Of a stretch of 64,000 nucleotides of DNA, positions 1 to 64,000 are shown piece by piece. The position numbers and the translations under genes were made by a program. A model generated the notes under the pieces. That model worked only from the letters and a program-made list of their open reading frames with translations. It was not told the DNA's origin and made no database searches. Numbering within the stretch: position 1 is the first letter of the stretch; the number at the start of each line of letters is the position of its first letter. The stretch covers positions 488,794 to 552,793 of the forward strand of contig CAWGNX010000002.1 of NCBI GenBank assembly GCA_963824065.1, written 5' to 3'. This DNA comes from an uncultured Chloroflexia bacterium. GTDB taxonomy: Bacteria; Chloroflexota; Anaerolineae; Anaerolineales; DRKV01.

Positions 1-2579
1 CGCTCGTCCTGCTTGTGAATGTGACCCAGGATGCGCCGGTAGAGCAGGCCTTCGATCAGGTGGTCCTTGACGTGGACAGAATACGTGCGCAGGCTCTCCT
101 GCTCGTCCAGGCCGGCCAGATCACCCTCCATCCGTTTATAGAGGTCGGCCGCCAGCGACAAAGCCAGGGGTGTGCGCCCAACCATGTTGATCACCTGCAT
201 GGCAGCCGTTTCTTCGGGCAGGCCGCGCGCCTGCAGTAACGCGACCGCATCTTCGATAGACAGCTCGCGCAGCTCCAGGGTCTTGGACGCATAATCCCAC
301 GGGATTTTGGCGCGCCCCGAAATCAGGACCACAAACCGCGGCACCAAGTCCCACAGAGAAAGCAAGAACTGGTACAGCTCCTGCAAGTATTCGCGGTTGT
401 GGTAGAGCAGTTCTTCAAATGTATCCAGTACCAGCAGGAACGGCCGCTCGCCGTGGGTAATGTTGACGACCGCGCTCCGGAAGCGGCTGACATATCGCTC
501 CCAACGCCGCAGCCGGGTCTCGATCTCGCTCTTGATATACTTTTGCGCTGCCAGCTCCTGAGGCGCGAAAGCAAGCGCCTGGCTGGACAGCCACTCCTGG
601 CGCAGATCCTGCCACAGGGTTGAATCGAGCGGATACTGCACTTCGAGCTGGTCGATGGCTTCCAGCAGGATCGATACCGGATCCTGGATGTTCAGATCCT
701 GGCGGTTGAAATCAATATACACGTATGGAAATCGCGCGGCCTCGCTCACTTCGGCGTGCTCGAGAAGAAATTTAGCAATCAGGGTGGATTTGCCCATTCC
801 GCCCGGACCGTAGAGCTGGAGGGGTAAAAACTCACGCTGGCTCCCGGATGGGTCGGCTGCCTGCGGCTCATCCAGCAGACCTGCCTCACGCCGCAGCCAG
901 GCCAGCTCATCATACCGGCCGCGGAAAAAGTCACCCACCAGGATGCGGAAGGGGGCCAGCATGCGGGCACGGGCTGTCGCCCGGCGGACATCTTCGGTAG
1001 TAGGCATACCCTCCACGCAGCCTGCCAGCCAATCCTGCACCTGCAGGCTGGCTTCGAGCTGGTCGAGGGTCTGCTTCGCAAGGGAAGGGGCAAGCCCCTT
1101 AATATAGGCATCAAGCATTTCCTGGAGCGGGCTGGGGATGGAGGCGGGGTTATCAGCCAGGACCTGCTGCAAACGCCCATCCTTTGCCAGGCGCTGCAAA
1201 GTTTCCTTGCGCACCGGGTGGCGCAGCATCCAGACCGGACGTTCGAACACCCCGGTCATGACGGTGGAATCTGCGATCAGCTTTGGCAGGGCGCTTTGTT
1301 CGCCGGGGCTTAAGCCATGCCCGGCGCTGGTCAGGTCAGGCAGGTCGAAAAAAGCCCGTACGGCAGTTTTTTCACGCAGATCCCACAGCGCATCGTGGGC
1401 GGCGGGTTCGGCTGGGGCTGCCCGGCTGGATTTGATCTGGTTCAGGCGCTCTTGAAGCTGCTCCTTCGTTACCAAAGGCCGTTTTTGCCGTCCCGCCAGC
1501 TCTTCCAGCAAGCCCTTTTCGACCAGAAAATTAATAATGGCTGCCGCCGGTACGCCCTGGAACTGGGGATCGGGGCTCTCTGGAAGCTGACCGAGGTGCA
1601 GGGCAATCAGACCCCATTTGATATCAAACAACGGGGCGCCGGTATCACCAGGCCGGACCTCGACCTGGTAGAGCAGACGGCTGTGGCTTTGGTTCCACTG
1701 CAGCTCAGGCGAGGTTGCCAACACCAGGGCAAGGTTTTCACCGGGGGGTTGGATCAGCATTTGGAGCGGTTTGTTGCCCTCGCCGGGGGGTTCGACCGGT
1801 TCGAGGGTGAAAAAGCCGCGCGCCGCGCCATCCCCGCCCGTTTGCCGGCCCACCGGGCTGAGACCCGGTGCGCCTTGCAGGCGCAGCAAGATAAAATCAA
1901 GCTCGCCGCCGGTTGGTTCGACCTCCGGGCTGGAGGGGCTGGCTGCCACCTGCCAGTCGGAAGCCAGGCTGTATTCAATGCCAGGATGCAGCAGTTCTCC
2001 ATCTGGAGTGATGCGGTAATCAAAACGCACAATCACGTCGCCGGGCTTTACCTCACCTTTAACGACCGGCTCCAGCAGGCGGTAGGCGGTCAACACATGC
2101 GCCGGGCCGACCAGTAAGCCGGTGCCCGCGACCGGGTTGGCTTCTCCGCCCTGTTTCTTGTCCGGCCGCCGGTTGTCTCCTAACCGCCGGATTTCAATCT
2201 GGCAGACTTGAGTTTCCAGGCGTCCCAGCCGGGTGCGCCAGTGTCCCGTGTCGATGGTTAAACTGGCAAAGAATTCGGAATCAGGGAAACCGGCTGCGCT
2301 GGCTGCCGACAAATCCAGTTCATCGAGCAGGGCCATGAGCTGGGGGTCGTCCGGACGCGCGGCGCGCAGGGCATTCACCAGCATCAGGGCCATATCACGC
2401 TGGTCGAGGGTCTGCACCAGCCGTGAGACGTCTGTTACCAGGTTACCGCTTTCCGTGATGGCAAACAGGTTGACGTCCATGTATTGGAGCAGGAAATCCG
2501 CCAGTTCCTGGCGGGATGAGAAAGCCTTCAGCAGGTAGTCGTTGACCAGCTTGAGCTGGATCGATTTCAAGATGCCCAT
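1..2579 (-). CDS. EAD (death-like adaptor) + degenerate trypsin-like domain + NB-ARC/STAND P-loop NTPase; 3' end runs off the left edge of the window
   Basis: My hand translation of the minus strand from ATG 2579 stays open to base 1. It is absent from the ORF track because there is no stop in the window. N-terminus MGILKSIQLKLVNDYLLKAF...LVNALRAARP resembles the N-termini of the two upstream genes. Trypsin-fold motifs: GTGLLVGPAHVLTAYRLL, ELDFILLRL, RPGDTGAPLFD. NTPase motifs: Walker A YGPGGMGKSTL, Walker B FLLVLDTFEE, VVLISGR, GRTPLAL. Confidence 0.75.
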   Translation of the reverse strand, partial: MGILKSIQLKLVNDYLLKAFSSRQELADFLLQYMDVNLFAITESGNLVTDVSRLVQTLDQRDMALMLVNALRAARPDDPQLMALLDELDLSAASAAGFPDSEFFASLTIDTGHWRTRLGRLETQVCQIEIRRLGDNRRPDKKQGGEANPVAGTGLLVGPAHVLTAYRLLEPVVKGEVKPGDVIVRFDYRITPDGELLHPGIEYSLASDWQVAASPSSPEVEPTGGELDFILLRLQGAPGLSPVGRQTGGDGAARGFFTLEPVEPPGEGNKPLQMLIQPPGENLALVLATSPELQWNQSHSRLLYQVEVRPGDTGAPLFDIKWGLIALHLGQLPESPDPQFQGVPAAAIINFLVEKGLLEELAGRQKRPLVTKEQLQERLNQIKSSRAAPAEPAAHDALWDLREKTAVRAFFDLPDLTSAGHGLSPGEQSALPKLIADSTVMTGVFERPVWMLRHPVRKETLQRLAKDGRLQQVLADNPASIPSPLQEMLDAYIKGLAPSLAKQTLDQLEASLQVQDWLAGCVEGMPTTEDVRRATARARMLAPFRILVGDFFRGRYDELAWLRREAGLLDEPQAADPSGSQREFLPLQLYGPGGMGKSTLIAKFLLEHAEVSEAARFPYVYIDFNRQDLNIQDPVSILLEAIDQLEVQYPLDSTLWQDLRQEWLSSQALAFAPQELAAQKYIKSEIETRLRRWERYVSRFRSAVVNITHGERPFLLVLDTFEELLYHNREYLQELYQFLLSLWDLVPRFVVLISGRAKIPWDYASKTLELRELSIEDAVALLQARGLPEETAAMQVINMVGRTPLALSLAADLYKRMEGDLAGLDEQESLRTYSVHVKDHLIEGLLYRRILGHIHKQDE

Positions 2580-2596
2580 ATTCGGTAGGCTCGCTT

Positions 2597-3679
2597 TCAA
2601 TTCCCTGGCAGCAGCGCCAGGGCACGCTCCATGACCAGCTCCATAATTTTTGCCAGGCGTTCTTCAACACTCAGGGTGGCGGGCAGCTCCTGGAATACCC
2701 CCTGTGCTTGCGCTTCGATCTGCGTCGAGTCGGCGATGATATTGGCCTGTTCGAAAAATTTCTCGAAATAGGATTTCACTTCGGGCTCATCGAAATACTG
2801 CAGGTCCTCGCTGTGGACGAAGATCTTGACATCCGGCGTCAACCGGCCGAGCAGACTCGGGTAATCGAGCAGCACCAGGCGCACTTCCCGCAAACGCAGG
2901 GTTTTAATACCCTGGATGAGCTTAAAGACAAAGTCGCGCGTTTCCGGGCGCAGGTCGGGATGGTCAAAACCATCCAGCACGATCCAGGCCCGGCTGCCGT
3001 CCAGGTTGATTTTTTTCACCAGCCAGTCAAACAGCTCGCGCACGTACTGCTCGCCCATGTTCTGCGGGGCAGGTATGGGCTCGGTGGGTGGCAGGGCCAG
3101 GTCAGAGTCGATCCGGCGCGCCAGGTCGTTGGGGTAGTAGGTTGAAGGAATTTCATCCGCCAGAGGAATATAAGACAGCTTGTGACCGTATTTTTCGGCG
3201 ATCTCGTATACAAGGAAGTAAGAATGCGATTTCCCTGATTTGGGCGGCCCATTCACTACCAGGAAGCGTTTTTTACTCTTGAATAAATCTTCGAGCTTGT
3301 CGCGATAGCTGACCCGGTTGATGAATGGAATGCTTCCGGCGACCAGGCAGGCTTTGAACGGATCGGTCACCACCAGGCCTACTTCATCATCGATCAGGTT
3401 GTTGCGCATATCCTGCAAGATTGTCTGGAGCACCTGGTTGCCGGCTTGCTTGGGATCGTTGATGATCGCATCCAGCAGGACATCGGCGCGGTTGTAATAC
3501 TGGTTGATCAGCTCGCTGACGCGTTTATCCAGAGCTTGTCCGGGGGCGATATTGGCTGGCACCAGGCCCAGGCGCGTATCCACCAGCAGCTCGAAGTCAG
3601 GGATCGTCTGGTAAGCAAAGCTGAGCATGGACAGCAGGTTCTGGCGTTGGTTTAAGGTCAGGCTTTTTCCCATATTCAT
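2597..3679 (-). CDS. EAD (death-like adaptor) fused to a small P-loop NTPase
   Basis: 360-aa ORF. N-terminal helical module (NQRQNLLSMLSFAYQTIPDFELLVDTRLG...DAIINDPKQ) follows the same pattern as its neighbours. Walker A VVNGPPKSGKSHS, Walker B AWIVLDGFDH. It lies 12 nt after the upstream gene and 17 nt before the downstream gene. Confidence 0.75.
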   Translation of the reverse strand: MNMGKSLTLNQRQNLLSMLSFAYQTIPDFELLVDTRLGLVPANIAPGQALDKRVSELINQYYNRADVLLDAIINDPKQAGNQVLQTILQDMRNNLIDDEVGLVVTDPFKACLVAGSIPFINRVSYRDKLEDLFKSKKRFLVVNGPPKSGKSHSYFLVYEIAEKYGHKLSYIPLADEIPSTYYPNDLARRIDSDLALPPTEPIPAPQNMGEQYVRELFDWLVKKINLDGSRAWIVLDGFDHPDLRPETRDFVFKLIQGIKTLRLREVRLVLLDYPSLLGRLTPDVKIFVHSEDLQYFDEPEVKSYFEKFFEQANIIADSTQIEAQAQGVFQELPATLSVEERLAKIMELVMERALALLPGN

Positions 3680-3691
3680 TCTTCCCCAGTG

Positions 3692-4793
3692 CTAATCTTC
3701 TTCATCTGGCGTGCCCAATTCGGAAGTGAGGTCATTTTTTTCCAAGTAATTGTAAATCAGGTGGATGGGAATGCCCTGGTTGTACTCTGCCGGGTGCAGC
3801 TCCGAATAGTTCGGATCACCGGCATGGTGCAGCGCGACCAGTTTCCAGTTGATGTTAAAACATGGCGAGCCGGATGAGCCCTTGAGGGTGTTGGTGGCAT
3901 ACCGCAGGCGAGTGTGGTTGCTGTTGTACGCCAGACTGCCCTCGGTATCCAGGCCCAGCTTGAGGTAGTCGCCTTCCGGGTGCTGGAGGATGAGCAGCGG
4001 GTCACCGGGCTGGAGCTCGAGCTCGTCACCGGTCAGGGCGATGTAGCCGCGCGGGGGAGCCTTGTCCTCGATGACCTTGCCGACCTTATCGCTGCCCGGG
4101 CTGCCTTTGAGTTTCACCAGGGAGAAATCCAGCTCATCCGGTTTGGGCACGGCATCTTTAGGAGAGCCCTTCTTATCGGCGGCGCTGTATTTGCTTTCCG
4201 CTTTCTTCCATTCTTCCGCCAGCTTGTAGGTTACACCCGGGTTCAGAGTAACCCCATCCTCCAGGCGCTTGTAGTCGAAACGTACCAGGACCTCCGCCGG
4301 ATTGGCCATTTTTTTATCCAGCCATTCCATGACGTGGTAGTTGGTTAATGATTTTGTCATTCGCCACCAGGAAGCCGGTGCCGTAAGCCAAATCCCCGGT
4401 ATTTAGCTTGATCTCGATCCGGCAGATGCGCGGTTCGAGCATACCCAGGTTGCTGCGCCAGGATGCGACGTCTAAAAATCCTTTGCCAGCTTTGACCACC
4501 AGCTCCAGCTCGGTCTTTTTGACCGGCGTCAGATCGAACTCCTGGGCAAATTCCTGCAGTGCCGCCACCCCGGGCCGCGACTCACGCGCAGCGTTGATCA
4601 ACTGGACTGTCCAGCCCTGTGATTCGGCCGCGCGCACAACGTAGTAGATGTCCGTTTCTAGGGCATTGGTTGTGGCAATGGCATCCAAAGAGCGACCCAA
4701 ACGGACATCGAGCATCATCTCGAACTGCACCCGGGCTGGAAAAGCCTGTTTCAAAATTTCAATCAACTCGGATTTTTGATCCTCAACCAGCAT
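3692..4793 (-). CDS. EAD (death-like adaptor) fused to trypsin-like serine protease; frame broken once (ORFs 4314..4793 and 3692..4360)
   Basis: N-terminus SELIEILKQAFPARVQFEMMLDVRLGRSLDAIA...QGW...AARESRP. Protease motifs: GTGFLVANDK | LTNYHV (His), ELDFSLVKL (Asp), GSSGSPCF (Ser). The two ORFs join if one A of the A-run at 4352-4355 is removed (gac aaa [a] tca tta acc aac tac cac). AAGGAG RBS lies upstream of ATG 4793. Confidence 0.7.
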
Positions 4794-5132
4794 GGAAGCG
4801 CTCCTTATCGCAAGTGCTATTCATTTAAATAAACGCATAAACGGGTCTGTTCTTCGGGATGCGATGTATGGTGCTTGAAAAGAAGACCCGCGTGGTCAGT
4901 TTTAGTATAGCGAAAATGGGGTTGCAATGCAATTCAGGTTTCGCAAGGAAACGTGCGGGAAGTACCCGCCAGGGATGACCTGCGGCCTGGCACCGGATTT
5001 TTTGGTGGGTAAGAAATATATCCGCCAAAGTTCATCCAAAAAATCCGAATGTGGGACGTTGACAGGGACGCTGAGCGGACGCCACTTCCTTAAACTTGGG
5101 TCTAGATGGATCAACCTGGAAGGAGTACCACC

Positions 5133-6353
5133 ATGGAAAACCGCAACCGCCAACTGATGTTCTTGTTCCTCAGCAGTTTCTTAATCCTTTTTGTTGGGAT
5201 GGGGTTGTTCCCCGTCCTGCCGCTGTTCGTGGCCCGCTTCGGGGCCGATTCCGGCCAGATTGGCCTGTTTTATGCGTTGATTTTTCTGGCCAATGGAGCC
5301 GGACCGGTGGCCGTGATGGGGCTGCACAGGCGCACTTCGCCGCGCGCGCTGTTTATTGGCGTGGGATTGCTGGGCATTGCTGCCCTCGCTCTGACGGCCT
5401 TCGTGAGCACCTTCTGGCAGATGGCTGCCCTGTTGGCAGCTGCCTGGTTCGTGGGAGGGGTCGTCCTGGCCCAGGTGAGTATTTTCACAGGGCGGGTGGC
5501 GAGCGGGGCCAGCCGTGGGCGCGCCTTCAGCCTCATGTCGTTGGCAGCACCTGTAGGAGCTCTGGTGGGCGGTACGTTGATTGGCAGAATCGTCACAGCG
5601 GCCGGTTTCCCGGCGCTGTTCCTGGCTCTGGCAGGATTATGGATTGGCTTACCGCTGGTAGGTGTCTTTGGCCTGCGCGGCATTCCTGACAGCCACCCGG
5701 TTATGCAGAACGATTCACCCCAAGCTCAAAGCGGCCGCTCCTTCGACCTGCGGTTCTACGCTCTGGCCCTGTCCAGCCTGCTGGCTGGCATGGGGATTTC
5801 GATCACCCGCCTGGGCGCGCCGTTGATGATGAAAGGGATGGATTTCAGCGCCGCCCAGATGGCAAGCACTGCCACGGTCAGCGGTCTGGTAGCGATCCCG
5901 GTGGTCTTACTGATGGGCATGCTGTCTGACCGGATTGGGCGCGGCCGGTTGTTGATGGCGGGCTACGGCATGGCAGCCGCTGGCGCGGTCATCCTGAGCG
6001 CGGCATCGAGTGTGGTCCATTTTTGGGTAGCTGCCACACTGATGCTGGTGGCATTCGGCATCAACAACGGCCTGGCTCAAGCACTGGGCACCGACCTGCT
6101 GGAAAGCGCACAGCTGGCGCGCGGCCTTTCCCTGCTCAATACGATCAAATCTGGGGCAGCAATTGTCAGTTTCGCGGTCACGGGCTACCTGGTGGTGGCC
6201 TTCGGAGCGCCGCAGGTGGCTGTGCTGGCGGCTGTGCTCCCTGCGGCTGCATTCGGTCTCTTGGGAGTACTGCAGCGGCTGCCAGTCGGGATGAACCTGG
6301 CTGCGTTGAGCCCAGGACGGCGGGTTGCTGCCCCCAAACCAGTTGAATGCTGA
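5133..6353 (+). CDS. MFS transporter
   Basis: ORF 5106..6353. The ATG at 5133 is preceded by GGAAGGAG. The product is multi-span and hydrophobic with an MFS-like layout (MENRNRQLMFLFLSSFLILFVGMGLF...). Confidence 0.8.
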   Translation: MENRNRQLMFLFLSSFLILFVGMGLFPVLPLFVARFGADSGQIGLFYALIFLANGAGPVAVMGLHRRTSPRALFIGVGLLGIAALALTAFVSTFWQMAALLAAAWFVGGVVLAQVSIFTGRVASGASRGRAFSLMSLAAPVGALVGGTLIGRIVTAAGFPALFLALAGLWIGLPLVGVFGLRGIPDSHPVMQNDSPQAQSGRSFDLRFYALALSSLLAGMGISITRLGAPLMMKGMDFSAAQMASTATVSGLVAIPVVLLMGMLSDRIGRGRLLMAGYGMAAAGAVILSAASSVVHFWVAATLMLVAFGINNGLAQALGTDLLESAQLARGLSLLNTIKSGAAIVSFAVTGYLVVAFGAPQVAVLAAVLPAAAFGLLGVLQRLPVGMNLAALSPGRRVAAPKPVEC

Positions 6354-6462
6354 GACGGGTAAACGACCACCCAGATTAATGATCAGCCCGGGTGAGGGGT
6401 TTAACCCTTCACCCGGGCTTTTGGTTTTCCTTCACGCTGCCGCGGCCCGCTGTTATTGCGGG

Positions 6463-9400
6463 TCACAGCTGGAAATCATCCAGCTGCATGGATCGGGCAC
6501 GCTGCTCGGCGGCTTCGAAAGCGGCCGGCTCCATTTCTGCGGCGAGCTCGGTCAGCAGGGCTTGCATGCGGTTGCGCACTTCATACCAGGTATTGACGTG
6601 CCCGCTGACAAATGCCGCGATCACGACAGCCTGTTCGCGATCTCCGTGGACCCCGAATAGATTGGCTGCGCCGCTCAAGACCAGCAGCGTAAGGCCATTG
6701 TGCCAGACGTTGCGCGATGCTTCCAGCGCCTCCTTCAGCCATTCCAGAGCTTCACCATATTCCCCCAACCCGGTGGCTGCCCGGCCGATGCCATACATCG
6801 CATAAGCCGCGCCCCATTGATGGCCCACTGCCTGTGCCCGCTCCAGGCTGAGCAAAAACTGCTTGTGGGCGCGCGCGTAATCCCCGGTCTGCAGTGCCAG
6901 GTCACCCAAACCGCGGTGGAAAAAGGTGTAACCATTGCGGTCGTTGACCTGCTCGAACAACGGCAGAGCGCGGTCATAGGCCTGGTATGCTTGTTTGGTA
7001 TCGCCTGTCACCCGGTAATATTCGCCCAGCTCCCACACGCTCCAGGCCTCGCCGAACACATCGCCAGATTGGCGGCAGTATTCCAGACTCTGCATACGGG
7101 TCTCGAACGCCCGCGGCAGGTCTCCGGCGCGTAAGTGCCTCGTAGCTTTCCTTTGAAAGCACGCGCGCCGCCAGCCAGGTATGCCCGCTCTGGGCGTAGG
7201 TATCGCTCATGGCCCGGTAGTGGGTGAAAGCTTCGGGATACTCACCCAGCTCCAGGTGCAGGTCGCCGATCTGGAAGTGGATATCATTGGCAATGATCCA
7301 ATCTCCGGCGTTGACGAGTTTCTCCTGGGCGTTTTCCCAGGCTTCGATCGCCTGGCGGAAACGGTCCTGGAAGCGACGCAGGTTCCCAAGGGTGCGCAGG
7401 GCGTGCCCGGATTCGCGCATGTCACCCAGGCGGTTGAACAGCTCGAATGATTCGGTGCAGATCAAATCGCACTCATCCATTTCGGCTTCACTGACGAAAT
7501 TCAGCTCGTAAAGCTGTCCGAGCATGATCAGGGCAAATGCCAAGTCCCACTGGCGGTTTTCCTGGCGAAATTGGGGGACGAGTTCCTGCAAGGCTGCCCG
7601 CCCGGCGGGCAGGTCCACCAGGCGCCCATAAAGATAGCACAGCATCACCCGCCAGAAGCACAGGTTTGTGCGCATAGCCAGTGTTTCAGAGCGTTCCCAG
7701 GCTCTTTTCAGCGGTTCGATGTTGGGCGGCGGCAGCATGCCAAACGCCTCGAAGCGCACGGGGTAGCCGTTTTTGTAGAAGGCACCTTCAGCGGTGTAAA
7801 CGATGGCGATGGCGCGTTTATCTTCTTCTTCCTGGGGATCATCCGGCAGGATGGACTGGACGGCTTGCAGCAGCGGCATCAGCTCCGAGGCGCGCGAGCG
7901 CGATTCGCAGTAACGGAAGACTCCTGGCAGCATCCAGTAGATGATAATTTCATACCGGCCCTGTTCCGCCAGCCACATCCAGGCGATCCGGATGTGATCG
8001 AATTCGTTGCGGATAGCCGTAAAGGCCTCCTTTTGATCTGGACTGCGGATGGCAATGTTCTGTTCTGCCAGGAAATCGGCGAAGTATGTGGCATGTCGGA
8101 AGCGCACATCTTCCCAAACTGACCGGTCTTCCTGAAGTTTTTCATAAGCATACTGGCGCAGCAGTTCATGGATGACAAACCGGCCTTCCGACGTGCGCTG
8201 CAGCCAGGATTTATGCACCAGTCCCAACAGGGACTTGAGCGGGGCGTCGCTGATCGAGCGCGCCGCTTCCAGGCTGAAACTTCCCAAAAATACCGACATC
8301 CGCGTCACGGCTTCCTGCTCAGCCGTGAGTGAGCAAATTCCAGGAGCTGTTGAATACGGCACGGATGCTGCGCTGCCGGTCGGGCATGTCGTCCCAATCT
8401 GTTTCGAGAAAATCCAGGCTGCGCCGGATTTCACTGGCAACTTCGTCCAGCCGCAGCATTTCGAGCCAGGCAGTTGCCAGCTCAATGCCGAGCGGCATAC
8501 CCTGAACCAAATCGCAAATTTCAACCGCACCGCGCACATTTTCGGCCGTCACAGCGGAAATCGGGTTGGAAACGCCGGGCGCATTGCTCAAATAATTTAA
8601 GCGCGGAATACTCTTCAAGGCGCTGGTCAAGCTCCACCAGTCCGGATAGCTCAAACGCCTGGGGAACCCGCAGCCCTTCCAAAGGTAAACGAATTCGGAG
8701 TGCAGGTTCAGCCGCGCTCGGGAGGTGACCAGGATGCGGACGTGTTCCGTTTCAGCCAGCACCCGCCCGATCGCATGCACGCTTTCTTCATCCAGCAGGT
8801 GCTCGAAATTGTCCAGAACAAAGAGCATCCGGCGCGGTTTCAGGAACTCGATCAGCTGGTCGGTCTGGTTTTCCTGGCTGCCCTGGAAACTGAAATTGAT
8901 CAGCTCGTCGATTGCTGGCAGGATCGCGCCGGTGGATGAAAGCGGCGCCAGGGGGACAAACCACACGCCGTCCTGCAAGCCTTCCGGGAAGACCGCCGCC
9001 AGGCGGGTGGCGGCCTCGATCGCCAGGCGGGTCTTGCCGCTCCCTCCAGGCCCCAGGATGGTAACCAGGCGATGGCTGTCCTGACTGCACAGCAGGGATT
9101 CCAGAGCGGCTAATTCGTCCACCCGGCCAACAAAATCGGTGGTCTGGGGGGGCAGGTTGAACAGCCGGCTGCCAGCCTGGCCCGCAGTTGGCTCCACCGG
9201 ATGTGCGGCTGGCGCCGCGACTGCCTGGGCTGGGGCAGCCTGAACGGGCGGCGCGGCCGGTAAGGGAAACGGAGGCTGCGGAAGGGCGGCCTCAACAATA
9301 TCCGGTGGCGCCAGGGTGCGCGCCTGGATGGCCTCGTACAGCCCGGTGGTGGCCTCTTCTGGGGCTATTTTCAGCTCCCTTTTCAGGGTGCGGGTGAGCT

Positions 9401-10085
9401 CCTGGTACTGGCGCAAAGCGGCTGCCTGCTGCCCAGACCAGGCGTAGAGCTGCATCAGCTGGCGGTGAGCTGGCTCGTGCAGGGGATCAAGGGCCAGCCA
9501 GCGGCGGGCGTACTCGCTGGCGCGCTCGAAATTTCCCTCGCGCGTGTGCCAGATGATGAGATGCTGCAAAGCCTCTGCCAGCTTCTGGCGCAGGTTTTCG
9601 TTTTCAAAAAACTGCCATTCGTCATACGGGGCGCTGTCAGGCAGGCTGAACCCGGCCATAAAATCCCCGCCGTAAAGTTCAACAGCCCGCGTGAGGGCCG
9701 AGAAGCAGGAGGGACACAGCGGAGTTGAGCCTTCTCGCAGACTGTGACCATGGGAAATTGCCAGATCCACCAGTCGGTGGAAAATGGCCACGTCAGTCGT
9801 CACCCCGGCCTCGTCCGCGATCCGCACCTGATCGCCTTCGAGATCTACAAATTCCTCCCCGATGGTCTGCCGCAGGCGGGAAATATCTCGGCGCAGGTTG
9901 GCTCTGGCACCGCTCTGGTCATAATCGGGCCAAAAAAGGGTCGCCAGAGCATCCCGGCTGTGCGGCCGGTCGGTGACGACCAGGTATGCCAGCAGGGCAA
10001 GCACTTTTTTTCGCCCTAGATTGACGGCTTCGCCTTCACTCAGAATACGCGGTGCGCCCAGTAAATTTACATGCAGCTGTACCAT
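6463..10085 (-). CDS. SARP/BTAD-type activator domain + NB-ARC ATPase + TPR repeats (AfsR-like STAND regulator); frame broken twice
   Basis: ORF 8319..10085 carries LLGAPRILSEGEAV...LLAYLVV...FWPD (winged-helix/BTAD) and Walker A ILGPGGSGKTRLA. It continues in ORF 6974..8539 (LTAEQEAVTRMSVFLGSFSLEAA..., TPR-like) and ORF 6463..7095 (TPR-like). The shifts are near 8320-8330 and about 7130. Confidence 0.7.
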
Positions 10086-10315
10086 CCTAATCTCCCTCCG
10101 GGATAATTTTACACGAAATATCCAATTTAGCTTTCCGGCTCAACTGGAAAATGGTTTTTGCGGACACTATGGGCAGATAGAGCGGTCATAGCTGCCAGAA
10201 ACCGAACTGGCCTGGGACGCAAGCGGGACGCACGGGGACGCGCTCGAGGGACACCCCAATTCTATACTGGGTATAGTGAAATCGAGTGACCGAAAGCTTA
10301 ACCCTGGAGGCAGAC

Positions 10316-10846
10316 ATGTTGACACCCTATGCATTGGAAAATGAAAGCCGCACGACCGCCGGGCGTGCCTACTCAGCAGATATCCTGGCGTTCTCCAGAT
10401 CCAAGGAGCTTTTCGGTAAATTACGCACCTGGGCACGTCTAAACCGCTTGCTGGCCTGGCTTATCCCTGGGCGTGATCTGGAAGACTTGAGTGACGTTGT
10501 CCGCAATCGCTCGGTCAGCAGCCAGCATTATGCCGGGCTGCGCCGGGTACCCATCCATGCGATCATCGGCAGTGAAAGCAAAAGCCAGGATTTCGATCGC
10601 AGTTTCAATCCCCGCCACGATCACCAGATGCAGCGCTGGCTGCGGGTGGCGCAGGCCTACCGGGTGGATGGGCTGCCACCGGTTGAATTGGTCGAAGTTG
10701 CTGGCAGGTATTTCGTACGGGATGGGCACCACCGGATTTCGGTGGCACGGGCAATGGGCGCGGTGGAGATTGACGCCGAGGTCGTGGTATGGGAGCTTGG
10801 CAAGCGGCAATCTTTTGAGACCAGCATCTGCCCGGCTGCCGTCTGA
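10316..10846 (+). CDS. ParB/sulfiredoxin-like domain protein
   Basis: ORF 10286..10846. The ATG at 10316 has a GGAGG 7 nt upstream. Motif: RYFVRDGHHRISVARAMG (ParB N-terminal-type DGHHR). Confidence 0.6.
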   Translation: MLTPYALENESRTTAGRAYSADILAFSRSKELFGKLRTWARLNRLLAWLIPGRDLEDLSDVVRNRSVSSQHYAGLRRVPIHAIIGSESKSQDFDRSFNPRHDHQMQRWLRVAQAYRVDGLPPVELVEVAGRYFVRDGHHRISVARAMGAVEIDAEVVVWELGKRQSFETSICPAAV

Positions 10847-10964
10847 AGTATTGCAATATACTGAAACTTTCCTAACACATATGAAAGGGAAAAAAAACAA
10901 AAACTCATTTAAAATAAAAATAGGTTAACCGAGACCCAAGTGGATCGGTAAGCCTCCACAGGAA

Positions 10965-10997
10965 CAGCGGGGTCTTGGCCGGCCCCGCTCTTTGTTT
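10965..10997. terminator. GC-rich hairpin (agcgggg...ccccgct) followed by a T-rich tract, between convergent genes
   Basis: Inverted repeat read directly, followed by ctttgtttt. It sits between the ends of 10316..10846(+) and 11041..12090(-). Confidence 0.5.
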
Positions 10998-11040
10998 TAA
11001 ATGCCAGGTTGAAAATGGGGGAGTACAAAATAATACGGCT

Positions 11041-12090
11041 TTAGGCCGACAGGTCCTCGACCAGGTGGCGCAGGGTGCGCGCGTCGAGGTCTTTTTTATC
11101 CAGATAAGCTACCGCACCCGCTTCGATGCTCAGACGGTGAAATTCTCGGTCGGGGTAAGCACTGATCATAATGATCCGCGATTGGCTGGAAACCGACTTG
11201 ATGCGGCGGGCGCACAGGATGCCATCCTCTTCCCCCAGCACGACATCCACGAGCGCCAGTTGGGGTTGCAGGCGCTGTGCGATCCGCACGGCGGTGTTGC
11301 TGTTCTCGGCCTGGTAAAGGTTGGTGTGCGGTTGAACTTTACCAAGCACCCGCTGGAGCTGCTGCAAGTAGCGGTGATTGTCGTCGACCAGCAGGATGGA
11401 AATCCCATGGATGTGAAGAGGTTCGTTGGGGCGCTGCAGGGCCAGTTCGTGACCCGCGATCCCCAGCACTTCGGGGTGCTGGCTGACGTAATTAACAGCT
11501 TCCAGACGGCTGTTTACACCCAGCTGCCTGTACATGCGTGTCAGGTGGTTCTCCACGGTCTTGATACTCAGGTTCAGGTCCAGGGCGATTCTCTGGTTAT
11601 CCAACCCATCCTTGAGCAGCCGCAGGATATCGCGCTGGCGCAGGGTCAGGGTAGGTGGCGTGGTATTTGGACGGGCACCCCCCACGAGCTTGGTTATCAG
11701 CGGGCCAGAAATCCAGCGTTCGCCCTCCAACACGCGCTGCAAGGCCAGCTTCAAGTCGCTCAAGGGCTGATCCTTGAGATGGTAGCCGTTTATCCCAGCC
11801 TGGAGCAGCTCGTGGACGTAAAATTCGTCGTCGTACACGCTGACCACCAGGATTTTTATCGCAGGGTAGAGGGCGCGGATTTCGGGCAGGGTCTTAAGTG
11901 GGTTGAATTCGGGCATACTGATGTCGACCAGGATGCAATCGGGCTGGTTGGCATGCAGGCTTGCCAGCAAGGAAGGACCGTCATCAACTTCGGCGATTAC
12001 TTCCAGATTTTCGATCTCTTCCACAACCGTCCGGATGCCTGCCCGGACAATTGCATGGTCATCAGCGATTAAAATACGGGTTATTGCCAC
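11041..12090 (-). CDS. Response regulator with REC - LuxR-type HTH - second REC architecture
   Basis: REC1: ILIADDH...ILVDISMP. HTH: LTLRQRDILRLLKDGLDNQRIALDLNLSIKTVENHL. REC2: ILLVDDNHRYL...LALVDVVLGEEDG...IIMISAY. Confidence 0.85.
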   Translation of the reverse strand: MAITRILIADDHAIVRAGIRTVVEEIENLEVIAEVDDGPSLLASLHANQPDCILVDISMPEFNPLKTLPEIRALYPAIKILVVSVYDDEFYVHELLQAGINGYHLKDQPLSDLKLALQRVLEGERWISGPLITKLVGGARPNTTPPTLTLRQRDILRLLKDGLDNQRIALDLNLSIKTVENHLTRMYRQLGVNSRLEAVNYVSQHPEVLGIAGHELALQRPNEPLHIHGISILLVDDNHRYLQQLQRVLGKVQPHTNLYQAENSNTAVRIAQRLQPQLALVDVVLGEEDGILCARRIKSVSSQSRIIMISAYPDREFHRLSIEAGAVAYLDKKDLDARTLRHLVEDLSA

Positions 12091-12169
12091 AAGTGCATTC
12101 TATCACGGCGAAAATCGAGGCTGCGCAGGACTCGCCAAAAATCGGACTTAGGAGTATATTCTGTACCAA

Positions 12170-12189
12170 ATTAGGGGAAATCCCCTAAT
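12170..12189. promoter_or_regulatory. Palindrome attaggggaaatcccctaat in the divergent regulator/transporter intergenic region
   Basis: 9-bp arms with a 2-nt centre, read directly. Located between 12090 (start of the regulator gene) and 12424 (start of the binding-protein gene). Confidence 0.3.
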
Positions 12190-12423
12190 CCGAATAAGGG
12201 AGCATAAGGAGGAGACTTATTAATAATTTGTTAAACTAGTACCGACTATGCTCATTTTCACTTCTATGTCACGCGCCATATACCCAATGATGACAATCCA
12301 GCATAGAACAAAATCCCCATAATCTTTTCCCAAACAGCCAGGAGGTGGCCTATTTGTGGATACGGTTCCAGCAATCGCCAGATATCCTGATTCCAATTTT
12401 TCTATACCTAAGGAGAGACTGTA

Positions 12424-14653
12424 ATGCGTAAGAAGATACTTCGTCCGATCACGTTGCTAATGACCCTGATTATCCTGCTGAGCCTGGTTTTGTCTGCCTG
12501 CACGCCAGCTGCGACGACCACGCCCGAAGCAACCGAAGAAGCTGCGATGACCGAAGAACCCGCGGCGACCGAGCCACCCGCGGGTGAAACACTTGCGGTG
12601 GGCATCGTCCTGCCGACGAAAGATGAGCCGCGTTGGATCCAGGATGAGACCCGCTTCCGGGAAGCATTGGGAGCAGCGGGCTATGATGTAGAAATCCTGT
12701 TCAGCCAGGGCTACATCCGCTACGGAAAAATCCAACGTCGAAGACCTGATCACCAAGGGCATCAAAGTGCTGATCATCTGCCCGCAGGATGGCACAGCCG
12801 CGGCCGCCGCTGCTGAAGCCGCCCGCGATGCGGGTGTGGCTGTGATCTCGTACGACCGCCTGATCCGCGACACCGACGCCGTCGATTACTACGTGACCTT
12901 CGACAGCATCGCCGTAGGCGCCCAGCAGGCCCAGTACCTGGTGGACAATGCCGAGGGCACCGGCAACCCGCTGTACCTGTATGCGGGCGCCGCCTCCGAC
13001 AACAACGCCTTCATCTTCTTTGAAGGTGCCTGGGGTGTGCTGCAGCCGCTGATCGCGGACGGCACCTTCGTGGTGAAGAACTCCGACCAGGCGATCGCGC
13101 TGATGGACAAAGCCGAGCTGACCCGTGACGAGATGGCCGGGATCATCGGCCAGATCACGACCAACTGGGACTTCAACACCGCCAAGAACCTGGCCGAAGC
13201 CAACCTGACCGCCACAACTGCGACGGATAAGGGCCGGGTGTTCATCCTGGCCCCGAACGACGGCACCGCCCGGGCGATCGCAGATGCTTTTGCTGCTGAC
13301 CCCGATGTGACCAAGTACTTCGTGACCGGTCAGGATGCCGAAAAGGCTTCCGTGCAGTACATCATCGACGGCAAGCAGTCGATGACCGTGTTCAAGGATG
13401 TGCGCACGCTGGTGAATGACGCCATCAATGCTGCCGTGGCCCTGCTGGAAGGCAATGCACCAACCGCCAGTGGCGCCTACAACAATGGTGTGATCGATGT
13501 CCCGGCGATCCAGTCGCCAGTGGTCACCGTCGACGCCGGACAACGTCGTGGCGGAGCTGATCGATTCGGGCTATTATTCAGCCAGTGACTTCACCGGTTT
13601 GGAAGCGCTGCGCGGCTGCCCCAGAGCTGGTGTCCGGCCGGGTGGGCATCGTCCTGCCGACAAGGATGAGCCGCGCTGGATCCAGGATGAGACCCGCTTC
13701 CGCGAAGCGCTGGCGAAACAGGGTTACGATGCAGAAATCCTCTTCAGCCAGGGTCATCCGCCAAGGAAAAGGCCAACGTCGAAGACCTGATCACCAAGGG
13801 CGTCAAAGTGATCATCATCAGCCCGCAGGATGGCACAGCCGCGGCCGCTGCTGCTGAAGCCGCCCAGCGATGCCGGTGTGAGCCGTGATCTCGTACGACC
13901 GCCTGATCCGCGACACCGATGCGGTCGACTACTACGTGACCTTCGACAGCATCGCCGTGGGCGCCCAGCAGGCCCAGTACCTGGTTGACAAGGCCGAGCG
14001 GCACCGGCAACCCGCTGTACCTGTATGCGGGCGCTGCCTCCGACAACAACGCCTTCATCTTCTTCGAAGGCGCCTGGAGTGTGCTGCAGCCCAAGATCGC
14101 CGACGGCACCTTCGTGATCAAGAACTCCGAGCGAGGCGATTGCGCTGCAGGACAAAGCCGACGCTGACCCGTGACGAGATGGCCAAGATCATCGGCCAGA
14201 TCACGACCAACTGGGACTTCAACACCGCCAAGAACCTGGCCGAAGCCAACCTGACCGCCGCAACCGCGGCCGACAAGGGCAACGTCTTCATCCTGGCCCC
14301 GAACGACGGCACCGCCCGGGCCATCGCAGATGCCTTCGCTGCTGACACCGATGTGACCACGTACTACGTCACCGGTCAGGATGCCGAGAAGGCTTCCGTG
14401 CAGTACATCATCGACGGCAAGCAGTCGATGACCGTCTTCAAGGATGTGCGCACGCTGGTGAATGACAGCCATCAATGCTGCCGTGGCCCTGCTGGAAGGC
14501 TCTGAGCCGACAGCCAGTGGCGCCTACAACAATGGTGTGATCGATGTCCCGGCGATCCAATCGCCAGTGGTCACGGTCGACACCGACAATGTCGAGGCAG
14601 AGTTGATCGATTCCGGCTATTATCCAGCCAGTGACTTCACCGGACTGCCGTAA
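12424..14653 (+). CDS. Lipoprotein sugar-binding protein (PBP type I, ChvE/XylF-like) with two tandem binding domains; many frame breaks
   Basis: Lipoprotein-type signal LLMTLIILLSLVLSAC. Module VGIVLPTKDEPRWIQDETRFREAL...ISYDRLIRDTDAVDYYVTFDSIAVGAQQAQYLV...APNDGTARAIADAF...TGQDAEKASVQYIIDGKQSMTVFKD occurs twice. Only the second copy ends in a stop (DFTGLP*). Fragments appear in ORFs 12424, 12767, 13497, 13585, 13885, 13985 and 14462. Confidence 0.7.
12598..14650 (+). repeat. Tandem direct duplication, two units of about 1.04 kb (the two sugar-binding modules)
   Basis: ggcatcgtcctgccgac starts at 12601 and again at 13645. Long stretches are near-identical at nucleotide level (for example 12841-12990 versus 13885-14030). 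Confidence 0.8.
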
Positions 14654-14671
14654 GTTTCACGCATAAGTGTT

Positions 14672-14701
14672 GGAGTAGGGGCGGGTATCCGCCCCTACTC
14701 C
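14672..14701 (+). terminator. Strong intra-operon hairpin after the binding-protein gene (13-bp stem, loop gtat), with no T-tract
   Basis: ggagtaggggcgg gtat ccgcccctactcc, read directly. This position is typical of mRNA-stabilising or partial terminators after SBP genes. Confidence 0.5.
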
Positions 14702-14760
14702 TGTAGCCTTCAACCGGACGGAGCCTAAAACTCACCTGCCATTTTCAGACCGGAGCTGCC

Positions 14761-16291
14761 ATGAGCACGTCCTATTTTGGAGATGCAGAACATTACGAAG
14801 GAATTCCCCGGCGTGAAGGCGCTGGATAATGTCAGCTTTCAGGGTCGCGCAGGAGAGATTCACTGTCTGGTCGGCGAAAACGGCGCCGGCAAATCCACCC
14901 TGATGAAGGTATTAAGCGGCGTTTATCCGTACGGGGAGTACAGCGGGGATATCATGTTCGATGGGCAGGTCCAAAAATTTAACAGCATCCGCGACAGCGA
15001 AAAAGCCGGGATTGGCATCATCTATCAGGAGCTGGCGCTTGTCCCTGAGCTGACGGTCTACGAAAACATTTCTCTCGGCCACGAAATTAAGTAGCGGCAT
15101 TTCCGATCGACTGGAATGAAACGATCAAGAAAGCCGGGCGAGATGATCCGGAAAGTGCAGCCTGGATGTCAACCCGGACGCGAAGGTCAAGGATCTGGGG
15201 GTCGGCAAACAGCAGTTGGTCGAGATTGCCAAGGCGCTGAGCAAGGAAGTCAAGCTGTTGATCCTGGACGAGCCCACTTCGGCATTGAACGAGATCGACG
15301 TCGACAACCTGTTCGACCTGCTGCGCGACTTGAAGGAACAAGGCGTGACTTGCGTCATGATCACGCACAAGCTGAAGGAGGTCATGGAGATCGCCGATTC
15401 GGTGACGGTTCTGCGCGATGGCAAGACCGTGGTCACCCTGGACGCGCACAAAGGGGAAGTGTCCGAAACTGTGCTTATCAAGCACATGGTGGGCCGTGAA
15501 ATCGAGAATATCTACCCCACTCGCGAACATGTCCGCTCGGATGAGGTGGTGCTTTGAAGTCAAAGATTGGAATGCCTACGATCCCCAGCTCGGGCGGAAC
15601 ATCCTGAAAGACGTTAATTTTAATGTGAAAAAAGGCGAGATTGTCGGCTTTCGCCGGGCTGATGGGCTCCGGGCGAACGGAGCTGGCATTGAGCATCTTT
15701 GGGAATCCAACTGGCTTCCAGACCCACGGGGATGTATTAATCCAGGGTGAGAAAATGAGCTTTAATCACCCGAAGGAAGCCATGAAGGCCGGAATTGCTT
15801 ATGTCTCTGAAGACCGTAAAAAAAATGGTTTGATCCTCATCCAGGATGTCAAGCAAAATATCACGCTGGCGAATTTGCGGGAAATCTCGAAACGCGATGT
15901 CGTGGATGACAATACAGAAATCAACGTCGCCAACGAATATAAGAATTCTTTGAACATCAAAACGCCCAGCATCGAACAGATGGTCGTCAATTTGAGCGGC
16001 GGCAACCAGCAGAAGGTTTCGGTGGCGAAGTGGTTGTTTGTCAAGCCGAACGTTCTGATCCTGGATGAGCCCACCCGTGGGATTGACGTTGGCGCTAAGT
16101 TCGAAATGTATACCATCATGAATCGGCTCGTCGAACAGGGCATGAGCATTATCATGATTTCGTCGGAGCTGCCGGAAATCTTGGGCATGAGCGATCGTGT
16201 TTATGTTGTCTCCAGCGGGGAAATCACGGGCGAGCTTCCCGTCGAAGAAGCCACCCAGGAAAAAATTATGCACCTGGCAACCAGGAACTGA
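14761..16291 (+). CDS. Sugar ABC transporter ATP-binding protein with two fused NBDs (CUT2 family, RbsA/MglA/GguA-like); several frame breaks
   Basis: NBD1: [16 protein letters not shown], Walker [33 protein letters not shown]2: [39 protein letters not shown]. Pieces are ORFs 14777..15094, 15216..15557 and 15641..16291. The ATG at 14761 is out of frame with the first piece across a T-run. Confidence 0.8.
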
Positions 16292-16301
16292 GGAGCTCAC
16301 C

Positions 16302-17489
16302 ATGACATTCATCCAGGATCTTCAGAAGGTTCTCCGGCAGAACATCCGCGATTATGGCATGTTCATCGCCTTGTTTGTCATCTGGACGATCTTTGCTATC
16401 CTGACCGATGGAATTTTCATCTCGTCCCGCAATATCAGCAACCTGCTCAATCAGACCGGCTACATCGCTGTCCTCGGTGTCGGCATGACGTTGGTCATCG
16501 TCATTCGCCATATTGACCTGTCGGTTGGTTTCCTGGCCGGGTTCCTGGGTGCGATTGCTGCCATTGCCATCGCGTTTTGGGGCTGGCCGGCCTGGGCGGC
16601 GATAATCCTTGTGCTCGTACTCGGGCTGCTGCTGGGATTTATCCCCGGTGTCCTGGTAGGCCGGGTGGGGATCCCCGCTTTTGTGGCCACACTTGCCGGC
16701 TGGTTGATCTATCGCGGCGCCATTTTGTTAGTGACCGAATCGACCGGCACGATCATTGTGCCCAACGACGCGTTCAATGCGATTGGGAATGAATATATTC
16801 CGGATATTCCTGGCCTGGAGAATTTTTTACCCGGGGTGCATAAATTGACCCTGCTGCTGGGCATCCTGGCAATTATCCTGTACATTTACAGCTCACTCCG
16901 CAGCCGGCGGACAAAGCAAGCCTACAACTTCGAAGTGCTGCCAATGAATATTTTTATCCTGCAGCTCGTGTTCGTCTCAATCCTGGTGGGCGGAATAACC
17001 TGGGTGCTGGCAGGGTACAATGGCTTATCCTGGACTGTGGTTATCATGTTGATCGTGGTGGCGATTTACTATTTTGTTACCACCAAGACCGTGCTGGGCC
17101 GGCACATCTATGCGATTGGCGGCAACCCGGAAGCCGCCCAGTTGAGCGGCGTCAGTGTCAAGCGCATCACTTATCTTGTATTCGGCCAGATGGGGATGCT
17201 GGCGGCGCTCTCGGGCATTTTGTTCACCTCCCGCCTGCAGTCCGCCACTACAACCGCCGGTACCCTGTTTGAGCTCGATGCCATCGCGGCGGCATTTGTG
17301 GGTGGAGTTTCGGCGGCTGGCGGCGTGGGGAAAGTGACCGGGGCGGTTATCGGTGCCCTGGTGATGACTTCCCTGACCAGCGGCATGAACCTGATGGGGA
17401 TCGGGATTTCGTACCAGTACATTGTGCGTGGGATCGTGCTGGCCGCGGCGGTGATCTTCGATGTTGCCACACGCAGCGTGAGAAAATAG
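16302..17489 (+). CDS. Sugar ABC transporter permease (BPD_transp_2 type, GguB/XylH-like)
   Basis: The ATG at 16302 is preceded by AGGAG at 16291-16295. Polytopic product: MTFIQDLQKVLRQNIRDYGMFIALFVIW... Confidence 0.85.
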   Translation: MTFIQDLQKVLRQNIRDYGMFIALFVIWTIFAILTDGIFISSRNISNLLNQTGYIAVLGVGMTLVIVIRHIDLSVGFLAGFLGAIAAIAIAFWGWPAWAAIILVLVLGLLLGFIPGVLVGRVGIPAFVATLAGWLIYRGAILLVTESTGTIIVPNDAFNAIGNEYIPDIPGLENFLPGVHKLTLLLGILAIILYIYSSLRSRRTKQAYNFEVLPMNIFILQLVFVSILVGGITWVLAGYNGLSWTVVIMLIVVAIYYFVTTKTVLGRHIYAIGGNPEAAQLSGVSVKRITYLVFGQMGMLAALSGILFTSRLQSATTTAGTLFELDAIAAAFVGGVSAAGGVGKVTGAVIGALVMTSLTSGMNLMGIGISYQYIVRGIVLAAAVIFDVATRSVRK

Positions 17490-17522
17490 CACGCCGAAAT
17501 TGCTCGTAATTTTGGTCACAAG

Positions 17523-17568
17523 GCGGGTCAGAAGCGACGGGGTCTCCAGGTCTTCTGCCCCGCTTTTT
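17523..17568 (+). terminator. Hairpin (gcgggtcagaag / cttctgccccgc, one mismatch) followed by ttttt, after the permease gene
   Basis: Read directly, 34 nt after the stop at 17489. Confidence 0.5.
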
Positions 17569-17705
17569 GTCAGCGCATGCAGAGTAATTGCTTCTGGATG
17601 GCAAACCCCAGCGGGAATAATCCCTCAAGTAAGGGGCTGCGCCCACCTCAGAATGGCATAAGCGCTTACCCTACGCTGGTGATTCATGGAAAATTGAAGA
17701 TACCT

Positions 17706-19293
17706 ATGGCCAGAATCACTTCTCAAAGTCCAATCACTATCCAAGTTCTATGGCAACCTGAAAGCCCTGGACAGGGTAACCTTTAAACTTCAGCCGGGTG
17801 AAATTGTTGGCCTGGTAGGACGCCGGGGAAGCGGGAAATCGACGCTGCTGCACCTGATTGGGGGAGTAAGCCCGCCCTCAGCCGGTAAAATTTTTTTGCA
17901 GGGTCGCGAGATATTGTTCACCTCCGTGGGACAGGCGCGCCAGAGCGGCGTAGAGCTGGTGCACCAGGTACCTCAGCTGGTGGAACTCCAATCGGTGACT
18001 CAGAACATCTTCCTCGGGCGCGAGCTGGTGAAACACACAAAGCTGGGAATGCCAGATTGGGAAAGGATGTATCATCTCGGGCGTGAGTTTCTGGCGGACT
18101 TTGGCTTGCCCCAGATTTTGCTCGCCGAATCGATTGGTAATTTGAATGATGAACAACGCCAGGTGGTCGCCCTGGCACGGGCGCTTTGCCAGCCGCTCAC
18201 CCTGCTTTTGATGGACGATATGCTCTCCCACTTGAATTTCAAACGCCAGGAAATTTTGCTCAACCGCATCCACGAAGCCGCCGCGCAGAGCATGGGTGCG
18301 ATTATCTGCAGCGAAGATTTAAAACACCTGTTCAATATTACCGATCGCATCCTGGTGCTGTACGAGGGGCGGCTCATTGCCGATCGCCGTACGGCAGACT
18401 GTACTCCCCGGGATGTCGTCGAGCTCGTGGTGGGAGCGAAGAACCAGAAACAGGTCACCCCGGTGATCTGGGCGCTTGAAAGCTACCACCGCGCCCAGCA
18501 GCAGTCCGAAGAGCTGTTCAGAGCCCAGACCGAACTTCATGAAAACCTGGAGGCCAGCGATTCGCTCAACCGCCAGCTGATCGAAAAATTAAGCGACCAG
18601 GTGCAGGCGATGGACCGCCTGAACGCGGCCCTGCAGGAAACCCAGCTGCGGCTCCTGACGGAGAGGGAAGAGGAGCGCAAGTACCTGGCGCGTGAGCTGC
18701 ACGATTCGGTGATCCAGGATCTGCTGTCGATGAACTACCGGCTCGAGGAAGCCGAATCCGATGAAAGCTCGGAAGAGCAGCGCAAAGAGCTGTATGCCAT
18801 CCGGATTTCTATCCGGCAGGTGGTGAGCGACCTGCGCCAGCTCTGCCGCGACCTGCGGCCTCCAACGATTGATAACCACGGGTTATCGTCTGCAATTCGC
18901 TCCCTGGTGCAGGAATGGGAAGAACGCACCGGCATTGCTATCTATGCAGAGATAGACAATAACCTTGGGCGTTTGCCCGAGTACATCGAGCTGTCGGTGT
19001 TCCGCATTATCCAGGAGGGGTTGAATAACGTCAGCAAGCACGCCGAAGCACAGCGGGTGAGGATCCTGATGGAGCGCACCCCAATGGATTACCTGCGGAT
19101 CCGGATTTCAGACGACGGTCAGGGATTCAGCGCGCTGCCTAACCTGGCGGAGCTATCAGCCCAGAAACATTTCGGCCTGGTTGGCATCAGCGAACGGGCG
19201 GCGCTGCTGGGGGGCAGCATGCAGATTGAGTCACCGGAACACGGAGGTCTGGTGCTCCAGGTGGAAATCCCCAGCCCGTATCCCTCCGGCTAG
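17706..19293 (+). CDS. Degenerate ABC-type nucleotide-binding domain fused to a HisKA_3/HATPase_c histidine kinase (no transmembrane segment)
   Basis: Frame 1 reads ESLLKVQSLSKFYGNLKALDRVTFKLQPGEIVGLVGRRGSGKSTLL (Walker A) and continues uninterrupted into ORF 17896..19293. That ORF has VHQVPQL...NIFLGRE, LNDEQRQ, LLLMDDML, ICSEDL, then the H-box YLARELHDSVIQDL and the ATPase region IIQEGLNNVSKHA...DDGQGF...GLVGISERA. The only start candidate, ATG 17706, is 1 nt out of frame. Confidence 0.7.
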
Positions 19294-19352
19294 GTGACCT
19301 GCAGGGCTACGAATTTTGTAAAGTAATTTCGTGTAGCCAGCAAACCAGCATC

Positions 19353-19388
19353 AAATAGGCTGTCCCCTGGGGAGGGACAGCCTATTTT
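19353..19388. terminator. Bidirectional hairpin aaataggctgtccc...gggacagcctattt between convergent genes
   Basis: 14-bp perfect stem flanked by A/T runs, read directly. Confidence 0.65.
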
Positions 19389-19409
19389 CAGATGACCGCA
19401 GCTGCCGGT

Positions 19410-21125
19410 TTACCTGACGATCACCTGCTGGGCATAGACGCTGGAAGAATTTCCGGCTGCATCAACAGCGAACCAGTGCAGCGTGGTGGTTGACATAAAC
19501 TGCAGGATCTCACCCGGCTCGCGAATCCCGCTGGAGTTGTAGACAGGTGAATCCATGGTCGGTTGGCTGCCATCGGTTGTGTAGTAAACCGAGGCAGGCT
19601 CGGATGTGGCGATCTTGACCATCGCCAGGCCGTAGAATGGCTTACGCCCAAAGCGGGCATCGGCCGCGTCCGTGAGCCAGGCAGTTGGCGGAGTGCTGTC
19701 GCGATCCACATCGAGGGCCAGCTCGAGCATTTCGATCAGCCCGTTTGAAAATTCCTGCGATTCGGCATAGGCTTCCGTCCAATTCGGTTGGAAGCTCGTG
19801 CCAAACTCGAAATCCCAGGCATAGATGTCATTATCGTAATACAAATGGTCTCCCGAGTTACCGGCGGCAGAGTACAGCACGTCAATGACAGGTCCCGTGC
19901 GGGCAGGCGTAACCACCAGGCCGCGATACTCGCGGATGGCCTGGAGGATGCGCGCTGATGCGTAGTAGAAGAAGTTCTCCTCACCGAAGGAAGGGCGCGG
20001 CAGGCTGATCCGCCTGGGGACGATGTAGGCTGCCGGCGACCACATGAAGTAATTGCCGGAGGAGTGGATGTTCATGGAAAACTTGATATTGGGGAAAGCG
20101 TCGGCCACCCAGGCCACGTTTTTCGATTCGGGCTCGGAGAGTTCAGCAGGACCCGAATACGTTGTGCCGACGCAAGAATCATCTGCACCAAAGTACCCAT
20201 CAAACAATGAGCCAACGGGGTAATTACGATTTACATCCACCCCAAAGGAATTGCGGCGGTTCAAGTCGTTGTTGTCACCACGCGGGCAGTAATTGGTCAT
20301 ATTCTTGCGCTGGAAGCTGGCATCGTAAAAGTTGTAATGCCCGCCGTCCGGGTTCACCGAAGGCAGGATGAAGATATCCAGGTTGTTAAGCAGCTCCTTG
20401 GAGGCGCCGCTGGCATAGTTCCGCAATAGGCGCTCGGCGGTTTCGATGGTCACCAGCGGGGGCACCCACTCGCGTGCGTGTTCCTGGGCGTAGAAGAAGA
20501 CTCCGGGGCGAGACCCATCGCGGTGCTTACCAATGCGCAGGATTTTGACCTGGAAAGGCTCGCGGGAAATCTCCGCCGGGGCACTCAAATAATCGCTCAT
20601 CGCGATCCTCTCGGGGGCCACTAGACCGGTAGCCGAGCTGCCGCGGTACGGGTCGGCATATACCAGTGCACTGGCAGAAGGATCGGCGTTGAGCGCTGCA
20701 ATCACCTGGGCGGCGGTGGAGGTGGTGGCGCCGGTTGAATCTGTCGCCAGCGAGACGAGGATGTCGTTCCCGTTTACGCTCACCGACAGCGGGCTGTCTG
20801 CTGCACCCGGATCGACGGCGGAGACGGTGATGTCATTTCCGCCTTCATGACCCCATGCATAAGACGTCAGGGCAACCCGCGTGCTGGTGGTCGATCCCAG
20901 CAGGCCCATCGCCTGGCGCCGGTAGCCGTTGGTCAGGTACGGCGCGTCGATGATTTCTGCCAGGTCCCGGAACTCGGCAGCCAGGGCTTCGATCCGCTCG
21001 TAAAGCTGAGTGGGATCCATGTAGCTGGAGACATAACTGCTGGAGTAGGTCGCGAACTCGCCATCTGGAACCCATTCGCTAAAAAAGGCTGTGTCGCTGC
21101 CGCCTTCACTGGAAACCACGGTCAC
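19410..21125 (-). CDS. M14 zinc carboxypeptidase with a C-terminal chitobiase/Fn3-associated-like domain
   Basis: FFYAQEHAREWVPP (M14 HxxE zinc motif context) and VYYTTDGSQPTMDSPVY near the C-terminus. The same frame stays coding-like upstream of GTG 21125 until the in-frame TAA at 21195-21197. Confidence 0.75.
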   Translation of the reverse strand: MTVVSSEGGSDTAFFSEWVPDGEFATYSSSYVSSYMDPTQLYERIEALAAEFRDLAEIIDAPYLTNGYRRQAMGLLGSTTSTRVALTSYAWGHEGGNDITVSAVDPGAADSPLSVSVNGNDILVSLATDSTGATTSTAAQVIAALNADPSASALVYADPYRGSSATGLVAPERIAMSDYLSAPAEISREPFQVKILRIGKHRDGSRPGVFFYAQEHAREWVPPLVTIETAERLLRNYASGASKELLNNLDIFILPSVNPDGGHYNFYDASFQRKNMTNYCPRGDNNDLNRRNSFGVDVNRNYPVGSLFDGYFGADDSCVGTTYSGPAELSEPESKNVAWVADAFPNIKFSMNIHSSGNYFMWSPAAYIVPRRISLPRPSFGEENFFYYASARILQAIREYRGLVVTPARTGPVIDVLYSAAGNSGDHLYYDNDIYAWDFEFGTSFQPNWTEAYAESQEFSNGLIEMLELALDVDRDSTPPTAWLTDAADARFGRKPFYGLAMVKIATSEPASVYYTTDGSQPTMDSPVYNSSGIREPGEILQFMSTTTLHWFAVDAAGNSSSVYAQQVIVR

Positions 21126-21194
21126 GTAGCCAGGACGACCGGAGGTGGACTGCTGGCGGAAATGGTAGATATAGACTCCAACATCAACAAAGGT

Positions 21195-22041
21195 TTACAG
21201 CGAGCGGCTGCCAGCCGGCGGCTGGCTGGGCAGAGGCGCGGCGCAGTCAAACGTACCGCTGCCAGAACCCAGGCTGGGGCCGCCGTTAACCCAAATCTCC
21301 CAGCTGTAGGTCGAAACGCCCTCGGTCGGCGGAGTTGGCCAGCTTACGGTAGCGCCAAAATCATCCGGACCCATGACATAACCTTCATAGACCAGGTCGG
21401 TCTTGCTGCCTGGATCGGTATAGCGAATGGTGTACTTAAAATACCGCTTTTTCCGGCACGGTTCCCATGCCTGCAGCTTCTTTACAGGTAATCCCAAACA
21501 GTGGGGCTGGTTCCCAGTAGGCAGTCATGCTTGCGCCAGTTCCCGCACTGGTTTTGGCCTCAATAGACAGTGCCTCACTTAAGTCGCTCTTCCAGTAGTC
21601 AGCGCGCAGCACCTGGACGGTGTCACCCGCTTCAGCCAGCAGCCCTGGTTGATCAGCAGGAGCGGCGAGGGCTGCCGAGCACTCAGCCATTGTCTCGGCC
21701 CACATTTCTGGATTGGAAACGGTTGCCAGGCGTTCAAAACCGACCGATTCAAGGAACGCCAGCTCGGATGGCATGGCTATAACCATGACCACGACCCCGC
21801 TGTCCGTTTGCACTATACCGTGATCCATGTCGAATCCATTGGCAATCAGCTATTCCACGGCGGCCTTGTCGGGTAGCAGCATCTGGGCGGCTTCGGCTGC
21901 TTCAAAATCATCCACCTGGGGTGGTGGCGGGTACGACTGGGCAGTGGCTGACAGGGAGAATGCGGCCAGTGCCAGGGCAACGATGGCAAGACATGTCACC
22001 AACCCCCAAACAATTTTCATTTTGCTTCTTTTCAAATCCAT
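21195..22041 (-). pseudogene. Probable N-terminal part of the same secreted peptidase (signal peptide plus beta-rich domains), interrupted by in-frame TAG and TAA and one frameshift
   Basis: ORF 21850..22041 starts with signal-like MKIVWGLVTCLAIVALALAAF. The TAG at 21850-21852 is in frame with ORF 21436..21828. ORF 21195..21497 ends in a TAA that is in frame with the M14 ORF. Confidence 0.45.
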
Positions 22042-22671
22042 CTTTAGTCTCCTTACTCAGTTATCGGCCGGTGTCGCGTTTAAGTGGAATCATTTCATCT
22101 GGCCGATTTCCGGTGCATACCGAAATGGCTGGACAAACTGCAGCCCACACCAGACCGCGTTTGCCCCGGTTCCTCTCCGTGTGTGTGTTTGTTCGAAACG
22201 TAAATACGTCAGTTGCGGGTTACTGCCAGCCAGACCCCGGATTCCAGGATATGGCAGTCAGGCATTCCGCTTGGCATTGGCACCTCCTGATAAGCAGGTA
22301 CATTCATAGAATATGTGCATCCGGACCGCGGACACCGCTGTAAGCCGGGATGTCTCCAGCCGCAGGGATGCCGTGGTTAACTTCAAATTGCCTGGCGGGT
22401 GGTTTGCCCACCTGGTTCCTGGTCGCTGGGAGGGGGATCAATAAATCGCACACAAATAAGCCGTTCACGGCGTCCTGCAGTCAGAGAGGAAGCGCCTCCA
22501 CGCAGGCAGGCAGCATGCACTTCAAGCCGGGGAATCATGGGACGGTTTGCCACCTGGCGGGTGATGACAGGCGGGGTTTCTGGCACAAGCGAACCTGGCC
22601 AGGTATTTTCATTTTCCAGGGTCGGGGTAGGCGTTGGAAGCAGCGCTGAACTGGCTGGAAAACAGGGACAT

Positions 22672-22694
22672 AATATTGATAATTAAGATCAGAT
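22672..22694. promoter_or_regulatory. Perfect 10-bp inverted repeat attaagatca-gat-tgatcttaat in an AT-rich, ORF-poor region
   Basis: Read directly. Confidence 0.25.
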
Positions 22695-22754
22695 TGATCT
22701 TAATCTAATTCATTATAGCAAGTGGAGTGCTTTGTATAAAATAAATAAGAAATT

Positions 22755-23039
22755 TCACAATGCCGCAACCGGCAGAGATATGGCATCGGCGCGGGTCAGG
22801 GCTGCGCCAGGATCGCGTGCCTGGGCAGGCATTCCGGCTGGAAAATCGAAGCCAAATGTCGCATAGCCATGGAAAGAAAGCGCCGCCAGCCATTGCCCGG
22901 TGCCGCAGCCAGCTTCCAGTACACGCCTGGGATGGATCTTTTGAGCCAGGGAAAGCAGAGCGGCTTTCGTGGTGCGCATCGGGCTGGCTTTATAGCGTTG
23001 GTCATTATTTTGGGCGAGGGGGTCGTAGTCCAGTTTCAT
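22755..23039 (-). CDS. Class I SAM-dependent methyltransferase fragment (short, probably truncated)
   Basis: The VLEAGCGTGQW glycine-rich SAM motif is present, but only 94 aa. Confidence 0.45.
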   Translation of the reverse strand: MKLDYDPLAQNNDQRYKASPMRTTKAALLSLAQKIHPRRVLEAGCGTGQWLAALSFHGYATFGFDFPAGMPAQARDPGAALTRADAISLPVAAL

Positions 23040-23172
23040 TTCTCTTTCATTTTATAAAGAAACCGCTTGTCGGTGGGTTAGAGGACAATTCCACCTGTGC
23101 AGCCAGGGCTAGGCCAGCATGCTATAATTCCGAAGCTGTTTATCGTCTTTTGCTACCCTGCTTGCATCCATT

Positions 23173-24777
23173 GTGTCCAATATCCAGAGCTACCCCATGC
23201 CGAACCACCTGCCCACGCTGAATGAGTTATGTCGTCTGGCATTCAGCGACCCTGTGCATTGGATTGCCGGTGATCCAGGCGGGGTTGAGCAAGTTCAATG
23301 GGTCACCTCAGCGCCTGATGAAGTCAAACTTGATGATTTGCTCCTGGTCGATGGCAACCGGCAGGACCTGGAGGTGCTGAGCGGCGAGATGAGCCGCAAG
23401 GGTGCGGCAGCTATACTGCTGGTTGATCTTAAACCCGGGAGTAAACCGCAGGTGAGCGGAAAACTTCCGGTGGGCGCAATCACAGAGGCTGGCGATCTAT
23501 CCAGTATTCTGCGCAGGCTGCTCACCATCGTGATCAACCACCGGGTTGCCCTGATGGAACGCGGGGTCCAGATTCATGCACATCTCTCCCAACTGGCAGC
23601 GGAGGGGAACGGACTGGTGGGGATTGCGCAGGCGATGAGTGAGATTACCGGGCGAGGCATCTTAATTCAGGATAAACGCTTGCAGATCCAGGTGCAGTGC
23701 TCCTCCCACTCGCTGCTTGCCTACTGGGATGAAATACTGAAGCATCTTACGGAGCTCAACAGCCTGCCTGAAAACCTGCGAGATCGCAAACAGGCTGGTA
23801 AATATCCCAATGTTTTTACTCAGGAGATCCCCGGGGGATTGCGCCGCCTGGTCTCACCGATCATCGTCAGTGAAGTCGCCCGGGGCTACCTTTCCCTGGT
23901 GGGCATGGCAGATGAGATCGATTCCCTTGACCAACTGGTGGCAGAGCAGGGTGCGCTGGTCTGCGCCGTTGAAATGGCGCGCACCAAAGCTGTGCGTGAG
24001 ACAGAAAAGCGATTAAAAGGGAACCTGCTGACGGCTTTATTACAGGATGAGCTCTCGCCGCGTGATGCTTTGTTGTGGGTCCAGGAAATGGGCATCAACC
24101 CGGGTCGCCCTTACGTTGCAATGCGCTTCGCCTGGGAGGGAAACCCGGCACCCTCCATGCGGCGGATGGAAACAAGAATCAATGGGGCTGTTGCCCGCCT
24201 GGGACTAAAAACATTAATCAGCTCGATGGAGAAAGAAATTATTTGTTTCTGCCCACACGACCCTGCCCGCCATAATGCCGAGGCTGCCCGGGCTCTCGGA
24301 AGGGCTGCTCTGGTCATGGAAGCCGGTGAGCCTGCGGGTGTACAGCTCCTGTGCGGCATCGGTGCGCCAGCCAGCGATCTCTCTGAATGGCGGCGTTCAT
24401 TTCGCCAGGCCGGTCAGGCATTGGAAATGGCGCGCCGCCTGGGTACAAAGGAACCACTCTATTTTCCAGACTTATCGGTTTATCGTTTGCTCACGCAAAT
24501 TGAGTTTAATCCTGAGTTAGAAATCTTCCTTAAAGAAACACTGGGACCACTGCTGGAGTTTGAGGGTGGACCGGAATTACTGCATACGCTTGAAGCCTAT
24601 TTCGAACATAATGGGAATTTATCCCAGACTGCCGAGTCCCTATTCATCCATCGCAATACGCTGATTTACCGGATGGAGCGCATCTCAGAAATCCTGGTAT
24701 TAGACTTCGACCGCCCAGAAACCAGGCTTGCGGTGCAGCTAGCGCTTCACGTTAATCGGATGTTGGGCAGCTCCTGA
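23173..24777 (+). CDS. PucR/CdaR-family transcriptional regulator
   Basis: C-terminal PucR-type HTH: LLHTLEAYFEHNGNLSQTAESLFIHRNTLIYRMERI. Confidence 0.8.
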   Translation: MSNIQSYPMPNHLPTLNELCRLAFSDPVHWIAGDPGGVEQVQWVTSAPDEVKLDDLLLVDGNRQDLEVLSGEMSRKGAAAILLVDLKPGSKPQVSGKLPVGAITEAGDLSSILRRLLTIVINHRVALMERGVQIHAHLSQLAAEGNGLVGIAQAMSEITGRGILIQDKRLQIQVQCSSHSLLAYWDEILKHLTELNSLPENLRDRKQAGKYPNVFTQEIPGGLRRLVSPIIVSEVARGYLSLVGMADEIDSLDQLVAEQGALVCAVEMARTKAVRETEKRLKGNLLTALLQDELSPRDALLWVQEMGINPGRPYVAMRFAWEGNPAPSMRRMETRINGAVARLGLKTLISSMEKEIICFCPHDPARHNAEAARALGRAALVMEAGEPAGVQLLCGIGAPASDLSEWRRSFRQAGQALEMARRLGTKEPLYFPDLSVYRLLTQIEFNPELEIFLKETLGPLLEFEGGPELLHTLEAYFEHNGNLSQTAESLFIHRNTLIYRMERISEILVLDFDRPETRLAVQLALHVNRMLGSS

Positions 24778-24811
24778 CCGCAGATATCTGGAACATTTTG
24801 ATGAATTACAG

Positions 24812-24838
24812 CTCTTTTGTGCAATTTGCACAAAAGAG
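24812..24838. promoter_or_regulatory. 27-nt near-perfect palindrome ctcttttgtgcaa-t-ttgcacaaaagag
   Basis: 13-bp arms read directly, 35 nt after the PucR-family stop and upstream of the ilv leader. Confidence 0.35.
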
Positions 24839-24927
24839 GAGCGGTATCTATTGGGCATATTGCCTGTGGACACTGGCACCTGCCCTAAGTACACTTGTCC
24901 TAACGATAATGTAAGGATAGTCGATCT

Positions 24928-25041
24928 ATGTTTGCTGTTGCTGGGCTCGTCGTAATTATTTTAATTTCCATTCTGGTTCTTATCCTTGGGATTGAGAGCC
25001 CTACTTACGCTTGGACAGTCACGACGATCAGACGGCGATAA
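24928..25041 (+). CDS. Candidate ilv leader peptide (37 aa, Ile/Leu/Val-rich)
   Basis: AAGGA at 24913-24917, ATG at 24928. Product: MFAVAGLVVIILISILVLILGIESPTYAWTVTTIRRR*. I counted 17 of 37 residues as I/L/V, plus 4 Thr. A terminator follows and then ilvD. Confidence 0.55.
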   Translation: MFAVAGLVVIILISILVLILGIESPTYAWTVTTIRRR

Positions 25042-25063
25042 AAACGCACATCACAATCGGAAG

Positions 25064-25103
25064 AAAATCGGGGCTGCCCAAGCAAGGCAGCCCCGATTTT
25101 TTT
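25064..25103 (+). terminator. Intrinsic terminator (attenuator) immediately upstream of ilvD
   Basis: aaaatcggggctgcc caagcaa ggcagccccgatttt, followed by a T-run to 25103. ilvD starts at 25132. Confidence 0.75.
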
Positions 25104-25131
25104 CCGAATACATACATCAGGAGTAAAAAAA

Positions 25132-26808
25132 ATGCAAGGTGAGATGCGCTCGGATCGCATCAAAAAAGGATTTGAGAGAGCTCCCCACCGGGCGCTCTTA
25201 AAAGCTACGGGTGTCCGGGATGAGGACTTTTCAAAGCCTTTCATCGCGATTGTCAATTCCTACGTGGATATCGTCCCCGGGCACGTTCACCTGCAGGGTT
25301 TTGGAAAGCGAATTAAGGAGGCAGTCAGAGCAGCGGGTGGTGTTCCGTTTGAATTTAATACCATTGGTGTCGATGATGGGATCGCTATGGGACATGCCGG
25401 GATGAAGTTTAGCCTACCTTCCAGGGAATTGATCGCCGATAGTGTGGAGACGATGATCCAGGCTCACCAGTTTGATGGAATGGTGTGTATTCCAAACTGC
25501 GACAAAATTGTACCCGGCATGATCATGGCTGCGCTCAGGGTTGATATTCCGGCGATATTCATTTCGGGCGGCCCCATGGCTGCTGGAAAAACTCCTGATG
25601 GCGAGACGGTTGATTTGATTTCAGTCTTCGAGGGCGTAGGGGCATTCAAAGCGGGAAAAATTGATGCCGGGCGTCTAAAAATGCTGGAGGATTATGGCTG
25701 CCCAAGCTGCGGCTCGTGTTCGGGCATGTTCACTGCCAATTCAATGAACTGCCTGTTGGAAGTGATTGGATTGGCGCTGCCCTACAACGGCTCTGCACTT
25801 GCATTATCAGACGAGCGGGAGGCGCTTGCAGCCCAGGCAGCGGCACAGATTATGGATCTGGTGGCCCGCGGGATTACCCCGCGCCAGGTTGTTACCGCAG
25901 ACGCCCTTGACGATGCTTTTGCGCTGGACATGGCGATGGGGGGTTCAACCAATACCGTCTTGCATACCCTGGCGATTGCTCACGAAGCTGGCCTGACCTA
26001 CCCGCTCGAACGGATCAACCAGGTTGCCGATCGGGTTCCATATCTGTGCAAAGTCAGCCCTTCGGGCACCTGGCACATGGAAGATGTCCATAGGGCCGGT
26101 GGAATTCCTGCAATTCTCAACGAAATTGCCCGCTTGGGCAACACCCTCCATATGGACAGGATGACCGTCAGCGGCCAATCATTGGGCGCCTCCATCGCTG
26201 GAAAGACGGTTACCGACCATGATGTCATCCGGCCCTATGATAATCCGCATTCCCCGGTGGGCGGCCTGGCGATCCTTTTTGGCAACCTGGCTCCTGATGG
26301 GGCAGTGGTCAAAACGGGCGGCATCACGGCTGGCATGCGCCAGCATTCCGGGCCAGCCCGGATTTACAACAGCCAGGATGAAGCCATGCAGTCCATCTTA
26401 TCCCAGCAGGTGCAGCCCGGTGATGTGGTCGTCATCCGTTATGAAGGACCACGCGGAGGACCGGGTATGCAGGAAATGCTCTCTCCCACATCAGCGATTA
26501 TGGGTATGGGTCTTGGGGATCAGGTTGCTTTGATCACCGATGGCCGTTTTTCAGGTGGAACACGGGGTGCCTGCATCGGGCATGTCAGTCCCGAAGCAGC
26601 GGCAAACGGACCCATTGCAGCCCTGCAGGATGGCGACATTATCGATATTGATATTGCAGCGCGTTCGCTTAGCGTACGTCTTTCTGATCAAGAAATTGCA
26701 CAGCGGCTGGCTGAGCTGCCGCCATACGAGCCTTCTACCGAAAGCTCCTGGCTGCGCCGGTATGCACGCTTTGTCACCAGCGCCAGTACAGGCGCGATTT
26801 TATGTTGA
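25132..26808 (+). CDS. ilvD: Dihydroxy-acid dehydratase
   Basis: MRSDRIKKG..., [12 protein letters not shown], full length 558 aa. Confidence 0.95.
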
Positions 26809-26857
26809 GCAACCCAAATAAGCCATCCTATCAATCAAAAGGCAAGGAGCGAATCAA

Positions 26858-28582
26858 ATGAAAAAATCGGGCGCAGATATTTTATGGGAATGCCTCATCC
26901 GTGAAGGCGTGGAGGTGGTATTTGGCCTGCCCGGGGGGGCGATCATGCCAGTCTATGACGCCATGCTGAATTATCCCGTTCATCACGTGCTGGTACGCCA
27001 CGAGCAAGGTGCTGCCCACATGGCAGACGGATATGCGCGCGCCTCCGGCAAAGTCGGTGTGGCAATCGCCACCTCCGGGCCGGGCGCAACCAACCTTGTG
27101 ACCGGTATCGTAACCGCAGCCATGGATTCATCGCCAATCGTTTGCATCACGGGCCAGGTCCATTCTCACCTGATCGGGGGAGATGCGTTTCAAGAAACCG
27201 ATGTTACCGGCATCACCTTACCGATCACCAAGCATAACTATCTGATCACGCGGGCTGATGAAGTCGCTCAGGTTGTGCGAGAGGCCTTTTACATTGCTCG
27301 CAGCGGGCGTCCCGGGCCGGTTTTGATCGATATCTGCAAGGACGCGCAGGTCGAAGAAGTTGAATTTGAGTATCCTGAAGATATTTCGCTCCCAGGTTAC
27401 CATCCTCCTACGCACGCCCCCCAGGCAGACCTGGAAAAAGCACTGCGTTTGATCGAGGGTGCGGAGCGGCCCGTAATTTTGGCCGGACACGGCGTACTGA
27501 TGTCGGGTGCCATGCAAGAGTTATGTCATTTTGCCAGGCAAGCCCAAATTCCGGTTGCCATGACTTTGTTGGGTTTGGGCAGCTTTCCGGCTTCAGATTC
27601 GCTCAGCCTGGGCATGATGGGAATGCACGGTGAAGCGTATGCCAACCTGGCGATCCAAAATGCCGATCTGCTGCTGGCATTCGGCATGCGCTTCGACGAT
27701 CGGGTAACCGGCAATCTGCGCACCTATGCTCCCCGCGCCCGAAAAATTCACGTCGAGATTGATCCCTCCGAAGTCCATAAAAATGTCCAGGTGGATGTTC
27801 CCCTGATTGGTGATCTTAAAACAATTTTAAGCGATTTGAACCCCATGTTGGCAAAGCTGCAGCATGATTCCTGGCTCGCACAGATCGCTGAGTGGCGGGC
27901 TGAAAGCGTGGCTCGCGACATCCTTTCCTGGCCCGATGACGGGAAGCTCTACACCGCAAAAGTTATCCGCGATATGTGGGAGCTCACCGCCGGCGAAGCC
28001 ATTGTGACCACAGGGGTGGGTCAGCACCAGATGTGGGCTGCCCAGTATTACGCGATGGATCAACCATTCCGCCTGATTACCTCCGGCGGTGCAGGGACAA
28101 TGGGCTTCGGCTTGCCTTCGGCGATTGGGGCGTGGTTTGCCCATCGGGATAAAGAAGTGTGGGTGGTGGACGGTGACGGCAGCTTCCAGATGACTCAAGC
28201 CGAACTTTCCACTGCCGTCCAGGAAGGCGCGAATGTCAAAATTGCCATTATGAACAATTCCTTCCTGGGCATGGTGCGCCAGTGGCAGGAGTTTTTCTTT
28301 GAAAGCCGCTACGCCGGGACCCCGCTCCTTGGCCCGGATTTTGTGAAGCTGGCAGATGCTCACGGCATCCCTGCCATGCGAGTTACTGAACCCGGCGACG
28401 TCGGCCGCGCACTAGATTTTGCGAAAAGCACGCCTGGTCCTGTGGTGCTCGATTTTCGTGTAGAACGCGAAGAAGCCGTTTATCCCATGGTGCCTTCCGG
28501 TGCGGACCTGGATGCAATGATCCGGCGGCCAATCCGGCGGCCCGCCCAGCACTCTCAGCCAGAAATGGCTGCCCAGGACTGA
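26858..28582 (+). CDS. ilvB: Acetolactate synthase large subunit
   Basis: ThDP-enzyme motifs: TSGPGATNLVTGI, GAGTMGFGLPSAIG...DGDGSFQM. Confidence 0.95.
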   Translation: MKKSGADILWECLIREGVEVVFGLPGGAIMPVYDAMLNYPVHHVLVRHEQGAAHMADGYARASGKVGVAIATSGPGATNLVTGIVTAAMDSSPIVCITGQVHSHLIGGDAFQETDVTGITLPITKHNYLITRADEVAQVVREAFYIARSGRPGPVLIDICKDAQVEEVEFEYPEDISLPGYHPPTHAPQADLEKALRLIEGAERPVILAGHGVLMSGAMQELCHFARQAQIPVAMTLLGLGSFPASDSLSLGMMGMHGEAYANLAIQNADLLLAFGMRFDDRVTGNLRTYAPRARKIHVEIDPSEVHKNVQVDVPLIGDLKTILSDLNPMLAKLQHDSWLAQIAEWRAESVARDILSWPDDGKLYTAKVIRDMWELTAGEAIVTTGVGQHQMWAAQYYAMDQPFRLITSGGAGTMGFGLPSAIGAWFAHRDKEVWVVDGDGSFQMTQAELSTAVQEGANVKIAIMNNSFLGMVRQWQEFFFESRYAGTPLLGPDFVKLADAHGIPAMRVTEPGDVGRALDFAKSTPGPVVLDFRVEREEAVYPMVPSGADLDAMIRRPIRRPAQHSQPEMAAQD

Positions 28583-28615
28583 ACCTTTCCATTTGAATGA
28601 CAGGAGAAAACCCTC

Positions 28616-29170
28616 ATGCAACAAACAATCATTGCTCTCGTCGAGGATAAACCTGGGGTGCTTAACCGGGTCGCATCCCTTTTCCGGCGGCGAAATTTCA
28701 ACATTTCCTCCCTGAATGTGGGCCATACCGAGCATCCAGAAATATCTCGTATGACCATCGTGCTCGAAAACGAAGAAAATAATGCCCGCAAAGCGGAGGT
28801 AAACCTGTACAAGCTGGTGAATGTGCTGGATGTCCAGGATGTCACCAACCAACCGGCTGTTACACGCGACCTGGCGTTAATCAAGGTGCGCGCTACCCCT
28901 GAGGATCGCGGAGAAATAGCCAGCCTAGCAGCCATTTTCCGGGCCAATATCGTGGATGTGGCGCCTGACTCGGTCATTGTGGAAATTTCTGGCACGGAGG
29001 ATAAAGTTGAAAGCTTGATCGAGCTTCTCCGGCCGAAAGGGATCCTGGAAATGGTCCGCACCGGGCAGGTTGCGATGCTGCGCGGTACTGCCTCCGGCAT
29101 CCGCTACGCACCTGGCGCGAATGGGCAAAGCACCAATGGTTATCACCAAATTAGCGATGAATGGAATTAA
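28616..29170 (+). CDS. ilvN: Acetolactate synthase small (regulatory) subunit
   Basis: ACT-domain start: IIALVEDKPGVLNRVASLFRRRNFNISSLNVG. Confidence 0.9.
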   Translation: MQQTIIALVEDKPGVLNRVASLFRRRNFNISSLNVGHTEHPEISRMTIVLENEENNARKAEVNLYKLVNVLDVQDVTNQPAVTRDLALIKVRATPEDRGEIASLAAIFRANIVDVAPDSVIVEISGTEDKVESLIELLRPKGILEMVRTGQVAMLRGTASGIRYAPGANGQSTNGYHQISDEWN

Positions 29171-29213
29171 ATCCGGGCGTCGTCCAGGCGCCTAAACCAA
29201 TTAAGGATCGAAT

Positions 29214-30227
29214 ATGGCAACCATTTATTATGATGCAGACTGCAATCCCGAACTCATCCGGCAGAAAAAAGTAGCCATCATTGGCTACGGTTCTCAGGGT
29301 CATGCCCATGCTCTCAATTTGACAGACAGCGGGGTAAATGTGAGAGTGGGTCTCCGCCCTGGAAGCAAATCCTGGGTCAAAGCCGAACAGGCCGGCCTGG
29401 TGGTTGTTGATATCAGCAGCGCCGCTGCCTGGGCTGACACCATCATGATGCTCGCCCCTGATACGGCCCAGGCCGCGATCTATGCAGAATCAATTGCACC
29501 CAATCTCACACCAGGGAAGACATTAATGTTTGCGCACGGCTTTAACATTCGCTTTGGCACCATTGTCCCCCCGGGCAATGTGGATGTGAGCATGGTGGCT
29601 CCCAAAGCACCTGGGCACCGGGTGCGGGAGGTTTACGTGGAAGGTGGCGGAACGCCTGCTTTGCTGGCAGTTCATCAGGATTACACCGGTAAGGCGAAAG
29701 AAAATGCTCTTTCCTACGCTTTTGCCCTGGGCGCGACGCGGGCTGGATTACTTCAAACCTCGTTTGCTGAGGAGACAGAAACGGACCTGTTCGGCGAACA
29801 GGCTGTGCTGTGCGGCGGCATCACCGCCCTGGTGAAAGCCGGATTCGAGACACTGGTTGAAGCTGGATACCAACCCGAAGTTGCTTATTTCGAATGCATG
29901 CATGAACTGAAACTGATTGTGGACCTGATGTATCGCGGCGGTATGAATTACATGCGCTATTCCGTCTCCGACACGGCCGAACACGGCGATTACACAGCCG
30001 GCACGCGGATCATCAACGAAGAAACCAAGCACACGATGTACGAGCTTCTCCAAGATATTAAGAGCGGTGCCTATGCCCAGGGTTGGATCGAAGAAAATCG
30101 GGAAGGCCGTCCCTGGTTCAACCAGCAGCGCGTGACGCAGCAAAACCACATGATTGAACAAGTTGGCGCCGATCTTCGCGAGATGATGCCGTTTATCGAT
30201 CCGGTCACGATCAAACCGGGTGAGTAG
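29214..30227 (+). CDS. ilvC: Ketol-acid reductoisomerase
   Basis: [21 protein letters not shown]; 337 aa. Confidence 0.95.
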
Positions 30228-30270
30228 GCGTGGTCATTCTACGAAGGTAGGACGGCAAAAAGAGGTGCCT

Positions 30271-31914
30271 ATGAATAGCAATTTCATTTCGATATTCGAT
30301 ACGACCCTGCGCGATGGAGAACAATCCCCTGGTGCAGCTCTCACTTCAGCGGAAAAACTCGAGATTGCACGCAGCCTGAGCCGCCTCGGGGTGACGGTGA
30401 TCGAAGCCGGATTTCCGGCTGCCTCGCCCGATGATCTGGAGGCAGTGCGGCGGATCGCTGATGAGGTGGGTAATCCGCCTCCAGGGGAGAGTGAGCTTAG
30501 TCCCCACGTTCCCATCATCTGCGGTCTGGCTCGCGCCACCAAGAGCGATATAGAGGCGGCCTGGCAGGCGGTGTCCTCGGCAGCACGCCCGCGTATCCAT
30601 ACTTTTTTGGCTACCTCACCGATCCATATGCAGTACAAGCTGCATATGGACCCGGAGGAAGTTGTTGACCGGGTGCGGGAGATGGTTGCGTATGCCCGTT
30701 CTTTGTGCCCGGATGTGGAATTTTCTCCCGAAGACGCCGGCCGCAGCGACCCAGATTTTCTATACCTGGTTTTGGGAGAAGCCATAAAAGCTGGCGCCAC
30801 GACGTTAAATATCCCCGATACCGTTGGGTATACAACCCCAATGGAATTCCACAACCTGATCAGCGGCATCATCGCCAACACTCCCGGCATTGACAACGCG
30901 GTCGTATCGGTGCACTGCCACGACGATCTTGGGCTGGCCACTGCGAATACCCTGGCTGGCATCCAGGCCGGAGCGCGCCAGGCAGAAGTAACGATTAACG
31001 GCATTGGCGAGCGAGCTGGCAACACCTCTCTGGAAGAAGTGGTGATGACATTGCTTACGCGGCGCTCCTTGTATGGCTTCGAAACGGCCATCGACACCAC
31101 CCAGATCGCCCGCGTGAGCCGCATGGTTTCAAACTATACCGGGATTCCCGTCCAGCCAAACAAGGCAATCGTGGGCGCTAATGCCTTTGCCCATGAAGCC
31201 GGCATTCACCAGGATGGCATGCTTAAACATAATCAGACCTACGAAATCATGCGCCCGGAAACCGTGGGCATCAGCCGCTCGCGCCTGGTGCTGGGAAAAC
31301 ACTCCGGCCGGCATGCTCTCAAAATCCACCTGGCAGAGCTGGGCTACGAGCTGAGCCCGCTGGAGCTCGATCGCACCTTTGCCCGTTATAAAGATCTCGC
31401 GGACAAGAAGAAAAGTATCACCGATGCCGACCTGGAAGCCCTGGTAGAAGACCAGGCCAGCCAGGATGAAGAATTGTTTCAGCTGGTCGGTTTGCAGGTC
31501 ACCTGCGGCACGATGGGCCTGCCCACTGCGACAGTGCGCTTGTTGGGGCCGGATGGGACCAACCACATCCAGGCCTCGGTCGGCACAGGTCCTGTGCACG
31601 CGATTTTTCAAGCGATTGATGCGGTTGTAGGCGCGCCGAATGTACTCCTGGAATTTAATGTGCACGCCATCACCGAAGGGATCGATGCGCTGGGCGAAGT
31701 GACCGTACGGCTGGAGGCGGACAACGGGAGTATCCCCAAACGCACTTCGCCCCAAAACGGGAAGCGCCAGGCCCGTACTTTTGGTGGCTATGGGGCCGAC
31801 ACCGACATTATCGTCGCCAGTGCCAAGGCCTATCTGTCTGCCCTCAACAAGCTCGTTCAGGCCAGTGGGAAATTTTCCGCGCTCAGCCAGACCGAAGCGA
31901 TATTGCAAATCTAA
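30271..31914 (+). CDS. leuA: 2-isopropylmalate synthase
   Basis: The ATG at 30271 follows [39 protein letters not shown], and a C-terminal LeuA dimerisation/regulatory region. Confidence 0.9.
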
Positions 31915-31933
31915 ATTCATAAAAGGGAAAACC

Positions 31934-32179
31934 ATGTCAACCTCAACACCTGAATTCCTTTTTGGTTTGGACCCATTTGAACGGCCCGAATCCTTTCCGT
32001 GGGACACGCTGCCCTCGGGAAAGATCAACTCCGCTAACGTCTCTCAAACCTCCCCGCTTGCCGATGCATCCGTGGAATACGGAGTGCCCGACCCTCACCT
32101 GCCCGGCCTGCCATCCACCCGGGATCCTTTTCCAGATCCACGCACCATCCCTGGGGGCTGGGATTTGAGTGGGTTTTAA
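31934..32179 (+). CDS. Small Pro-rich hypothetical protein between leuA and leuC
   Basis: The ATG at 31934 follows AAAGGGAAAACC. The 81-aa product MSTSTPEFLFGLDPFERPESFPWDTLPSG... has no motif I recognise. Confidence 0.3.
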   Translation: MSTSTPEFLFGLDPFERPESFPWDTLPSGKINSANVSQTSPLADASVEYGVPDPHLPGLPSTRDPFPDPRTIPGGWDLSGF

Positions 32180-32188
32180 TCTCACCCG

Positions 32189-33653
32189 ATGATCAGGAAT
32201 TTATTGATGCCTACCTTTGATAATCAAGCAAAGCGCAGCGCTGTGCCTGGCACTCAGACACTCTTTGAGAAAATCTGGAACAGCCACGTTGTAGCGCAGG
32301 AGAATGGCGCACCTGCGATCTTATATATCGATTTGCACCTCGTTCACGAAGTGACCTCCCCCCAGGCGTTCTCCGGCCTGCGCGAGCGCGGGCTTAAAGT
32401 GCGCCGCCCGGATCGCACCATTGCTACGATGGATCATTCAATCCCGACGACCGGGCTGGATTTGCCCATCGTAGACGAAATGGCAGCCAAACAGCTCCGC
32501 CAATTGGAGCTGAACTGCACAGATTTTGGCATTCCCCTCTATGACATGCATAATGATCAAAGGGGGATTGTGCATGTCATTGGTCCTGAACTGGGATTAA
32601 CTCAACCCGGAATGACCATTGTGTGTGGTGATTCGCATACCGCCACGCATGGAGCGTTTGGCGCCCTGGCATTCGGTATCGGCACCAGTGAGGTCGAGCA
32701 TGTGCTGGCGACCCAATGTTTGCTGCAGAACAAGCCGCAGACGTTTGCGGTTAACTTTGAAGGAAGCCTTGGCAGAGGTGTCACCGCCAAGGATATGATC
32801 CTGGCGCTCATTGCCGAGATTGGCATTGGGGGCGGCACCGGGATGGTGCTCGAATACCGCGGCTCGGCTGTCCGAGGGCTCGCGATGGAAGCCCGGATGA
32901 CTTTGTGCAACATGTCCATTGAGGCTGGCGCCCGGGCGGGCATGATTGCGCCGGATGACACGACAATTGCCTATCTTGCCGGACGGGAATTTGTACCTAA
33001 AGGCGCTGCCTGGGATGCGGCGGTTTCAGCCTGGAGGTCCCTTAAATCCGAATTCCGAAGCAAGCTTCGACCGGGAAATCACGCTGAATGTGTCAAACCT
33101 TCAGCCGATGATCTCCTACGGGACCAATCCGGGCATGAGCATCGCCATTGACCAGATCGTTCCCGACCCGGACCTGGAACCCAATTCGGCCCGGCGTACA
33201 GCTTTGAAGAAAGCCGTAGAATACATGGACCTGCGTCCCGGTCAGCCGCTGCTCTCCCACCCGATCGATGTGGTTTTTATTGGCAGCTGCACCAATTCAC
33301 GCATTTCCGACCTGCGCGAGGCCGCCAATCTGTTAAAGGGACACAAGGTTGCTCCTGGGGTGCGGATGCTGGTCGTTCCGGGTTCAGAACAGATCCGCCG
33401 CCAGGCTGAAAACGAAGGTTTAGACCAAATCTTCATCGAAGCAGGCGCCGAATGGCGGCGAGCAGGCTGCAGTATGTGTATTGCGATGAACGGCGACCAG
33501 CTCCAACCGGGCCAGTATGCCGTCAGCACCAGCAACCGCAATTTTGAAGGCCGGCAGGGTAAAGGCGGTCGCACGTTTCTTGCCAGCCCGCTCACCGCCA
33601 TCGCCAGCGCAGTTAGCGGGCGGGTATCCGATCCGCGCCAATTGATGGATTAA
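32189..33653 (+). CDS. leuC: 3-isopropylmalate dehydratase large subunit; one frameshift near 33050
   Basis: [31 protein letters not shown], then ISYGTNPGM...[11 protein letters not shown]...CSMCIAMN in ORF 32946..33653. The join is restored by removing one base in tccgaattccgaa. Confidence 0.9.
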
Positions 33654-33658
33654 CGATC

Positions 33659-34249
33659 ATGCAGCCATTTATCGAACTCACCTCGCAAGTCATTCCACTG
33701 CACCATACCGATATCGATACGGACCAGATCATCCCGGCCTCCTACCTCAAAGTAACCGACAAATCAGGGTTGGCAGAGGGGCTTTTCTACAGCTGGCGCT
33801 ACCTGCCAGATGGCCAGCCGGACCCTGAGTTTCCCTTGAACCAGCCGCAGTATCAAAGCGCCAGCATTTTGCTGACCGGGGATAATTTTGGCTGTGGGTC
33901 CTCCCGAGAACACGCACCCTGGGCGCTGGCCGGTTGGGGTATCCGGGCAGTCATCAGCACACGCTTCGCGGATATCTTTCGCAATAATGCCCTGAAAAAC
34001 GGCCTGCTTCCGGTAGCCGTGACCCCCCAGGCCTATATCAGATTATCCGAAATTGTTGCGAAGGACCCTGCAGCAAAAGTCAAAATTCACCTGCCTTCCC
34101 AGACCATCGTCTTTCCGGATGGAGAAACGGAAGAGTTCCCGATTGATCCGTTCAATAAACTATGCCTGCTTGAGGGCACAGACACGTTGGGTTATTTACT
34201 GCTTCGTCTGCCAGAGATTACGACTTATGAACAAGCCACTGCCCGGTAG
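33659..34249 (+). CDS. leuD: 3-isopropylmalate dehydratase small subunit
   Basis: DNFGCGSSREHAPWAL motif; 196 aa. Confidence 0.9.
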   Translation: MQPFIELTSQVIPLHHTDIDTDQIIPASYLKVTDKSGLAEGLFYSWRYLPDGQPDPEFPLNQPQYQSASILLTGDNFGCGSSREHAPWALAGWGIRAVISTRFADIFRNNALKNGLLPVAVTPQAYIRLSEIVAKDPAAKVKIHLPSQTIVFPDGETEEFPIDPFNKLCLLEGTDTLGYLLLRLPEITTYEQATAR

Positions 34250-34418
34250 GAACAGCATAAACTTTGAATACGATCCTGCCTGGCGAAATCGGAGGATTTT
34301 CTGGACGCAGTCCCGGCAGCAGCCTGCTGCTGGATGCGTCCAGGCGATTTCCTGGAATGTTCCCTCGCATGCTGCCTGCTGATGATCCATTTTTGATCCG
34401 GTACGAAAGGACATTCCG

Positions 34419-36011
34419 ATGAAAAAAATCGCAATTTACGACACCACCCTGCGCGATGGTACTCAAAGAGAAGGCATCTCGCTCTCGGTAGATGACAAAT
34501 TAATAATTGCCCGCCGCCTGGATGAGTTTGGCGTGGATTACATCGAAGGAGGTTGGCCTGGTTCTAATCCCAAGGATGCTGAATTCTTTCAACGTTGCCA
34601 GAATTTACAGCTTACCCATGCACAGGTGGCGGCCTTTGGATCCACTTGCCGTAAAAACTCGCTGCCTGAGGAAGACGCCAATATTCAGGCGCTGCTGGAG
34701 GCCGGCACCCAGGTGGTTACGGTAGTTGGAAAAAGTTGGGATCTGCATGTATTTGATGTGTTGGAAACCACGCTGGAAGAAAATTTACGCATGATCAGGG
34801 CAAGCGTTGCCTATCTTAAAGCACAGGGCAAAGAAGTGATCTATGACGCGGAACATTTTTTTGATGGGTACCGCGCGAATCCAGAATATGCGCTGCGCAC
34901 CCTGAGCGCAGCCGCCGAAGGGGATGCAGATATCTTAGTTTTGTGCGACACCAACGGTGGAACGCTGCCCTGGGATATCAGCACAATTGTCACGACTGTG
35001 GCAGACGTGCTCGACAAGCCCTTGGGAATCCACACCCATGATGATGGGGGGTGCGGCACTGCCAATTCAATGGCTGCCGTGCAGGCTGGAGCGGTTCAGG
35101 TGCAGGGCACAATCAATGGCTATGGGGAGCGGGTGGGGAATGCCAACCTGTGTGAAGTGATCCCCGGCTTGCAGCTTAAGCTGGGGTATGAATGTGTGCC
35201 CCCGCAAAATCTGGCCCAGCTGACAAATCTCTCGTATTTAGTGGCAGAAGTTGCCAATCTGCCTCACGACCGGCACTATGCGTACGTGGGGGAAAGCGCA
35301 TTTGCACATAAGGGCGGCATCCATGTGGCGGCAGTGATGAAAAATGAGGATAGCTACCAGCATATCGATCCCCAGCTGGTGGGCAACCGCCGCCGGACCG
35401 TGGTATCCGAACTCTCCGGGCGCGGCAACATCCTGGATAAATCCCGCCAGCTTGGCCTGGATGTGGACAGCAAGCAGGCGCATGAAGTCTTGAACCAGAT
35501 TAAGAACCTGGAGGCGCAAGGGTTCACGTTTGAAAGTGCCGAAGGCTCGGTGAGAGTCATGCTGCAGCGCCTGCAGCCAGGCTACACACCGCCGTTTGAA
35601 CTGGTGGATTTCACCGTGATCGTTGAAAATCGCCAGGGGCGCGGTATGTTGGCTGAAGCGATGGTCAAAGTCCGCGTCAACGGCGAGCTGATCCACACCG
35701 CCGCAGAAGGTAATGGACCGGTCAGCGCGCTGGATGAAGCCCTGCGGAAAGCCCTGCAGGATGCTTACCCGAAGCTAAGCCAGGTCCGCTTGAGTGATTA
35801 CAAGGTTCGCATTCTGGACAGCGACAGCGGCACGTCTGCGGCAGTCCGGGTGCTGATTGACACAAAAAATGGGACACGCCAATGGAGCACCGTAGGAGCC
35901 AGCACCAATATTATTGAGGCTTCCTGGCGGGCTTTGGCAGACAGCATGGAATATGCCTTAATGAACGGCGCAGGCAACCAGCGCGGCGAGGTTAAACCCG
36001 ATGCAGGCTAA
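34419..36011 (+). CDS. cimA: Citramalate synthase (LeuA-family, CimA type)
   Basis: [23 protein letters not shown]...[16 protein letters not shown] and a 530-aa length fit the CimA-type subfamily as I recall it. It is a second LeuA-family gene in the same operon. Confidence 0.8.
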
Positions 36012-37107
36012 AATCACCCTGCTGCCGGGCGATGGCATCGGGCCTGAAGTTGTCGCTGCGGCGGTTTCGATCCTGGAAACCATCTCCAGCCACTTCGGGC
36101 ATAGCTTTGATTTCCACCAGGAGCTCATTGGTGGCTGCGCAATCGATCAAACCGGCAACCCGCTGCCGCCGGAGACATTATCTGCCTGCCGGCAATCCGA
36201 CGCCGTCTTGCTGGGTGCTGTGGGTGGCCCGAAATGGGACGACCCTGTGGCTGCCGTACGCCCAGAGCAAGGCCTGCTGGCGATCCGCCAGGAACTCGGG
36301 TTGTTTGGGAACCTGCGTCCGGTGCAGCCCGATCCCCACTTACTGGCGGCTTCCCCGCTCCGGCCAGAAGTCCTGGCAAACGTGGATCTGCTGGTGGTGC
36401 GCGAGCTGACCGGCGGGATTTACTTCGGTCAGCCGCGCCTGCGCAGGCAAGTGAACGGAGAAACCGAAGCTGTCGATACGATGGTCTATCGTGAATCAGA
36501 AATCGAGCGCGCCACCCGCCTGGCTTTTGACCTGGCACGCCAGCGCCGGGGAAAGGTGACTTCGGTGGACAAAGCGAATGTGCTCGAAACCTCGCGCTTG
36601 TGGCGGCAGACGGTCACCCGGGTCGCGCGAGATTATCCTGGCATCCAGCTGGAGCACATTCTGGTGGATGCGGCTGCCATGTACCTGCTCACCCGGCCGG
36701 CATCCTTTGATGTGATCGTGACGTCGAACCTGTTTGGAGATATTCTGACGGACGAAGCCTCGGTGCTGGCAGGTTCGATGGGTAATCTCCCGTCTGCATC
36801 TCTGGGAAACAACGTGAACTCCCTGGGGCAGCGGTTTGGCCTGTACGAGCCCATTCATGGCTCGGCTCCCGATATTGCCGGCAGGGGCATCGCCAACCCC
36901 GTCGGCACGATCCTTTCTCTGGCATTGTTGTGTGAGTACTCACTGGGGTTAACCACCGAAGCAGGAGCCATCCGCGTGGCAGTCAGACATGCCCTGGCAG
37001 ATGGCTGCCGAACTGCGGATGTGGCCCTCGATGGACAGCGCAGCCTCTCAACGCATGAGATGACAGCCAGAATTCAACAGAATATCGAGGTTTACCAACC
37101 TGTTTGA
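36001..37107 (+). CDS. leuB: 3-isopropylmalate dehydrogenase
   Basis: [32 protein letters not shown]. It overlaps the cimA stop by 11 nt. Confidence 0.95.
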
Positions 37108-37166
37108 GAGGCAAACAAAGCACAGGACTCATGAATGATCCATAAATTCAATCTGGAGGAGCAAAG

Positions 37167-38096
37167 ATGAAATCGAATTATATCTGGATGGATGGAGAAC
37201 TTATTCCGTATGAAAGGGCAACTGTACATTTCCTGACGCCAACGCTGCATTATGGAACCGGAGTCTTTGAAGGCATTCGCTGCTACAACACTTCCAAGGG
37301 ATCCGCGGTTTTTCGCCTGCGCGAACATCTGGACCGTTTTATAAAATCGATTTTGATCGCCGGTATCCAGGATTTTCCATACACCGCGGCCCAGCTTTAC
37401 GACGCTGTGCATCTGACGATCCGTGCCAACGGTTTTTCTTCCTGCTACATTCGACCTTTAGTCTATATGGTGGGTCCCCTGGGCCTCGATCTGGATGCCT
37501 GGCAGCCCGCAGTTGGGATTGCAGTCTGGGAGTGGGCACCCCTGCTGGGTGATGATTCCGCTGAGCGCGGCGTACGCCTGATGGTGTCTTCGTTCACCCG
37601 CCACCATCCCAATGTGATGATGACCAAAGCAAAAATTACCGGCAATTATGTCAACTCCACAATGGCAAAAACCCTGGCCAAACGTGCGGGCTTTGACGAG
37701 GCCGTCATGCTGGACCCTTCTGGTTACGTGGCTGAATGCAGCGGTGAGAATTTGTTTTTAGTGCGCAATGGCGTCATTTACACTCCGCCCCGCACAACCA
37801 TCCTGGAAGGCATCACCCGCGATGCGCTGATCAACCTGGCAATGGATCAGGAAATTCAAGTTGTTGAAGAACCCATCTCGCGCGATCAATTGTATGCGGC
37901 TGATGAAGTATTCGTGTGCGGTACAGCCGCTGAAGTCGTTCCTGTAAGTGAAATTGATTTCCGCAAGATCGGCACCGGTAAGCGCGGCCCGGTCACCCAA
38001 GCCCTGCAAACCGCATTCCGCGAAACCGTTCAGGGGCAGCATGCCCGTTCCTACGAATGGCTGGATTATGTGGATGAAACGGTTCTGGCTGTCTGA
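37167..38096 (+). CDS. ilvE: Branched-chain amino-acid aminotransferase (class IV)
   Basis: IWMDGELIPYERATVHFLTPTLHYGTGVFEGIRCY..., 309 aa. Confidence 0.9.
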   Translation: MKSNYIWMDGELIPYERATVHFLTPTLHYGTGVFEGIRCYNTSKGSAVFRLREHLDRFIKSILIAGIQDFPYTAAQLYDAVHLTIRANGFSSCYIRPLVYMVGPLGLDLDAWQPAVGIAVWEWAPLLGDDSAERGVRLMVSSFTRHHPNVMMTKAKITGNYVNSTMAKTLAKRAGFDEAVMLDPSGYVAECSGENLFLVRNGVIYTPPRTTILEGITRDALINLAMDQEIQVVEEPISRDQLYAADEVFVCGTAAEVVPVSEIDFRKIGTGKRGPVTQALQTAFRETVQGQHARSYEWLDYVDETVLAV

Positions 38097-38117
38097 TTCA
38101 GCATCCAACTCAGCCTG

Positions 38118-39002
38118 ATGACCAATAAGCCGATTTTGTCTGCAGCCTCGCCTGGAGAAAAGTCACTCCCCTTGAAGATCGCGTTTCAAGGGGAACCGGG
38201 CGCATACAGTGAACTGGCGGCTCTGGAATATTTCGGGAGCCAGTCTGCAACCAATCCCTGCCGGAGTTTTGAGGATGTGTTTGCGTCCGTCGACAGCCAG
38301 AAATGCTCCCACGGCCTGGTGCCTGTCGAAAATTCGCTCGCCGGCAGCATCCACCGCAACTATGATTTGTTGCTGAGGCACAACCTGTTTATTGTGGGCG
38401 AGTATCACCTGCGTGTTAGCCACTGCCTGATGGCCCTGCCCGGCGTACAGCTGGCAGAAATAAAAACGGTGCATTCACACCCGCAGGCGCTCGCCCAATG
38501 TGAAGCGAACCTGAAACGGCTCGGCCTGACACCGGTCGTCGAAGCTGACACCGCCGGCAGTGCCCGTTTGCTTTGTGAAAACGGCGACCAGCAGTCAGCC
38601 GCCCTGGCCTCCCGGCGGGCAGCCGAGGTGTATGGTTTGAACATCCTGGCTGAGAACATGGAGGATAATCCCGCGAATTATACGCGTTTCCTGGCTCTGG
38701 CCGCGCATGCGCTGCCTGCCCCGGATCCAGCAGATGGCGATTATAAAACCTCGATTGTATTCAGCCTGAACAATCACCCTGGGGCCTTGTTTAAAGCCTT
38801 AAGTGTGTTTGCGCTGCGGGATATCGACCTGACCAAAATCGAATCCCGCCCCATTCAGGGGAAACCCTGGGAATATCTGTTTTACGTGGATTTTGCAGGT
38901 CATGCCAGCGATGAGGTTTGCCACAAGGCGCTCGGCCACCTGGACGAGCTGACCCCTTTTCAACGTGTGCTGGGTTCTTATCCGCGCCACCGGATGCAAT
39001 AA
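38118..39002 (+). CDS. pheA: Prephenate dehydratase (PDT + ACT domains)
   Basis: [12 protein letters not shown]..., [26 protein letters not shown]. Confidence 0.85.
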
Positions 39003-39280
39003 ATCGCGGACCCATTGCTGGCGTTCTATGGCAAGCGCGGTTTCCTGGGCACAGGGGGTGAAGTTCTCTTGTCAATGAACGATCAGTGCCACTTTGGATG
39101 CAGGTCTTCCCGCGGGAAGAAGCTCCCTCAGGGTACTTCAGACTCTCGTAATGCGAATGGAAGATAGGTAAAGGTATTTACCTGCTGGATGACCAATGGA
39201 CCGCCGACCCGGTCAACAGTGGTGCTCAATGTATAGCCTCCATACGTGCAGCCCCCACTGCTTAGATCCTTTACCCGCCC

Positions 39281-39616
39281 TTAAACCTGCAAATGATGCG
39301 TGATGTTCTCCAGCAGGGCTACATTCACAGTTGCAGGCCAGGATGAGCTTGTATTGGTATATACTCCCGATTCTAAGGACACCGTGATAACCTCGCCATT
39401 GCCAAGATAAACAATGATGTCCTGCTGATCTTGTTTCGTAGGTGAAGTAAGTGGATCTACATAAAAGGGCTCGGAGGTCGGGGCCGGGCAGAATACTGTG
39501 GGAGTAGGCGTGTCATCGGATGTCCTCGCATTGGCACCCGTCCATAAATTGCCATTCAGAACAGATAGCACAATGAAAAGCGCCAGGATGAGTACTACAG
39601 CCAATCCTTTTTTCAT
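39281..39616 (-). CDS. Small secreted or membrane-anchored hypothetical protein
   Basis: An internal Met gives the signal/anchor MKKGLAVVLILALFIVLSVLNG. No recognisable domain. Confidence 0.4.
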   Translation of the reverse strand: MKKGLAVVLILALFIVLSVLNGNLWTGANARTSDDTPTPTVFCPAPTSEPFYVDPLTSPTKQDQQDIIVYLGNGEVITVSLESGVYTNTSSSWPATVNVALLENITHHLQV

Positions 39617-39879
39617 TCCAATCCTCCTACTGTAAAATGAGTTACCGCAGGATATGACGGTCTGGATGTGGCCATTGGCGGCAATCAATGCGACTTTGCA
39701 CCTTATCTTAACATAAGGGTTGTAATTGTTTTTAACCCGTTCAGGTGAACCGTTCTAGGGTCCGATCTATTTGAAGGGTTAAATTCCAGGATGCGATCAG
39801 CAATCTTACCTGCCAGTTGCGGTGCAGGGGTGGCTTCGTTATAATCCCTGAAGAACTTATCCACCACCAGGATAAACCC

Positions 39880-40449
39880 ATGAGCCCGCTTGATTCCCCC
39901 ACCAAACAAGACCTGCTTGACCTGCTGCTGGACTGTTTTCCGCGCCCGGAAGACATGGAAATGCTGCTCGAGCTGCGCCTGGATAAAAATTATGCTGCCC
40001 TGGCGCACACCGGCAGCTACGAAACTGACCTGTTCCGCGTGCTCCAGGCAGCGGATGCCCAGGGCTGGCTCGAAGATTTGCTGCAGGCGGCCTGCGAGGC
40101 GCGCCCTTCCCGGCAGGATTTGCAGGCCACGGTTGCCGCCTACCTGGCGCAGCAAAACCAACTGGTTGAAACACCCGATCGAATTAGCCAGGATGATGTC
40201 CCCACTCAGCCTGCACCCGATCAAGAGATCCCCAAGCTGGCCCGCATGCTGCATAAGGGAATGACCGGCGAGGATGTTAAAACCCTCCAGGCCCGGCTGT
40301 ACGAGTTTGGCTTCCTGAAATTGGTGGATGGCATCTTTGGGATCGACACTGAATATGCCGTCAAAGAATTCCAGCGCCAGAACTCGATTGCCCCGGACGG
40401 CATCGTTGGGCCGCAGACCTGGGCCAGGTTGTGGCAAGGGAGCGGTTGA
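39880..40449 (+). CDS. EAD (death-like adaptor) fused to a PG_binding_1 peptidoglycan-binding domain
   Basis: KQDLLDLLLDCFPRPEDMEMLLELRLDKNYAALA...ETDLFRVLQAADAQGWLEDLLQAACEARP aligns residue for residue with the N-terminus of the 4793 protease. C-terminus: GMTGEDVKTLQARLYEFGF...VDGIFGIDTEYAVKEFQRQNSIAPDGIVGPQTWARL. Confidence 0.7.
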   Translation: MSPLDSPTKQDLLDLLLDCFPRPEDMEMLLELRLDKNYAALAHTGSYETDLFRVLQAADAQGWLEDLLQAACEARPSRQDLQATVAAYLAQQNQLVETPDRISQDDVPTQPAPDQEIPKLARMLHKGMTGEDVKTLQARLYEFGFLKLVDGIFGIDTEYAVKEFQRQNSIAPDGIVGPQTWARLWQGSG

Positions 40450-40536
40450 GAGACCGTCCGAATGGCCTGGCTGCCGGGATTGGGGATGGGCAACCAGAGC
40501 AGTTCTTGAAACGATCCAAAAATGAAACAGCCCCCT

Positions 40537-40570
40537 GCCTGTAATTGAGCAGGGGGCTGTCCGTTGTGCC
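40537..40570. terminator. Bidirectional hairpin acagccccctgc...gcagggggctgt between convergent genes
   Basis: 12-bp perfect stem with a 10-nt loop, read directly. Confidence 0.6.
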
Positions 40571-40577
40571 GGGAAAC

Positions 40578-43500
40578 TTAGGCAAACGCCGGGGGTACCG
40601 GGAAATTGTTGTTCATCAGTGCCTGGTTGGTGGCCTGCAGGCCGCCAATCGAGGCGATTCCGTGGTCGATGTAGTTGTCCGGGTCCACCGGGCTCACCAG
40701 TGCGGTATTCTCAAACCCGGTGCGCTTGCGGAAGCTGCGGTCCGCGCCGGCGTTCATCAGGTCATTGGCGATGGGCGGGTTGTTGTGATCGCTGGGCGGG
40801 TTGATCTGGTCCCACAGCAAGCCGTGGACGATCTCATGCGCCAGGGTTTCCCCGAGCATGCGCCCGTACACTTCGATGGCGAAGTTTTTCAGCTTCGGAT
40901 CGGTCATGGTGGCTGATTCGAGATCAATCAGCAGCGATTGGGTCTCCTCATCGATATCCGATGCGCCGGGATCATCATACCCTCCGGGGAAGATATCGAT
41001 GGTTTCATTGAACAAGCCCAGACCGCCGGGTGCATTGGTGCGCCCGAGCAGGCCTTCGCTGCCCGCCGGGGGATCGCCCCGCAGGGTAGCCACCATCACG
41101 TTGGCTGCCGGGACATGCCCCGGAACTGCCTCCGAGAAGCCGCCAAACTCCCAGATGGTGCGGGCATTGGCAGTTCCCAGGATACTCTCGCACGCTTCCT
41201 TGGCTTTGGCGACCACGCTGTTTTTGACGTCATCCAGCTTGAGCTTGGCCAGGGCCGCGTCAAAGACCGCCGCATCTTCAACCACCCGCACGAACTGCGG
41301 GATGGAAAGCTGGACTTTGACGCTTGCCAGCTGAGTTCCGCCGGAGTCAAACACCGCGAAGTCTGCTGCGGTTTTTCCAGGGCGTACGCCGCGCACCCGG
41401 GTCCGCCCGCTGGACGGGTTATCGATGGTGATCGTGCCGGGTTCAGCGGGTGACCAGCGGAAGGTGGATCCCGCGGGTGCATTGCGCACCGTGGCTTCTA
41501 AATCGATTACGCCGGTTTTATCCTGCCGGGAGGCGTTAAACGAGCGGTTATCCGCCGTGTTGGTCGGCGTAGGCAGGATGATAGAGGGGCGGGTGGTGTC
41601 CTCGGCGGCCTCGCCTTTGGCTTCCACTTCCACTTTCTCACCGCCGGGGCGGGCAACCTTGATATTGGCTTTGTTCTGCCCGGCAGTTTCTGCCAGGCTC
41701 TGCACGTCCGAGGTGGTCATCGGTTTGGCAGCTTCACCCGAGCCCCCGCCGATCATGCTCTTGATGGCGTTGTTGGTGAGCTCCTGGGCTTGCTGGTCAT
41801 TGATCAGGCCGTTGTCCTTGGCGGTTTTGATCGTGCGCATGGCTTTGTCGATATCGCGAGCCATCTTCGCTTGCAGCGCCAGGTCGGCCGCTTTGCCACC
41901 GAAGAACTGGGCAGTGTCCAGGGCTCCCTGGAGGGCTTCCAGGGCATTCTTCTGGGTGCCTTCCAGCCCGGTGATGTCCTTGAAGATATTGGGCGTTCCC
42001 AGTAGCTGCAGGGCGGCTGCCAGCCCGGTCGGATCAGGCGCAGCGGGTGCGGTCTGCATATTGATGATCGGAGCCGGGAAATCCTTGGCGGTCAGGTTGG
42101 GCGGTTCGGCGCGGCGGCTTTCGGTGCTGACTGGCAAAATCGCAGTCGGCGAGTCGGGGATGGGGGATTCCTCCCAGCGCCAGAAGCGTTCCTCTTCTTT
42201 GAACTCGCAGGAGTTGCAGGCGCCCATCACCGATTCGGCATACACTCCATTGGTGGGCAGTGCAATCCGCATGGGCTCGATGGGGGTGTTGGGCTGGTAG
42301 TGCTCGAGCAGGTCGATGGGGTTTTCCACATCCTGGCGGAAGGTGGGGTCGAGGTGGAAGCCGCGCGACACGGGCATCACCAGGCAGTTGCCCACGATGC
42401 CGATCAGAACATTATCTACGACCGAAGCCACGCTCTTTCCGCCGCTGTTAGGTGCTTCGAAACCATCCAGCAGCATATATCGCCGCTCTTCACTCATCTC
42501 CCGCCACAGGTGGTGGTGGGCATCTTCGATGTGCTCATTGAGGAAGTCCAGCAGGTTGCGGGCGAGTTCTTTATCTTCTTCGCGCGGGTTGCGCAGCTCC
42601 TGGCGGTTGAGCGGGGTGAAAATACGCACATCATCAAAACCTTTGATGTCGTTTTGAATGCGGGCACTGCGGAACAGGTAGTCTGACGAGTACTTGGTGC
42701 GGTACTGCATGGTGCCGCTTTCCACAATGACGCGCGAGTTCGCTGGCAGAAGCTGGAACAACCAGGGTCCCAGCCGGGAAATGCCGCTGATTTTGATGAA
42801 CTTGATGTCAGCCCGGACGAGGGGGGGTAAAGCACTCCCCAGACGCACGGATACATACAGGGGGCGGTCGTTCACGAAATCGGACAGCAAGGTGGCATCG
42901 ATGGGCAGTTCCACTTCACTGTTGTCGTTGCGCACCGCAAACACGCGCATGTTTTGCACAAAGCGTTCCGCAATCTGCGGGCCAAGCTGCTCCAGGAACA
43001 CCCGGTCTTTAAACTGCTGGTTCTTGAGGTGGTTTTTGTAAAATTCTTCGGCGTTGATAAAGGGCAGGATGTTGCCCAACCAGGTCCAGGTGCCGGCGTC
43101 AAAATCATCATCCTTGTCGCGCGGTCGGGCCAGCTCGAAACGCATGTACAGATCACCGTCCAGGTAATCCAGGGTTTGGTCGGCGTAGCGCCCCACGGGC
43201 AGGTCAGAGCCAACATAGTTATTTTCGATCCGTTCCAGGGCATCGAAACCTTTGCCCAGGCTGCGCGGCACGCCGCTGCGCAGCGTGTTGCGCCAGCGCA
43301 GGGTTTTATCGCGGTTGAAACGGCTCATCAAGAGCGGCACGAACAGGCATTCCTGCACATCCACCAGGCGCTGGCGCACGATCAAGTGGCGCAGCACTTC
43401 GAAATACTGCATTGTGATGGCATGGCAGTGATTGTAGTTTGCCAGGGTTTCGGTCGTTGCCGTGACCCGCTCCCCCTGGCGCATGGTCTGGACAACGGTC

Positions 43501-45446
43501 GAGCGCTGGGAGCGCACGGAGGAAGCTGACTGGATGGTGCGGTCGCGCAGCTGATTGAGAGCGCTGGCCGCGGTATTGCGCGAGCTGTTCTGGAAGGCCG
43601 AACTGCTGGCACTGGAGGTACCGCCCCCAATGCCCAGCAAGCCCCCCAGGAAGCCTGCTCCACCGAAGATGCCACCCGCAATTCCCAAGCCGCCGCCGAA
43701 CGAGCCGGTCGAAGAGTGCGAGCCGCCGCTGACGCTTTCGCTCACGGTGCCGCGCACCACTTCATTGATATCCCGGTCACGCGAGATTGCGGCATCCAGC
43801 TGTTCCGTTTCCACGATCGCTTCTGTGCGGGCTGCGGATTCACGCCGCTCCCAATCAACGATGGCGATCTGTTTTTTCTGCCCAGGGGCGAGCGGCAGGC
43901 TGTACAGCAGGTTGCCCATGGAGTAACCATCTGCGACCCATTCCTGTTTGAAGTGCAGGATGTGCCCGTGTGCGATGTTGCAGGCCTGGTAAATAGTGGG
44001 TTCGTCGTCCCAGTCTACCGGGGCATCGCAGGTTAGGCGGGAGCGGTCAGGTTTTAACTGGATGTGCTTGGCGAGCAGGCGCAGCAGGTCGCCGTGGACC
44101 GTCAGGTTTGCCGCCGCGGCGATTTTGGTGAGGGTAAATCCATCGGGGTCGCGCGCCAGAGTCTTGAGCACCCTGGCGTCGATCATATCGGTCGTAAAGC
44201 CGGTCTGAGCCGAGGCTGCCACCGAGCGCAAGGAGACATCTGGGGTTGAGGCGTCGGCGGTGCTGAAAGCGGCAGTCGCCACAGCCTTGGAGCCTTGTAA
44301 AACGGCCGCAATCTGGCGGATATCAATTTTGTTCGGCTCCTCAAGGGTCAGACCTTTGATGTCGGGCTGCGTGGTGCGCAGGACATAGGAAAATGAAAAC
44401 TCTTCCAGGGTTCGGTTGGGACGGGTGAAATCGACACATTTTCCCGCGCCGGGGTCGCTGGAGTAAACCCCATCGCCGCGAGCCAGGTCGACCATGTCGG
44501 GATCGCGCGGCACCAGATCGGTTTCTTTCCCGCAGCCGCAGTCATCCTCATCATCATCGCACATACAGTCATCCACATCGACGACCAGGATGACCGATTC
44601 TGGGAAGATCCCACCGTCCTCGAGGTGGATGGGTACCGAAACGGGCTCTTCTTTGAGCGATACATCGCCATGCGCGGCGCTGAAACTGCCGACCGGGTAA
44701 GGACCAGAGAAATATCCGGAGGCATCGGTCTGCACCACAATCATGGCACGGAAATCTGCCGCCTCAGGTTGCGGAGCCTGAGCTCCCCAGATCACGACCT
44801 GGCGGTTGGCAATCTGGACTTTGCCAGCCCGGTCGATCACTCGCCCGCGCAGCTTGGTGGGGCGGCCAAAAGCAGGGTCTTCATTGGGTAAGGTTTCCGC
44901 GTACCGCCGCGGTTCCACCCGGAAGCGCAGCTGATCGCCTAGCTTTTCGCCGGGAACGCTGGCGCTAAACAGGGTTTCTCCATCTGGCGCAGAGACCCGG
45001 AAGGCCACATCGCCCTGGATGTCGGCGGGGTTGGGAAAGGTCAGGGTCACGTCGCCGCTTTTGGGCAGCTCCAGGCTGATCTGGGCGCCCACCCACAGGG
45101 TGATCTGGTCATCGTCCTCGCCGGGCAGGCGTTCCCGCCGGGTGAAGGTAGCAGACAGACGGTGGCTGGTGTAGTCGTCCGCACCAGACGGGGAGGTAAG
45201 GATCACTTTGACGACCTGCGGAGGCAGCTCGTCGCCGCTTTCTTTTTCTCCGGCAACGACCCGGTCGGCAAAGCGGCTGACCATCGCTTCGCTGACCCCG
45301 GGCACTGCCGCCAGCTCAGCAACGGTGCGGAAGCGGCCCACCGTGGAGCGGTAGGTGATCAGACGAGAAGCCAGGCCCGCGCCGATCCCCGGCAGGGAGG
45401 CAAGCTCAGCGGCACTGGCTGTGTTAAGATTAATTTTTTGCTGCAT
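40578..45446 (-). CDS. 1622-aa multidomain protein of unknown function (HhH N-terminus, prealbumin-like domain, Cys/Asp cluster, glycine zipper, Ig-like domain, C-terminal HExxH)
   Basis: Uninterrupted ORF with AAAGGAAG RBS. INLNTASAAELASLPGIGAGLASRLI (ComEA-type HhH). GRVIDRAGKVQIANRQVVIW...TDASGYFSG. DVDDCMCDDDEDDCGCG. GGGLGIAGGIFGGAGFLGGLLGIGGG (about 43600-43735). LAHEIVHGLLW (HEIVH encoded at 40824-40838). Confidence 0.85.
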   Translation of the reverse strand: MQQKINLNTASAAELASLPGIGAGLASRLITYRSTVGRFRTVAELAAVPGVSEAMVSRFADRVVAGEKESGDELPPQVVKVILTSPSGADDYTSHRLSATFTRRERLPGEDDDQITLWVGAQISLELPKSGDVTLTFPNPADIQGDVAFRVSAPDGETLFSASVPGEKLGDQLRFRVEPRRYAETLPNEDPAFGRPTKLRGRVIDRAGKVQIANRQVVIWGAQAPQPEAADFRAMIVVQTDASGYFSGPYPVGSFSAAHGDVSLKEEPVSVPIHLEDGGIFPESVILVVDVDDCMCDDDEDDCGCGKETDLVPRDPDMVDLARGDGVYSSDPGAGKCVDFTRPNRTLEEFSFSYVLRTTQPDIKGLTLEEPNKIDIRQIAAVLQGSKAVATAAFSTADASTPDVSLRSVAASAQTGFTTDMIDARVLKTLARDPDGFTLTKIAAAANLTVHGDLLRLLAKHIQLKPDRSRLTCDAPVDWDDEPTIYQACNIAHGHILHFKQEWVADGYSMGNLLYSLPLAPGQKKQIAIVDWERRESAARTEAIVETEQLDAAISRDRDINEVVRGTVSESVSGGSHSSTGSFGGGLGIAGGIFGGAGFLGGLLGIGGGTSSASSSAFQNSSRNTAASALNQLRDRTIQSASSVRSQRSTVVQTMRQGERVTATTETLANYNHCHAITMQYFEVLRHLIVRQRLVDVQECLFVPLLMSRFNRDKTLRWRNTLRSGVPRSLGKGFDALERIENNYVGSDLPVGRYADQTLDYLDGDLYMRFELARPRDKDDDFDAGTWTWLGNILPFINAEEFYKNHLKNQQFKDRVFLEQLGPQIAERFVQNMRVFAVRNDNSEVELPIDATLLSDFVNDRPLYVSVRLGSALPPLVRADIKFIKISGISRLGPWLFQLLPANSRVIVESGTMQYRTKYSSDYLFRSARIQNDIKGFDDVRIFTPLNRQELRNPREEDKELARNLLDFLNEHIEDAHHHLWREMSEERRYMLLDGFEAPNSGGKSVASVVDNVLIGIVGNCLVMPVSRGFHLDPTFRQDVENPIDLLEHYQPNTPIEPMRIALPTNGVYAESVMGACNSCEFKEEERFWRWEESPIPDSPTAILPVSTESRRAEPPNLTAKDFPAPIINMQTAPAAPDPTGLAAALQLLGTPNIFKDITGLEGTQKNALEALQGALDTAQFFGGKAADLALQAKMARDIDKAMRTIKTAKDNGLINDQQAQELTNNAIKSMIGGGSGEAAKPMTTSDVQSLAETAGQNKANIKVARPGGEKVEVEAKGEAAEDTTRPSIILPTPTNTADNRSFNASRQDKTGVIDLEATVRNAPAGSTFRWSPAEPGTITIDNPSSGRTRVRGVRPGKTAADFAVFDSGGTQLASVKVQLSIPQFVRVVEDAAVFDAALAKLKLDDVKNSVVAKAKEACESILGTANARTIWEFGGFSEAVPGHVPAANVMVATLRGDPPAGSEGLLGRTNAPGGLGLFNETIDIFPGGYDDPGASDIDEETQSLLIDLESATMTDPKLKNFAIEVYGRMLGETLAHEIVHGLLWDQINPPSDHNNPPIANDLMNAGADRSFRKRTGFENTALVSPVDPDNYIDHGIASIGGLQATNQALMNNNFPVPPAFA

Positions 45447-45783
45447 CAGGTTCTTCCTTTCGCGAAAAATCGGGATCCATTAAACTGCTGGACACGCGCT
45501 AAAAAAGACAGGCCACCTCCTTTCATGCTGTTGTCGTGAGGTCTTTATCGATATGCTTAACGACGGTGTGGTGGGGATTCCGTTATATTATGGTCAGAAT
45601 TGTCCGATTAATATACATCTGGTGTAAACTCTAACGGAAATGACCCATTGCATTAATTCATTGAGCCAGAAAGCGGGTGGAGGTGGAACAATCCGCTGTA
45701 GTTATTTGGTAAAATCCCCACAGGCATGACCCTTTGTACCAATTCTTAAGCCTGACAGGTTGGAATAGCGAATGGAGGTCTGA

Positions 45784-46206
45784 ATGGCGGAGCTGAAAAC
45801 GAAAAAAAACGACGAGAGTGTGCAGGCATTCCTGGAAAGCGTCCCGGATGAGCGTAAACGCCGCGATGCGTTTGCGATTCTGGAATTAATGCAGGAAGTT
45901 ACCGGCGAACAGCCCAAAATGTGGGGCACCAGCATTGTGGGCTTTGGGGAATACCATTACAAATACGCGAGCGGGCGCGAAGGCGATTGGTTCGTAGCCG
46001 GGTTCTCCCCGCGCAAACAGAACCTGACGCTGTATATCATGTCCGGATTCGATAGTTATGAAGGCCTCTTGGCCAAATTAGGCAAATACACCACCGGCAA
46101 GTCCTGCCTGTACATCAAGAAATTGGACGATGTAGATCCACAGGTGCTGCGCGAGCTGGTGCGCCAGTCCGTGGAGCATATGCAGGCAACCAACCCGCCG
46201 GTTTAA
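45784..46206 (+). CDS. DUF1801 (YdhG-like) domain protein
   Basis: VQAFLESVPDERKRRDAFAILELMQEV...MWGTSIVGFG pattern; 140 aa. Confidence 0.65.
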   Translation: MAELKTKKNDESVQAFLESVPDERKRRDAFAILELMQEVTGEQPKMWGTSIVGFGEYHYKYASGREGDWFVAGFSPRKQNLTLYIMSGFDSYEGLLAKLGKYTTGKSCLYIKKLDDVDPQVLRELVRQSVEHMQATNPPV

Positions 46207-46296
46207 ATTGCGCTAGCTCACTTTCCTTGGCGGTCCAAGCTCAGCCAACCATTTCCCTGGCGCAGGCTAATCTTTCATCCGGGCGATCGATTTTTG

Positions 46297-46334
46297 AATT
46301 GCTGCGTTGCCGGTAGACGCAGCAATTTTGTTTC
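46297..46334 (+). terminator. Intrinsic terminator: aattgctgcgt / acgcagcaatt stem followed by ttgtttc
   Basis: 11-bp perfect stem with a 9-nt loop, read directly. Confidence 0.6.
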
Positions 46335-46685
46335 GCCTTGGATGGAAAAAGCAGCCGGGAGAGATTCAATCGTTTCTTTTCGTTTCCCCCAACATGTAGA
46401 AGCAACCCAGCTTCCAGTGATATAAACCAATCTTAAGAGCAAGAATTTATATCCACACATCCCGTGCCAGACTGAAAAAAAGCTGGCGGTACGGGCAGCA
46501 TTTTTTCAGCGACCACTGCAAGGAAATAACATCCAAATTTCCGCTAGAATCAAATTGTGTCCGGCGCGCCAGCCTGCGTGCTGGCGTGTAAATGGGACCA
46601 CTTCACACGGGGGAAACGTTATAAACAACATACCCAAACCCTTGGGCGCCCTGAATTTTGGTGATATGCCAGGGAGCGTTATGAC

Positions 46686-49600
46686 ATGGGCAAACTACCG
46701 AGCTTACTTCCCAGGATCATCTTAATCCTCATATTCCTTTGTTTTCCTTTCCCTGCAGCGAGCTACTCGCACATGACTACCGCCACCGCAGATCCGATCG
46801 TATACCTGTCTGCGGCGGACGACGGATCGGAAATCACCGTGACGACCGGGACGCTGCTGGAGCTGATTTTGCCGGCCAACCCTTCCACGGGCTACATGTG
46901 GAACCTCTCCACGCTCGATCCAGACCTGTTTGGGCTGGAAAGGCGCGTTTTCGAGCCTGAGAGCGATCTGACCGGTGCACCTGGCCTGGAATCTATTCAG
47001 CTCAGGGTTCAGCAGCCTGGCGAAATCCGGTTGCTGATAGAAAACCGGCGAGGCTGGGAACGTGATGCTCTGGCACTTGACACATTCGAGGTGCAGATCA
47101 CAATCCTTGGCGAGCCGCTGGAAAACCCCGGACCTGATGCCGAACCAATTTCCCCACTGCCAGCACCGGTGGAACCCACAACCAACTTGACTACCGATCT
47201 CATCCTGCCGGAATCGTTCGATTGGCGCAGTTTGAACGGCCTAACTCCGATAAAAAACCAGGGAGGCTGCGGCAGCTGCTGGGCATTTGCGACGACCGGT
47301 GTGCTCGAAGCAGCGCAAAAAATCCACACCGGGCAGGATGTCGATTTCGCTGAACAGTTCCTGCTGGGGCACAACGAGGCCAACTGGTCCTGCAGCGGCG
47401 GCTCGCAGGCTTTTGATTACCATAATTTTCGCATTGCCTCTTTGGAACGCGAAGCTGGCCTGCTTCTGGAGCAGGACTGCCCCTACCGGAGCAACAACAG
47501 TCGCTGCATTGGCAGCCAGCCGTTCAGGCATCCCTACACCAGCGATGCTAGCATGCAGGTCCAGGCGAGCACCGCTGCGATCAAACAGGCAATCTTGCAG
47601 TACGGTCCGGTATATACGCTCATTTGCGCCGGGCCAGGTTTCAGCGCGTACCACAGCGGTGTCTTCGAAACAAATGAAAGCAGCTACTGCAGTGGCGGTA
47701 CAAACCATGCCGTCGTGCTGGTCGGGTGGGATGACAGCCTGGGCAGCCAGGGCGCGTGGATTTTACGCAACTCGTGGGGAACGGCCTGGGGCGAAGAAGG
47801 TTATATGAACATTGCCTACGGAATCTCGAACGTGGGGCGCAACAACCTGACGGCAATCTACGATGGCAGTCCGCTCAGCCCAGAGGTGCAGTACGGCGGA
47901 GTCTTCAAAGAATTAATCCTCGACTATCCATATCTGTATACAGGAATCGGCAACCGTCTGGCCGTATTTGATGTTTCGCAGCCGGACCAGCCGATTTTGT
48001 TGGGAGCCAGCATCCCGCTGCCGGACACCATCCGGGGTGTGGCGGTACAGTCCGGGTATGCATACGTTACCACCTTTTGGAGAGGATTGAGCGTATTCGA
48101 TATCAGCAACCCAGGCCCACCTCGTTATGTGTACGGTGATTCATACCTGAGCGGCTCATCTGGTGAAGATGTTGTAATCGCAGATGGGACTGCGTATTAC
48201 ATTGACAATTTCCATCTAAATATCCTCAGCCTCGCTGATCCTGCCCGGCCTGTTCGCCTGGGTTCGATGGTCACAAGCGGAAATCCCAAGGCTCTGGAAG
48301 TAGCAGGAAATTTTGCCTACGTGGCTTCCTGGTCGGTTGGATTTTAATGTGATCAATGTGTCCAATCCCGCCAGCCCCACCAATGCTGCCCTGGTGGATA
48401 CGCCGGGGTTTGCCATGGATATCGCCCTTCAGGGACAGTATGCCTATATTGCCGACCAGACCGGTGGGCTGCGCGTCTTCGATATATCAATCCCGACTGC
48501 CCCGGTGGAAGTGGCTGTTTATGATACGCCGGGATCGGCTGAAGGGGTTGATATATTCGGCACACGCGCCTATGTAGCGGATGGCGAAGCTGGCCTGCTC
48601 GTCCTGGATATCACCAACCCCACCGCTCTGGTTCTGATCACCAGCCTGGATACCCCGGGTACGGCTTACTCGCTGAAGGCAGCCGGCGACCTGGTCTACC
48701 TGGCGGACGGCGAAGCAGGTCTGCGCCTGCTGGATATCAGCGAGGCACCACCGATCGAAGTCGGGTCTTACCAGCAGCTCGGCATTCCACTGGACGTGCA
48801 GGCCAATGGTGATGTACTTTATACTGCAGCAGGGAGACAGGGTTTAATCGTGCATGACGCCAGCCATTTGCCGGACCTCGTGGAAACTACCCGGCTGCCG
48901 GCTGTGGACTCGCTGAACAAACTCTCCCTGGCTGAGGCTACCCTTTACGGCCTGGATAGTGAAAACCTGCGTGTATTCAGCCTGGAAGATCCGCTGCAGC
49001 CCCAAGCGCTGGGATCCCTTCAAGTGGGACCAGCGAGCGACCTCGCGGTTTTGGGCGATTTTGCCTACCTGGCAGCCGGTACATCGGGTATAAAAATTGT
49101 CGACTTGCACGAACCAGCCAACCCCCAGGACCTGGGTTTGGTACCGCTGACCCCTGGTGGAGGCCTCACAAAACTCATCCAGGCGAGAGACAATTTCCTT
49201 TACGTTCTGGCGGAGCCTGTCACCATCGATTCGGTTCCCACGGGTGGGGGTCTGTTCGTCCTGGACGCCAGCCTGCCTGAAAGGCCTCTGCCAGTTTTGT
49301 ACTGGCCCGCCACCACATCACCAACTGATTTTTCTCTCGTGGAGCACTACGCGGTGGTGGCAGAGACGACTTCCTGGTGGGAGGGAGATTTCTCCCGGGG
49401 CGGAGTCCATGTGCTGGACCTTAGCAGCCCACCGGACCCGGTTGAGGTGTCAAGGGTTTTAATCGCCGAAGGGAATTTGCTAGCCGCTGAAGGGAAAACG
49501 GTGTATATCAATGATGGCCCGCGCGGTATAGTGGCAATCAACCTGGAAAACCCGGCTGAGCCCCAGCTGCAGGCAAGCCTGAAATATTTGAGCGGGGTGA

Positions 49601-49932
49601 CCGATCTGCACATATCCGGAAATCTTCTGTGGATGAGTTCGCCGCAAAATGGGCTGCTGGCAGCCTGGAGGTTGAAAGATCGCAAAACAGCTTATATTCC
49701 CCCTGAAGGCGGCGAGCTGGTAGGAAAAAGCGACCAGGCCCAGTTTGTGTTCCCGGCTGGAGTTTTTGCTTCCGAGAGCGCAGTTACTTTCCAGCAGTAC
49801 ATGGTTGATCCACTGATTCCAGGATTGGATAGCGCTGCGATGACCTACCGTCTGTCACCTGTGACACACGCCGACAGCAGTGCTGCTGACCTGCTGGGTG
49901 CCTATACTGCTCGTGCTGAGTTATACGCATAG
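46686..49932 (+). CDS. Secreted chagasin-like inhibitor (I42) domain + papain-family C1 cysteine peptidase + LVIVD-type beta-propeller repeats; one frameshift near 48330
   Basis: Signal-like N-terminus. I42 loops: ANPSTGYMW, GAPG, RRGWE. C1 motifs: NQGGCGSCWAFA (Cys), NHAVVLVGWDD (His), LRNSWGTAWGEEGYM. Repeated ...YAYVAD..GGLRVFDIS.P..P... units run through ORF 48313..49932. Confidence 0.75.
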
Positions 49933-50930
49933 TGTTGCACCGGAAGAACTCGTTGAAGCTCTTCCAGCTGGAGGGCGGCGCCTGGGAAATCGAAGACTCC
50001 AGCCAGGTTGACATTCCCGGCCACCGTGTGATTGCTACCCCAAGCGACGCAGGGACCTTCGCTGTGATGGGCTGCCTGCCACCAGGCCAGGTGATCCTGA
50101 GCGGACCCGCGTCTGCGAGCACCAATACGCCGGTCACGTTCAGGGCACGCGTGGACCCTGCCAGCCTGGCGGGACCGTTCACATTTACCTGGAACGCAGA
50201 CGAACATGACCCGGTTGAGATAACCCAGGATTCCCGCGAGTCAGAAGTGAGCTTCACCTGGACCGCAGCGGGTCCCAAGCAGGTCACAGTCGAAGTGGAA
50301 AATTGCGGCGGCTCAATAGAGGCATCCTTCGTGGCAGATATCAACCTGCCTGTACCTGCGATACCGGTTGGTTTATCCGCTTCTGATGGCACGTTTTCCG
50401 GGCAGATTTTGATCAGCTGGGAACAAGCCCACGAAGCAGTGACCTACCGATTGTTCCGTAGTCTGGATACGACCCCACCAGACAACCCCCTGGTCGAACT
50501 GAACGGCACTACCTACAACGATACCAAGGCAGAGGCAGGAATGCTCTATCACTATTGGGTTAAAGGATGTAACCTCACCGGGTGCTCCGATTTGAGCCTG
50601 GTCGAGACAGGCTTCCGAGCACTGGAGCCGCCGGCAGATCTGCGTGTCACAGACCCGGTGCTGTCCCGCCAGGTGACGCTCAGCTGGCAGTCGGTGCCCG
50701 AGGCGCACTGGTACCAGGTATTCCGCAGCCTGGATGACCAACCACCAGTTGAACCCCTGGCGGATCAACTCACTTCAACGGGCTACCAGGATTTCAATGT
50801 GGAGCCGGGTGCGGCCTACACTTATTGGGTGAAAGCGTGCTGCGAGCTTGGTTGTTCAGGGTTCAGTGCCCCGGCGCTGGGCCAAACTCTGGCGGGCAGA
50901 TCCGTGTTCCTGCCATTGATCGGTCGGTAA
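49932..50930 (+). CDS. PKD domain plus two Fn3-like repeats; probably the C-terminal continuation of the preceding protease gene (frame change at about 49925)
   Basis: PVTFRARVDP...FTWNADEHD...VSFTWTAAGPKQVTVEVENCGG (PKD). Two units follow of ...ISWEQ/LSWQS...YRLFRS/YQVFRS...YHYWVKGC/YTYWVKAC. There is no RBS or signal of its own. Confidence 0.6.
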   Translation: MLHRKNSLKLFQLEGGAWEIEDSSQVDIPGHRVIATPSDAGTFAVMGCLPPGQVILSGPASASTNTPVTFRARVDPASLAGPFTFTWNADEHDPVEITQDSRESEVSFTWTAAGPKQVTVEVENCGGSIEASFVADINLPVPAIPVGLSASDGTFSGQILISWEQAHEAVTYRLFRSLDTTPPDNPLVELNGTTYNDTKAEAGMLYHYWVKGCNLTGCSDLSLVETGFRALEPPADLRVTDPVLSRQVTLSWQSVPEAHWYQVFRSLDDQPPVEPLADQLTSTGYQDFNVEPGAAYTYWVKACCELGCSGFSAPALGQTLAGRSVFLPLIGR

Positions 50931-51158
50931 CCGCCTCCCGGAATGAGGCTCTGGTGTCTAGCCCTTTATGTAACAGACCCTACCACTGGCACACAGAATC
51001 AAACGCCTCGATTTCGCACCGGAGAGAGAGCATTAAACTTGTGCCACAACTGACACCTGCCGGGCAGGGATAGGGCTGCCTTTGCGCTGGGTGTCAATCC
51101 GCGAGGTAACCTTCAACCTGCACCGGCACGCCTGTCGCATTTTTCGTTCAGCTAAGGT

Positions 51159-51734
51159 TCAACCCCCATTAACGCGAGCGTTCGCCTCTACCAGGTAGCC
51201 GAGCAGCCGGTCGTTGATCTCAGTTTCCCTGGTGATTTCCACCATGTGACCCAGGCGGGGCATGGCGCCCAGGCTTTTGGAAGGCAGCAGGTAGTCATCA
51301 AAAGGTTTGTCGCCCAGGTCCATGCCGACCCGGATGCGGTCTTTCATCGGCGTGGCGCAGGCGAATTCGCGCCCCACACGGAAGGAGACGTACGATTTGG
51401 CGGGTACCACGGTCAACGCGGGCAGCGCCTCCCGCAGGCGGTTTTCAAGGGTCTCGTACAAGGGGCGCAGGTCAGGCCTTTTCTCGAACAGGGCCTCCAG
51501 CATCCCGCCCATGTCGGCGTACACCGGCTTGCCGCCGTTGCGGAAAATCGCTGAAAGCATGTTGGCATAGTTGTACTGCAGGTTGTAATCCGCCCGCAGC
51601 ATGGCGATCATATCGGGGGCTTTGGTCAGCCCGCTGTCCTTGAGGACGGCCATCCAGTCCGCCAGATCCTTGCCAGTGAGGGGCACGAGCTGGGCCAGAA
51701 ATTCCTTTTCGTAATCCTGCGCTGTCTTGGTCAT
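51159..51734 (-). CDS. DUF4287/DUF5655-like protein
   Basis: Internal start MTKTAQDYEKEF...; the assignment is by overall pattern only. Confidence 0.5.
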   Translation of the reverse strand: MTKTAQDYEKEFLAQLVPLTGKDLADWMAVLKDSGLTKAPDMIAMLRADYNLQYNYANMLSAIFRNGGKPVYADMGGMLEALFEKRPDLRPLYETLENRLREALPALTVVPAKSYVSFRVGREFACATPMKDRIRVGMDLGDKPFDDYLLPSKSLGAMPRLGHMVEITRETEINDRLLGYLVEANARVNGG

Positions 51735-51953
51735 ACCGGCTGTCCTCCTTGTGTAGAACAAATGTTTGCTCACTAGTTTACCAGAATTATACTAAATTTT
51801 ACATTAATAATCTGAATATTTGTTCGGTAAATGGAACAAGCCGCGGTTTCTTCGTGCTATACTCACAATGGCTGGTGTTAAACACCAGCTGATCCCGGGC
51901 GGTGGTGGTGAACTACCGGGAAAACGTAAGCAATGTATATACCGGGGGAATGG

Positions 51954-53333
51954 ATGGAAAACCTGGGTTTTCCTGGCATAGCAATCCAGCGTGCGCGCCG
52001 GCTGCTCGTCGCCTGCGGCGTGATGATGGGCAGCCTGAGCTGTCTTGCTGCCTTGCTGTTGTTGGTCGTCCCGTCCGAAAATCCGACCCTGATCCTGCCG
52101 GGCATCACAGTAATTGCCCTGGGTTTACTGGGGTTGCCGGTTGTTGCACTGGTAAGCCTATACCGCGGCATCCCCAGCGTGCAGGAAAAAAAAGAGATTG
52201 AACAGCGGCTCTCTCAGGTCTCATCTGAGCTGGAACAGGCTCAGAAAGATCCACAGCTCCGTGATCGTGTTCCTGCGGTTCAGCATCGAAAGCAGCGTAT
52301 CCAGGCGCAGTTCGTTCCTTATCAGGAGCTCAGCTTTGCAAGCTATTTGCGCATAGTTGTGACCTCGTTAAACACTGCTGTTATCAAGGTTGGTGCGCTA
52401 TTCATCTCCCTGGGCGGGCTCGCGGCCTGCTGTGCGGTTGGCTACAGCTTGCTTGCCGCCAGCGATTCGGCTGCAGATGTGCCTCCAGTTGATCGCCCGC
52501 ACATTGGTCTGGCTGTTTCTCCCAGCGCAGCGCCCATCCGGCTAACGGCTACTCCCACAAACAGCGTGACGGCTACCGTGCTTCCAACCCGGACTGCCTC
52601 AATCACTTCCACCCCGGTGCTTTTCACCGCGGTGGCATCTACCGCAGTGGATTTCACCGCTGTGCCTTCTGCCACTGCCACAATGACTCCCCTTCCGGCT
52701 CAGGTGGTGGCTGGTAGTGCCTGCCTGCAGGGAACCCCGCAGGAGGCCGATCTGCTTAGCGTGCTGGACGGAGACACAATCGAAGTGCGCCTGCTGGAGG
52801 ACCAGCAGGTGTACCGCCTGCGCTACATCGGCATCGATTCTCCCGAATCCGGAGCGCCTTTCGCGGCTGAAGCCGCCGCAGCCAATGCCCGGATGGTGGC
52901 AGGGCAGCTGCTGCTCCTTTTCCGGGATGTCTCGCAGGTGGATCGCTACGGGCGGCTGCTGCGCTACGTGGTGGCGGGAGAAATTTTTGTTAATTACGAG
53001 CTGACCCGCCAGGGGCTTGCCTCGCCGGTAAATTTCCCGCCCGACGAGGCCTGTGCCAGCACATTTTTACAGGCCGAAGGGGATGCCAGGGCGGACCAGG
53101 CCGGCTGGTATGCGCCTGGCGTTGTGAATCCATTTAGCCCGGCTGGGTCCGCCCCAGCTGGAGGCGAGGGCGGCAGCCGGCCGGGCTGCTCACCCGCTTA
53201 CCCAGACATCTGCCTGCCACCACCGCCGCCCGACCTGGACTGCGCAGATGTGCCGGCGCGCCGCTTCCGGGTGCTGCCACCCGATCCACACCATTTTGAC
53301 GGGGATGGGGACGGGATCGGGTGCAAATCCTGA
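51954..53333 (+). CDS. Membrane-anchored staphylococcal-nuclease-like (SNase) protein with C-terminal Excalibur Ca-binding motif
   Basis: Two or three hydrophobic helices and a Thr/Ala-rich linker. SNase core: VLDGDTIEV...YRLRYIGIDSPE...DRYGRLLRYV. C-terminus: DLDCADV...FDGDGDGIGC. Confidence 0.75.
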   Translation: MENLGFPGIAIQRARRLLVACGVMMGSLSCLAALLLLVVPSENPTLILPGITVIALGLLGLPVVALVSLYRGIPSVQEKKEIEQRLSQVSSELEQAQKDPQLRDRVPAVQHRKQRIQAQFVPYQELSFASYLRIVVTSLNTAVIKVGALFISLGGLAACCAVGYSLLAASDSAADVPPVDRPHIGLAVSPSAAPIRLTATPTNSVTATVLPTRTASITSTPVLFTAVASTAVDFTAVPSATATMTPLPAQVVAGSACLQGTPQEADLLSVLDGDTIEVRLLEDQQVYRLRYIGIDSPESGAPFAAEAAAANARMVAGQLLLLFRDVSQVDRYGRLLRYVVAGEIFVNYELTRQGLASPVNFPPDEACASTFLQAEGDARADQAGWYAPGVVNPFSPAGSAPAGGEGGSRPGCSPAYPDICLPPPPPDLDCADVPARRFRVLPPDPHHFDGDGDGIGCKS

Positions 53334-53336
53334 TTT

Positions 53337-53378
53337 TTATCCACATGATCTGCCGCAGTTATCCACAGTTTATCCACA
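53337..53378 (+). promoter_or_regulatory. Three perfect DnaA boxes (TTATCCACA) in direct orientation
   Basis: Boxes at 53337-53345, 53359-53367 and 53370-53378, read directly. They lie in the 55-bp gap between the nuclease stop and the next start (53389). Confidence 0.6.
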
Positions 53379-53388
53379 ATTTTGAACT

Positions 53389-53874
53389 ATGCTGAGTCTC
53401 ACATCCCATGGAGAGGCGGCTTTGCAGGAATCCAAACGGCTATTCCCCCCTGCTTACCTGCTTGGCACGCTGCTGGTGATGCTGGGCCTGTACCGTTTCT
53501 TCCCGGTTACAACCCTGCTGCCCATCCCGTGGAACCTGGCGGGCACTTTGCTGCTAATCGTGGGAATCATCTTGAACCTGCAGGGTGCGGGGCTTTTCCA
53601 GGCTGCCGGTACCACCATCCGCCCCGGCGAATCATCAGCTGCCCTGGTGACGCATGGGGTGTACCGGTTGAGCCGCAACCCGATGTACCTGGGGTTTGTG
53701 CTTATCCTCCTGGGAGCAGCCGGGCTGCTGGGTGCCTTGACGCCGTTCTTCACCATCCCCTGGTTTCTATTCCTCATTCAGCAGCGCTTTATCCTGGCTG
53801 AAGAACGCATGCTGTCAGAGCGCTTTAGCGCCGCGTACAACGCTTACTGCCTGCGGGTGCGGCGCTGGATCTAA
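53389..53874 (+). CDS. Isoprenylcysteine carboxyl methyltransferase / phospholipid methyltransferase family membrane protein
   Basis: LVTHGVYRLSRNPMYLGFVLILLG motif; 4-5 hydrophobic helices. Confidence 0.75.
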   Translation: MLSLTSHGEAALQESKRLFPPAYLLGTLLVMLGLYRFFPVTTLLPIPWNLAGTLLLIVGIILNLQGAGLFQAAGTTIRPGESSAALVTHGVYRLSRNPMYLGFVLILLGAAGLLGALTPFFTIPWFLFLIQQRFILAEERMLSERFSAAYNAYCLRVRRWI

Positions 53875-53914
53875 CCAGTGCGGGACTCGGAAATTTACTA
53901 TTCAGCCTGCGCAC

Positions 53915-54280
53915 TCAGGGTTGGGATAGCCATTCCAGGGCAGATCCGGGCGCCGCGAACACGCGGAAATCCGAGCCGCGATTCGTTTCGAGCATAAAGT
54001 CCGGGAATTTTCCGTGGCTGGTTTGTTCTTCATTCGCCACCAGGGCGGCCCGGATGCTGTAGTTGCTAAATTTCAGCAGGATTTCCCCTGCCAGGCGGGT
54101 GGAGAGATCGAAAAAATCCGGGCTCAGCGCCTCGGCATGCAGCAGCAGGCGGTCGGTTGCGTTCTCTCCGCATAATCCCACCAGATCAACGGCGTCGCGC
54201 TCGCTGGCGATCACGCCAGGAGACCAGCGGATGATTTCGAGTACAAATCGCCCATTTATATCGTGCAGGACAGTTTGCAT
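53915..54280 (-). CDS. DUF4180 domain protein
   Basis: FFDLSTRLAGEILLKFSNYSIRAALV...FPDFMLETNRGSDFRVF pattern. Confidence 0.55.
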   Translation of the reverse strand: MQTVLHDINGRFVLEIIRWSPGVIASERDAVDLVGLCGENATDRLLLHAEALSPDFFDLSTRLAGEILLKFSNYSIRAALVANEEQTSHGKFPDFMLETNRGSDFRVFAAPGSALEWLSQP

Positions 54281-54395
54281 AGTAATTTGCCTGTTGGTTC
54301 CTTGACCGCACACGGAAGGTTTTCAGCGCGCCTGGCTCTCGTGAAGGAGCTATCGGGCGCAGCGGATCCGCGGCAGGGATAAAATACCCGGAGAT

Positions 54396-54872
54396 TCAGC
54401 TGGAAGCTGGCAGCACGAGGACGACTGCATCCACCTCATTTTCCATCAAAAAGCGCTTGATCTCCTGGAATCCATGACGCAGAAACAGTTCCAGCACAGG
54501 ATCGGAGGCGGTTTCGCGCACCCACAGCAGGCGTGCCTGCTGGGCAGCTGGCTCGGCGAGCAGCGTTTCCAACAACGCATCGCCCAGTGTGCCGTGCGGG
54601 GGGCAATCTGCGCACAATTCCTGCCAGGCGCCGACCACGAACAGGCGAAATTCGCAGTCCTGCGGGCCTTCTTCCAGGGCGATGTATGCCGCCAGATGCT
54701 CATCCTGGCCGGCGAGCACGTATTCGATCCGCCGGCGCCCGGTGGACGCATGTGCCTGTCTGAATTCAACCCACTCCTCGTTTTCGGCCTCAAAGCCGGG
54801 CAGGGCGCGGTTGGCAGCCGCCAGGATCTCAGGCCAGTCGGTTGAACGGACGGCGCGCAGGGGAATGCTCAT
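54396..54872 (-). CDS. GNAT-like acetyltransferase (weak)
   Basis: IRAVRSTDWPEIL...YIALEE...LWVRE...LFLRHGFQEI layout. Confidence 0.45.
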   Translation of the reverse strand: MSIPLRAVRSTDWPEILAAANRALPGFEAENEEWVEFRQAHASTGRRRIEYVLAGQDEHLAAYIALEEGPQDCEFRLFVVGAWQELCADCPPHGTLGDALLETLLAEPAAQQARLLWVRETASDPVLELFLRHGFQEIKRFLMENEVDAVVLVLPASS

Positions 54873-55371
54873 CGGTACCCTCCTTTAACAAACCAGCAAA
54901 GCCGGGCAGGCAGGTGAATTCTGAGTGTGTCGGCAAGATTACCGATCATCATAGCGGCGTTTGTGAGCAGCCACAGGGGCAGCATCTGCTATCAAATCCG
55001 CGTAAATTTTTCCGCGGGGAAGTGAAATTAAGCCAATGACCTGCTGCCCCAGCCTGCACAGCGCGCTGCACTCCGGCTGCCAGCCAATAAAGGCGGAGAA
55101 CTGGCCTTGGGCAGTTTCTCCTGACATGAGTGATCACTTTCTAAAGCCAGTGATCCGGTCATGCCGGTCGGGCTGCATTCCGACCTGCTCCGGGTTCTGG
55201 ACCTCCACCGGGCATAAGCGGTTGGGTTGGTTATAAACGCAGTGGTGGCGACGGGGACGTGCGTGAAGCATTGAGAGCGGTTCGACCAGGGTCAATACAC
55301 CGGGATGAGTTTGAAAATCATACCCAGCAAAAATCGTTTGCACCTTTATGCATGCTGCCATCAACATCTTC

Positions 55372-55902
55372 TCACTCAGCCGCGAGCGGCAGGCGTTCCA
55401 GGGTTTGAACCGTTTTGTGATTAAAGCTGGCGACAGCCAGCTGGCACACCCGCCCCCGGATGGAAAAACCATTGCTGTTCCAGTGGTCAACCATTTCCAG
55501 GCATTCCTGCGCGTCCCGGGAATTCCCCACGCTGAGACCGGGGATGAAGTCCAAATTCAGCGGACGGGAAGACTGCAGGCTGCCGCGGTAGAGTTGGTAG
55601 TGCAGGCGGACAAAACGGCTCAAACCTTCATCGGGGATCAGGGAAGTCTGATAGTTTTCACTGAAGGCATCTTTTGTAACGACCGCGCTGCGCAGCTCAA
55701 AATCAAACTGGCGGAAACCAGAAGCCCGCAGGGCAACTTCACGGATATAGGTCTGCGGCTCCCAACCGTAGACCGCAAATACGAGCGCAAAATGCGGGCC
55801 AACCCGCCGGTAATATGTTTCATCGTGCAGCAGGCGGTAATCCTGGATCAGCTTTAGGTCAGAAGCAGCCAATTCTGGATACGCGATCACAAGAAGGGTC
55901 AT
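55372..55902 (-). CDS. Hypothetical protein (faint, degenerate 2H-phosphoesterase-like pattern)
   Basis: 176-aa ORF. GPHFALVF and FIPGLSVG occupy the positions of the two HxT/S motifs, but the second lacks His. Confidence 0.45.
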   Translation of the reverse strand: MTLLVIAYPELAASDLKLIQDYRLLHDETYYRRVGPHFALVFAVYGWEPQTYIREVALRASGFRQFDFELRSAVVTKDAFSENYQTSLIPDEGLSRFVRLHYQLYRGSLQSSRPLNLDFIPGLSVGNSRDAQECLEMVDHWNSNGFSIRGRVCQLAVASFNHKTVQTLERLPLAAE

Positions 55903-55990
55903 GAAGAATTCTCCATGGCAGCAGCAAAACCTGGGTGCGTTCCGGGAGGCTGCCTGTCCCGAACGCTAGAATTTCCCAACAGAGCTGAGG

Positions 55991-56824
55991 CTAACGCAAA
56001 CCGGCAAACAAGTCGTTTTCTAGCTGCCTGCCGCCGTTTACCAAGCTGAACACCCGGTAAAATGCACCGTCCGACAGCAAAGCTGCCAGAATTTTTTCAT
56101 CGAGGTCGGCCAAAGCGCGCAGGTTCGGCAGCTGGGTTTGGTGGCACAAAATGGCATTCCAGGCCGTACGCCAGTGTTCCCTAACCGGGATCCGGCAGCT
56201 GAGCATCCACTCCTCCCAACCGATGTGGCTCCGGATGACGCCATCCACATCCATCGAAACCCCACCGAACACCGTTTCGACCAGTTTGACCAGCCTGCGG
56301 CTGTCCACCAGATAGTAGAATTTGGAAACCCGGTGGGACGGAAGACCGCTGCCGGCCAGGTCATTTGGATCCGCAGCTCTCAACAGCGCGGCGTGGGTAA
56401 GCTGGCTGATGGCGATGTGGTCGGGATGCCCGTAATGCCCATCTGGACTGAAAGTAACCACAACCTGGGGGCGGATCTGGCGCAGGAAGTTTGAAATGTG
56501 CCCGCTGGCTTCCAGGGGATCTGCCTGGTCCAACTCGCCATCTACGTAGCCAAGCATGCTCACCGAGGAAATCCCCAACACACGGGCTGCATTTTGCAGC
56601 TCCCGCTCGCGCAGGATGCCAAGGGTTTGCTGGCCTGGGTTGGGTTCTGGCACGCCGAACCAGCCGCGCTCGCCACGCGTGGCGGTCAACAGGTGGACTT
56701 TGACACCCTCCGAGGCATAATAGGAAATCACACTTCCCATTCCGAGCGTCTCGTCATCAGGGTGGGCTAGAACTATCAGCAGGGTCAGAGATTGGTTGTG
56801 GTCCATTTGACTGACCTGGGGCAA
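55991..56824 (-). CDS. PIG-L/LmbE-family deacetylase
   Basis: LLIVLAHPDDETLGMG and HPDH motifs. Confidence 0.8.
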   Translation of the reverse strand: MPQVSQMDHNQSLTLLIVLAHPDDETLGMGSVISYYASEGVKVHLLTATRGERGWFGVPEPNPGQQTLGILRERELQNAARVLGISSVSMLGYVDGELDQADPLEASGHISNFLRQIRPQVVVTFSPDGHYGHPDHIAISQLTHAALLRAADPNDLAGSGLPSHRVSKFYYLVDSRRLVKLVETVFGGVSMDVDGVIRSHIGWEEWMLSCRIPVREHWRTAWNAILCHQTQLPNLRALADLDEKILAALLSDGAFYRVFSLVNGGRQLENDLFAGLR

Positions 56825-57252
56825 AAGTTAAGCCTTTTATTTGGCTGGCATCGCGCGGCTGTTGCTCGTGTTACGCCTGACCGGAAAGAATCCGTCAAAT
56901 TGGGTTTGCCTGCGCAATTTATCCCGGCTGCCGCCACGGCGATTTCCCAGGCCTTCGCCCACGAGGGCACACGGACACACGAAGCGTGATGGCTAAGTAC
57001 CTGCCAGCAAACTGCGGTTGAATAAACCCGGCTGCTGGAATGCCTCGCGTCAGGCTGCTGTCCCAACCGGGAGGCCACCAGCTGATGGTTGGCAGCTCCC
57101 GCGGAAGATCCTATTTATATATTGTAGGTAAATTTTCTCCAAAATCAACTGCCGATTTTGAGAGGTCAGGTCATTCGAGCGTAAATGGGCAATATAACGT
57201 GTTTGGGTAGGCTCAGGTGGTCGCGGCCTGATATTCCCATCATCATGAGAGA

Positions 57253-58305
57253 TCATGCCCGGTAGCGATTCAGCCAGACAAGTAAAGGGTGGGGCTCACC
57301 AAACACGCGGCGCACCAGTGTCGGCCACAGCCTGAGGCCAGACTGGCTGTTCGTCATTGCGATCAGGCCGCGTCCGGTGTCCGGCTCCCCAACTGCCAGG
57401 GAGTGAAAAACCTCGTTATCACCCCACTGCCAGAACAAGCGCCTGCCCTCCCATTCCGAGATGCCCCAGCCCAATCCCCAGCATAGGCCTGGAATTTGGG
57501 GCGGTGGTGGTTTGTCCGGCTGCCCGCGTTCTTTCACCAGCACCACGGGGGTGAGCATAGCCTTCCAGGTTTGTGGAGAAAGCCAGTGACCGTCCCCGGT
57601 TCCCGGTGCGAGCATCCGGGAAATGAACCTGCCGTAGGCAGCTGGCGTACAGCGCAGCGAGTAGGCAACGTTGCCTTGAACCGTCCGCTCGCGATCGACC
57701 GGCTCTTGTTTGGTGTTATAAGCAGTGGCGCAGGTCAGATCGAACTCTGGCTCCCAGACAAGGCTGGCTTCAGCGGACGCAAGCCCAAGAGGGGTGAGCA
57801 TACGAGTTTGCAGCAACGGCGCGATGGGCTGCCCGCTGATCTGCTCCACGACCTTTTGCAGGTAAACATATCCTTCACCCGAGTAGGCAAAACGGTGCCC
57901 CGTAGGGAACTCCAGCTGCAGGGGTTCACCCTCCTGAGCCCAGTTGGGCAGCCCGCTGGTGTGGCATAACACCTGCCGGGCGGTGATCAGGCGGCTGCGC
58001 GGCTCGTCCGGCAGGTAGGGAGCAGGCAGGTACTCATCCAGGGGGACATCCAGGTCCAGCAGCCCATCTTCGACCAGTTTGAGGGCGACATAGGCGAAGA
58101 GCGGCTTGGTGAGCGAGGCGGCTTCAAAGACAGTCTGGGCTCCAACCGGGATTTTCTCGTCAATTTTCGCATAGCCAAGATAATCAGACCAGAGGGTGGC
58201 GGCATGCTCCAGAACCAGGACTCCCAGCCCGGGGATCCCCAACTCATCCATCAGATCCACCAGCTCGGCCTGCAGGGCAGCGAAATCCGGAGGCGCATTG
58301 GTCAT
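57253..58305 (-). CDS. Serine hydrolase, beta-lactamase (class C/AmpC-like) family
   Basis: FEAASLTKPLFAY (SxxK), YSGEGY (YxN-like region). Confidence 0.8.
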   Translation of the reverse strand: MTNAPPDFAALQAELVDLMDELGIPGLGVLVLEHAATLWSDYLGYAKIDEKIPVGAQTVFEAASLTKPLFAYVALKLVEDGLLDLDVPLDEYLPAPYLPDEPRSRLITARQVLCHTSGLPNWAQEGEPLQLEFPTGHRFAYSGEGYVYLQKVVEQISGQPIAPLLQTRMLTPLGLASAEASLVWEPEFDLTCATAYNTKQEPVDRERTVQGNVAYSLRCTPAAYGRFISRMLAPGTGDGHWLSPQTWKAMLTPVVLVKERGQPDKPPPPQIPGLCWGLGWGISEWEGRRLFWQWGDNEVFHSLAVGEPDTGRGLIAMTNSQSGLRLWPTLVRRVFGEPHPLLVWLNRYRA

Positions 58306-58312
58306 ACGTCTC

Positions 58313-58678
58313 TCACCGGCTGATCAGTGCGCCAAACTGGACCAGCTCCAGCAGGTTGCCAGCGGGATCATAAAACCGCACCCAGCGATCGCGGCCGTTA
58401 TCTTCCACGCCCCAGGGCAGGCTGACTTTGGCTTTGACCAGGCCTGCGAGTGCAGCTTCCAGGTCGGGGACAACGAGCGCCAGTTGGGGGAATGGGTCCG
58501 GTTCATCGGAGGGCGGCGGGGCAGTTCCCTCGCGGAGCACCAGGAAGACTCCCCCAATATCAAAATGCGGAAACGAAGCCGGCAGCTCCGCTAATCCCAG
58601 GACATCGCGGTAAAAAACTCGGCCTGCTTCCAGGTCGGGCAAGCGCAGGCACAGGATGGCTTTCGGGAGTTGGGGCAT
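58313..58678 (-). CDS. VOC/glyoxalase-family protein
   Basis: The internal start MPQLPKAILCLRLPDLEAGRVFYRDVLGL... and ...RFYDPAGNLLELVQ are typical VOC beta-alpha-beta modules. Confidence 0.6.
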   Translation of the reverse strand: MPQLPKAILCLRLPDLEAGRVFYRDVLGLAELPASFPHFDIGGVFLVLREGTAPPPSDEPDPFPQLALVVPDLEAALAGLVKAKVSLPWGVEDNGRDRWVRFYDPAGNLLELVQFGALISR

Positions 58679-58953
58679 GGGGGGTCTCCTTACACCGGCT
58701 TGGAAATGTCCAGTCAGATTGTATTGTATCGTTTTTCTACCCACAAGGAGAGGTGCTGCGGCTGTCAGATAGCTTGGAACCACGGAAATCGATCAGGATG
58801 GCGGTCTGCTGTTCCCTGTTGGCATAATGGCCTGGGTGTATAATTTTTGTTCTGCCCGGATTCAGCAACATTAACAGCCAAAACGCGTAAGTTGGACAGG
58901 ATGCAGGAATTCAAGTCAGGCGGGTTCTGGCTTTTTCAAGGAGGTGTCGCTTA

Positions 58954-59451
58954 ATGAACGAGAATATCCTCATAAAATTGTTTGACCACAACAATTGGGC
59001 GAATCACCAGATCATCCAGGCTTGCTCTGCATTGAGTGATGAACAGCTCGATGCGGAACCATCATCTGCCACCGTTGGGAGCATTCGCGCTACCTTGACA
59101 CATCTTGTAAGATCACAGCATGGCTACCTCTCACTCCTGACGCTCCCCGTTAATGATCGCAGTCCTATCTCCCCGCCATTTGCCGGGCTGCAGGATGCCG
59201 CGAGCGCCAGCGGAAGTGGTTTGCTGGCTCTGGTGAGGGACGGATCCAAACTTCCGCAGGGAGCCCAACTTGAGACAAGAGATGGATACCTGGTAGAACC
59301 CTGGGTGGTTTTGCTGCAGGCCATTAACCATGCGAGCGAACACCGCGAGCAGATCTGCAGCATGCTCACCGCTCTGGGAGTCACACCTCCGGTCTTAGAT
59401 GGTTGGTCCTACGGAGAAGCCACGCATGCGCTTGTCCCGATCGAATTGTGA
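58954..59451 (+). CDS. DinB-family protein
   Basis: LFDHNNWANHQII...HLVRSQHGYL...INHASEHREQI (His triad pattern). Confidence 0.75.
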   Translation: MNENILIKLFDHNNWANHQIIQACSALSDEQLDAEPSSATVGSIRATLTHLVRSQHGYLSLLTLPVNDRSPISPPFAGLQDAASASGSGLLALVRDGSKLPQGAQLETRDGYLVEPWVVLLQAINHASEHREQICSMLTALGVTPPVLDGWSYGEATHALVPIEL

Positions 59452-59469
59452 TCGCAGCCAACGCTGCGG

Positions 59470-60009
59470 ATGGATCGTAACCGGAATGCTGCTCAGGTAG
59501 ATGTGCTGATGGACCCAAATGGTGCCTACCACGAGCAGCTCCGCTCTGGCACAACCAAGTCCTTGTTTGTTGGCCTGATGTTGGCTGGCCTCTTGTTGTT
59601 CCTCTGGCAGCTGCTGGCGGACGGCTCCAGATGGTTAATCGGCTTCTTCTCGCTGGTATTTTTGCTGTTCTTGTTTTACTCCCTCAACTACCGGACGCTT
59701 ACCATCCACCTGACCTCCGTTGCGCTGGTGTTGAAATTTGGCCTCTTCACCTGGGAAATCCCCATTGATAATATTGAAAGTCATTATTTGGACCAGACTT
59801 CCATGAGGCGGATTGGCGGGGCGGGCATTCATTTTACGCCTGTGCAAGGGCGCTACCGCGCCTTTTTTAATTTCCTGGAATTCCCAAGAGTGGTGGTTGT
59901 TCTCAAGGAGAAAAAGGGTCCTGTCGAAGAGGTTGCCTTCTCCACAAACCATCCGGATGAAATCCTGGCGCGCTTCACTCATACGGCGGGTGACACTCTT
60001 CCTGTATAA
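59470..60009 (+). CDS. Membrane protein, two TM helices plus a small soluble (PH-like?) domain
   Basis: SLFVGLMLAGLLLFLWQLL and WLIGFFSLVFLLFLFYSL helices. No catalytic motif. Confidence 0.45.
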   Translation: MDRNRNAAQVDVLMDPNGAYHEQLRSGTTKSLFVGLMLAGLLLFLWQLLADGSRWLIGFFSLVFLLFLFYSLNYRTLTIHLTSVALVLKFGLFTWEIPIDNIESHYLDQTSMRRIGGAGIHFTPVQGRYRAFFNFLEFPRVVVVLKEKKGPVEEVAFSTNHPDEILARFTHTAGDTLPV

Positions 60010-60016
60010 TGCTTGC

Positions 60017-60592
60017 ATGGTAATCATCACTGATCCCATCCTGACTGGCCCGATTGGTGTCGGAAAGACGACCACCGCTGAACTGCTGGCGGCGCGCCTG
60101 GATGTCCCGCAGGTTTCCATGGATGATCTGCGTTGGGATTATTACAATGAGCTTGGCTATGATCAAGACCTGGCGGCCCAGATCGAAGAACGGGAAGGTT
60201 TTTGGGGACTTTACCGCTACTGGAAACCCATTGAGGCCTATGCCGTCGAGCGCATCACGTCCGAGCACCGCGACTGCGTGTTTGATTTTGGCGCTGGGCA
60301 TTCCGTGTTTGAGGACAGGCGCCTTTTCCACCGCGTGCATCGCGTGCTGGCGCAGTATGCCAACCTCATCCTGCTGCTGCCCTGCCCTGACGTTACCGCA
60401 GCCCTGGAAATTTTGGCTTCCCGCGAGGAGTCGTTGCGCACCATGCAGCCAAACATCAATGAGCACTTCATGCGGCACCCGTCCAATGCGGCTCTCGCCA
60501 AACATGTAATCTACACCTGGGAAAAGACCCCCGCAGAACTTTGTGATGAGCTGTTCTTGCTGGTAAACCAGACCTGGATTCGTGATGGCTGA
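60017..60592 (+). CDS. P-loop kinase-like protein (shikimate/adenylate-kinase-like fold)
   Basis: ATG at 60017. MVIITDPILTGPIGVGKTTTAELLAARL (Walker A). Confidence 0.6.
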   Translation: MVIITDPILTGPIGVGKTTTAELLAARLDVPQVSMDDLRWDYYNELGYDQDLAAQIEEREGFWGLYRYWKPIEAYAVERITSEHRDCVFDFGAGHSVFEDRRLFHRVHRVLAQYANLILLLPCPDVTAALEILASREESLRTMQPNINEHFMRHPSNAALAKHVIYTWEKTPAELCDELFLLVNQTWIRDG

Positions 60593-60623
60593 CCAACCTG
60601 TGTAAATTGAGCGAGGCTCCAAG

Positions 60624-61649
60624 ATGGGACACACACTCCCCGCACCACCTGCAAATCTTACTGGATTCACATGGCGACCGCTGTTTGAGACTGACCTGTC
60701 GGCTCTGTTGACTTTGTTCAAAACCGACCAGCGATGGCGGATGGCATCCAAAGCAGCCGCGTCTCGGAAGAGGGCATGCAGAGCCTGCTGGCGATGCTGG
60801 GGGACCGGATCGCAACCAACACACTGGCAGCCACCCGTGCTGGTGGCGAGATCGCCGCGGTGGGTATGCTGTTACTACCCCCGGCTGATGATGAGCAGAT
60901 CGCCCTGACGACAGGGGAAGTCGCGATCCCCTGGCGCCGGCAGGGGATAGGAACATACCTGATGCAGTGGTTGGAAGCACCGCGCCCGCCAGGATTTTGG
61001 CCCCGCGGAGACCTCCCAACCGCAAATCCTGCACACGAGCTGTGACGGGCACCTGGAAGACCGCAAAAAGCTGTTCGAGCAGCAGGGCTTCCAGGCAAAA
61101 CGATATTCCTACCAGATGCGGCGCAGGCTGGCACTCCCCCTGCTGGCAGCCTTACTGCCAGAAGAGCTGCGGCTGGTGACCTGGACACCCGAGCAGGATG
61201 AAGCGCTCATGCATGCGTTTAACGAGGCTTTCCACGGCCACTGGGGATTACCAAAGATGAATATGACCCTCTGGCAGGAATATTTCACCGGAGTGCCGCA
61301 GTTCCGCGGTGATTTATCCAGCCTGGCGATGTCTGGCGACCAGATTGTGGGATTTTGTGTCAATTGGATTGTGCCGGCCGCGGTCCAAGGACCTGCACCT
61401 TCACCAGACCCCTCCCCGCAGCTTCACGAAGGTTGGGTGGAGGCGGTTGGCGTCATTCAGGGCTGGCGCGAGCGCGGGGTTGCCTCGGCGCTGCTCGCCA
61501 ACAGTTTGCAGCAATTTAAAGCAGAAGGTTTAGAATACGCCTCCCTGGATGTAGATGCGGAAAATCCAACCGGTGCCCTGCGGCTGTACGAAAAACACGG
61601 CTTTGCCATCGCCAGGGAGACCGTCCACTTTGTCAAAGAGCTGATTTAA
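60624..61649 (+). CDS. Two-domain GNAT acetyltransferase (MshD-like layout); at least two frameshifts
   Basis: Pieces are ORFs 60624.., 60734.. (VAIPWRRQGIGTYLM) and 61116.. (VGVIQGWRERGVASALL...LDVDAENPTGALRLYEKHGF). Confidence 0.55.
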
Positions 61650-61703
61650 TCTGCTTGTGTGCTGAGGATCTCAGATCCCAAGCGAACCTGGAGGCTGCTC
61701 ACG

Positions 61704-62204
61704 ATGAATGTTATCCTGCGGGAGGTGCCCCGTTCCGACCGGATCCTCATCCGGCGGTTGATGGAATTCTACCTGTACGATTTTTCGGAATACGTGGGCA
61801 GCGACGTGGATGAGAATGGGATTTATGGCGATGAATACCTGGATTTGTATTGGAATGATGCTGCGCGCTCGGCCTGGTTGGTGACGGTCATCGATCGGCT
61901 GGCTGGTTTCGTGCTCGTCAATGAGTACGTTCTCGTTGAAGGGAATGAGCGCTCGATCGCTGAGTTTTTCGTCATGCGCAAGTACCGCCGGCAGGGGGTG
62001 GGTAACCAGGTGGCGGTCCAGATATTTAATCGACTGCCTTCAAAATGGGAAGTGCGCGTGGTTGAGCGCAACCTGCCCGCCCAGGCATTCTGGCGGAAGG
62101 TGATCAGCGCATACACCCGTGGGCAGTTCCAGGAAATATACCTGGAAAACGCAGATTGGACCGGGCCGGTTTTTTCGTTTGATAACCGCTCACAGGCAGG
62201 TTGA
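61704..62204 (+). CDS. GNAT-family acetyltransferase
   Basis: MNVILREV...FFVMRKYRRQGVGNQVA (acetyl-CoA binding motif). Confidence 0.65.
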   Translation: MNVILREVPRSDRILIRRLMEFYLYDFSEYVGSDVDENGIYGDEYLDLYWNDAARSAWLVTVIDRLAGFVLVNEYVLVEGNERSIAEFFVMRKYRRQGVGNQVAVQIFNRLPSKWEVRVVERNLPAQAFWRKVISAYTRGQFQEIYLENADWTGPVFSFDNRSQAG

Positions 62205-62268
62205 GCCTTCTCTCACAGGGTTCTCTGAATAAGGATTACACCAACCTCGTCAGGCAGGTAATCGGTTT

Positions 62269-62706
62269 CTATGCCTGCTGCGCTACGTCCAGGCGGCACC
62301 AGGCATACAACGCGTCGTATACCTCAAACTGGTATTCCAGGTTTTCCAGGTCGTCAGGAAAACGCAGGCTGTAGCCCACCGCAATCGCTTCCAACCCGCG
62401 CGCCAGCGGGTCGGTATCGATGTCAGCGGCGACATCCGCGGCGTGGATGATGCGCGCCAGGCGCAGCAGGGCCGGGTCGGTCAAATCGTATTTGCTGATA
62501 ATGGCTTCGAACGAGCAGCGCCCGTCGTGGTGCCCCAGCTCAACGCCCGGAGCATCAAAAGGGATCGCGCCGGTTTCGGCCGCAACTTGATTTACCTGGC
62601 TTTTGGGGACAAACAGGAATTCTGCGTCGCTGTCAATAAAACGGCTGATCAGCCACGGACAGGCAACTCGATCGACATGCACGTGCGAGCGGGTGATCCA
62701 GATCAT
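62269..62706 (-). CDS. ChrB C-terminal-domain (chromate-resistance-associated) protein
   Basis: WITRSHVHVDRVACPWLISRFIDSDAEFLFVP...GAIPFDAPGVELGHH. Confidence 0.65.
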   Translation of the reverse strand: MIWITRSHVHVDRVACPWLISRFIDSDAEFLFVPKSQVNQVAAETGAIPFDAPGVELGHHDGRCSFEAIISKYDLTDPALLRLARIIHAADVAADIDTDPLARGLEAIAVGYSLRFPDDLENLEYQFEVYDALYAWCRLDVAQQA

Positions 62707-64000
62707 AATGGTTCCTCCTGATTGGTTTGAAGGGATTGCTGGACTTCTTCCGGGGGTTTGATCGCCCGGAAATTAATAAATAAAGCCACATCGTACACAA
62801 TTTTTAAGCTGCCCGCCAGGACAAACGGCAGGCCCAGGAGGGCTGGATTTGCCAGGAACAGTCCGGAAATCACCGGTGACAGCGCGGCGCCAATTGTGCG
62901 CGCAACGTTGGTGATCCCGGAGGCCGCCGAGCGCTCGTCCGGGTCGACCACCGCCATGGTGTACGACTGGCGGGTGGGCACGTCCATCTGCGAGATGCTG
63001 AAGCGCACGAACAGCACGCCAACAGCCAGTGCCAGGCTGGGCATAAACGGCACAAGGATTAAGAGCACATTCGACGGCAGGTGGGTGAAAACCATTGTGT
63101 TTACCAGGCCGATCTTCCCTGCCACCCAGGCAGCGCTCAACGCCGAAACCCCAGCCAGCAGGTTCGCTCCGAAAAAAATGGCTCCCAGCACCGCCGGCTC
63201 TACGCCGAATTTGTGATTGAACCACAGCGCCATCAGGCTTTGAATGACAAAACCACCGGCAAATGCGTCCAGGCTGAATAACGCTGCAAGGCGAAAAACA
63301 ACCTTTTGGGAGCGGTGCAGTCCCAAAAACGATCGGGTTTCGACCGGGTCTCGGGAACGCGGAGCACCACCTCCGGGTTGGGTGCCACTGCTCCCGGAAC
63401 CAGGCGCGGGATCGGTGGGCAGCTCCACCCCAGCTTTTTGCTGCGGGATTTCGACTGCGGGAGAAAGGCGCCCAAACAATGCCAGCAGCGTCAGGCCAAC
63501 CACGCCGTACACTAATACCACCGCCCGGTAGCTGTCCAGAGGCATGGCGCCCATGCCTTGCAGGAGCTGCGCCAGGCTTCCGGCTGCCAGGGCGCCCAAC
63601 GCGGTCGCAAACGAGCCTGCCAGGTTGTACCAGGCAAAAGCGCTTGTGCGCTGGCGGTCACTGACGAGCTGGGACAGGGCAGCCTGCTCGATTGACAGGA
63701 ATGGGCCGATCTCGTTGCCGCTCGGGCTGATAACCCCGATCATCGCCGCGATCAGCAGCAGAGTAAAGTCGTGCGTGAAGGCAAATGCCACCGCCGCCAG
63801 GATCATCAAGGCCGCGCCCACACCCAACATCCGCCGCCTGCCCAAACGGTCGGCATGGGTGGTGATCCACAAGGAGATGGCGGTGTCCCCGAGTAAAGTG
63901 AGGCTGAAAAGCAGGCCAGTGGCGGCTGTGCTGAAACCAAGCTCCCCAAGATACAGCGCCAGGATGACCGAAAGCGACCCGTAGCCGAACAGGCGCAGGC
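62703..64000 (-). CDS. MFS transporter, 5' end beyond the right edge of the window
   Basis: MFS loop motif HADRLGRRRML. My hand translation shows the frame stays open from 63872 to base 64000 (...GYGSLSVILALYLGELGFS...). It overlaps the downstream gene by 4 nt. Confidence 0.8.
   Translation of the reverse strand, partial: LRLFGYGSLSVILALYLGELGFSTAATGLLFSLTLLGDTAISLWITTHADRLGRRRMLGVGAALMILAAVAFAFTHDFTLLLIAAMIGVISPSGNEIGPFLSIEQAALSQLVSDRQRTSAFAWYNLAGSFATALGALAAGSLAQLLQGMGAMPLDSYRAVVLVYGVVGLTLLALFGRLSPAVEIPQQKAGVELPTDPAPGSGSSGTQPGGGAPRSRDPVETRSFLGLHRSQKVVFRLAALFSLDAFAGGFVIQSLMALWFNHKFGVEPAVLGAIFFGANLLAGVSALSAAWVAGKIGLVNTMVFTHLPSNVLLILVPFMPSLALAVGVLFVRFSISQMDVPTRQSYTMAVVDPDERSAASGITNVARTIGAALSPVISGLFLANPALLGLPFVLAGSLKIVYDVALFINFRAIKPPEEVQQSLQTNQEEPL

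What the first reader, a model, noticed from the sequence alone, without database searches (positions are those of the whole stretch)
17706..19293. Soluble histidine kinase whose only 'sensor' is a degenerate ABC-transporter nucleotide-binding domain
Seen directly: one continuous frame encodes a CUT2-type NBD. Its motifs are Walker A GRRGSGKST, Q-loop region VHQVPQL...NIFLGRE, then LNDEQRQ in place of LSGGQ, LLLMDDML in place of DEPT, and ICSEDL in place of the H-loop SH. A coiled-coil segment follows, then a HisKA_3 H-box (ARELHDSVIQ) and an HATPase_c domain. There is no TM helix and no PAS or GAF domain. The gene sits directly after the SBP-ATPase-permease genes, behind a hairpin plus T-run, and across from the REC-HTH-REC regulator. 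Inference: the inactivated NBD may dock on the permease or the transporter ATPase, or simply bind ATP. That would report transporter occupancy to the kinase, which is a fused version of the transporter-kinase cross-talk known for Bce-type systems.
Basis: partly seen in the sequence, partly recalled or inferred. Interest (0 to 1): 0.65.

Follow-up and report, generated by a model that had tools for sequence, protein, structure and literature searches.

The report
ABC-transporter ATPase domain fused to kinase
This gene encodes a soluble histidine kinase whose only input module is a catalytically disabled ABC-transporter ATPase domain; related genomes suggest it plugs into a sugar-transporter permease, so that a transporter acts as a signal receptor.

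Summary
One open frame (17698..19293) encodes an ABC nucleotide-binding domain (NBD), a helical linker, and HisKA_3 and HATPase_c domains. There is no TM helix, PAS or GAF domain. The NBD resembles the N-terminal half of CUT2 sugar ATPases. It keeps Walker A, the Q-loop Gln and the Walker B Asp. It has LNDEQ for LSGGQ, Asp for the catalytic Glu, and no H-loop His.

It is not a one-off. More than 118 full-length relatives (57-73% identity) exist, and all full-length genome matches are Chloroflexota. They sit next to a REC-GerE-REC regulator and CUT2 transporter genes.

The main new evidence is comparative. In 45 of 67 usable metagenome loci of a sister clade, a CUT2 permease gene lies directly upstream in the same operon, often with a lipoprotein binding-protein gene, and that run contains no ATPase gene. 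A separate NBD-PAS-kinase family shows the same layout. The fused NBD therefore most likely docks on a permease, forming a transporter-derived receptor.

In this window no dedicated permease exists, so it would share the transporter's permease. This step is inferred.

The 1-nt start offset is one of many indels in the window and is probably an assembly error. No paper describing this architecture was found. I class it as a new variant of transporter-coupled two-component sensing.

The parts
17706..19293 (+). NBD-histidine kinase gene (528 aa once one extra nucleotide just after the ATG is removed)
   Evidence: The frame is open from 17698 to 19293. ATG 17706 is out of frame by 1 nt. Pfam finds ABC_tran, HisKA_3 and HATPase_c. 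More than 118 full-length homologues start M-x-E-x-L-L.
17706..18441 (+). Degenerate CUT2 NBD1-like nucleotide-binding domain (residues 1-245). Walker A is at 17818-17844, the signature-equivalent LNDEQ at 18142-18156, and Walker B LLLMDD at 18202-18219.
   Evidence: Supported by Pfam and NCBIfam, motif alignment, AlphaFold2 pLDDT of about 85-91, and Foldseek top hits to ABC importer NBDs at E about 1e-18.
18442..18666 (+). Conserved helical linker or signalling helix (residues 246-320)
   Evidence: The model has helices at 246-278 and 285-351. Mean pairwise identity in the family is 67.5%, as high as the DHp domain and higher than the NBD at 52.8%. The motif TPVIWALESYH is nearly invariant.
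18667..19293 (+). HisKA_3 DHp domain (phospho-acceptor His332 at 18700-18702) and HATPase_c catalytic domain
   Evidence: Pfam. The H-box, N-box, DxGxG and GxxG motifs are invariant in 59 aligned members.
17520..17572 (+). Hairpin followed by a U-run between the permease gene and the kinase gene
   Evidence: The RNA fold shows a roughly 14-bp stem ending in CCCCGCUUUUUG. It was not flagged by the simple scan.
16302..17489 (+). CUT2 permease (BPD_transp_2, GguB-like), intact. This is the proposed docking partner in this window.
   Evidence: Pfam E 1.4e-32. It is 68-75% identical to permeases of related loci over their full length. No other permease paralogue exists in the 64-kb window.
14771..16291 (+). 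CUT2 tandem-NBD ATPase (GguA-like), interrupted by at least 5 frameshifts
   Evidence: Three ORF pieces. Frame changes 2>1>2>0 occur near 15090-15200 and 0>1>2 near 15555-15640.
12424..14650 (+). Lipoprotein with two tandem Peripla_BP_4 sugar-binding domains (ChvE-like), interrupted by about 6 frameshifts
   Evidence: Pfam on the pieces. tblastn with the intact 721-aa double binding protein of L003 shows repeated frame changes. Intact double binding proteins occur in L003, L010, L011 and L026.
11041..12090 (-). Response regulator REC-GerE(HTH)-REC, the presumed cognate partner
   Evidence: Pfam. NCBIfam places it in the NarL/MctR class. A regulator of about 348 aa with the same architecture lies beside the kinase in nearly every locus with enough flank.
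12091..12423 (.). Divergent intergenic region between the regulator and transporter genes (likely regulatory). Only weak repeats were found.
   Evidence: Short imperfect direct and inverted repeats were found, none convincing. One promoter-like match lies at 12132-12160.

Best explanation
The gene encodes a cytoplasmic two-component kinase whose input module is a catalytically disabled ABC-importer NBD derived from the N-terminal half of a CUT2 sugar ATPase.

**Proposed mechanism (inferred).**
1. The kinase dimer seats its two NBDs on the cytoplasmic face of a CUT2 permease dimer, in the place an ATPase normally occupies.
2. Docking of a sugar-loaded lipoprotein binding protein on the outside changes the permease conformation.
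3. That change alters the spacing or orientation of the two NBDs.
4. The strongly conserved helical linker passes the change to the DHp helices and switches kinase versus phosphatase activity towards the REC-GerE-REC regulator.
5. The regulator controls the adjacent sugar-uptake genes.

The NBD probably still binds nucleotide in most members but cannot hydrolyse it. In many relatives the permease, and often the binding protein, is a dedicated paralogue, which makes the complex a receptor rather than a transporter. In this window there is no dedicated paralogue, so the kinase would share the GguB-like permease (16302-17489) with the transporter's own ATPase.

**Shown:** domain anatomy, motif states, family conservation, gene neighbourhoods.
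**Inferred:** docking on the permease, signal path, regulatory target.
For: **Architecture and fold.**

**A conserved family, not an accident.**
- 118 of the 120 best hits are full-length proteins with all three domains.
- There are 5-6 clusters at the 50% identity level.
- All 24 full-length genome matches are Chloroflexota, including the cultured Ornatilinea apprima P3M-1.
- The NBD is under constraint (52.8% mean pairwise identity) and the linker is as conserved as the DHp domain.

**Motif states.**
- The fourth signature residue is Glu in every member (LSGEQ or LSDEQ).
- The H-loop His is never present.
- The catalytic Glu is replaced by Asp in the window's clade.
- Walker A, the Q-loop Gln and the Walker B Asp are mostly kept.

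**Synteny with CUT2 transporter genes and the REC-GerE-REC regulator.**

**Operons in which the fused NBD is the only NBD.**
- L018 and L023: permease, lipoprotein binding protein, kinase, with no ABC NBD within 10 kb on either side.
- L006: binding protein, permease, kinase, with the candidate GTG start of the kinase ORF (5979) overlapping the permease stop (5982).
- L068: a full transporter (binding protein, tandem ATPase, permease) lies divergent from regulator, permease paralogue and kinase, with only 19 nt between the permease stop and the kinase start.
- Of 67 metagenome loci with at least 900 bp upstream, 45 have a permease in the co-directional run ahead of the kinase and no NBD gene in that run.
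- 26 of those 45 have no NBD-like hit anywhere in the retrieved locus. One of them is L078, which has 10 kb on each side.
- The kinase-adjacent permeases are 59-76% identical to L018's. The permeases of the neighbouring full transporters are 54-59% identical. This suggests a distinct co-inherited paralogue.

**Independent family.** NBD-PAS-HisKA_3 kinases (P0150 group, about 16 clusters) occur in operons of binding protein, permease, kinase and regulator without an ATPase (L138; P0278).

**Extracellular input.** The binding proteins carry lipoprotein signal peptides.
Against: - No interaction was tested. Multimer structure prediction was not possible with the tools.
- An ATPase for the ATPase-less operons could be encoded elsewhere in the genome, as happens for some ABC importers. 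Most loci are metagenome fragments.
- In 'regulator-permease-kinase' loci that face a full transporter, the extra permease could instead be the second subunit of a heterodimeric permease.
- About 19 of 67 sister-clade loci, and this window, have no dedicated permease, so the mechanism there rests on extrapolation.
- A few loci (L014, L016, L020, L096) also encode a canonical single NBD, which allows other stoichiometries.
- The window's own copy has a start-codon frameshift, and its transporter genes are heavily frameshifted.
Confidence: 0.6

Rival explanations
1. The NBD is a free cytoplasmic nucleotide or energy-state sensor, or merely an ATP-dependent dimerisation module. It never touches a permease, and linkage to transporter genes only reflects the regulon.
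For: Walker A, the Walker B Asp and the Q-loop Gln are conserved in most members. The protein is soluble. Catalytic Glu-to-Asp and loss of the H-loop His are typical of ATP-binding, non-hydrolysing degenerate sites (established knowledge of heterodimeric ABC exporters).
Against: Some members have lost Walker A entirely yet keep the rest of the domain and the linker (L026 and P0126). An invariant acidic residue at the second Gly of LSGGQ should disfavour the ATP-sandwich dimer (inference, by analogy with CFTR G551D). This reading does not explain the dedicated permease paralogues and binding proteins that are tightly spaced with or overlap the kinase gene without an ATPase.
Confidence: 0.13
2. 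The fused NBD pairs with an NBD of the transporter ATPase, or with a separate single NBD, and reads out ATP turnover. This would be flux sensing at the motor level.
For: Loci L014, L016, L020 and L096 encode a fully canonical single NBD (GDNGAGKTT, LSGGQ, DEPT, SH) between the binding-protein and permease genes, just upstream of the kinase. The window and other type-A loci have a tandem ATPase nearby.
Against: Many loci have no ATPase gene within the retrieved 10 kb. Tandem CUT2 ATPases already form an intramolecular NBD pair, which leaves no free partner (inference).
Confidence: 0.08
3. The NBD-kinase is still a working transport ATPase that both powers uptake and signals.
For: In ATPase-less operons it is the only NBD. 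Many sister-clade members keep Walker A and the DEPT motif. The P0150 family keeps [13 protein letters not shown] and SH.
Against: The H-loop His is absent in every Chloroflexota member, and the signature is never LSGGQ. The window's clade also lacks the catalytic Glu. A homodimer would have two degenerate sites.
Confidence: 0.07
4. The copy in this window is a pseudogene in a decaying operon, so nothing functions here.
For: There is a frameshift at codon 2, at least 5 frameshifts in the ATPase and about 6 in the binding-protein gene. The indel density there is far higher than in the permease, regulator and kinase.
Against: Frameshifts also split an aconitase-family gene (32189-33653) and a STAND NTPase gene elsewhere in the window, which points to assembly or polishing errors. 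The remaining 527 codons of the kinase are open and keep all family-invariant residues. In-frame segments of the broken genes are still 67-85% identical to intact homologues.
Confidence: 0.15

Closest known systems
Bce-type modules (BceRS-BceAB of Bacillus subtilis; PMC3023708)
   Same: A histidine kinase with no ligand-binding domain of its own depends on an ABC transporter to perceive the signal, and the regulated genes include the transporter.
   Different: BceS is an intramembrane-sensing kinase with two TM helices that contacts the FtsX-type permease BceB. The transporter is a resistance or export type, the regulator is OmpR-type, and nothing is fused. Here the kinase is soluble and HisKA_3-type, is joined covalently to an importer-type NBD, and has a NarL-type regulator.
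UhpABC (E. coli sugar-phosphate sensing; own knowledge; UhpB is among the NCBIfam matches)
   Same: A HisKA_3 kinase with a NarL-type regulator uses a dedicated transporter paralogue (UhpC) as the actual receptor for an external sugar derivative.
   Different: UhpC is an MFS protein and UhpB is itself membrane-embedded. There is no binding protein and no NBD.
PstSCAB-PhoU-PhoR (own knowledge; the general theme is reviewed in PMC6978683)
   Same: The cytoplasmic part of a kinase reads the state of an ABC importer at the level of its NBD.
   Different: Contact is through the adaptor PhoU and a PAS domain. The transporter keeps its own active ATPase PstB, and nothing is fused.
SLC5-domain kinases CbrA and CrbS (PMC7096432, PMC5715377)
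   Same: A transporter module is covalently fused to a histidine kinase.
   Different: In those proteins the membrane domain of a secondary transporter is fused. Here the soluble motor domain of a primary (ABC) transporter is fused, while the membrane and binding-protein parts remain separate genes.
Binding-protein-dependent kinases (XylFII-LytS, ChvE-VirA, LuxP-LuxQ, TorT-TorS; reviewed in PMC8050422)
   Same: A sugar-type periplasmic binding-protein paralogue acts as ligand sensor for a two-component system that controls a CUT2 transporter. The neighbouring binding proteins here are ChvE-like.
   Different: In those systems the binding protein docks directly on an extracytoplasmic domain of a membrane kinase. 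This kinase has no such domain, so a permease would have to relay the signal. The review does not contain the terms 'ATPase' or 'nucleotide-binding', and mentions permeases only in general terms in its introduction.
Degenerate NBD sites of heterodimeric ABC proteins and CFTR (own knowledge)
   Same: The same pattern of changes is seen: catalytic Glu to Asp, loss of the H-loop His, and a non-consensus signature. An acidic residue at the second Gly of LSGGQ corresponds to CFTR G551D.
   Different: Those domains remain part of a transporter or channel polypeptide with one active site. Here both sites of a homodimer would be degenerate, and the output is a kinase.

Membership tests
ABC transporter NBD (Pfam PF00005 ABC_tran) | Profile match above the gathering score, and the ABC NBD fold | tested here: met
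   75.6 bits against a cut-off of 25. The AlphaFold2 NBD has pLDDT of about 85-91. The top Foldseek matches are importer NBDs at E about 1e-18.
ABC transporter NBD (catalytically competent) | Walker A GxxGxGK[ST], Q-loop Gln and Walker B Asp | tested here: met
   GRRGSGKST, VHQ and LLLMD are present. They are conserved in most of 118 relatives.
ABC transporter NBD (catalytically competent) | LSGGQ signature, catalytic Glu after Walker B, and H-loop His | tested here: not met
   The window has LNDEQ, Asp171 and CSED. The signature Glu149 is invariant and the H-loop His is absent in all members examined.
CUT2 sugar ABC ATPases (RbsA/XylG/GguA type) | Best similarity to the CUT2 family | tested here: met
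   The top NCBIfam matches are XylG, RbsA, YtfR and GguA, all on their N-terminal halves. NBD1 scores higher than NBD2 by blastp. The CUT2-typical NIFLGxE motif is kept.
CUT2 sugar ABC ATPases (RbsA/XylG/GguA type) | Two tandem NBDs in one polypeptide of about 500 aa, scoring above the equivalog cut-off | tested here: not met
   There is a single NBD. The score is 150.8 bits against cut-offs of 699-850.
HisKA_3 (NarX/DesK/UhpB-class) histidine kinases | H-box with His-Asp, HisKA_3 profile, and HATPase_c with N, G1 and G2 boxes | tested here: met
   Pfam matches HisKA_3 at 5.6e-13 and HATPase_c at 1.1e-8. H331/D332, N440, D468-G470-G472 and G489 are invariant in 59 members (numbering of alignment A3, whose first row lacks the start Met; add 1 for protein numbering, so the phospho-acceptor His is His332).
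HisKA_3 histidine kinases | Autophosphorylation and phosphotransfer to a NarL-type regulator | not testable with these tools
   The only evidence is an adjacent REC-GerE-REC regulator in nearly all loci.
Bce-type transporter/kinase modules | Intramembrane-sensing kinase with two TM helices and a minimal loop | tested here: not met
   No hydrophobic segment is present (maximum KD19 of 1.25). The model is fully soluble.
Bce-type transporter/kinase modules | BceAB-type transporter (FtsX-domain permease with a large extracellular domain) and an OmpR-type regulator | tested here: not met
   The permease is BPD_transp_2 and the binding protein is Peripla_BP_4. The regulator has a GerE (NarL-type) HTH.
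Transporter-derived receptor (working definition: binding protein + permease + NBD-kinase complex) | Physical docking of the NBD on the permease, and ligand-dependent kinase control | not testable with these tools
   The support is genomic only: ATPase-less operons of permease, with or without binding protein, plus kinase.

The most novel reading that the evidence does not exclude
A complete ABC importer has been converted into a transmembrane receptor. An extracellular lipoprotein binding protein signals through a non-transporting permease dimer to two hydrolysis-dead NBDs. The closure of those NBDs is mechanically coupled, through a conserved coiled-coil linker, to histidine-kinase autophosphorylation. 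The invariant signature Glu either blocks or stands in for the ATP sandwich, which would make the switch independent of nucleotide hydrolysis. This would be a third general route for carrying an outside signal to a two-component kinase, alongside membrane-spanning kinases and accessory-protein co-sensing. It appears to have arisen at least twice: in the Chloroflexota family and in the NBD-PAS-kinase family.
Probability: 0.5. Interest if true: 0.85.

Novelty: new variant of a known kind. Interest (0 to 1): 0.72.

Why it matters
Two-component kinases are thought to sense external ligands in two ways: through their own membrane-spanning sensor domains, or by touching a separate transporter or binding protein. 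Here the motor domain of an ABC importer is the kinase's input domain.

If confirmed, this would show that the conformational cycle of an ABC transporter can be wired directly into phosphorelay signalling. It would also give a natural system for studying how NBD movements are converted into helix rearrangements.

It would explain how soluble 'orphan-sensor' kinases in Chloroflexota, which are abundant sugar fermenters in sludge and sediments, perceive extracellular sugars. A cultured carrier, Ornatilinea apprima P3M-1, makes the idea testable.

For annotation, public records label these proteins either as generic 'ATP-binding cassette domain-containing protein' or as a truncated kinase, so the architecture is currently easy to overlook.

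Tried and rejected
- **Multimer prediction.** Predicting the NBD with the permease or ATPase was not possible, because structure prediction accepts single chains only.
- **AlphaFold database search.** Foldseek against afdb50 was unavailable.
- **Source contig.** Looking up the contig of the exact public protein P0001 returned nothing. By similarity it is Anaerolineae-like.
- **Metagenome scan.** A 14-sequence alignment was too diverse for the scan. A narrower sister-clade alignment was used instead, so the 80 metagenome loci represent the L018-like clade, not the window's own clade.
- **Terminator scan.** RNA folding shows it, but the z-score of the whole 113-nt stretch is unremarkable (-1.49).
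- **Regulator binding sites.** A search of the divergent intergenic region gave only weak repeats.
- **Heptad periodicity.** The signal in the linker is only moderate (best register 0.56).
- **Literature.** Seven searches found no description of an ABC_tran + HisKA_3 kinase. This does not prove absence.
- **Rejected readings.** A frameshift artefact joining two genes is rejected because all homologues are contiguous. A CUT2 ATPase equivalog is rejected because there is a single NBD and the score is far below cut-off. Bce-type membership is rejected because its defining features are not met.
Full report
**1. The observation**

The frame containing the kinase is open from 17698 to the TAG at 19291-19293. 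It has no ATG, GTG or TTG before TTG 17896, which is why the mechanical ORF list starts there. ATG 17706 lies one base out of frame and terminates after 26 codons. Removing one base gives MPESLLKVQSLSKFYG..., a 528-aa protein.

Pfam finds ABC_tran (residues 21-172, E 7.4e-21), HisKA_3 (323-386) and HATPase_c (429-523), and nothing else. NCBIfam aligns residues 3-250 to the N-terminal halves of the CUT2 ATPases XylG, RbsA, YtfR and GguA (E 4e-44 to 4e-37), far below their equivalog cut-offs. blastp scores NBD1 halves at 102-117 bits and NBD2 halves at 71-75 bits.

No segment is hydrophobic enough for a TM helix. AlphaFold2, run with 59 relatives, gives a confident NBD (pLDDT about 85-91). It also gives two long helices (246-278 and 285-351) that run into the H-box His, followed by the catalytic domain. 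The linker is of low confidence, as expected for a monomer model of a dimeric coiled coil. Foldseek's best PDB matches are ABC importer NBDs. The hairpin plus U-run after the permease gene exists.

**2. A conserved family**

Of the 120 best database hits, 118 are full-length proteins of about 528 aa. They share 57-73% identity and the same three domains, and are labelled Chloroflexi or Anaerolineae where named. The exact public counterpart (P0001) is annotated as a 455-aa protein without Walker A, because of the frameshift.

An exhaustive HMMER search of 1.84 billion cluster representatives finds 5-6 full-length clusters at 31-56% identity. A genome scan returned 24 full-length matches, all Chloroflexota. 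They include Anaerolineales, Thermoflexales, Caldilineaceae, Ardenticatenaceae, Candidatus Brachythrix and the cultured Ornatilinea apprima P3M-1.

Within the family the NBD averages 52.8% pairwise identity, the linker 67.5%, the DHp domain 69.5% and the catalytic domain 61.5%. The degenerate NBD is therefore maintained by selection, and the linker is as constrained as the phospho-acceptor domain.

**3. How the NBD is degenerate**

| Feature | State in the family |
|---|---|
| Walker A | conserved in most members |
| Q-loop Gln | conserved in most members |
| Walker B Asp | conserved in most members |
| CUT2-typical NIFLGxE | conserved in most members |
| Signature, 4th residue | always Glu (LSGEQ in the sister clade, LSDEQ or LNDEQ in the window's clade) |
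| H-loop His | never present |
| Catalytic Glu | present as DEPT in many sister-clade members, replaced by Asp in the window's clade |
| Walker A in L026 and P0126 | lost entirely (GVVDQEGQAILEL) |

The Pelolinea/Anaerolineaceae-type members L026 and P0126 keep the rest of the domain and the linker despite losing Walker A. Hydrolysis is therefore disabled throughout the family, and even nucleotide binding is dispensable in some lineages. This argues that the conserved role of the domain is structural coupling rather than ATP chemistry.

As background, the neighbouring tandem ATPase has the usual CUT2 asymmetry. Its NBD1 has consensus Walker A and H-loop but a degenerate signature. Its NBD2 has a consensus signature but degenerate Walker A and H-loop.

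**4. Gene neighbourhoods**

Every locus with enough flank carries a regulator of about 348 aa with the unusual REC-GerE-REC layout, plus CUT2 transporter genes. Two situations occur.

*Type A* includes the window, L001, L003, L005, L009-L013 (with O. apprima as L010), L015, L019 and L024-L026. The kinase lies beside a ChvE/GguA/GguB-like transporter, in varying gene order. The binding protein often has two tandem binding domains. No second permease is present.

*Type B* has a divergent CUT2 permease gene immediately upstream of the kinase on the same strand:
- In L018 and L023 the operon is permease (336-361 aa ORFs, complete BPD_transp_2), lipoprotein binding protein, then kinase. The gap is 3 nt, the operon is divergent from the regulator, and no ABC NBD lies within 10 kb on either side.
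- In L006 the order is binding protein, permease, kinase, with the candidate GTG start of the kinase ORF overlapping the permease stop.
- In L068 a complete transporter (binding protein, 517-aa tandem ATPase ORF, permease) is divergent from regulator, permease paralogue and kinase. The gaps are 70 nt and 19 nt.
- In L014, L016, L020 and L096 a fully canonical single NBD (LSGGQ, DEPT, SH) sits between the binding-protein and permease genes.

A metagenome scan of the L018-like clade returned 80 loci. Of these, 67 have at least 900 bp upstream. The counts are:

| Category | Loci |
|---|---|
| Permease and/or binding-protein gene in the co-directional run before the kinase | 48 of 67 |
| Regulator-permease-kinase | 19 |
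| Permease-binding protein-kinase | 9 |
| Regulator-permease-binding protein-kinase | 8 |
| Runs that include an NBD gene | 3 |
| Type-A-like, no such run | 19 |
| Permease in the run and no NBD gene in the run | 45 |
| Of those 45, no NBD-like hit anywhere in the locus | 26 |

The 26 loci without any NBD-like hit include L078, which has 10 kb of flank on each side. Kinase-adjacent permeases are 59-76% identical to L018's. The permeases of the neighbouring full transporters are 54-59% identical. This is consistent with a distinct, co-inherited paralogue.

**5. An independent second family**

The representative search also surfaced other N-terminal NBD fusions:
- ABC_tran + PAS + HisKA_3 + HATPase_c (P0150, P0139)
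- ABC_tran + GAF + HisKA + HATPase_c (P0225)
- ABC_tran + MalT-type TPR + GerE (P0129)

The P0150 group comprises about 16 clusters. Its NBD is 55-65% identical to NBD1 of real sugar ATPases and retains [13 protein letters not shown] and SH, but has a degenerate signature.

Two of its five inspected loci are operons of binding protein, permease, NBD-PAS-kinase and regulator with no ATPase (L138; P0278). Two others have a full transporter downstream. One is cut off by the contig end. The same genomic logic has therefore arisen in a separate lineage.

**6. Interpretation**

The simplest reading is that the fused NBD does what NBDs do. It sits on the coupling helices of a permease dimer. It does this as the input domain of a dimeric kinase rather than as a motor. 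The stoichiometry fits, because a homodimeric kinase offers two NBDs to a permease dimer.

A lipoprotein binding protein would supply the external ligand signal, and the conserved helical linker would transmit NBD repositioning to the DHp helices. This is inference from gene content. No contact was tested.

In the window there is no dedicated permease or binding protein anywhere in the 64 kb. If the mechanism holds, the kinase must share the GguB-like permease with the tandem ATPase.

The alternatives are listed with their evidence under the rival explanations:
- a free ATP sensor
- pairing with an ATPase
- a still-active ATPase
- a second permease subunit of a heterodimeric transporter
- a trans-encoded ATPase

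**7. The frameshift question**

The window's ATPase gene changes frame at least five times (2>1>2>0 near 15090-15200 and 0>1>2 near 15555-15640). The double binding-protein gene changes frame about six times. The permease and regulator are intact, and the kinase has one indel at codon 2.

Elsewhere in the window an aconitase-family gene is split at 32189-33653, and a BTAD-NB-ARC-TPR gene is in three pieces. Indels in a housekeeping-type gene favour assembly or polishing errors over biology. However, their concentration in the two genes with internal or paralogous repeats is unexplained, and decay of this particular operon cannot be excluded. The family-level conclusions do not depend on this copy.

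**8. Comparison with known systems**

The system works like transporter-coupled two-component sensing. The closest examples are Bce modules (PMC3023708), Pst-PhoU-PhoR, UhpABC, the SLC5-fused kinases CbrA and CrbS (PMC7096432, PMC5715377), and binding-protein-dependent kinases (PMC8050422).

It is a member of none of these. It lacks the TM kinase, FtsX permease and OmpR-type regulator of Bce. It lacks an extracytoplasmic kinase domain for direct binding-protein docking. What is fused is a primary transporter's motor domain rather than a secondary transporter's membrane domain.

Searches of 8 million full texts found no description of the ABC_tran + HisKA_3 architecture. A dedicated review of binding proteins in signalling does not contain the terms 'ATPase' or 'nucleotide-binding'. 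Public databases label these proteins only generically.

**9. Verdict**

I class it as a new variant of a known kind. It is of high interest because it suggests an ABC importer repurposed as a receptor, and because it is testable in a cultured organism.

Noticed in passing
window 12424-14650 (+); intact versions at L003:12885-15050, and in L010, L011, L026: The transporter's binding protein is a single lipoprotein with two tandem Peripla_BP_4 (ChvE-like) sugar-binding domains. It is 721 aa where intact. Some related loci instead have a single-domain protein (L001, L019, L024, L025). The role of the duplication (two specificities, or one domain for transport and one for sensing) is unknown.
   Followed up: partly
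window 12424-16291 (+): There are about 11 frameshifts in the binding-protein and ATPase genes within 3.9 kb. The adjacent permease, regulator and kinase (3.8 kb) have only one. This uneven indel density is not explained. It could be poor polishing of repeated or paralogous sequence, or real decay.
   Followed up: partly
window 32189-33653 (+): An aconitase-family gene is split into two overlapping ORFs (profile positions 1-271 and 268-463). This is a frameshift in a housekeeping-type gene and suggests assembly indel errors across the window.
   Followed up: partly
window 3692-10085 (-): A STAND-type NTPase (BTAD + NB-ARC/NACHT + TPR) appears broken into three ORFs (8319-10085, 6974-8539, 6463-7095). 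It lies near an EAD1 (effector-associated domain 1) ORF (4314-4793) and a trypsin-like peptidase ORF (3692-4360). This is possibly a conflict or defence-type module.
   Followed up: no
window 11041-12090 (-) and all related loci: The cognate regulator has a second receiver domain after the GerE HTH (REC-GerE-REC, about 348 aa). Both receivers have acceptor Asp residues. This layout is co-conserved with the Chloroflexota NBD-kinase, whereas the NBD-PAS-kinase family uses plain REC-GerE regulators of 210 aa. The role of the extra receiver is unknown.
   Followed up: partly
proteins P0129, P0225, P0245: Other N-terminal NBD fusions exist. They are ABC_tran + MalT-type TPR + GerE (549 aa, 51% identical to the window's NBD and linker), ABC_tran + GAF + HisKA + HATPase_c (765 aa), and tandem ABC_tran + IclR_C (680 aa). 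They may be further signalling uses of CUT2 NBDs, or assembly chimeras.
   Followed up: partly
L017:13135-15696: An 853-aa ORF reads NBD, then binding-protein fragment, then NBD. This looks like an insertion or misassembly inside a tandem ATPase gene of a related locus.
   Followed up: no
window 40578-45446 (-): A very long ORF of 1622 aa was not examined.
   Followed up: no
window 19410-21125 (-) and 23173-24777 (+): Immediately downstream of the kinase lies an M14 carboxypeptidase with a chitobiase/hexosaminidase C-terminal domain. Further on lies a PucR-type regulator (GGDEF_2 + HTH_30). Neither gene recurs in the related loci inspected, so they are probably unrelated to the module.
   Followed up: partly
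L068:12317-16398 (-): A reverse-transcriptase ORF sits next to a NACHT + FGE-sulfatase-domain protein, downstream of a related NBD-kinase locus. This is possibly a defence island.
   Followed up: no

Follow-up and report, generated by a model that had tools for sequence, protein, structure and literature searches.

The 1622-aa protein encoded on the minus strand at 40578-45446 of the window (the whole 64,000-nucleotide stretch of DNA that was analysed, from an uncultured Chloroflexia bacterium) belongs to a very large family that is unnamed and so far unannotated. In this family, a scaffold of ~1040 aa (aa ~195-1235) is followed by a junction motif and then by an exchangeable C-terminal enzyme. 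Because the scaffold is conserved while the enzyme is interchangeable and mostly wall-degrading, the family looks like a cassette-swapping lytic toxin, and we put at roughly 0.5 the probability that the gene is a single-gene cassette effector, that is, a stand-alone polymorphic toxin aimed at the cell envelope. A preliminary description had proposed a toxin-like or lytic effector encoded by an orphan gene or, alternatively, a component of some machine. The effector proposal is strengthened by the swapping of tails to peptidoglycan hydrolases, peptidases and esterases, whereas the orphan status is wrong and the machine alternative is unsupported.

Gene, locus and domain layout

The gene is an uninterrupted, ATG-initiated ORF, as first described, with M1 conserved in at least 90% of sequences and an N-terminus that fits the family consensus in an alignment of relatives; an AAGGAAG ribosome-binding site, a consensus match only, lies 8 nt 5' of the ATG. 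An exact-sequence look-up of the window protein returned no match. GC content amounts to 0.60-0.62 in the gene versus 0.50-0.57 in its flanks, and no flanking direct or inverted repeats hinting at a transposon were found around it. The gene had also been placed between two terminators and convergent with an EAD-peptidoglycan-binding gene. The convergence was borne out, the neighbour being an EAD1+PG_binding_1 gene, and the downstream terminator is strong, whereas the upstream one is weak and corresponds to the divergent promoter region. The same neighbour was considered as a functional partner in general and rejected, as the adjacency is not conserved. The features of the locus, in the order of transcription, are the following:

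45599..45628, minus strand: promoter-like site upstream of the gene (consensus match only)
40578..45446, minus strand: complete ORF of 1622 aa with its stop codon (ORF translation; 100% match to P0001)
45258..45443, minus strand: ComEA-type double helix-hairpin-helix (HhH), aa 2-63, an accessory at the N-terminus that many members lack (Pfam HHH_3 E=1.1e-15; PDB ComEA/EEPD1 matches)
44877..45221, minus strand: beta-rich N-terminal domain, aa ~76-190, without family match (sequence comparison)
44577..44864, minus strand: conserved domain, aa ~195-290, with which the family-wide scaffold begins, possibly transthyretin- or carboxypeptidase-regulatory-like (kept in 109/145 representatives)
44529..44579, minus strand: acidic Cys cluster DVDDCMCDDDEDDCGCG, aa 290-306, of which only C303/C305 (DCxC) is family-conserved (alignment)
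44322..44474, minus strand: highly conserved segment, aa 325-375, GxCVDFTxPNRTLEEFSYxxVxRTTEP (invariant columns; in 130/145 representatives)
43737..44054, minus strand: N-terminal part of the core, aa 465-570, with the AHGHxLxFKQEWxADGYSMGNLLYSLPLAPGQKKQIA motif, then a long helix (alignment, AF2)
43620..43697, minus strand: glycine zipper GGGLGIAGGIFGGAGFLGGLLGIGGG, aa 584-609, forming the tip of a hairpin predicted as helix-loop-helix, with helices at aa 538-568 and aa 617-641 (AF2, alignment)
43332..43619, minus strand: post-zipper conserved region, aa 610-705, with invariant NYNHCH (aa 670-675) and YFEVLRH (alignment)
42360..43322, minus strand: alpha/beta domain of the scaffold, aa 709-1029, confidently modelled, without fold match (AF2 pLDDT 83-94 over most of it)
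41727..42326, minus strand: C-terminal part of the scaffold, aa 1041-1240, bearing the invariant CNSC/FWRWEESP motifs and, at aa 1162-1211, a helix of ~50 residues (alignment, AF2)
41619..41651, minus strand: junction motif RPGGEKVEVEA, aa 1266-1276, directly after which the tails of relatives diverge (alignment)
41277..41510, minus strand: Ig/PKD-like beta-sandwich, aa ~1313-1390, first part of the exchangeable tail (AF2 pLDDT ~98; Foldseek PKD/Rib/Big)
40581..41273, minus strand: predicted HExxH zincin-like alpha/beta domain, aa 1392-1622, with HEIVH at 40824-40838 (invariant residues, AF2)
40525..40562, minus strand: intrinsic terminator common to the gene and its convergent neighbour (15-bp stem, T tract)

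Scans of the full protein against Pfam, NCBIfam, PHROGs and PADLOC recovered the HhH as the sole domain, and PDB searches by sequence (phmmer) and by profile returned HhH proteins only. This ComEA-type double HhH, recognised from the outset, scores 57.9 bits as PF12836 HHH_3 against a gathering cutoff of 27, and an HhH like that of the query occurs in just 12 of 145 family representatives. Units resembling the beta-rich domain behind it recur, by eye, in the longer heads of relatives. The Ig-like regions proposed earlier for the N-terminal part were not confirmed, and neither was the prealbumin- or carboxypeptidase-regulatory-like domain: Pfam gives no carboxypeptidase-regulatory or transthyretin-like match in the query, and two relatives only have sub-threshold matches (CarboxypepD_reg, E 0.053; NOMO transthyretin-like, E 0.077), apparently at a position equivalent to aa ~195-290. 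Other elements of that description held, namely the acidic Cys cluster, in which the second CxC is the family-conserved pair, and the strongly patterned core, whose HGHILHFKQEW... and NYNHCH stretches are present and nearly invariant.

Family, scaffold and exchangeable tails

Far from being an orphan, the protein has a core (aa 420-1240) with matches in 3291 cluster representatives at E<=1e-3, of which 1695 remain at E<=1e-30, from many phyla and including several plasmids; family representatives are clusters at 50% identity and number more than 3000. A search with the full protein gave 290+ matches, in which full-length relatives are 50-69% identical, and a scan of genome contigs with the single protein as query gave just 6 loci. 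Host lineages include Chloroflexota, Actinomycetota, Pseudomonadota, Acidobacteriota, Calditrichia and others, and a cluster look-up adds Reinekea blandensis to the named hosts, which also include Lysobacter sp. LF1, Ephemeroptericola cinctiostellae and Mycobacterium sp. URHD0025. A literature search found no description of the family. Its distribution is patchy and horizontally shaped, and the status of the gene as accessory and horizontally moving supports the reading as an envelope-directed toxin.

The scaffold contains segments in which more than 80% of 120 aligned relatives, drawn from distant phyla, carry the query residue. An AF2 model of the core, built on a 50-sequence alignment, has a mean pLDDT of 58.9, is confident only over aa 709-1029 and falls below 50 at aa 463-697 and 1041-1195; at aa 465-570, ~85% of sequences share the query residue per column, yet confidence is low. 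Since the model is poor exactly where conservation peaks, it lends no structural support to a pore. Foldseek of this model against PDB and BFVD gave a best match of E=0.36 or worse.

The glycine zipper was found as described, with four glycines in register, and GxxxGxxxG lies at the equivalent site in 219 of 245 relatives. It is this conservation, rather than the motif itself, that constitutes the evidence, because shuffling the query region with its composition preserved yields a run of four glycines in register in 17% of cases. The zipper is the sole TM-like segment of the protein, with borderline hydrophobicity (KD19 = 1.61), and a role for it in membrane insertion or pore formation is putative.

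Relatives with 60-76% identity across the N-terminal 79% of the protein bear unrelated tails, with the breakpoint right after the conserved RPxGExVEV[DE]A, and the 265 proteins compared fall into 62 tail clusters, corresponding to about as many unrelated tail types. An assembly or annotation artefact was considered as the source of this diversity and is unlikely, given the many independent contigs. The commonest tail class is a peptidoglycan hydrolase or peptidoglycan-binding domain, the remainder being secreted-type peptidases, esterase/lipase-like hydrolases or tyrosinase. Annotated wall-related tails comprise Peptidase_M23, GH25 (twice), Amidase_2, Peptidase_M15_4, PG_binding_1+M74, PG_binding_1+Muramidase, OmpA and DUF2272, the last a member of the NlpC/P60-amidase group (PMC10318531). 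Other annotated tails are Peptidase_C70 (AvrRpt2-like protease), Peptidase_C11 (clostripain), Reprolysin/M43 (metzincins), a PETase/chlorophyllase-like esterase, Tyrosinase and Big_2. Several tail types, the HExxH domain among them, have no annotated family. Nuclease, NADase and deaminase tails number 0 among the 30 tail types scanned, which indicates an extracytoplasmic site of action, and PKD/Ig, Big_2, tectonin, OmpA and PG_binding_1, all of them characteristic of extracytoplasmic proteins, occur as domains in members.

In the present member, the tail cassette is an Ig/PKD-like domain joined to a novel, predicted HExxH zincin-like domain. Both parts had been noticed in the preliminary description and were recovered. 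The C-terminal AF2 model (pLDDT 95.7) places the Ig-like domain, with PKD/Big matches in Foldseek, ahead of the motif, and HEIVH occupies aa 1537-1541, 85 residues from the end, inside a long helix (aa 1517-1547, pLDDT >90). H1537, E1538 and H1541 are invariant in all relatives sharing this tail type, and H1554 and D1562, conserved in at least 90%, are candidate third zinc ligands. The metzincin signature HExxHxxGxxH is absent from the domain and no subfamily can be assigned; Pfam, NCBIfam and PDB sequences gave no match to a peptidase family. Foldseek of the C-terminal model returned Ig/PKD-like matches only, which mask the HExxH domain, and this domain as sole query returned only fragments of the same family. 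The HExxH motif and the glycine zipper are both conserved among homologues, a finding that leaves the toxin-like reading standing.

Delivery, mechanism and rival explanations

Across 90 non-redundant loci no neighbouring gene is conserved, and the earlier suggestion of a structural protein of an unrecognised machine is therefore unsupported, as it lacks a conserved partner. No recurrent downstream ORF of the kind expected for an immunity gene was found in the 28 HExxH-tail loci or in the 90 loci overall, and the next gene is often convergent with the family gene. The lack of a signal peptide, already noted, extends from the query to 257 relatives in a crude hydrophobicity test, and no strong TM helix was found in any of the 257 members. 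Pfam and NCBIfam revealed no trafficking domain in the protein, and no conserved secretion genes lie nearby. The Lysobacter copy adjoins a T2SS, but divergently, and this arrangement is unique to that locus.

In the mechanism that we favour, the scaffold would serve as a self-contained delivery or activation device. The helix-glycine-zipper-helix hairpin, on either side of which the protein is best conserved, would insert into or oligomerise on a membrane, and this step would bring the C-terminal enzyme into contact with the envelope of the bacterium under attack. There, the HExxH domain would cleave a peptide, be it in the stem or cross-link of peptidoglycan or in an envelope protein. From these two putative activities, that of the hairpin at a membrane and cleavage in the target envelope, it would follow that the whole protein acts as a bacteriolytic polymorphic toxin. 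No dedicated secretion system would be needed to reach the target, the protein being set free by lysis or by some other route, and the HhH may tether the protein to DNA, for instance extracellular DNA. A bolder version, which we advance only tentatively, is that the ~1000-aa scaffold is a new self-sufficient delivery module, a translocator of the AB-toxin type with a metastable glycine-zipper hairpin at its heart, which would carry envelope-degrading enzymes in monoderms and diderms alike without secretion system, partner or immunity protein.

Several observations weigh against the preferred reading of an envelope-directed toxin. There is no signal peptide, strong TM helix or nearby secretion gene to account for exit from the cell, and a missing downstream immunity gene is atypical for polymorphic toxins and for peptidoglycan-hydrolase effectors. 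The hydrophobicity of the zipper is borderline, the HExxH domain matches no peptidase family, and some members adjoin defence or conflict genes, which is also compatible with self-lysis.

Programmed self-lysis, or abortive infection, is the main rival, and we regard it as rather unlikely. The protein would stay in the cytoplasm of its producer, where the variable N-terminal head would sense an invader or stress, the hairpin would breach the cell's own inner membrane in a holin-like manner and the hydrolase would destroy its own wall or envelope, thus uniting holin-endolysin logic in one polypeptide. The absence of signal peptide, secretion genes and immunity gene agrees with this scheme, as does a single-gene system whose effector tails are swapped as in many defence proteins. 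Its neighbourhoods also speak for it: the EAD1+PG_binding_1 gene adjoins the member in the window, EAD7-SIR2 plus SIR2-nSTAND1 adjoin the closest relative, one member belongs to a defence island on a plasmid that also has TIR, PIN, DUF262 and type I RM, and HepT/MNT and patatin lie beside others. The EAD1-linked effectors of Kaur et al. 2020 (PMC7159879) include lysozyme-like domains and papain-like peptidoglycan peptidases. However, the 1622-aa protein matches none of the defence-system models of PADLOC-DB 2.0 and carries neither an NTPase nor a recognised sensor domain, and nuclease, TIR and SIR2 tails, though dominant in known abortive-infection effectors, are absent from the 30 types. Scaffold column conservation above 80% across phyla would be unusual for arms-race sensors, housekeeping genes surround most members, and secreted proteins are the usual setting of Ig/PKD, tectonin and metzincin modules.

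Strong purifying selection on the scaffold could also point to a housekeeping or developmental cell-envelope protein, such as a wall-remodelling autolysin tied to DNA handling via the HhH, or a surface adhesin, and the peptidoglycan hydrolase and peptidoglycan-binding tails, the Ig-like and possibly transthyretin-like modules and the ComEA-type HhH would suit such a role. This explanation is improbable in view of the patchy, horizontally shaped distribution, plasmids included, and of 62 unrelated tail types that extend to esterase, clostripain, AvrRpt2-like protease and tyrosinase; moreover, signal peptide, anchor and conserved partner genes are absent, and most members have no HhH.

A hydrophobic, glycine-rich segment coupled to a muralytic domain at the C-terminus is known from tape-measure and ejection proteins such as Pb2 of phage T5. 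Despite this resemblance to Pb2 and a weak PHROGs match (phrog_8119, E=0.017), a phage or mobile-element structural protein with a virion-associated lysin (tape-measure- or ejection-protein-like), surviving as a prophage remnant, is very improbable and largely refuted, since the family is essentially absent from phages (a relative in just 1 of 50,697 phage records, an UNVERIFIED metagenome scaffold without recognisable phage gene, and no sequence with its conserved patterns in IMG/VR), BFVD offers no fold match and no phage genes occur at any of the 90 loci.

Comparison with known systems

Polymorphic toxin systems such as CdiA, Rhs, LXG, MafB and TANFOR (PMC3482391, PMC7073777) resemble the family in their long conserved N-terminal region with a variable C-terminal enzyme, in exchange by recombination at a conserved junction motif (VENN or DPxGL in those systems) and in being widespread and horizontally mobile. 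They differ from it in that a downstream immunity gene, a known trafficking domain, a signal peptide and a linked secretion system are all missing here, and in their warheads, among which nucleases, deaminases and NADases dominate, whereas here they are envelope-acting hydrolases. The survey of Zhang et al. 2012 (PMC3482391) appears not to describe the family, since helix-hairpin-helix, ComEA, muramidase and M23 are not mentioned in it.

The warheads themselves (M23, amidase, muramidase, NlpC/P60-like, lipase) recall those of bacteriolysins (class III bacteriocins such as lysostaphin, zoocin A and enterolysin A) and of periplasm-acting T6SS effectors (Tae/Tge/Tle), where Ig-like or peptidoglycan-binding targeting modules likewise adjoin the catalytic domain. 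Those proteins are small Sec-secreted enzymes or T6SS cargo with adjacent immunity genes, whereas the present ones have a ~1000-aa scaffold and no signal peptide, T6SS or immunity gene. By analogy from background knowledge, large clostridial toxins and Tc toxins are also very large single polypeptides without signal peptide, in which a conserved delivery region with a hydrophobic membrane-insertion segment (putative here) is combined with separable cargo. Sequence and fold similarity to them is lacking, however; the cargo here is C-terminal and probably envelope-targeting, and no holin-like release gene lies nearby.

The conserved GxxxGxxxG is shared with the glycine-zipper toxins Tde1, TelE and EsxX (PMC10240207, PMC10434224, PMC12744356), in which it is tied to membrane permeabilisation or toxin translocation. 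Whereas those motifs reside in small T6SS or T7SS substrates, the present one is internal to a 1000-aa scaffold, at the tip of a predicted hairpin. A constant module with rapidly varying effectors is likewise a feature of the NTPase-centred conflict systems of multicellular bacteria, whose EAD-linked effector domains include enzymes that attack peptidoglycan, alongside caspase-like peptidases and alpha/beta hydrolases (Kaur et al. 2020, PMC7159879). EAD-bearing genes adjoin two members of the family, but the 1622-aa protein contains no EAD, NTPase, vWA or STAND domain, and the adjacency is not conserved.

If the preferred reading is correct, the more than 3000 clusters of this unnamed family would represent a ready library of warheads, wall-degrading and proteolytic, mounted on a shared chassis without known fold, and the polymorphic-toxin principle would extend to a form without secretion system or immunity gene. 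The reading raises the question of the route by which a 180-kDa protein without signal peptide brings a peptidoglycan hydrolase to the wall. Should the scaffold also prove to be a delivery module, the family, thousands of members strong, would amount to a major new toxin class in bacteria. Warheads and chassis are of practical interest as modular lytic enzymes.

With respect to zincin metallopeptidases, the HExxH domain of the 1622-aa protein was found in its own family only; sequence comparison with Pfam, NCBIfam and PDB gave no match, nor did Foldseek for the catalytic part. It resembles zincins in its invariant HExxH, set in a long helix after a small beta-sheet subdomain, and a conserved His or Asp further downstream is a possible third ligand.

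A widespread family built on one scaffold

The 1622-aa protein belongs to a huge unannotated family, whose members combine a conserved scaffold of about 1040 aa, a glycine zipper, a junction motif and a polymorphic, predominantly envelope-directed C-terminal enzyme. The preliminary description had called it an orphan, a view overturned by a word-indexed search that returned over 290 homologues. Those of full length are 50–69% identical, and the named hosts include Ephemeroptericola, Lysobacter, Mycobacterium, Pelomicrobium, Chloroflexota and Pyrinomonadaceae. When the core (aa 420-1240) was run exhaustively by phmmer against 1.84 billion cluster representatives, 3291 of them matched at E ≤ 1e-3 and 1695 still did at E ≤ 1e-30; core relatives among the matches listed were mostly 1100–2600 aa long. 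Further relatives were found in Anaerolineaceae, Calditrichia, Streptomyces, Reinekea blandensis and an alphaproteobacterium, as well as on 33 plasmid records, including Streptomyces megaplasmids and plasmids of Caballeronia, Psychrobacter, Polaromonas, Nostoc and Haladaptatus. Pfam, NCBIfam, PHROG, PADLOC and PDB sequence searches of the query matched only its helix-hairpin-helix (HhH) segment, and targeted literature searches yielded no description of the family.

The gene is solitary, and its surroundings in the window are as follows.

Features around the giant gene (window positions)
39817-40449, plus strand: 210-aa protein with EAD1 (E=1e-15) and PG_binding_1 (E=8e-20)
40525-40562: strong intrinsic terminator with a 15-bp stem, downstream of the giant gene
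40578-45446, minus strand: giant gene, ATG start, 1622 aa
46686-48347, plus strand: 553-aa fusion of a chagasin-family inhibitor (I42), a papain C1 peptidase and an LVIVD repeat
48313-49932, plus strand: 539-aa LVIVD-repeat protein, overlapping the preceding I42/C1/LVIVD gene

The start placement is supported by an AAGGAAG ribosome-binding site ahead of the ATG and by an N-terminus that aligns with relatives. The gene had been described as lying between two terminators and convergent with the EAD1 gene; the convergence and the downstream terminator hold, and upstream lies a divergent promoter region with no convincing terminator. In multicellular bacteria, EAD1 serves as an adaptor bringing effectors to NTPase-centred conflict systems (PMC7159879). 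GC content is 0.60–0.62 in the giant gene (window 40500-45500) versus 0.50–0.57 in its flanks, an excess that fits horizontal acquisition; a search for repeats flanking the gene found none. As for the neighbouring I42/C1 fusion, a protease carrying its own inhibitor domain within one chain is, to our knowledge, unusual.

The features first quoted from the sequence were all recovered, namely the ComEA-type double HhH (aa 2-63; Pfam HHH_3, E=1.1e-15, with ComEA and EEPD1 structures matched), the acidic Cys cluster (aa 290-306), the patterned core with its HGH...FKQEW and NYNHCH motifs, the 26-residue glycine zipper (aa 584-609) and the HExxH motif (HEIVH, aa 1537-1541). The proposed prealbumin- or carboxypeptidase-regulatory-like domain (aa ~195-290) found only sub-threshold counterparts in two relatives (CarboxypepD_reg, E=0.053; NOMO transthyretin-like, E=0.077), apparently at the equivalent position. 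When the heads, N-terminal to the core, of 145 representatives were compared, a query-like HhH occurred in 12, whereas 109 showed conservation of aa 195-290 and 130 of aa 325-375. The HhH is an optional accessory, and the wide retention of the other two segments places the family-defining scaffold between about aa 195 and aa 1235.

Sequence conservation is extremely high. In an alignment of 120 sequences, the fraction matching the query residue averages 0.77–0.88 per position over aa 481-540, 601-720 and 991-1200, and dozens of columns are invariant, often Cys or His (H495, H673/C674/H675, H687, C700, C1077, C1080). Of 245 members, 219 have GxxxGxxxG at the equivalent site and 244 have [GAS]xxxGxxx[GAS] there. 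The zipper is the only transmembrane-like segment, of borderline hydrophobicity (KD19 = 1.61), and a simple hydrophobicity test detected neither a signal-peptide-like N-terminus nor a strong transmembrane helix in any member tested.

The AF2 model of the core, built on a 50-sequence alignment, was mixed (mean pLDDT 58.9): a less conserved alpha/beta domain (aa 709-1029) was modelled confidently, whereas the best-conserved stretches, aa 463-697 (nt 43356-44060) and aa 1041-1195 (nt 41862-42326), fell below 50. This may reflect an alignment of too little depth and diversity, or stretches that take on a fold only upon oligomerisation or in alternative conformations. In the model, a helix-loop-helix (helices aa 538-568 and 617-641) carries the zipper at its tip, and a helix of about 50 residues is predicted at aa 1162-1211. 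The scaffold would act as a delivery or activation device whose glycine-zipper hairpin would engage a membrane.

Exchangeable C-terminal enzymes

In about one fifth of the closest relatives the similarity to the query, at 57–76% identity, covers just its first 79% and gives way to unrelated tails. The conserved motif RPxGExVEV[DE]A (query aa 1266-1276) marks the junction, immediately beyond which divergence starts, and the tails of 265 family proteins fall into 62 clusters with no detectable similarity between clusters. Thirty tail types were scanned against Pfam and supplemented with precomputed matches.

Domains identified in the tails
Peptidoglycan hydrolase or peptidoglycan-binding: Peptidase_M23, OmpA, Glyco_hydro_25 (two independent types), Amidase_2, Peptidase_M15_4, PG_binding_1 with Peptidase_M74, PG_binding_1 with Muramidase, DUF2272
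Peptidases: Peptidase_C70, Peptidase_C11, Reprolysin/M43 metzincins
Other: PETase/chlorophyllase/DUF676-like esterases, Tyrosinase, Big_2

DUF2272 has been placed with NlpC/P60, CHAP and amidases, beside Tse1 (PMC10318531). Several Pfam-negative tails show, by eye, Cys...His or His...Cys patterns resembling papain-like or caspase-like dyads. Nuclease, NADase, deaminase and ADP-ribosyltransferase tails were absent from the 30 types and the precomputed matches. Judged by these domain assignments, the repertoire consists of putative cell wall- or envelope-acting enzymes or secreted-type proteases, implying a C-terminus that acts outside the cytoplasmic membrane.

The model of the C-terminal 338 residues of the query is of high confidence (pLDDT 95.7, pTM 0.93) and shows an Ig/PKD-like sandwich at aa ~1313-1390 and, after it, an alpha/beta domain with the HExxH in a long helix. 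H1537, E1538 and H1541 are invariant, and H1554 and D1562, conserved at ≥90%, are candidate third ligands. All Foldseek matches fell on the Ig-like part (PKD, Rib, S-layer and Big domains); the catalytic part had none, and sequence searches with it retrieve only its own family. Scaffold and HExxH tail are both new as sequence families and, so far as testable, as folds. The tail, a putative novel zincin behind an Ig-like domain, would attack peptidoglycan or envelope proteins.

Genomic neighbourhoods

Neighbourhoods were compared in the window, at 14 loci whose genes had precomputed calls, on plasmid records and at 80 more metagenome loci, which left 90 loci after duplicate removal. Clustering every ORF within 5 kb revealed no recurrent neighbour family, and no downstream ORF is common to the 28 HExxH-tail loci whose downstream sequence was long enough, the next gene being frequently convergent; therefore, no conserved immunity, secretion, phage or partner gene accompanies the family. 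Arrangements confined to sub-clades do occur.

Sub-clade arrangements (locus, positions)
Two paralogues, BIG1 and BIG2, in an operon with a ~95-aa ORF between them: L074 3376-13594; L081 7-9390; L084 3029-13051; L086 3329-13054; L102 4571-14681
GerE/LuxR-HTH regulator (~180 aa) and ~110-aa ORF upstream of the giant gene, high-GC sub-clade: L029 7804-8777; L030 20-1119; L032 1230-2323; L049 880-1896; L011 7021-8004

BIG1 (1660–1900 aa) ends in a PETase/chlorophyllase/DUF676-like esterase and BIG2 (1360–1430 aa) in Peptidase_C70 where scanned (L084, L086). The conserved ~95-aa ORF, which has no Pfam match, could be a chaperone, adaptor or immunity protein. The ~110-aa ORF is REC-like by eye, also without a Pfam match, and its stop overlaps the giant gene start codon by 4 nt, suggesting regulated co-expression.

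Conflict or defence genes adjoin some members, as the EAD1 gene does in the window. A distant 1203-aa relative on Polaromonas plasmid pH8NP2 (NZ_MG869622.1; L016, 8272-11883) lies within a defence island of DUF262, HigA, non-specific endonuclease, PIN, TIR and type I restriction genes, and HepT/MNT and patatin genes adjoin other members. In L019 (6588-10827), EAD7-SIR2_2 and SIR2_2-nSTAND1-AAA_16 genes follow the closest relative, P0002 (69% identity), on the same strand, making this the second family member with an EAD-type conflict system beside it. The majority of members have housekeeping surroundings; that the protein itself is a housekeeping one is unlikely.

Antagonism or self-lysis

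The family works like polymorphic toxins but differs from them in two defining respects, having neither an adjacent immunity gene nor a recognisable trafficking route, and was therefore not filed under any described class. The 2012 polymorphic toxin survey does not mention helix-hairpin-helix, ComEA, muramidase or M23 (PMC3482391). The spectrum of warheads, the modules of extracellular type (PKD, Big_2, tectonin, metzincins) and the exchange of cassettes favour an antagonistic, bacteriolytic polymorphic toxin, to which we give a probability of roughly 0.5.

The main rival reading, appreciably less probable, is of an effector of self-lysis or abortive infection, which would breach the membrane of its own cell. 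It would account for the missing signal peptide and immunity gene and for the occasional defence-island setting, and it fits the peptidoglycan-attacking effectors of conflict systems (Kaur et al. 2020, PMC7159879), yet it leaves unexplained both the absence of cytoplasm-acting tails and the very high conservation. A phage-structural protein is unlikely, and a phage origin of the family was rejected, since only one of 50,697 phage records held a relative, an UNVERIFIED faecal metagenome scaffold with no phage domains in its remaining ORFs, and the patterns [QE]YFEVLRH and VMGACNS were absent from 2.9 million IMG/VR contigs.

Other observations concern the plasmid-borne relatives. An LprI 'lysozyme inhibitor' family gene lies near the pH8NP2 relative. 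Residues 363-464 of a 1023-aa relative on a Streptomyces clavuligerus megaplasmid (L017, 8743-11814) form a Tectonin (lectin beta-propeller) domain. FemA/FemB-type genes confer immunity to lysostaphin-type enzymes, and a FemA/FemB peptidoglycan-bridge glycyltransferase gene is located about 7 kb from this Streptomyces relative.

What the first reader, a model, noticed from the sequence alone, without database searches (positions are those of the whole stretch)
53337..53378. Three perfect, helically phased DnaA boxes in a 55-bp intergenic gap far from any replication gene
Seen directly: TTATCCACA at 53337, 53359 and 53370. All three are on the same strand, with start-to-start spacing of 22 and 11 bp (two turns and one turn of the helix). 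They sit immediately upstream of the start (53389) of an ICMT-family membrane methyltransferase gene. Three exact 9-mers in about 40 bp cannot be chance. Established knowledge: TTATCCACA is the canonical high-affinity DnaA box. Clusters outside oriC act as DnaA-titrating or DnaA-reactivating sites (datA, DARS) or as DnaA-repressed promoters. No dnaA or dnaN gene and no obvious AT-rich unwinding element is nearby, so an origin is unlikely.
Basis: partly seen in the sequence, partly recalled or inferred. Interest (0 to 1): 0.6.

Follow-up and report, generated by a model that had tools for sequence, protein, structure and literature searches.

The report
Conserved triple DnaA-box operator, Anaerolineae gene
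Three perfect binding sites for the replication initiator DnaA sit just upstream of a membrane methyltransferase gene in an uncultured Anaerolineae-type bacterium and are conserved in its relatives. This is most likely an ordinary gene-control site bound by DnaA, not a replication origin.

Summary
TTATCCACA occurs at 53337, 53359 and 53370, all on the + strand, with 22 and 11 bp between starts. These are the only exact copies in 64 kb (0.22 expected).

The sites lie between the stop of a secreted-type SNase nuclease gene and a PEMT/ICMT-family membrane methyltransferase (MT) gene. All four syntenic lineages I could retrieve (66-100% protein identity) keep three boxes in the same order and orientation. 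The 11-bp pair is invariant. Of the box columns, 24 of 27 are invariant, against 10 of 28 for the other intergenic columns. None of 84 non-syntenic homologue loci has boxes.

A -10-like TAnnnT lies exactly 9 nt after box 3 in all four lineages. I found no AT-rich unwinding element, no DnaA-trios, no skew switch and no dnaA or dnaN, so this is not oriC. The all-same orientation fails the DARS core rule. The short gap leaves no room for a datA-like IHF site.

Best reading (about 0.5): a DnaA operator over the MT promoter or 5' end, probably repressive, with some incidental titration of DnaA. It is a new member of a known kind, of modest interest.

Not tested: DnaA binding, the lineage's own box consensus, and the distance to oriC.

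The parts
51933..53333 (+). Upstream gene: a 466-aa SNase-domain nuclease. Its stop codon (TGA, 53331-53333) lies 3 nt before box 1.
   Evidence: PF00565 SNase, 5.3e-12. The orthologue P0122 sits upstream of the methyltransferase gene in L001. The C-terminal HFDGDGDGIGC resembles the Excalibur Ca-binding motif by my reading only; Pfam did not call it.
53337..53345 (+). DnaA box 1 (TTATCCACA).
   Evidence: Relatives have TTATCCACA (L002), TAATCCACA (L083) and TTATACACA (L001). 7 of 9 columns are invariant. The distance to box 2 is 22, 22, 21 and 22 bp.
53348..53356 (.). Unfilled fourth slot of the 11-bp register (ATCTGCCGC, 3 of 9 matches to the box). It might be a low-affinity ATP-DnaA site. 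This is inferred only.
   Evidence: Geometry read. The spacer is poorly conserved: 4 of 13 columns are invariant.
53359..53367 (+). DnaA box 2 (TTATCCACA).
   Evidence: 9 of 9 columns are invariant in four lineages.
53370..53378 (+). DnaA box 3 (TTATCCACA), 2 bp after box 2. Together they form a 'double DnaA box'.
   Evidence: 8 of 9 columns are invariant (ATATCCACA in L001). The 11-bp spacing to box 2 is identical in all four lineages. E. coli DnaA prefers pairs of boxes 2-3 bp apart (PMC11317965).
53388..53393 (+). -10-like hexamer TATGCT. T1, A2 and T6 are invariant (TAnnnT), and it lies exactly 9 nt after box 3 in all four lineages. I infer it is the methyltransferase promoter.
   Evidence: Alignment A2 has invariant columns at 53388, 53389 and 53393, and the spacing was read. 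The consensus promoter scanner did not call it because there is no good -35.
53394..53402 (+). Conserved TGAGnCTC(A) motif, a small inverted repeat of unknown role. It could be the transcription-start region or the N-terminal codons.
   Evidence: Invariant columns in A2.
53410..53416 (+). Shine-Dalgarno-like GGAGAGG, 5 nt before TTG 53422.
   Evidence: L083 has GGGAGG before its ATG and L001 has GGAG before its GTG.
53422..53874 (+). PEMT/ICMT-family membrane methyltransferase gene. The likely start is TTG 53422; the alternative is ATG 53389, which gives 161 aa.
   Evidence: Pfam. Homologues of 149 aa start here. NCBIfam gives only weak sub-threshold hits to ICMT, LmtA and MddA, so the substrate is unknown.

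Best explanation
This is a conserved DnaA operator at the 5' end of the membrane methyltransferase (MT) gene.

Proposed mechanism: DnaA binds the perfect box 2 + box 3 pair (2-bp gap) as a head-to-tail dimer, and binds box 1 two register steps upstream. ATP-DnaA may bridge the degenerate slot between them. The array covers about -63 to -22 relative to a start inferred from the conserved TAnnnT at 53388-53393. It also lies in the path of any read-through from the SNase gene promoter. Bound DnaA would therefore most likely lower MT transcription, either by occluding the -35/spacer region or by acting as a roadblock. That would tie expression of this envelope enzyme to the cell's DnaA level and nucleotide state. 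Three high-affinity sites also soak up a little DnaA as a side effect.

Shown: the sequence, the phasing, the purifying selection on the boxes, and their restriction to this syntenic junction.

Inferred: that DnaA is the binder, the position of the promoter, and the sign of regulation.
For: - The three sites are exact consensus boxes and are not chance.
- All four syntenic lineages keep three boxes in the same orientation, with an invariant 11-bp pair.
- 24 of 27 box columns are invariant, against 10 of 28 non-box intergenic columns. Third-codon-position identity in the adjacent gene is only 52-57%.
- A TAnnnT stays exactly 9 nt after box 3 in all four lineages.
- The cluster stays at one gene junction. 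It is absent from 84 loci of more distant homologues that lack this synteny.
- In E. coli ChIP-seq, pairs of boxes 2-3 bp apart are the preferred in vivo DnaA target, and they lie upstream of regulated genes (PMC11317965).
- B. subtilis DnaA represses ywlC and yydA and activates sda from such clusters, and the gene-linked clusters are the ones conserved across species (PMC2533591, PMC3245932).
Against: - No binding or expression data exist.
- The consensus promoter scan finds no sigma-70-type promoter here, because there is no -35. The gene may simply be co-transcribed with the SNase gene.
- The start codon is ambiguous. The TAnnnT overlaps the candidate ATG at 53389, so its conservation could be partly due to coding.
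- There is no known functional link between DnaA and this enzyme family.
- Only four lineages were available, and two of the sequences contain indel errors.
- I could not confirm the DnaA-box consensus of Anaerolineae at their own oriC.
Confidence: 0.5

Rival explanations
1. The cluster is a DnaA-titrating or DnaA-activity-modulating site, like the B. subtilis DnaA-box clusters (DBCs) or functionally like datA. On this view its position next to the methyltransferase gene is incidental and its real role is control of replication initiation.
For: The three highest-affinity boxes sit in filament register and share one direction, as the essential datA boxes do (PMC5742627). DnaA-box clusters outside oriC restrain initiation in B. 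subtilis and Streptomyces (PMC3245932). Chloroflexi are not known to have the SeqA or Hda systems (my background knowledge), so titration sites might matter more there.
Against: There are only three boxes. Stable in vivo binding in B. subtilis was linked to about four or more clustered boxes (PMC2533591). There is no room for an IHF site or a 262-bp datA-like region. Titration sites tend to move between species, whereas this one is fixed at one junction with a fixed distance to a TAnnnT. Proximity to oriC is unknown, and there is no second cluster in the 64 kb window.
Confidence: 0.2
2. The repeats are the operator of another transcription factor, for example a winged-helix response regulator that reads 11-bp direct repeats. 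On this view they only happen to equal the DnaA box.
For: Direct repeats with an 11-bp period are typical of OmpR/PhoB-type regulators (my background knowledge). In the next-closest homologues the methyltransferase gene is followed by an OmpR-type two-component system. The lineage's own DnaA-box consensus was not verified.
Against: For an unrelated operator to match the 9-mer TTATCCACA three times would be an extreme coincidence. The variants in relatives (TTATACACA, ATATCCACA, TAATCCACA) stay within one mismatch of the box, and TTATACACA fits TTATNCACA. No regulator gene is found in the syntenic neighbourhood. The same box layout lies next to dnaA in at least 20 of 120 metagenomic loci.
Confidence: 0.12
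3. The cluster is the chromosomal origin (oriC), or a part or remnant of one, displaced from dnaA.
For: It is a cluster of phased consensus boxes. An 18%-GC stretch lies 1.5 kb upstream at about 51772-51830.
Against: The whole non-coding gap is 55-88 bp and sits between conserved coding sequences. The lowest-GC 50-mer at the cluster is 36% GC and consists of the boxes themselves. At most 1 of 6 consecutive triplets fits a DnaA-trio. Cumulative GC skew shows no turning point here. There is no dnaA, dnaN or other replication gene in the window. The AT-rich stretch 1.5 kb away carries no boxes. It looks like the SNase gene's conserved promoter region, with TGcTATACT.
Confidence: 0.03

Closest known systems
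E. coli 'double DnaA box' regulatory sites (Stringer, Fitzgerald and Wade 2024, PMC11317965)
   Same: Two same-orientation boxes lie 2-3 bp apart near a gene start, outside oriC. Boxes 2 and 3 are a perfect instance with a 2-bp gap.
   Different: Here a third perfect box sits two register steps upstream. The target gene is a membrane methyltransferase, not one of the nucleotide, replication or repair genes. The organism is an uncultured Anaerolineae-type bacterium, and no binding data exist.
B. subtilis DnaA-box clusters outside oriC (yydA, ywlC, sda and others; PMC2533591, PMC3245932)
   Same: They are intergenic clusters of consensus boxes that control the adjacent gene, and they are conserved across related species when gene-linked.
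   Different: The B. subtilis clusters have more boxes (about four or more are needed for stable binding) and lie near oriC. This one has only three, and its distance to oriC is unknown.
E. coli datA and DARS1/DARS2 (PMC5742627)
   Same: All are small chromosomal DnaA-box clusters outside oriC. A DARS core also has three boxes, and the essential datA boxes share one direction.
   Different: DARS box I is inverted relative to boxes II and III, whereas here all three point the same way. datA needs an IHF site and about 262 bp, whereas here the spacers are 13 and 2 bp in a gap of 55-88 bp.
DnaA-oligomerisation arrays of oriC, and dnaA-upstream arrays
   Same: They share the 11-bp register of head-to-tail 9-mers. 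The identical layout was found in at least 120 metagenomic loci, 20 of them with a DnaA Walker-A motif nearby.
   Different: This locus has no unwinding element, no DnaA-trios and no dnaA or dnaN. It is flanked tightly by unrelated genes.

Membership tests
DnaA-box regulatory site (double DnaA box type) | 9-mers matching TTATNCACA | tested here: met
   There are three exact TTATCCACA sites. Variants in relatives are within one mismatch.
DnaA-box regulatory site (double DnaA box type) | Two boxes in the same orientation, 2-3 bp apart | tested here: met
   Boxes 2 and 3 are 2 bp apart in all four lineages. The criterion comes from PMC11317965.
DnaA-box regulatory site (double DnaA box type) | Overlaps or adjoins a promoter whose output changes with DnaA | tested here: inconclusive
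   A conserved TAnnnT lies 9 nt after box 3, but the promoter scan finds nothing. Expression cannot be tested with these tools.
DnaA-box regulatory site (double DnaA box type) | Bound by DnaA in vivo or in vitro | not testable with these tools
   This needs EMSA, footprinting or ChIP.
B. subtilis-type stable DnaA-box cluster (DBC) | About four or more closely clustered boxes | tested here: not met
   There are three boxes within one mismatch, and the fourth register slot matches only 3 of 9. The criterion comes from PMC2533591.
B. subtilis-type stable DnaA-box cluster (DBC) | Location close to oriC | not testable with these tools
   The 1.73-Mb source contig could not be retrieved. No origin is present in the 64 kb window.
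DARS | Three-box core with box I opposite to boxes II and III | tested here: not met
   All three boxes are on the + strand. The rule comes from PMC5742627.
datA | Essential boxes share one direction | tested here: met
   PMC5742627.
datA | IHF-binding site between boxes, within a minimal region of about 262 bp | tested here: not met
   The spacers are 13 and 2 bp, and the whole gap of 55-88 bp lies between coding sequences.
oriC | AT-rich unwinding element next to the boxes | tested here: not met
   The minimum GC is 36% per 50 bp, and that stretch is the boxes themselves. Elsewhere the window reaches 18%.
oriC | DnaA-trio repeats beside a box pair | tested here: not met
   At most 1 of 6 consecutive triplets fits TA[G/A], on either strand of 53200-53520.
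oriC | GC-skew switch and/or dnaA-dnaN neighbourhood | tested here: not met
   Cumulative skew has no turning point at 53 kb. No DnaA or DnaN appears in the Pfam scans or the signature scan.

The most novel reading that the evidence does not exclude
The array is a minimal ATP-DnaA sensor: three anchor boxes plus one empty slot in an 11-bp register. It would couple replication-initiation potential to a membrane lipid or isoprenoid methyltransferase in Chloroflexi. Alternatively, it doubles as a datA-like DnaA-inactivating site in a phylum that lacks the IHF-, Hda- and SeqA-type controls. Because acidic membrane lipids recharge DnaA in E. coli (PMC5742627), a DnaA-controlled PEMT-family enzyme could close a feedback loop between membrane and initiator.
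Probability: 0.1. Interest if true: 0.6.

Novelty: new member of a known kind. Interest (0 to 1): 0.3.

Why it matters
Nothing is known experimentally about DnaA regulons or replication control in Anaerolineae or Chloroflexi. This conserved, very clean three-box site is a ready-made probe for DnaA binding, by EMSA or a reporter, in that phylum. It also names one candidate DnaA-controlled gene, an envelope methyltransferase of unknown substrate. The finding does not challenge current ideas, because DnaA boxes that control non-replication genes are well documented in E. coli, B. subtilis and Caulobacter.

Tried and rejected
- **Chance:** rejected. 0 of 100 shuffles reach 3 copies in 64 kb.
- **oriC:** rejected on DUE, DnaA-trios, skew and gene context.
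- **DARS:** rejected on box orientation.
- **Structured RNA or riboswitch in the gap:** Rfam found nothing in the whole window. The fold of 53320-53440 is weaker than its shuffles (z = +1.6).
- **Intrinsic terminator between the two genes:** none found.
- **Boxes as a general feature of this methyltransferase family:** rejected. 0 of 80 GTDB species loci and 0 of 4 further loci have boxes, and none of these is syntenic.
- **SNase homologue search:** it gave only one further full-length orthologue, the one already in L001.
- **Source contig:** its DNA was not retrievable, cluster look-up gave no accession or name, and the genome is not among the GTDB representatives scanned. Genome-wide box mapping and oriC location were therefore impossible.
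- **Literature searches for oriC or DnaA boxes in Anaerolineae or Chloroflexi:** nothing specific found.
- **Leaderless-mRNA reading of ATG 53389:** no TAnnnT at the required -12 to -7 in the window or in L001 (read by eye).

Full report
**Observation.** The window carries TTATCCACA at 53337-53345, 53359-53367 and 53370-53378, all on the + strand, with 22 and 11 bp between starts. No other exact copy exists on either strand of the 64 kb window. Dinucleotide-preserving shuffles give 0.22 copies on average, and none of 100 shuffles gives three. From those numbers I estimate the chance of three same-strand copies within 42 bp at about 1e-9 (my own rough estimate). With one mismatch allowed there are 13 more sites, all scattered, and no second cluster.

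**Genes on either side.** The boxes fill the 55 bp between two genes.
- Upstream, the stop codon of a 466-aa SNase-domain nuclease gene (51933-53333; PF00565, 5.3e-12).
- Downstream, the ATG at 53389 of a PEMT/ICMT-family membrane methyltransferase (MT) gene (PF04191, 1.5e-12; PF04140, 3.8e-6).

NCBIfam gives only sub-threshold hits to ICMT, LmtA and MddA, so the enzyme's substrate is unknown.

**Wider context.** Pfam scans of about 50 ORFs across the window show an ilv/leu operon, two-component systems, peptidases, MFS transporters and a STAND-type ATPase region. They show no replication gene. A DnaA signature/Walker-A scan of the window is also negative. The source is a 1.73-Mb contig held by NCBI and ENA, but its DNA could not be fetched and no name is on record. 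The closest relative's record name reads 'Anaerolineaceae_DSYU01'. More distant homologues come from Anaerolineae and other Chloroflexota MAGs.

**Conservation.** I retrieved three independent relatives that share the local gene order SNase - MT - DUF4180.

| Lineage | MT protein identity | Box 1 | Box 2 | Box 3 | Spacing (bp) |
|---|---|---|---|---|---|
| Window | 100% | TTATCCACA | TTATCCACA | TTATCCACA | 22 + 11 |
| L002 | 85% | TTATCCACA | TTATCCACA | TTATCCACA | 22 + 11 |
| L083-L087 | 70% | TAATCCACA | TTATCCACA | TTATCCACA | 21 + 11 |
| L001 | 66% | TTATACACA | TTATCCACA | ATATCCACA | 22 + 11 |

In the four-way alignment, 24 of 27 box columns are invariant, against 10 of 28 for the remaining intergenic columns. 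The 13-bp spacer between boxes 1 and 2 keeps only 4 invariant columns. Third codon positions of the adjacent MT gene are only 52-57% identical in pairwise comparisons, so neutral sites are close to saturation. The boxes are therefore under purifying selection.

The cluster is not a feature of the protein family. None of 80 loci from other GTDB species (up to 54% identity) has boxes upstream, and neither do four further loci of 50-53% homologues. None of these loci shares the synteny.

**Anatomy downstream of the boxes.** Exactly 9 nt after box 3, all four lineages have a hexamer TAnnnT: TATGCT in the window, L002 and L083, and TAGCAT in L001. T1, A2 and T6 are invariant. A conserved TGAGnCTC follows it.

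The window's ATG at 53389 overlaps this hexamer, and it is not positionally conserved: L001's ATG lies 3 nt further on. Most homologues are 149 aa and begin at the window ORF's codon 12. At or within one codon of that position the window has TTG (53422), L001 has GTG and L083 has ATG. Each is preceded by a GGAG-type Shine-Dalgarno sequence. L002 differs from the window by a 1-nt indel between the two candidate starts.

From this I infer the following layout:
- 53379-53421 is promoter plus 5' UTR.
- The -10 element is at 53388-53393.
- Transcription starts near 53400.
- Translation starts at TTG 53422.

This is inference only. The consensus scanner calls no promoter here because there is no -35. 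A coding N-terminal extension is not excluded, because the frame stays open in three lineages. For comparison, the SNase gene has a well-conserved promoter-like region 1.5 kb upstream, with TGcTATACT at about 51855-51863. Read-through transcription across the boxes is therefore also plausible, and no terminator lies between the two genes.

**Not an origin.**
- The gap is 55-88 bp between conserved coding sequences.
- The lowest-GC 50-mer near the cluster is 36% GC and is made of the boxes themselves. Elsewhere the window reaches 18%.
- At most 1 of 6 consecutive triplets fits a DnaA-trio.
- Cumulative GC skew has no turning point at 53 kb.
- No dnaA or dnaN is present.
- No structured RNA is predicted.

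**Comparison with known systems.**
- **DARS.** The review PMC5742627 states that DARS cores have three boxes, with box I opposite to boxes II and III. Here all three point the same way, so this defining feature is not met.
- **datA.** The same review states that minimal datA is 262 bp, with same-direction boxes 2, 3 and 7 and an IHF site between boxes. The direction matches, but there is no room for the rest.
- **B. subtilis clusters.** Ishikawa et al. (PMC2533591) link stable binding in B. subtilis to about four or more clustered high-affinity boxes. They show repression of ywlC and yydA and activation of sda. Okumura et al. (PMC3245932) note that potential clusters sit upstream of different genes in different species.
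- **E. coli double boxes.** Stringer et al. (PMC11317965) show that E. coli DnaA binds in vivo almost only at pairs of boxes 2-3 bp apart. Boxes 2 and 3 are a perfect such pair, and their spacing is the one feature that never varies among the four lineages.
- **Metagenomic arrays.** None is orthologous to this locus. Twenty carry a DnaA-type Walker-A motif (GxxGLGKTHL) in the fetched DNA. This shows that the module is the common DnaA-oligomer platform found next to dnaA.

**Most likely mechanism (confidence about 0.5).** DnaA binds the box 2-3 pair as a head-to-tail dimer and also binds box 1. The 22-bp step leaves exactly one 9-mer slot (53348-53356, 3 of 9 matches) that ATP-DnaA could bridge. 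The array spans about -63 to -22 of the inferred promoter and lies in the path of read-through from the SNase promoter. DnaA occupancy should therefore lower MT expression, either by occlusion or as a roadblock. Activation cannot be excluded. The fixed location and the fixed distance to the TAnnnT favour local gene control over a purely titrating role.

**Rivals.**

| Rival | Confidence |
|---|---|
| Titration or DBC-like site | 0.2 |
| Operator of another regulator that coincides with the DnaA box | 0.12 |
| Origin or origin remnant | 0.03 |

**Limits.**
- No binding or expression evidence exists.
- The lineage's own oriC and box consensus could not be examined.
- The distance to oriC is unknown.
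- Only four lineages were available.
- The window assembly appears to contain frameshifts, and so does L002. The box spacing nevertheless agrees between independent assemblies.

**Verdict.** It fits a well-known category, DnaA boxes acting outside oriC at a gene's 5' end. It is a new member of a known kind, and interest is modest (0.3).

Noticed in passing
window 32189-33653; also 6974-10085 (- strand), 12424-13588, 46686-50930: Several genes appear split by frameshifts. leuC is in two overlapping frames, with Aconitase profile positions 1-271 and 268-463. A BTAD/NB-ARC + TPR protein is split in two. A periplasmic binding protein is truncated. The peptidase C1-LVIVD-PKD protein is in three ORFs where L001 has a single gene of at least 1413 aa. 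This suggests indel errors in a long-read assembly, or pseudogenes.
   Followed up: partly
window 51780-51865; L001 4395-4480: A strongly conserved AT-rich non-coding element (ACCAGAATT..AAATTTTACATTAATAATC.GAATATTTGTTC) is followed by CGTGCTATACTCACAA (an extended -10-like TGcTATACT), upstream of the SNase nuclease gene. It reaches 18% GC over 50 bp and has no DnaA boxes. It is probably the nuclease gene's promoter or regulatory region.
   Followed up: partly
window 2597-10085 (- strand): Two EAD1 (effector-associated domain 1) proteins, a trypsin-like peptidase and a BTAD/NB-ARC/NACHT STAND-type ATPase with TPR repeats lie together. This is a candidate conflict or defence module.
   Followed up: no
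window 40578-45446 (- strand): A 1622-aa ORF has only an N-terminal helix-hairpin-helix (HHH_3, ComEA-like) Pfam match. The rest is unannotated.
   Followed up: no
L208 3001-5285; L209 3001-5325; L210 807-1973: In the next-closest homologues (50-53% identity), the methyltransferase gene is immediately followed by an OmpR-type response regulator, and in L208 and L209 also by a HAMP histidine kinase. This suggests the enzyme family is tied to envelope signalling in those lineages. No DnaA boxes are present there.
   Followed up: partly
L088-L207 (e.g. L171 234-330, L148 3847-3905, L094, L111): Metagenomes hold many head-to-tail arrays of (A/G)GTTATCCACA with an exact 11-bp period, up to 10 or more copies. 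Most are on contigs with no recognisable dnaA in the fetched DNA; only 20 of 120 have a DnaA Walker-A motif nearby. What the rest are (phage, plasmid, titration arrays, or short contigs that miss dnaA) was not determined.
   Followed up: partly
window 53394-53402; L001 5970-5978: A small inverted repeat TGAGnCTCA is conserved just downstream of the boxes in three of four lineages. L083 has TGAGTCTCC. Its role is unknown.
   Followed up: no
window 25132-39002: A long ilv-leu-pheA biosynthetic gene row (ilvD, ilvB/N, ilvC, leuA, leuC/D, a second leuA-like gene, leuB, ilvE, pheA) has no Rfam-detectable leader or T-box anywhere in the window.
   Followed up: no
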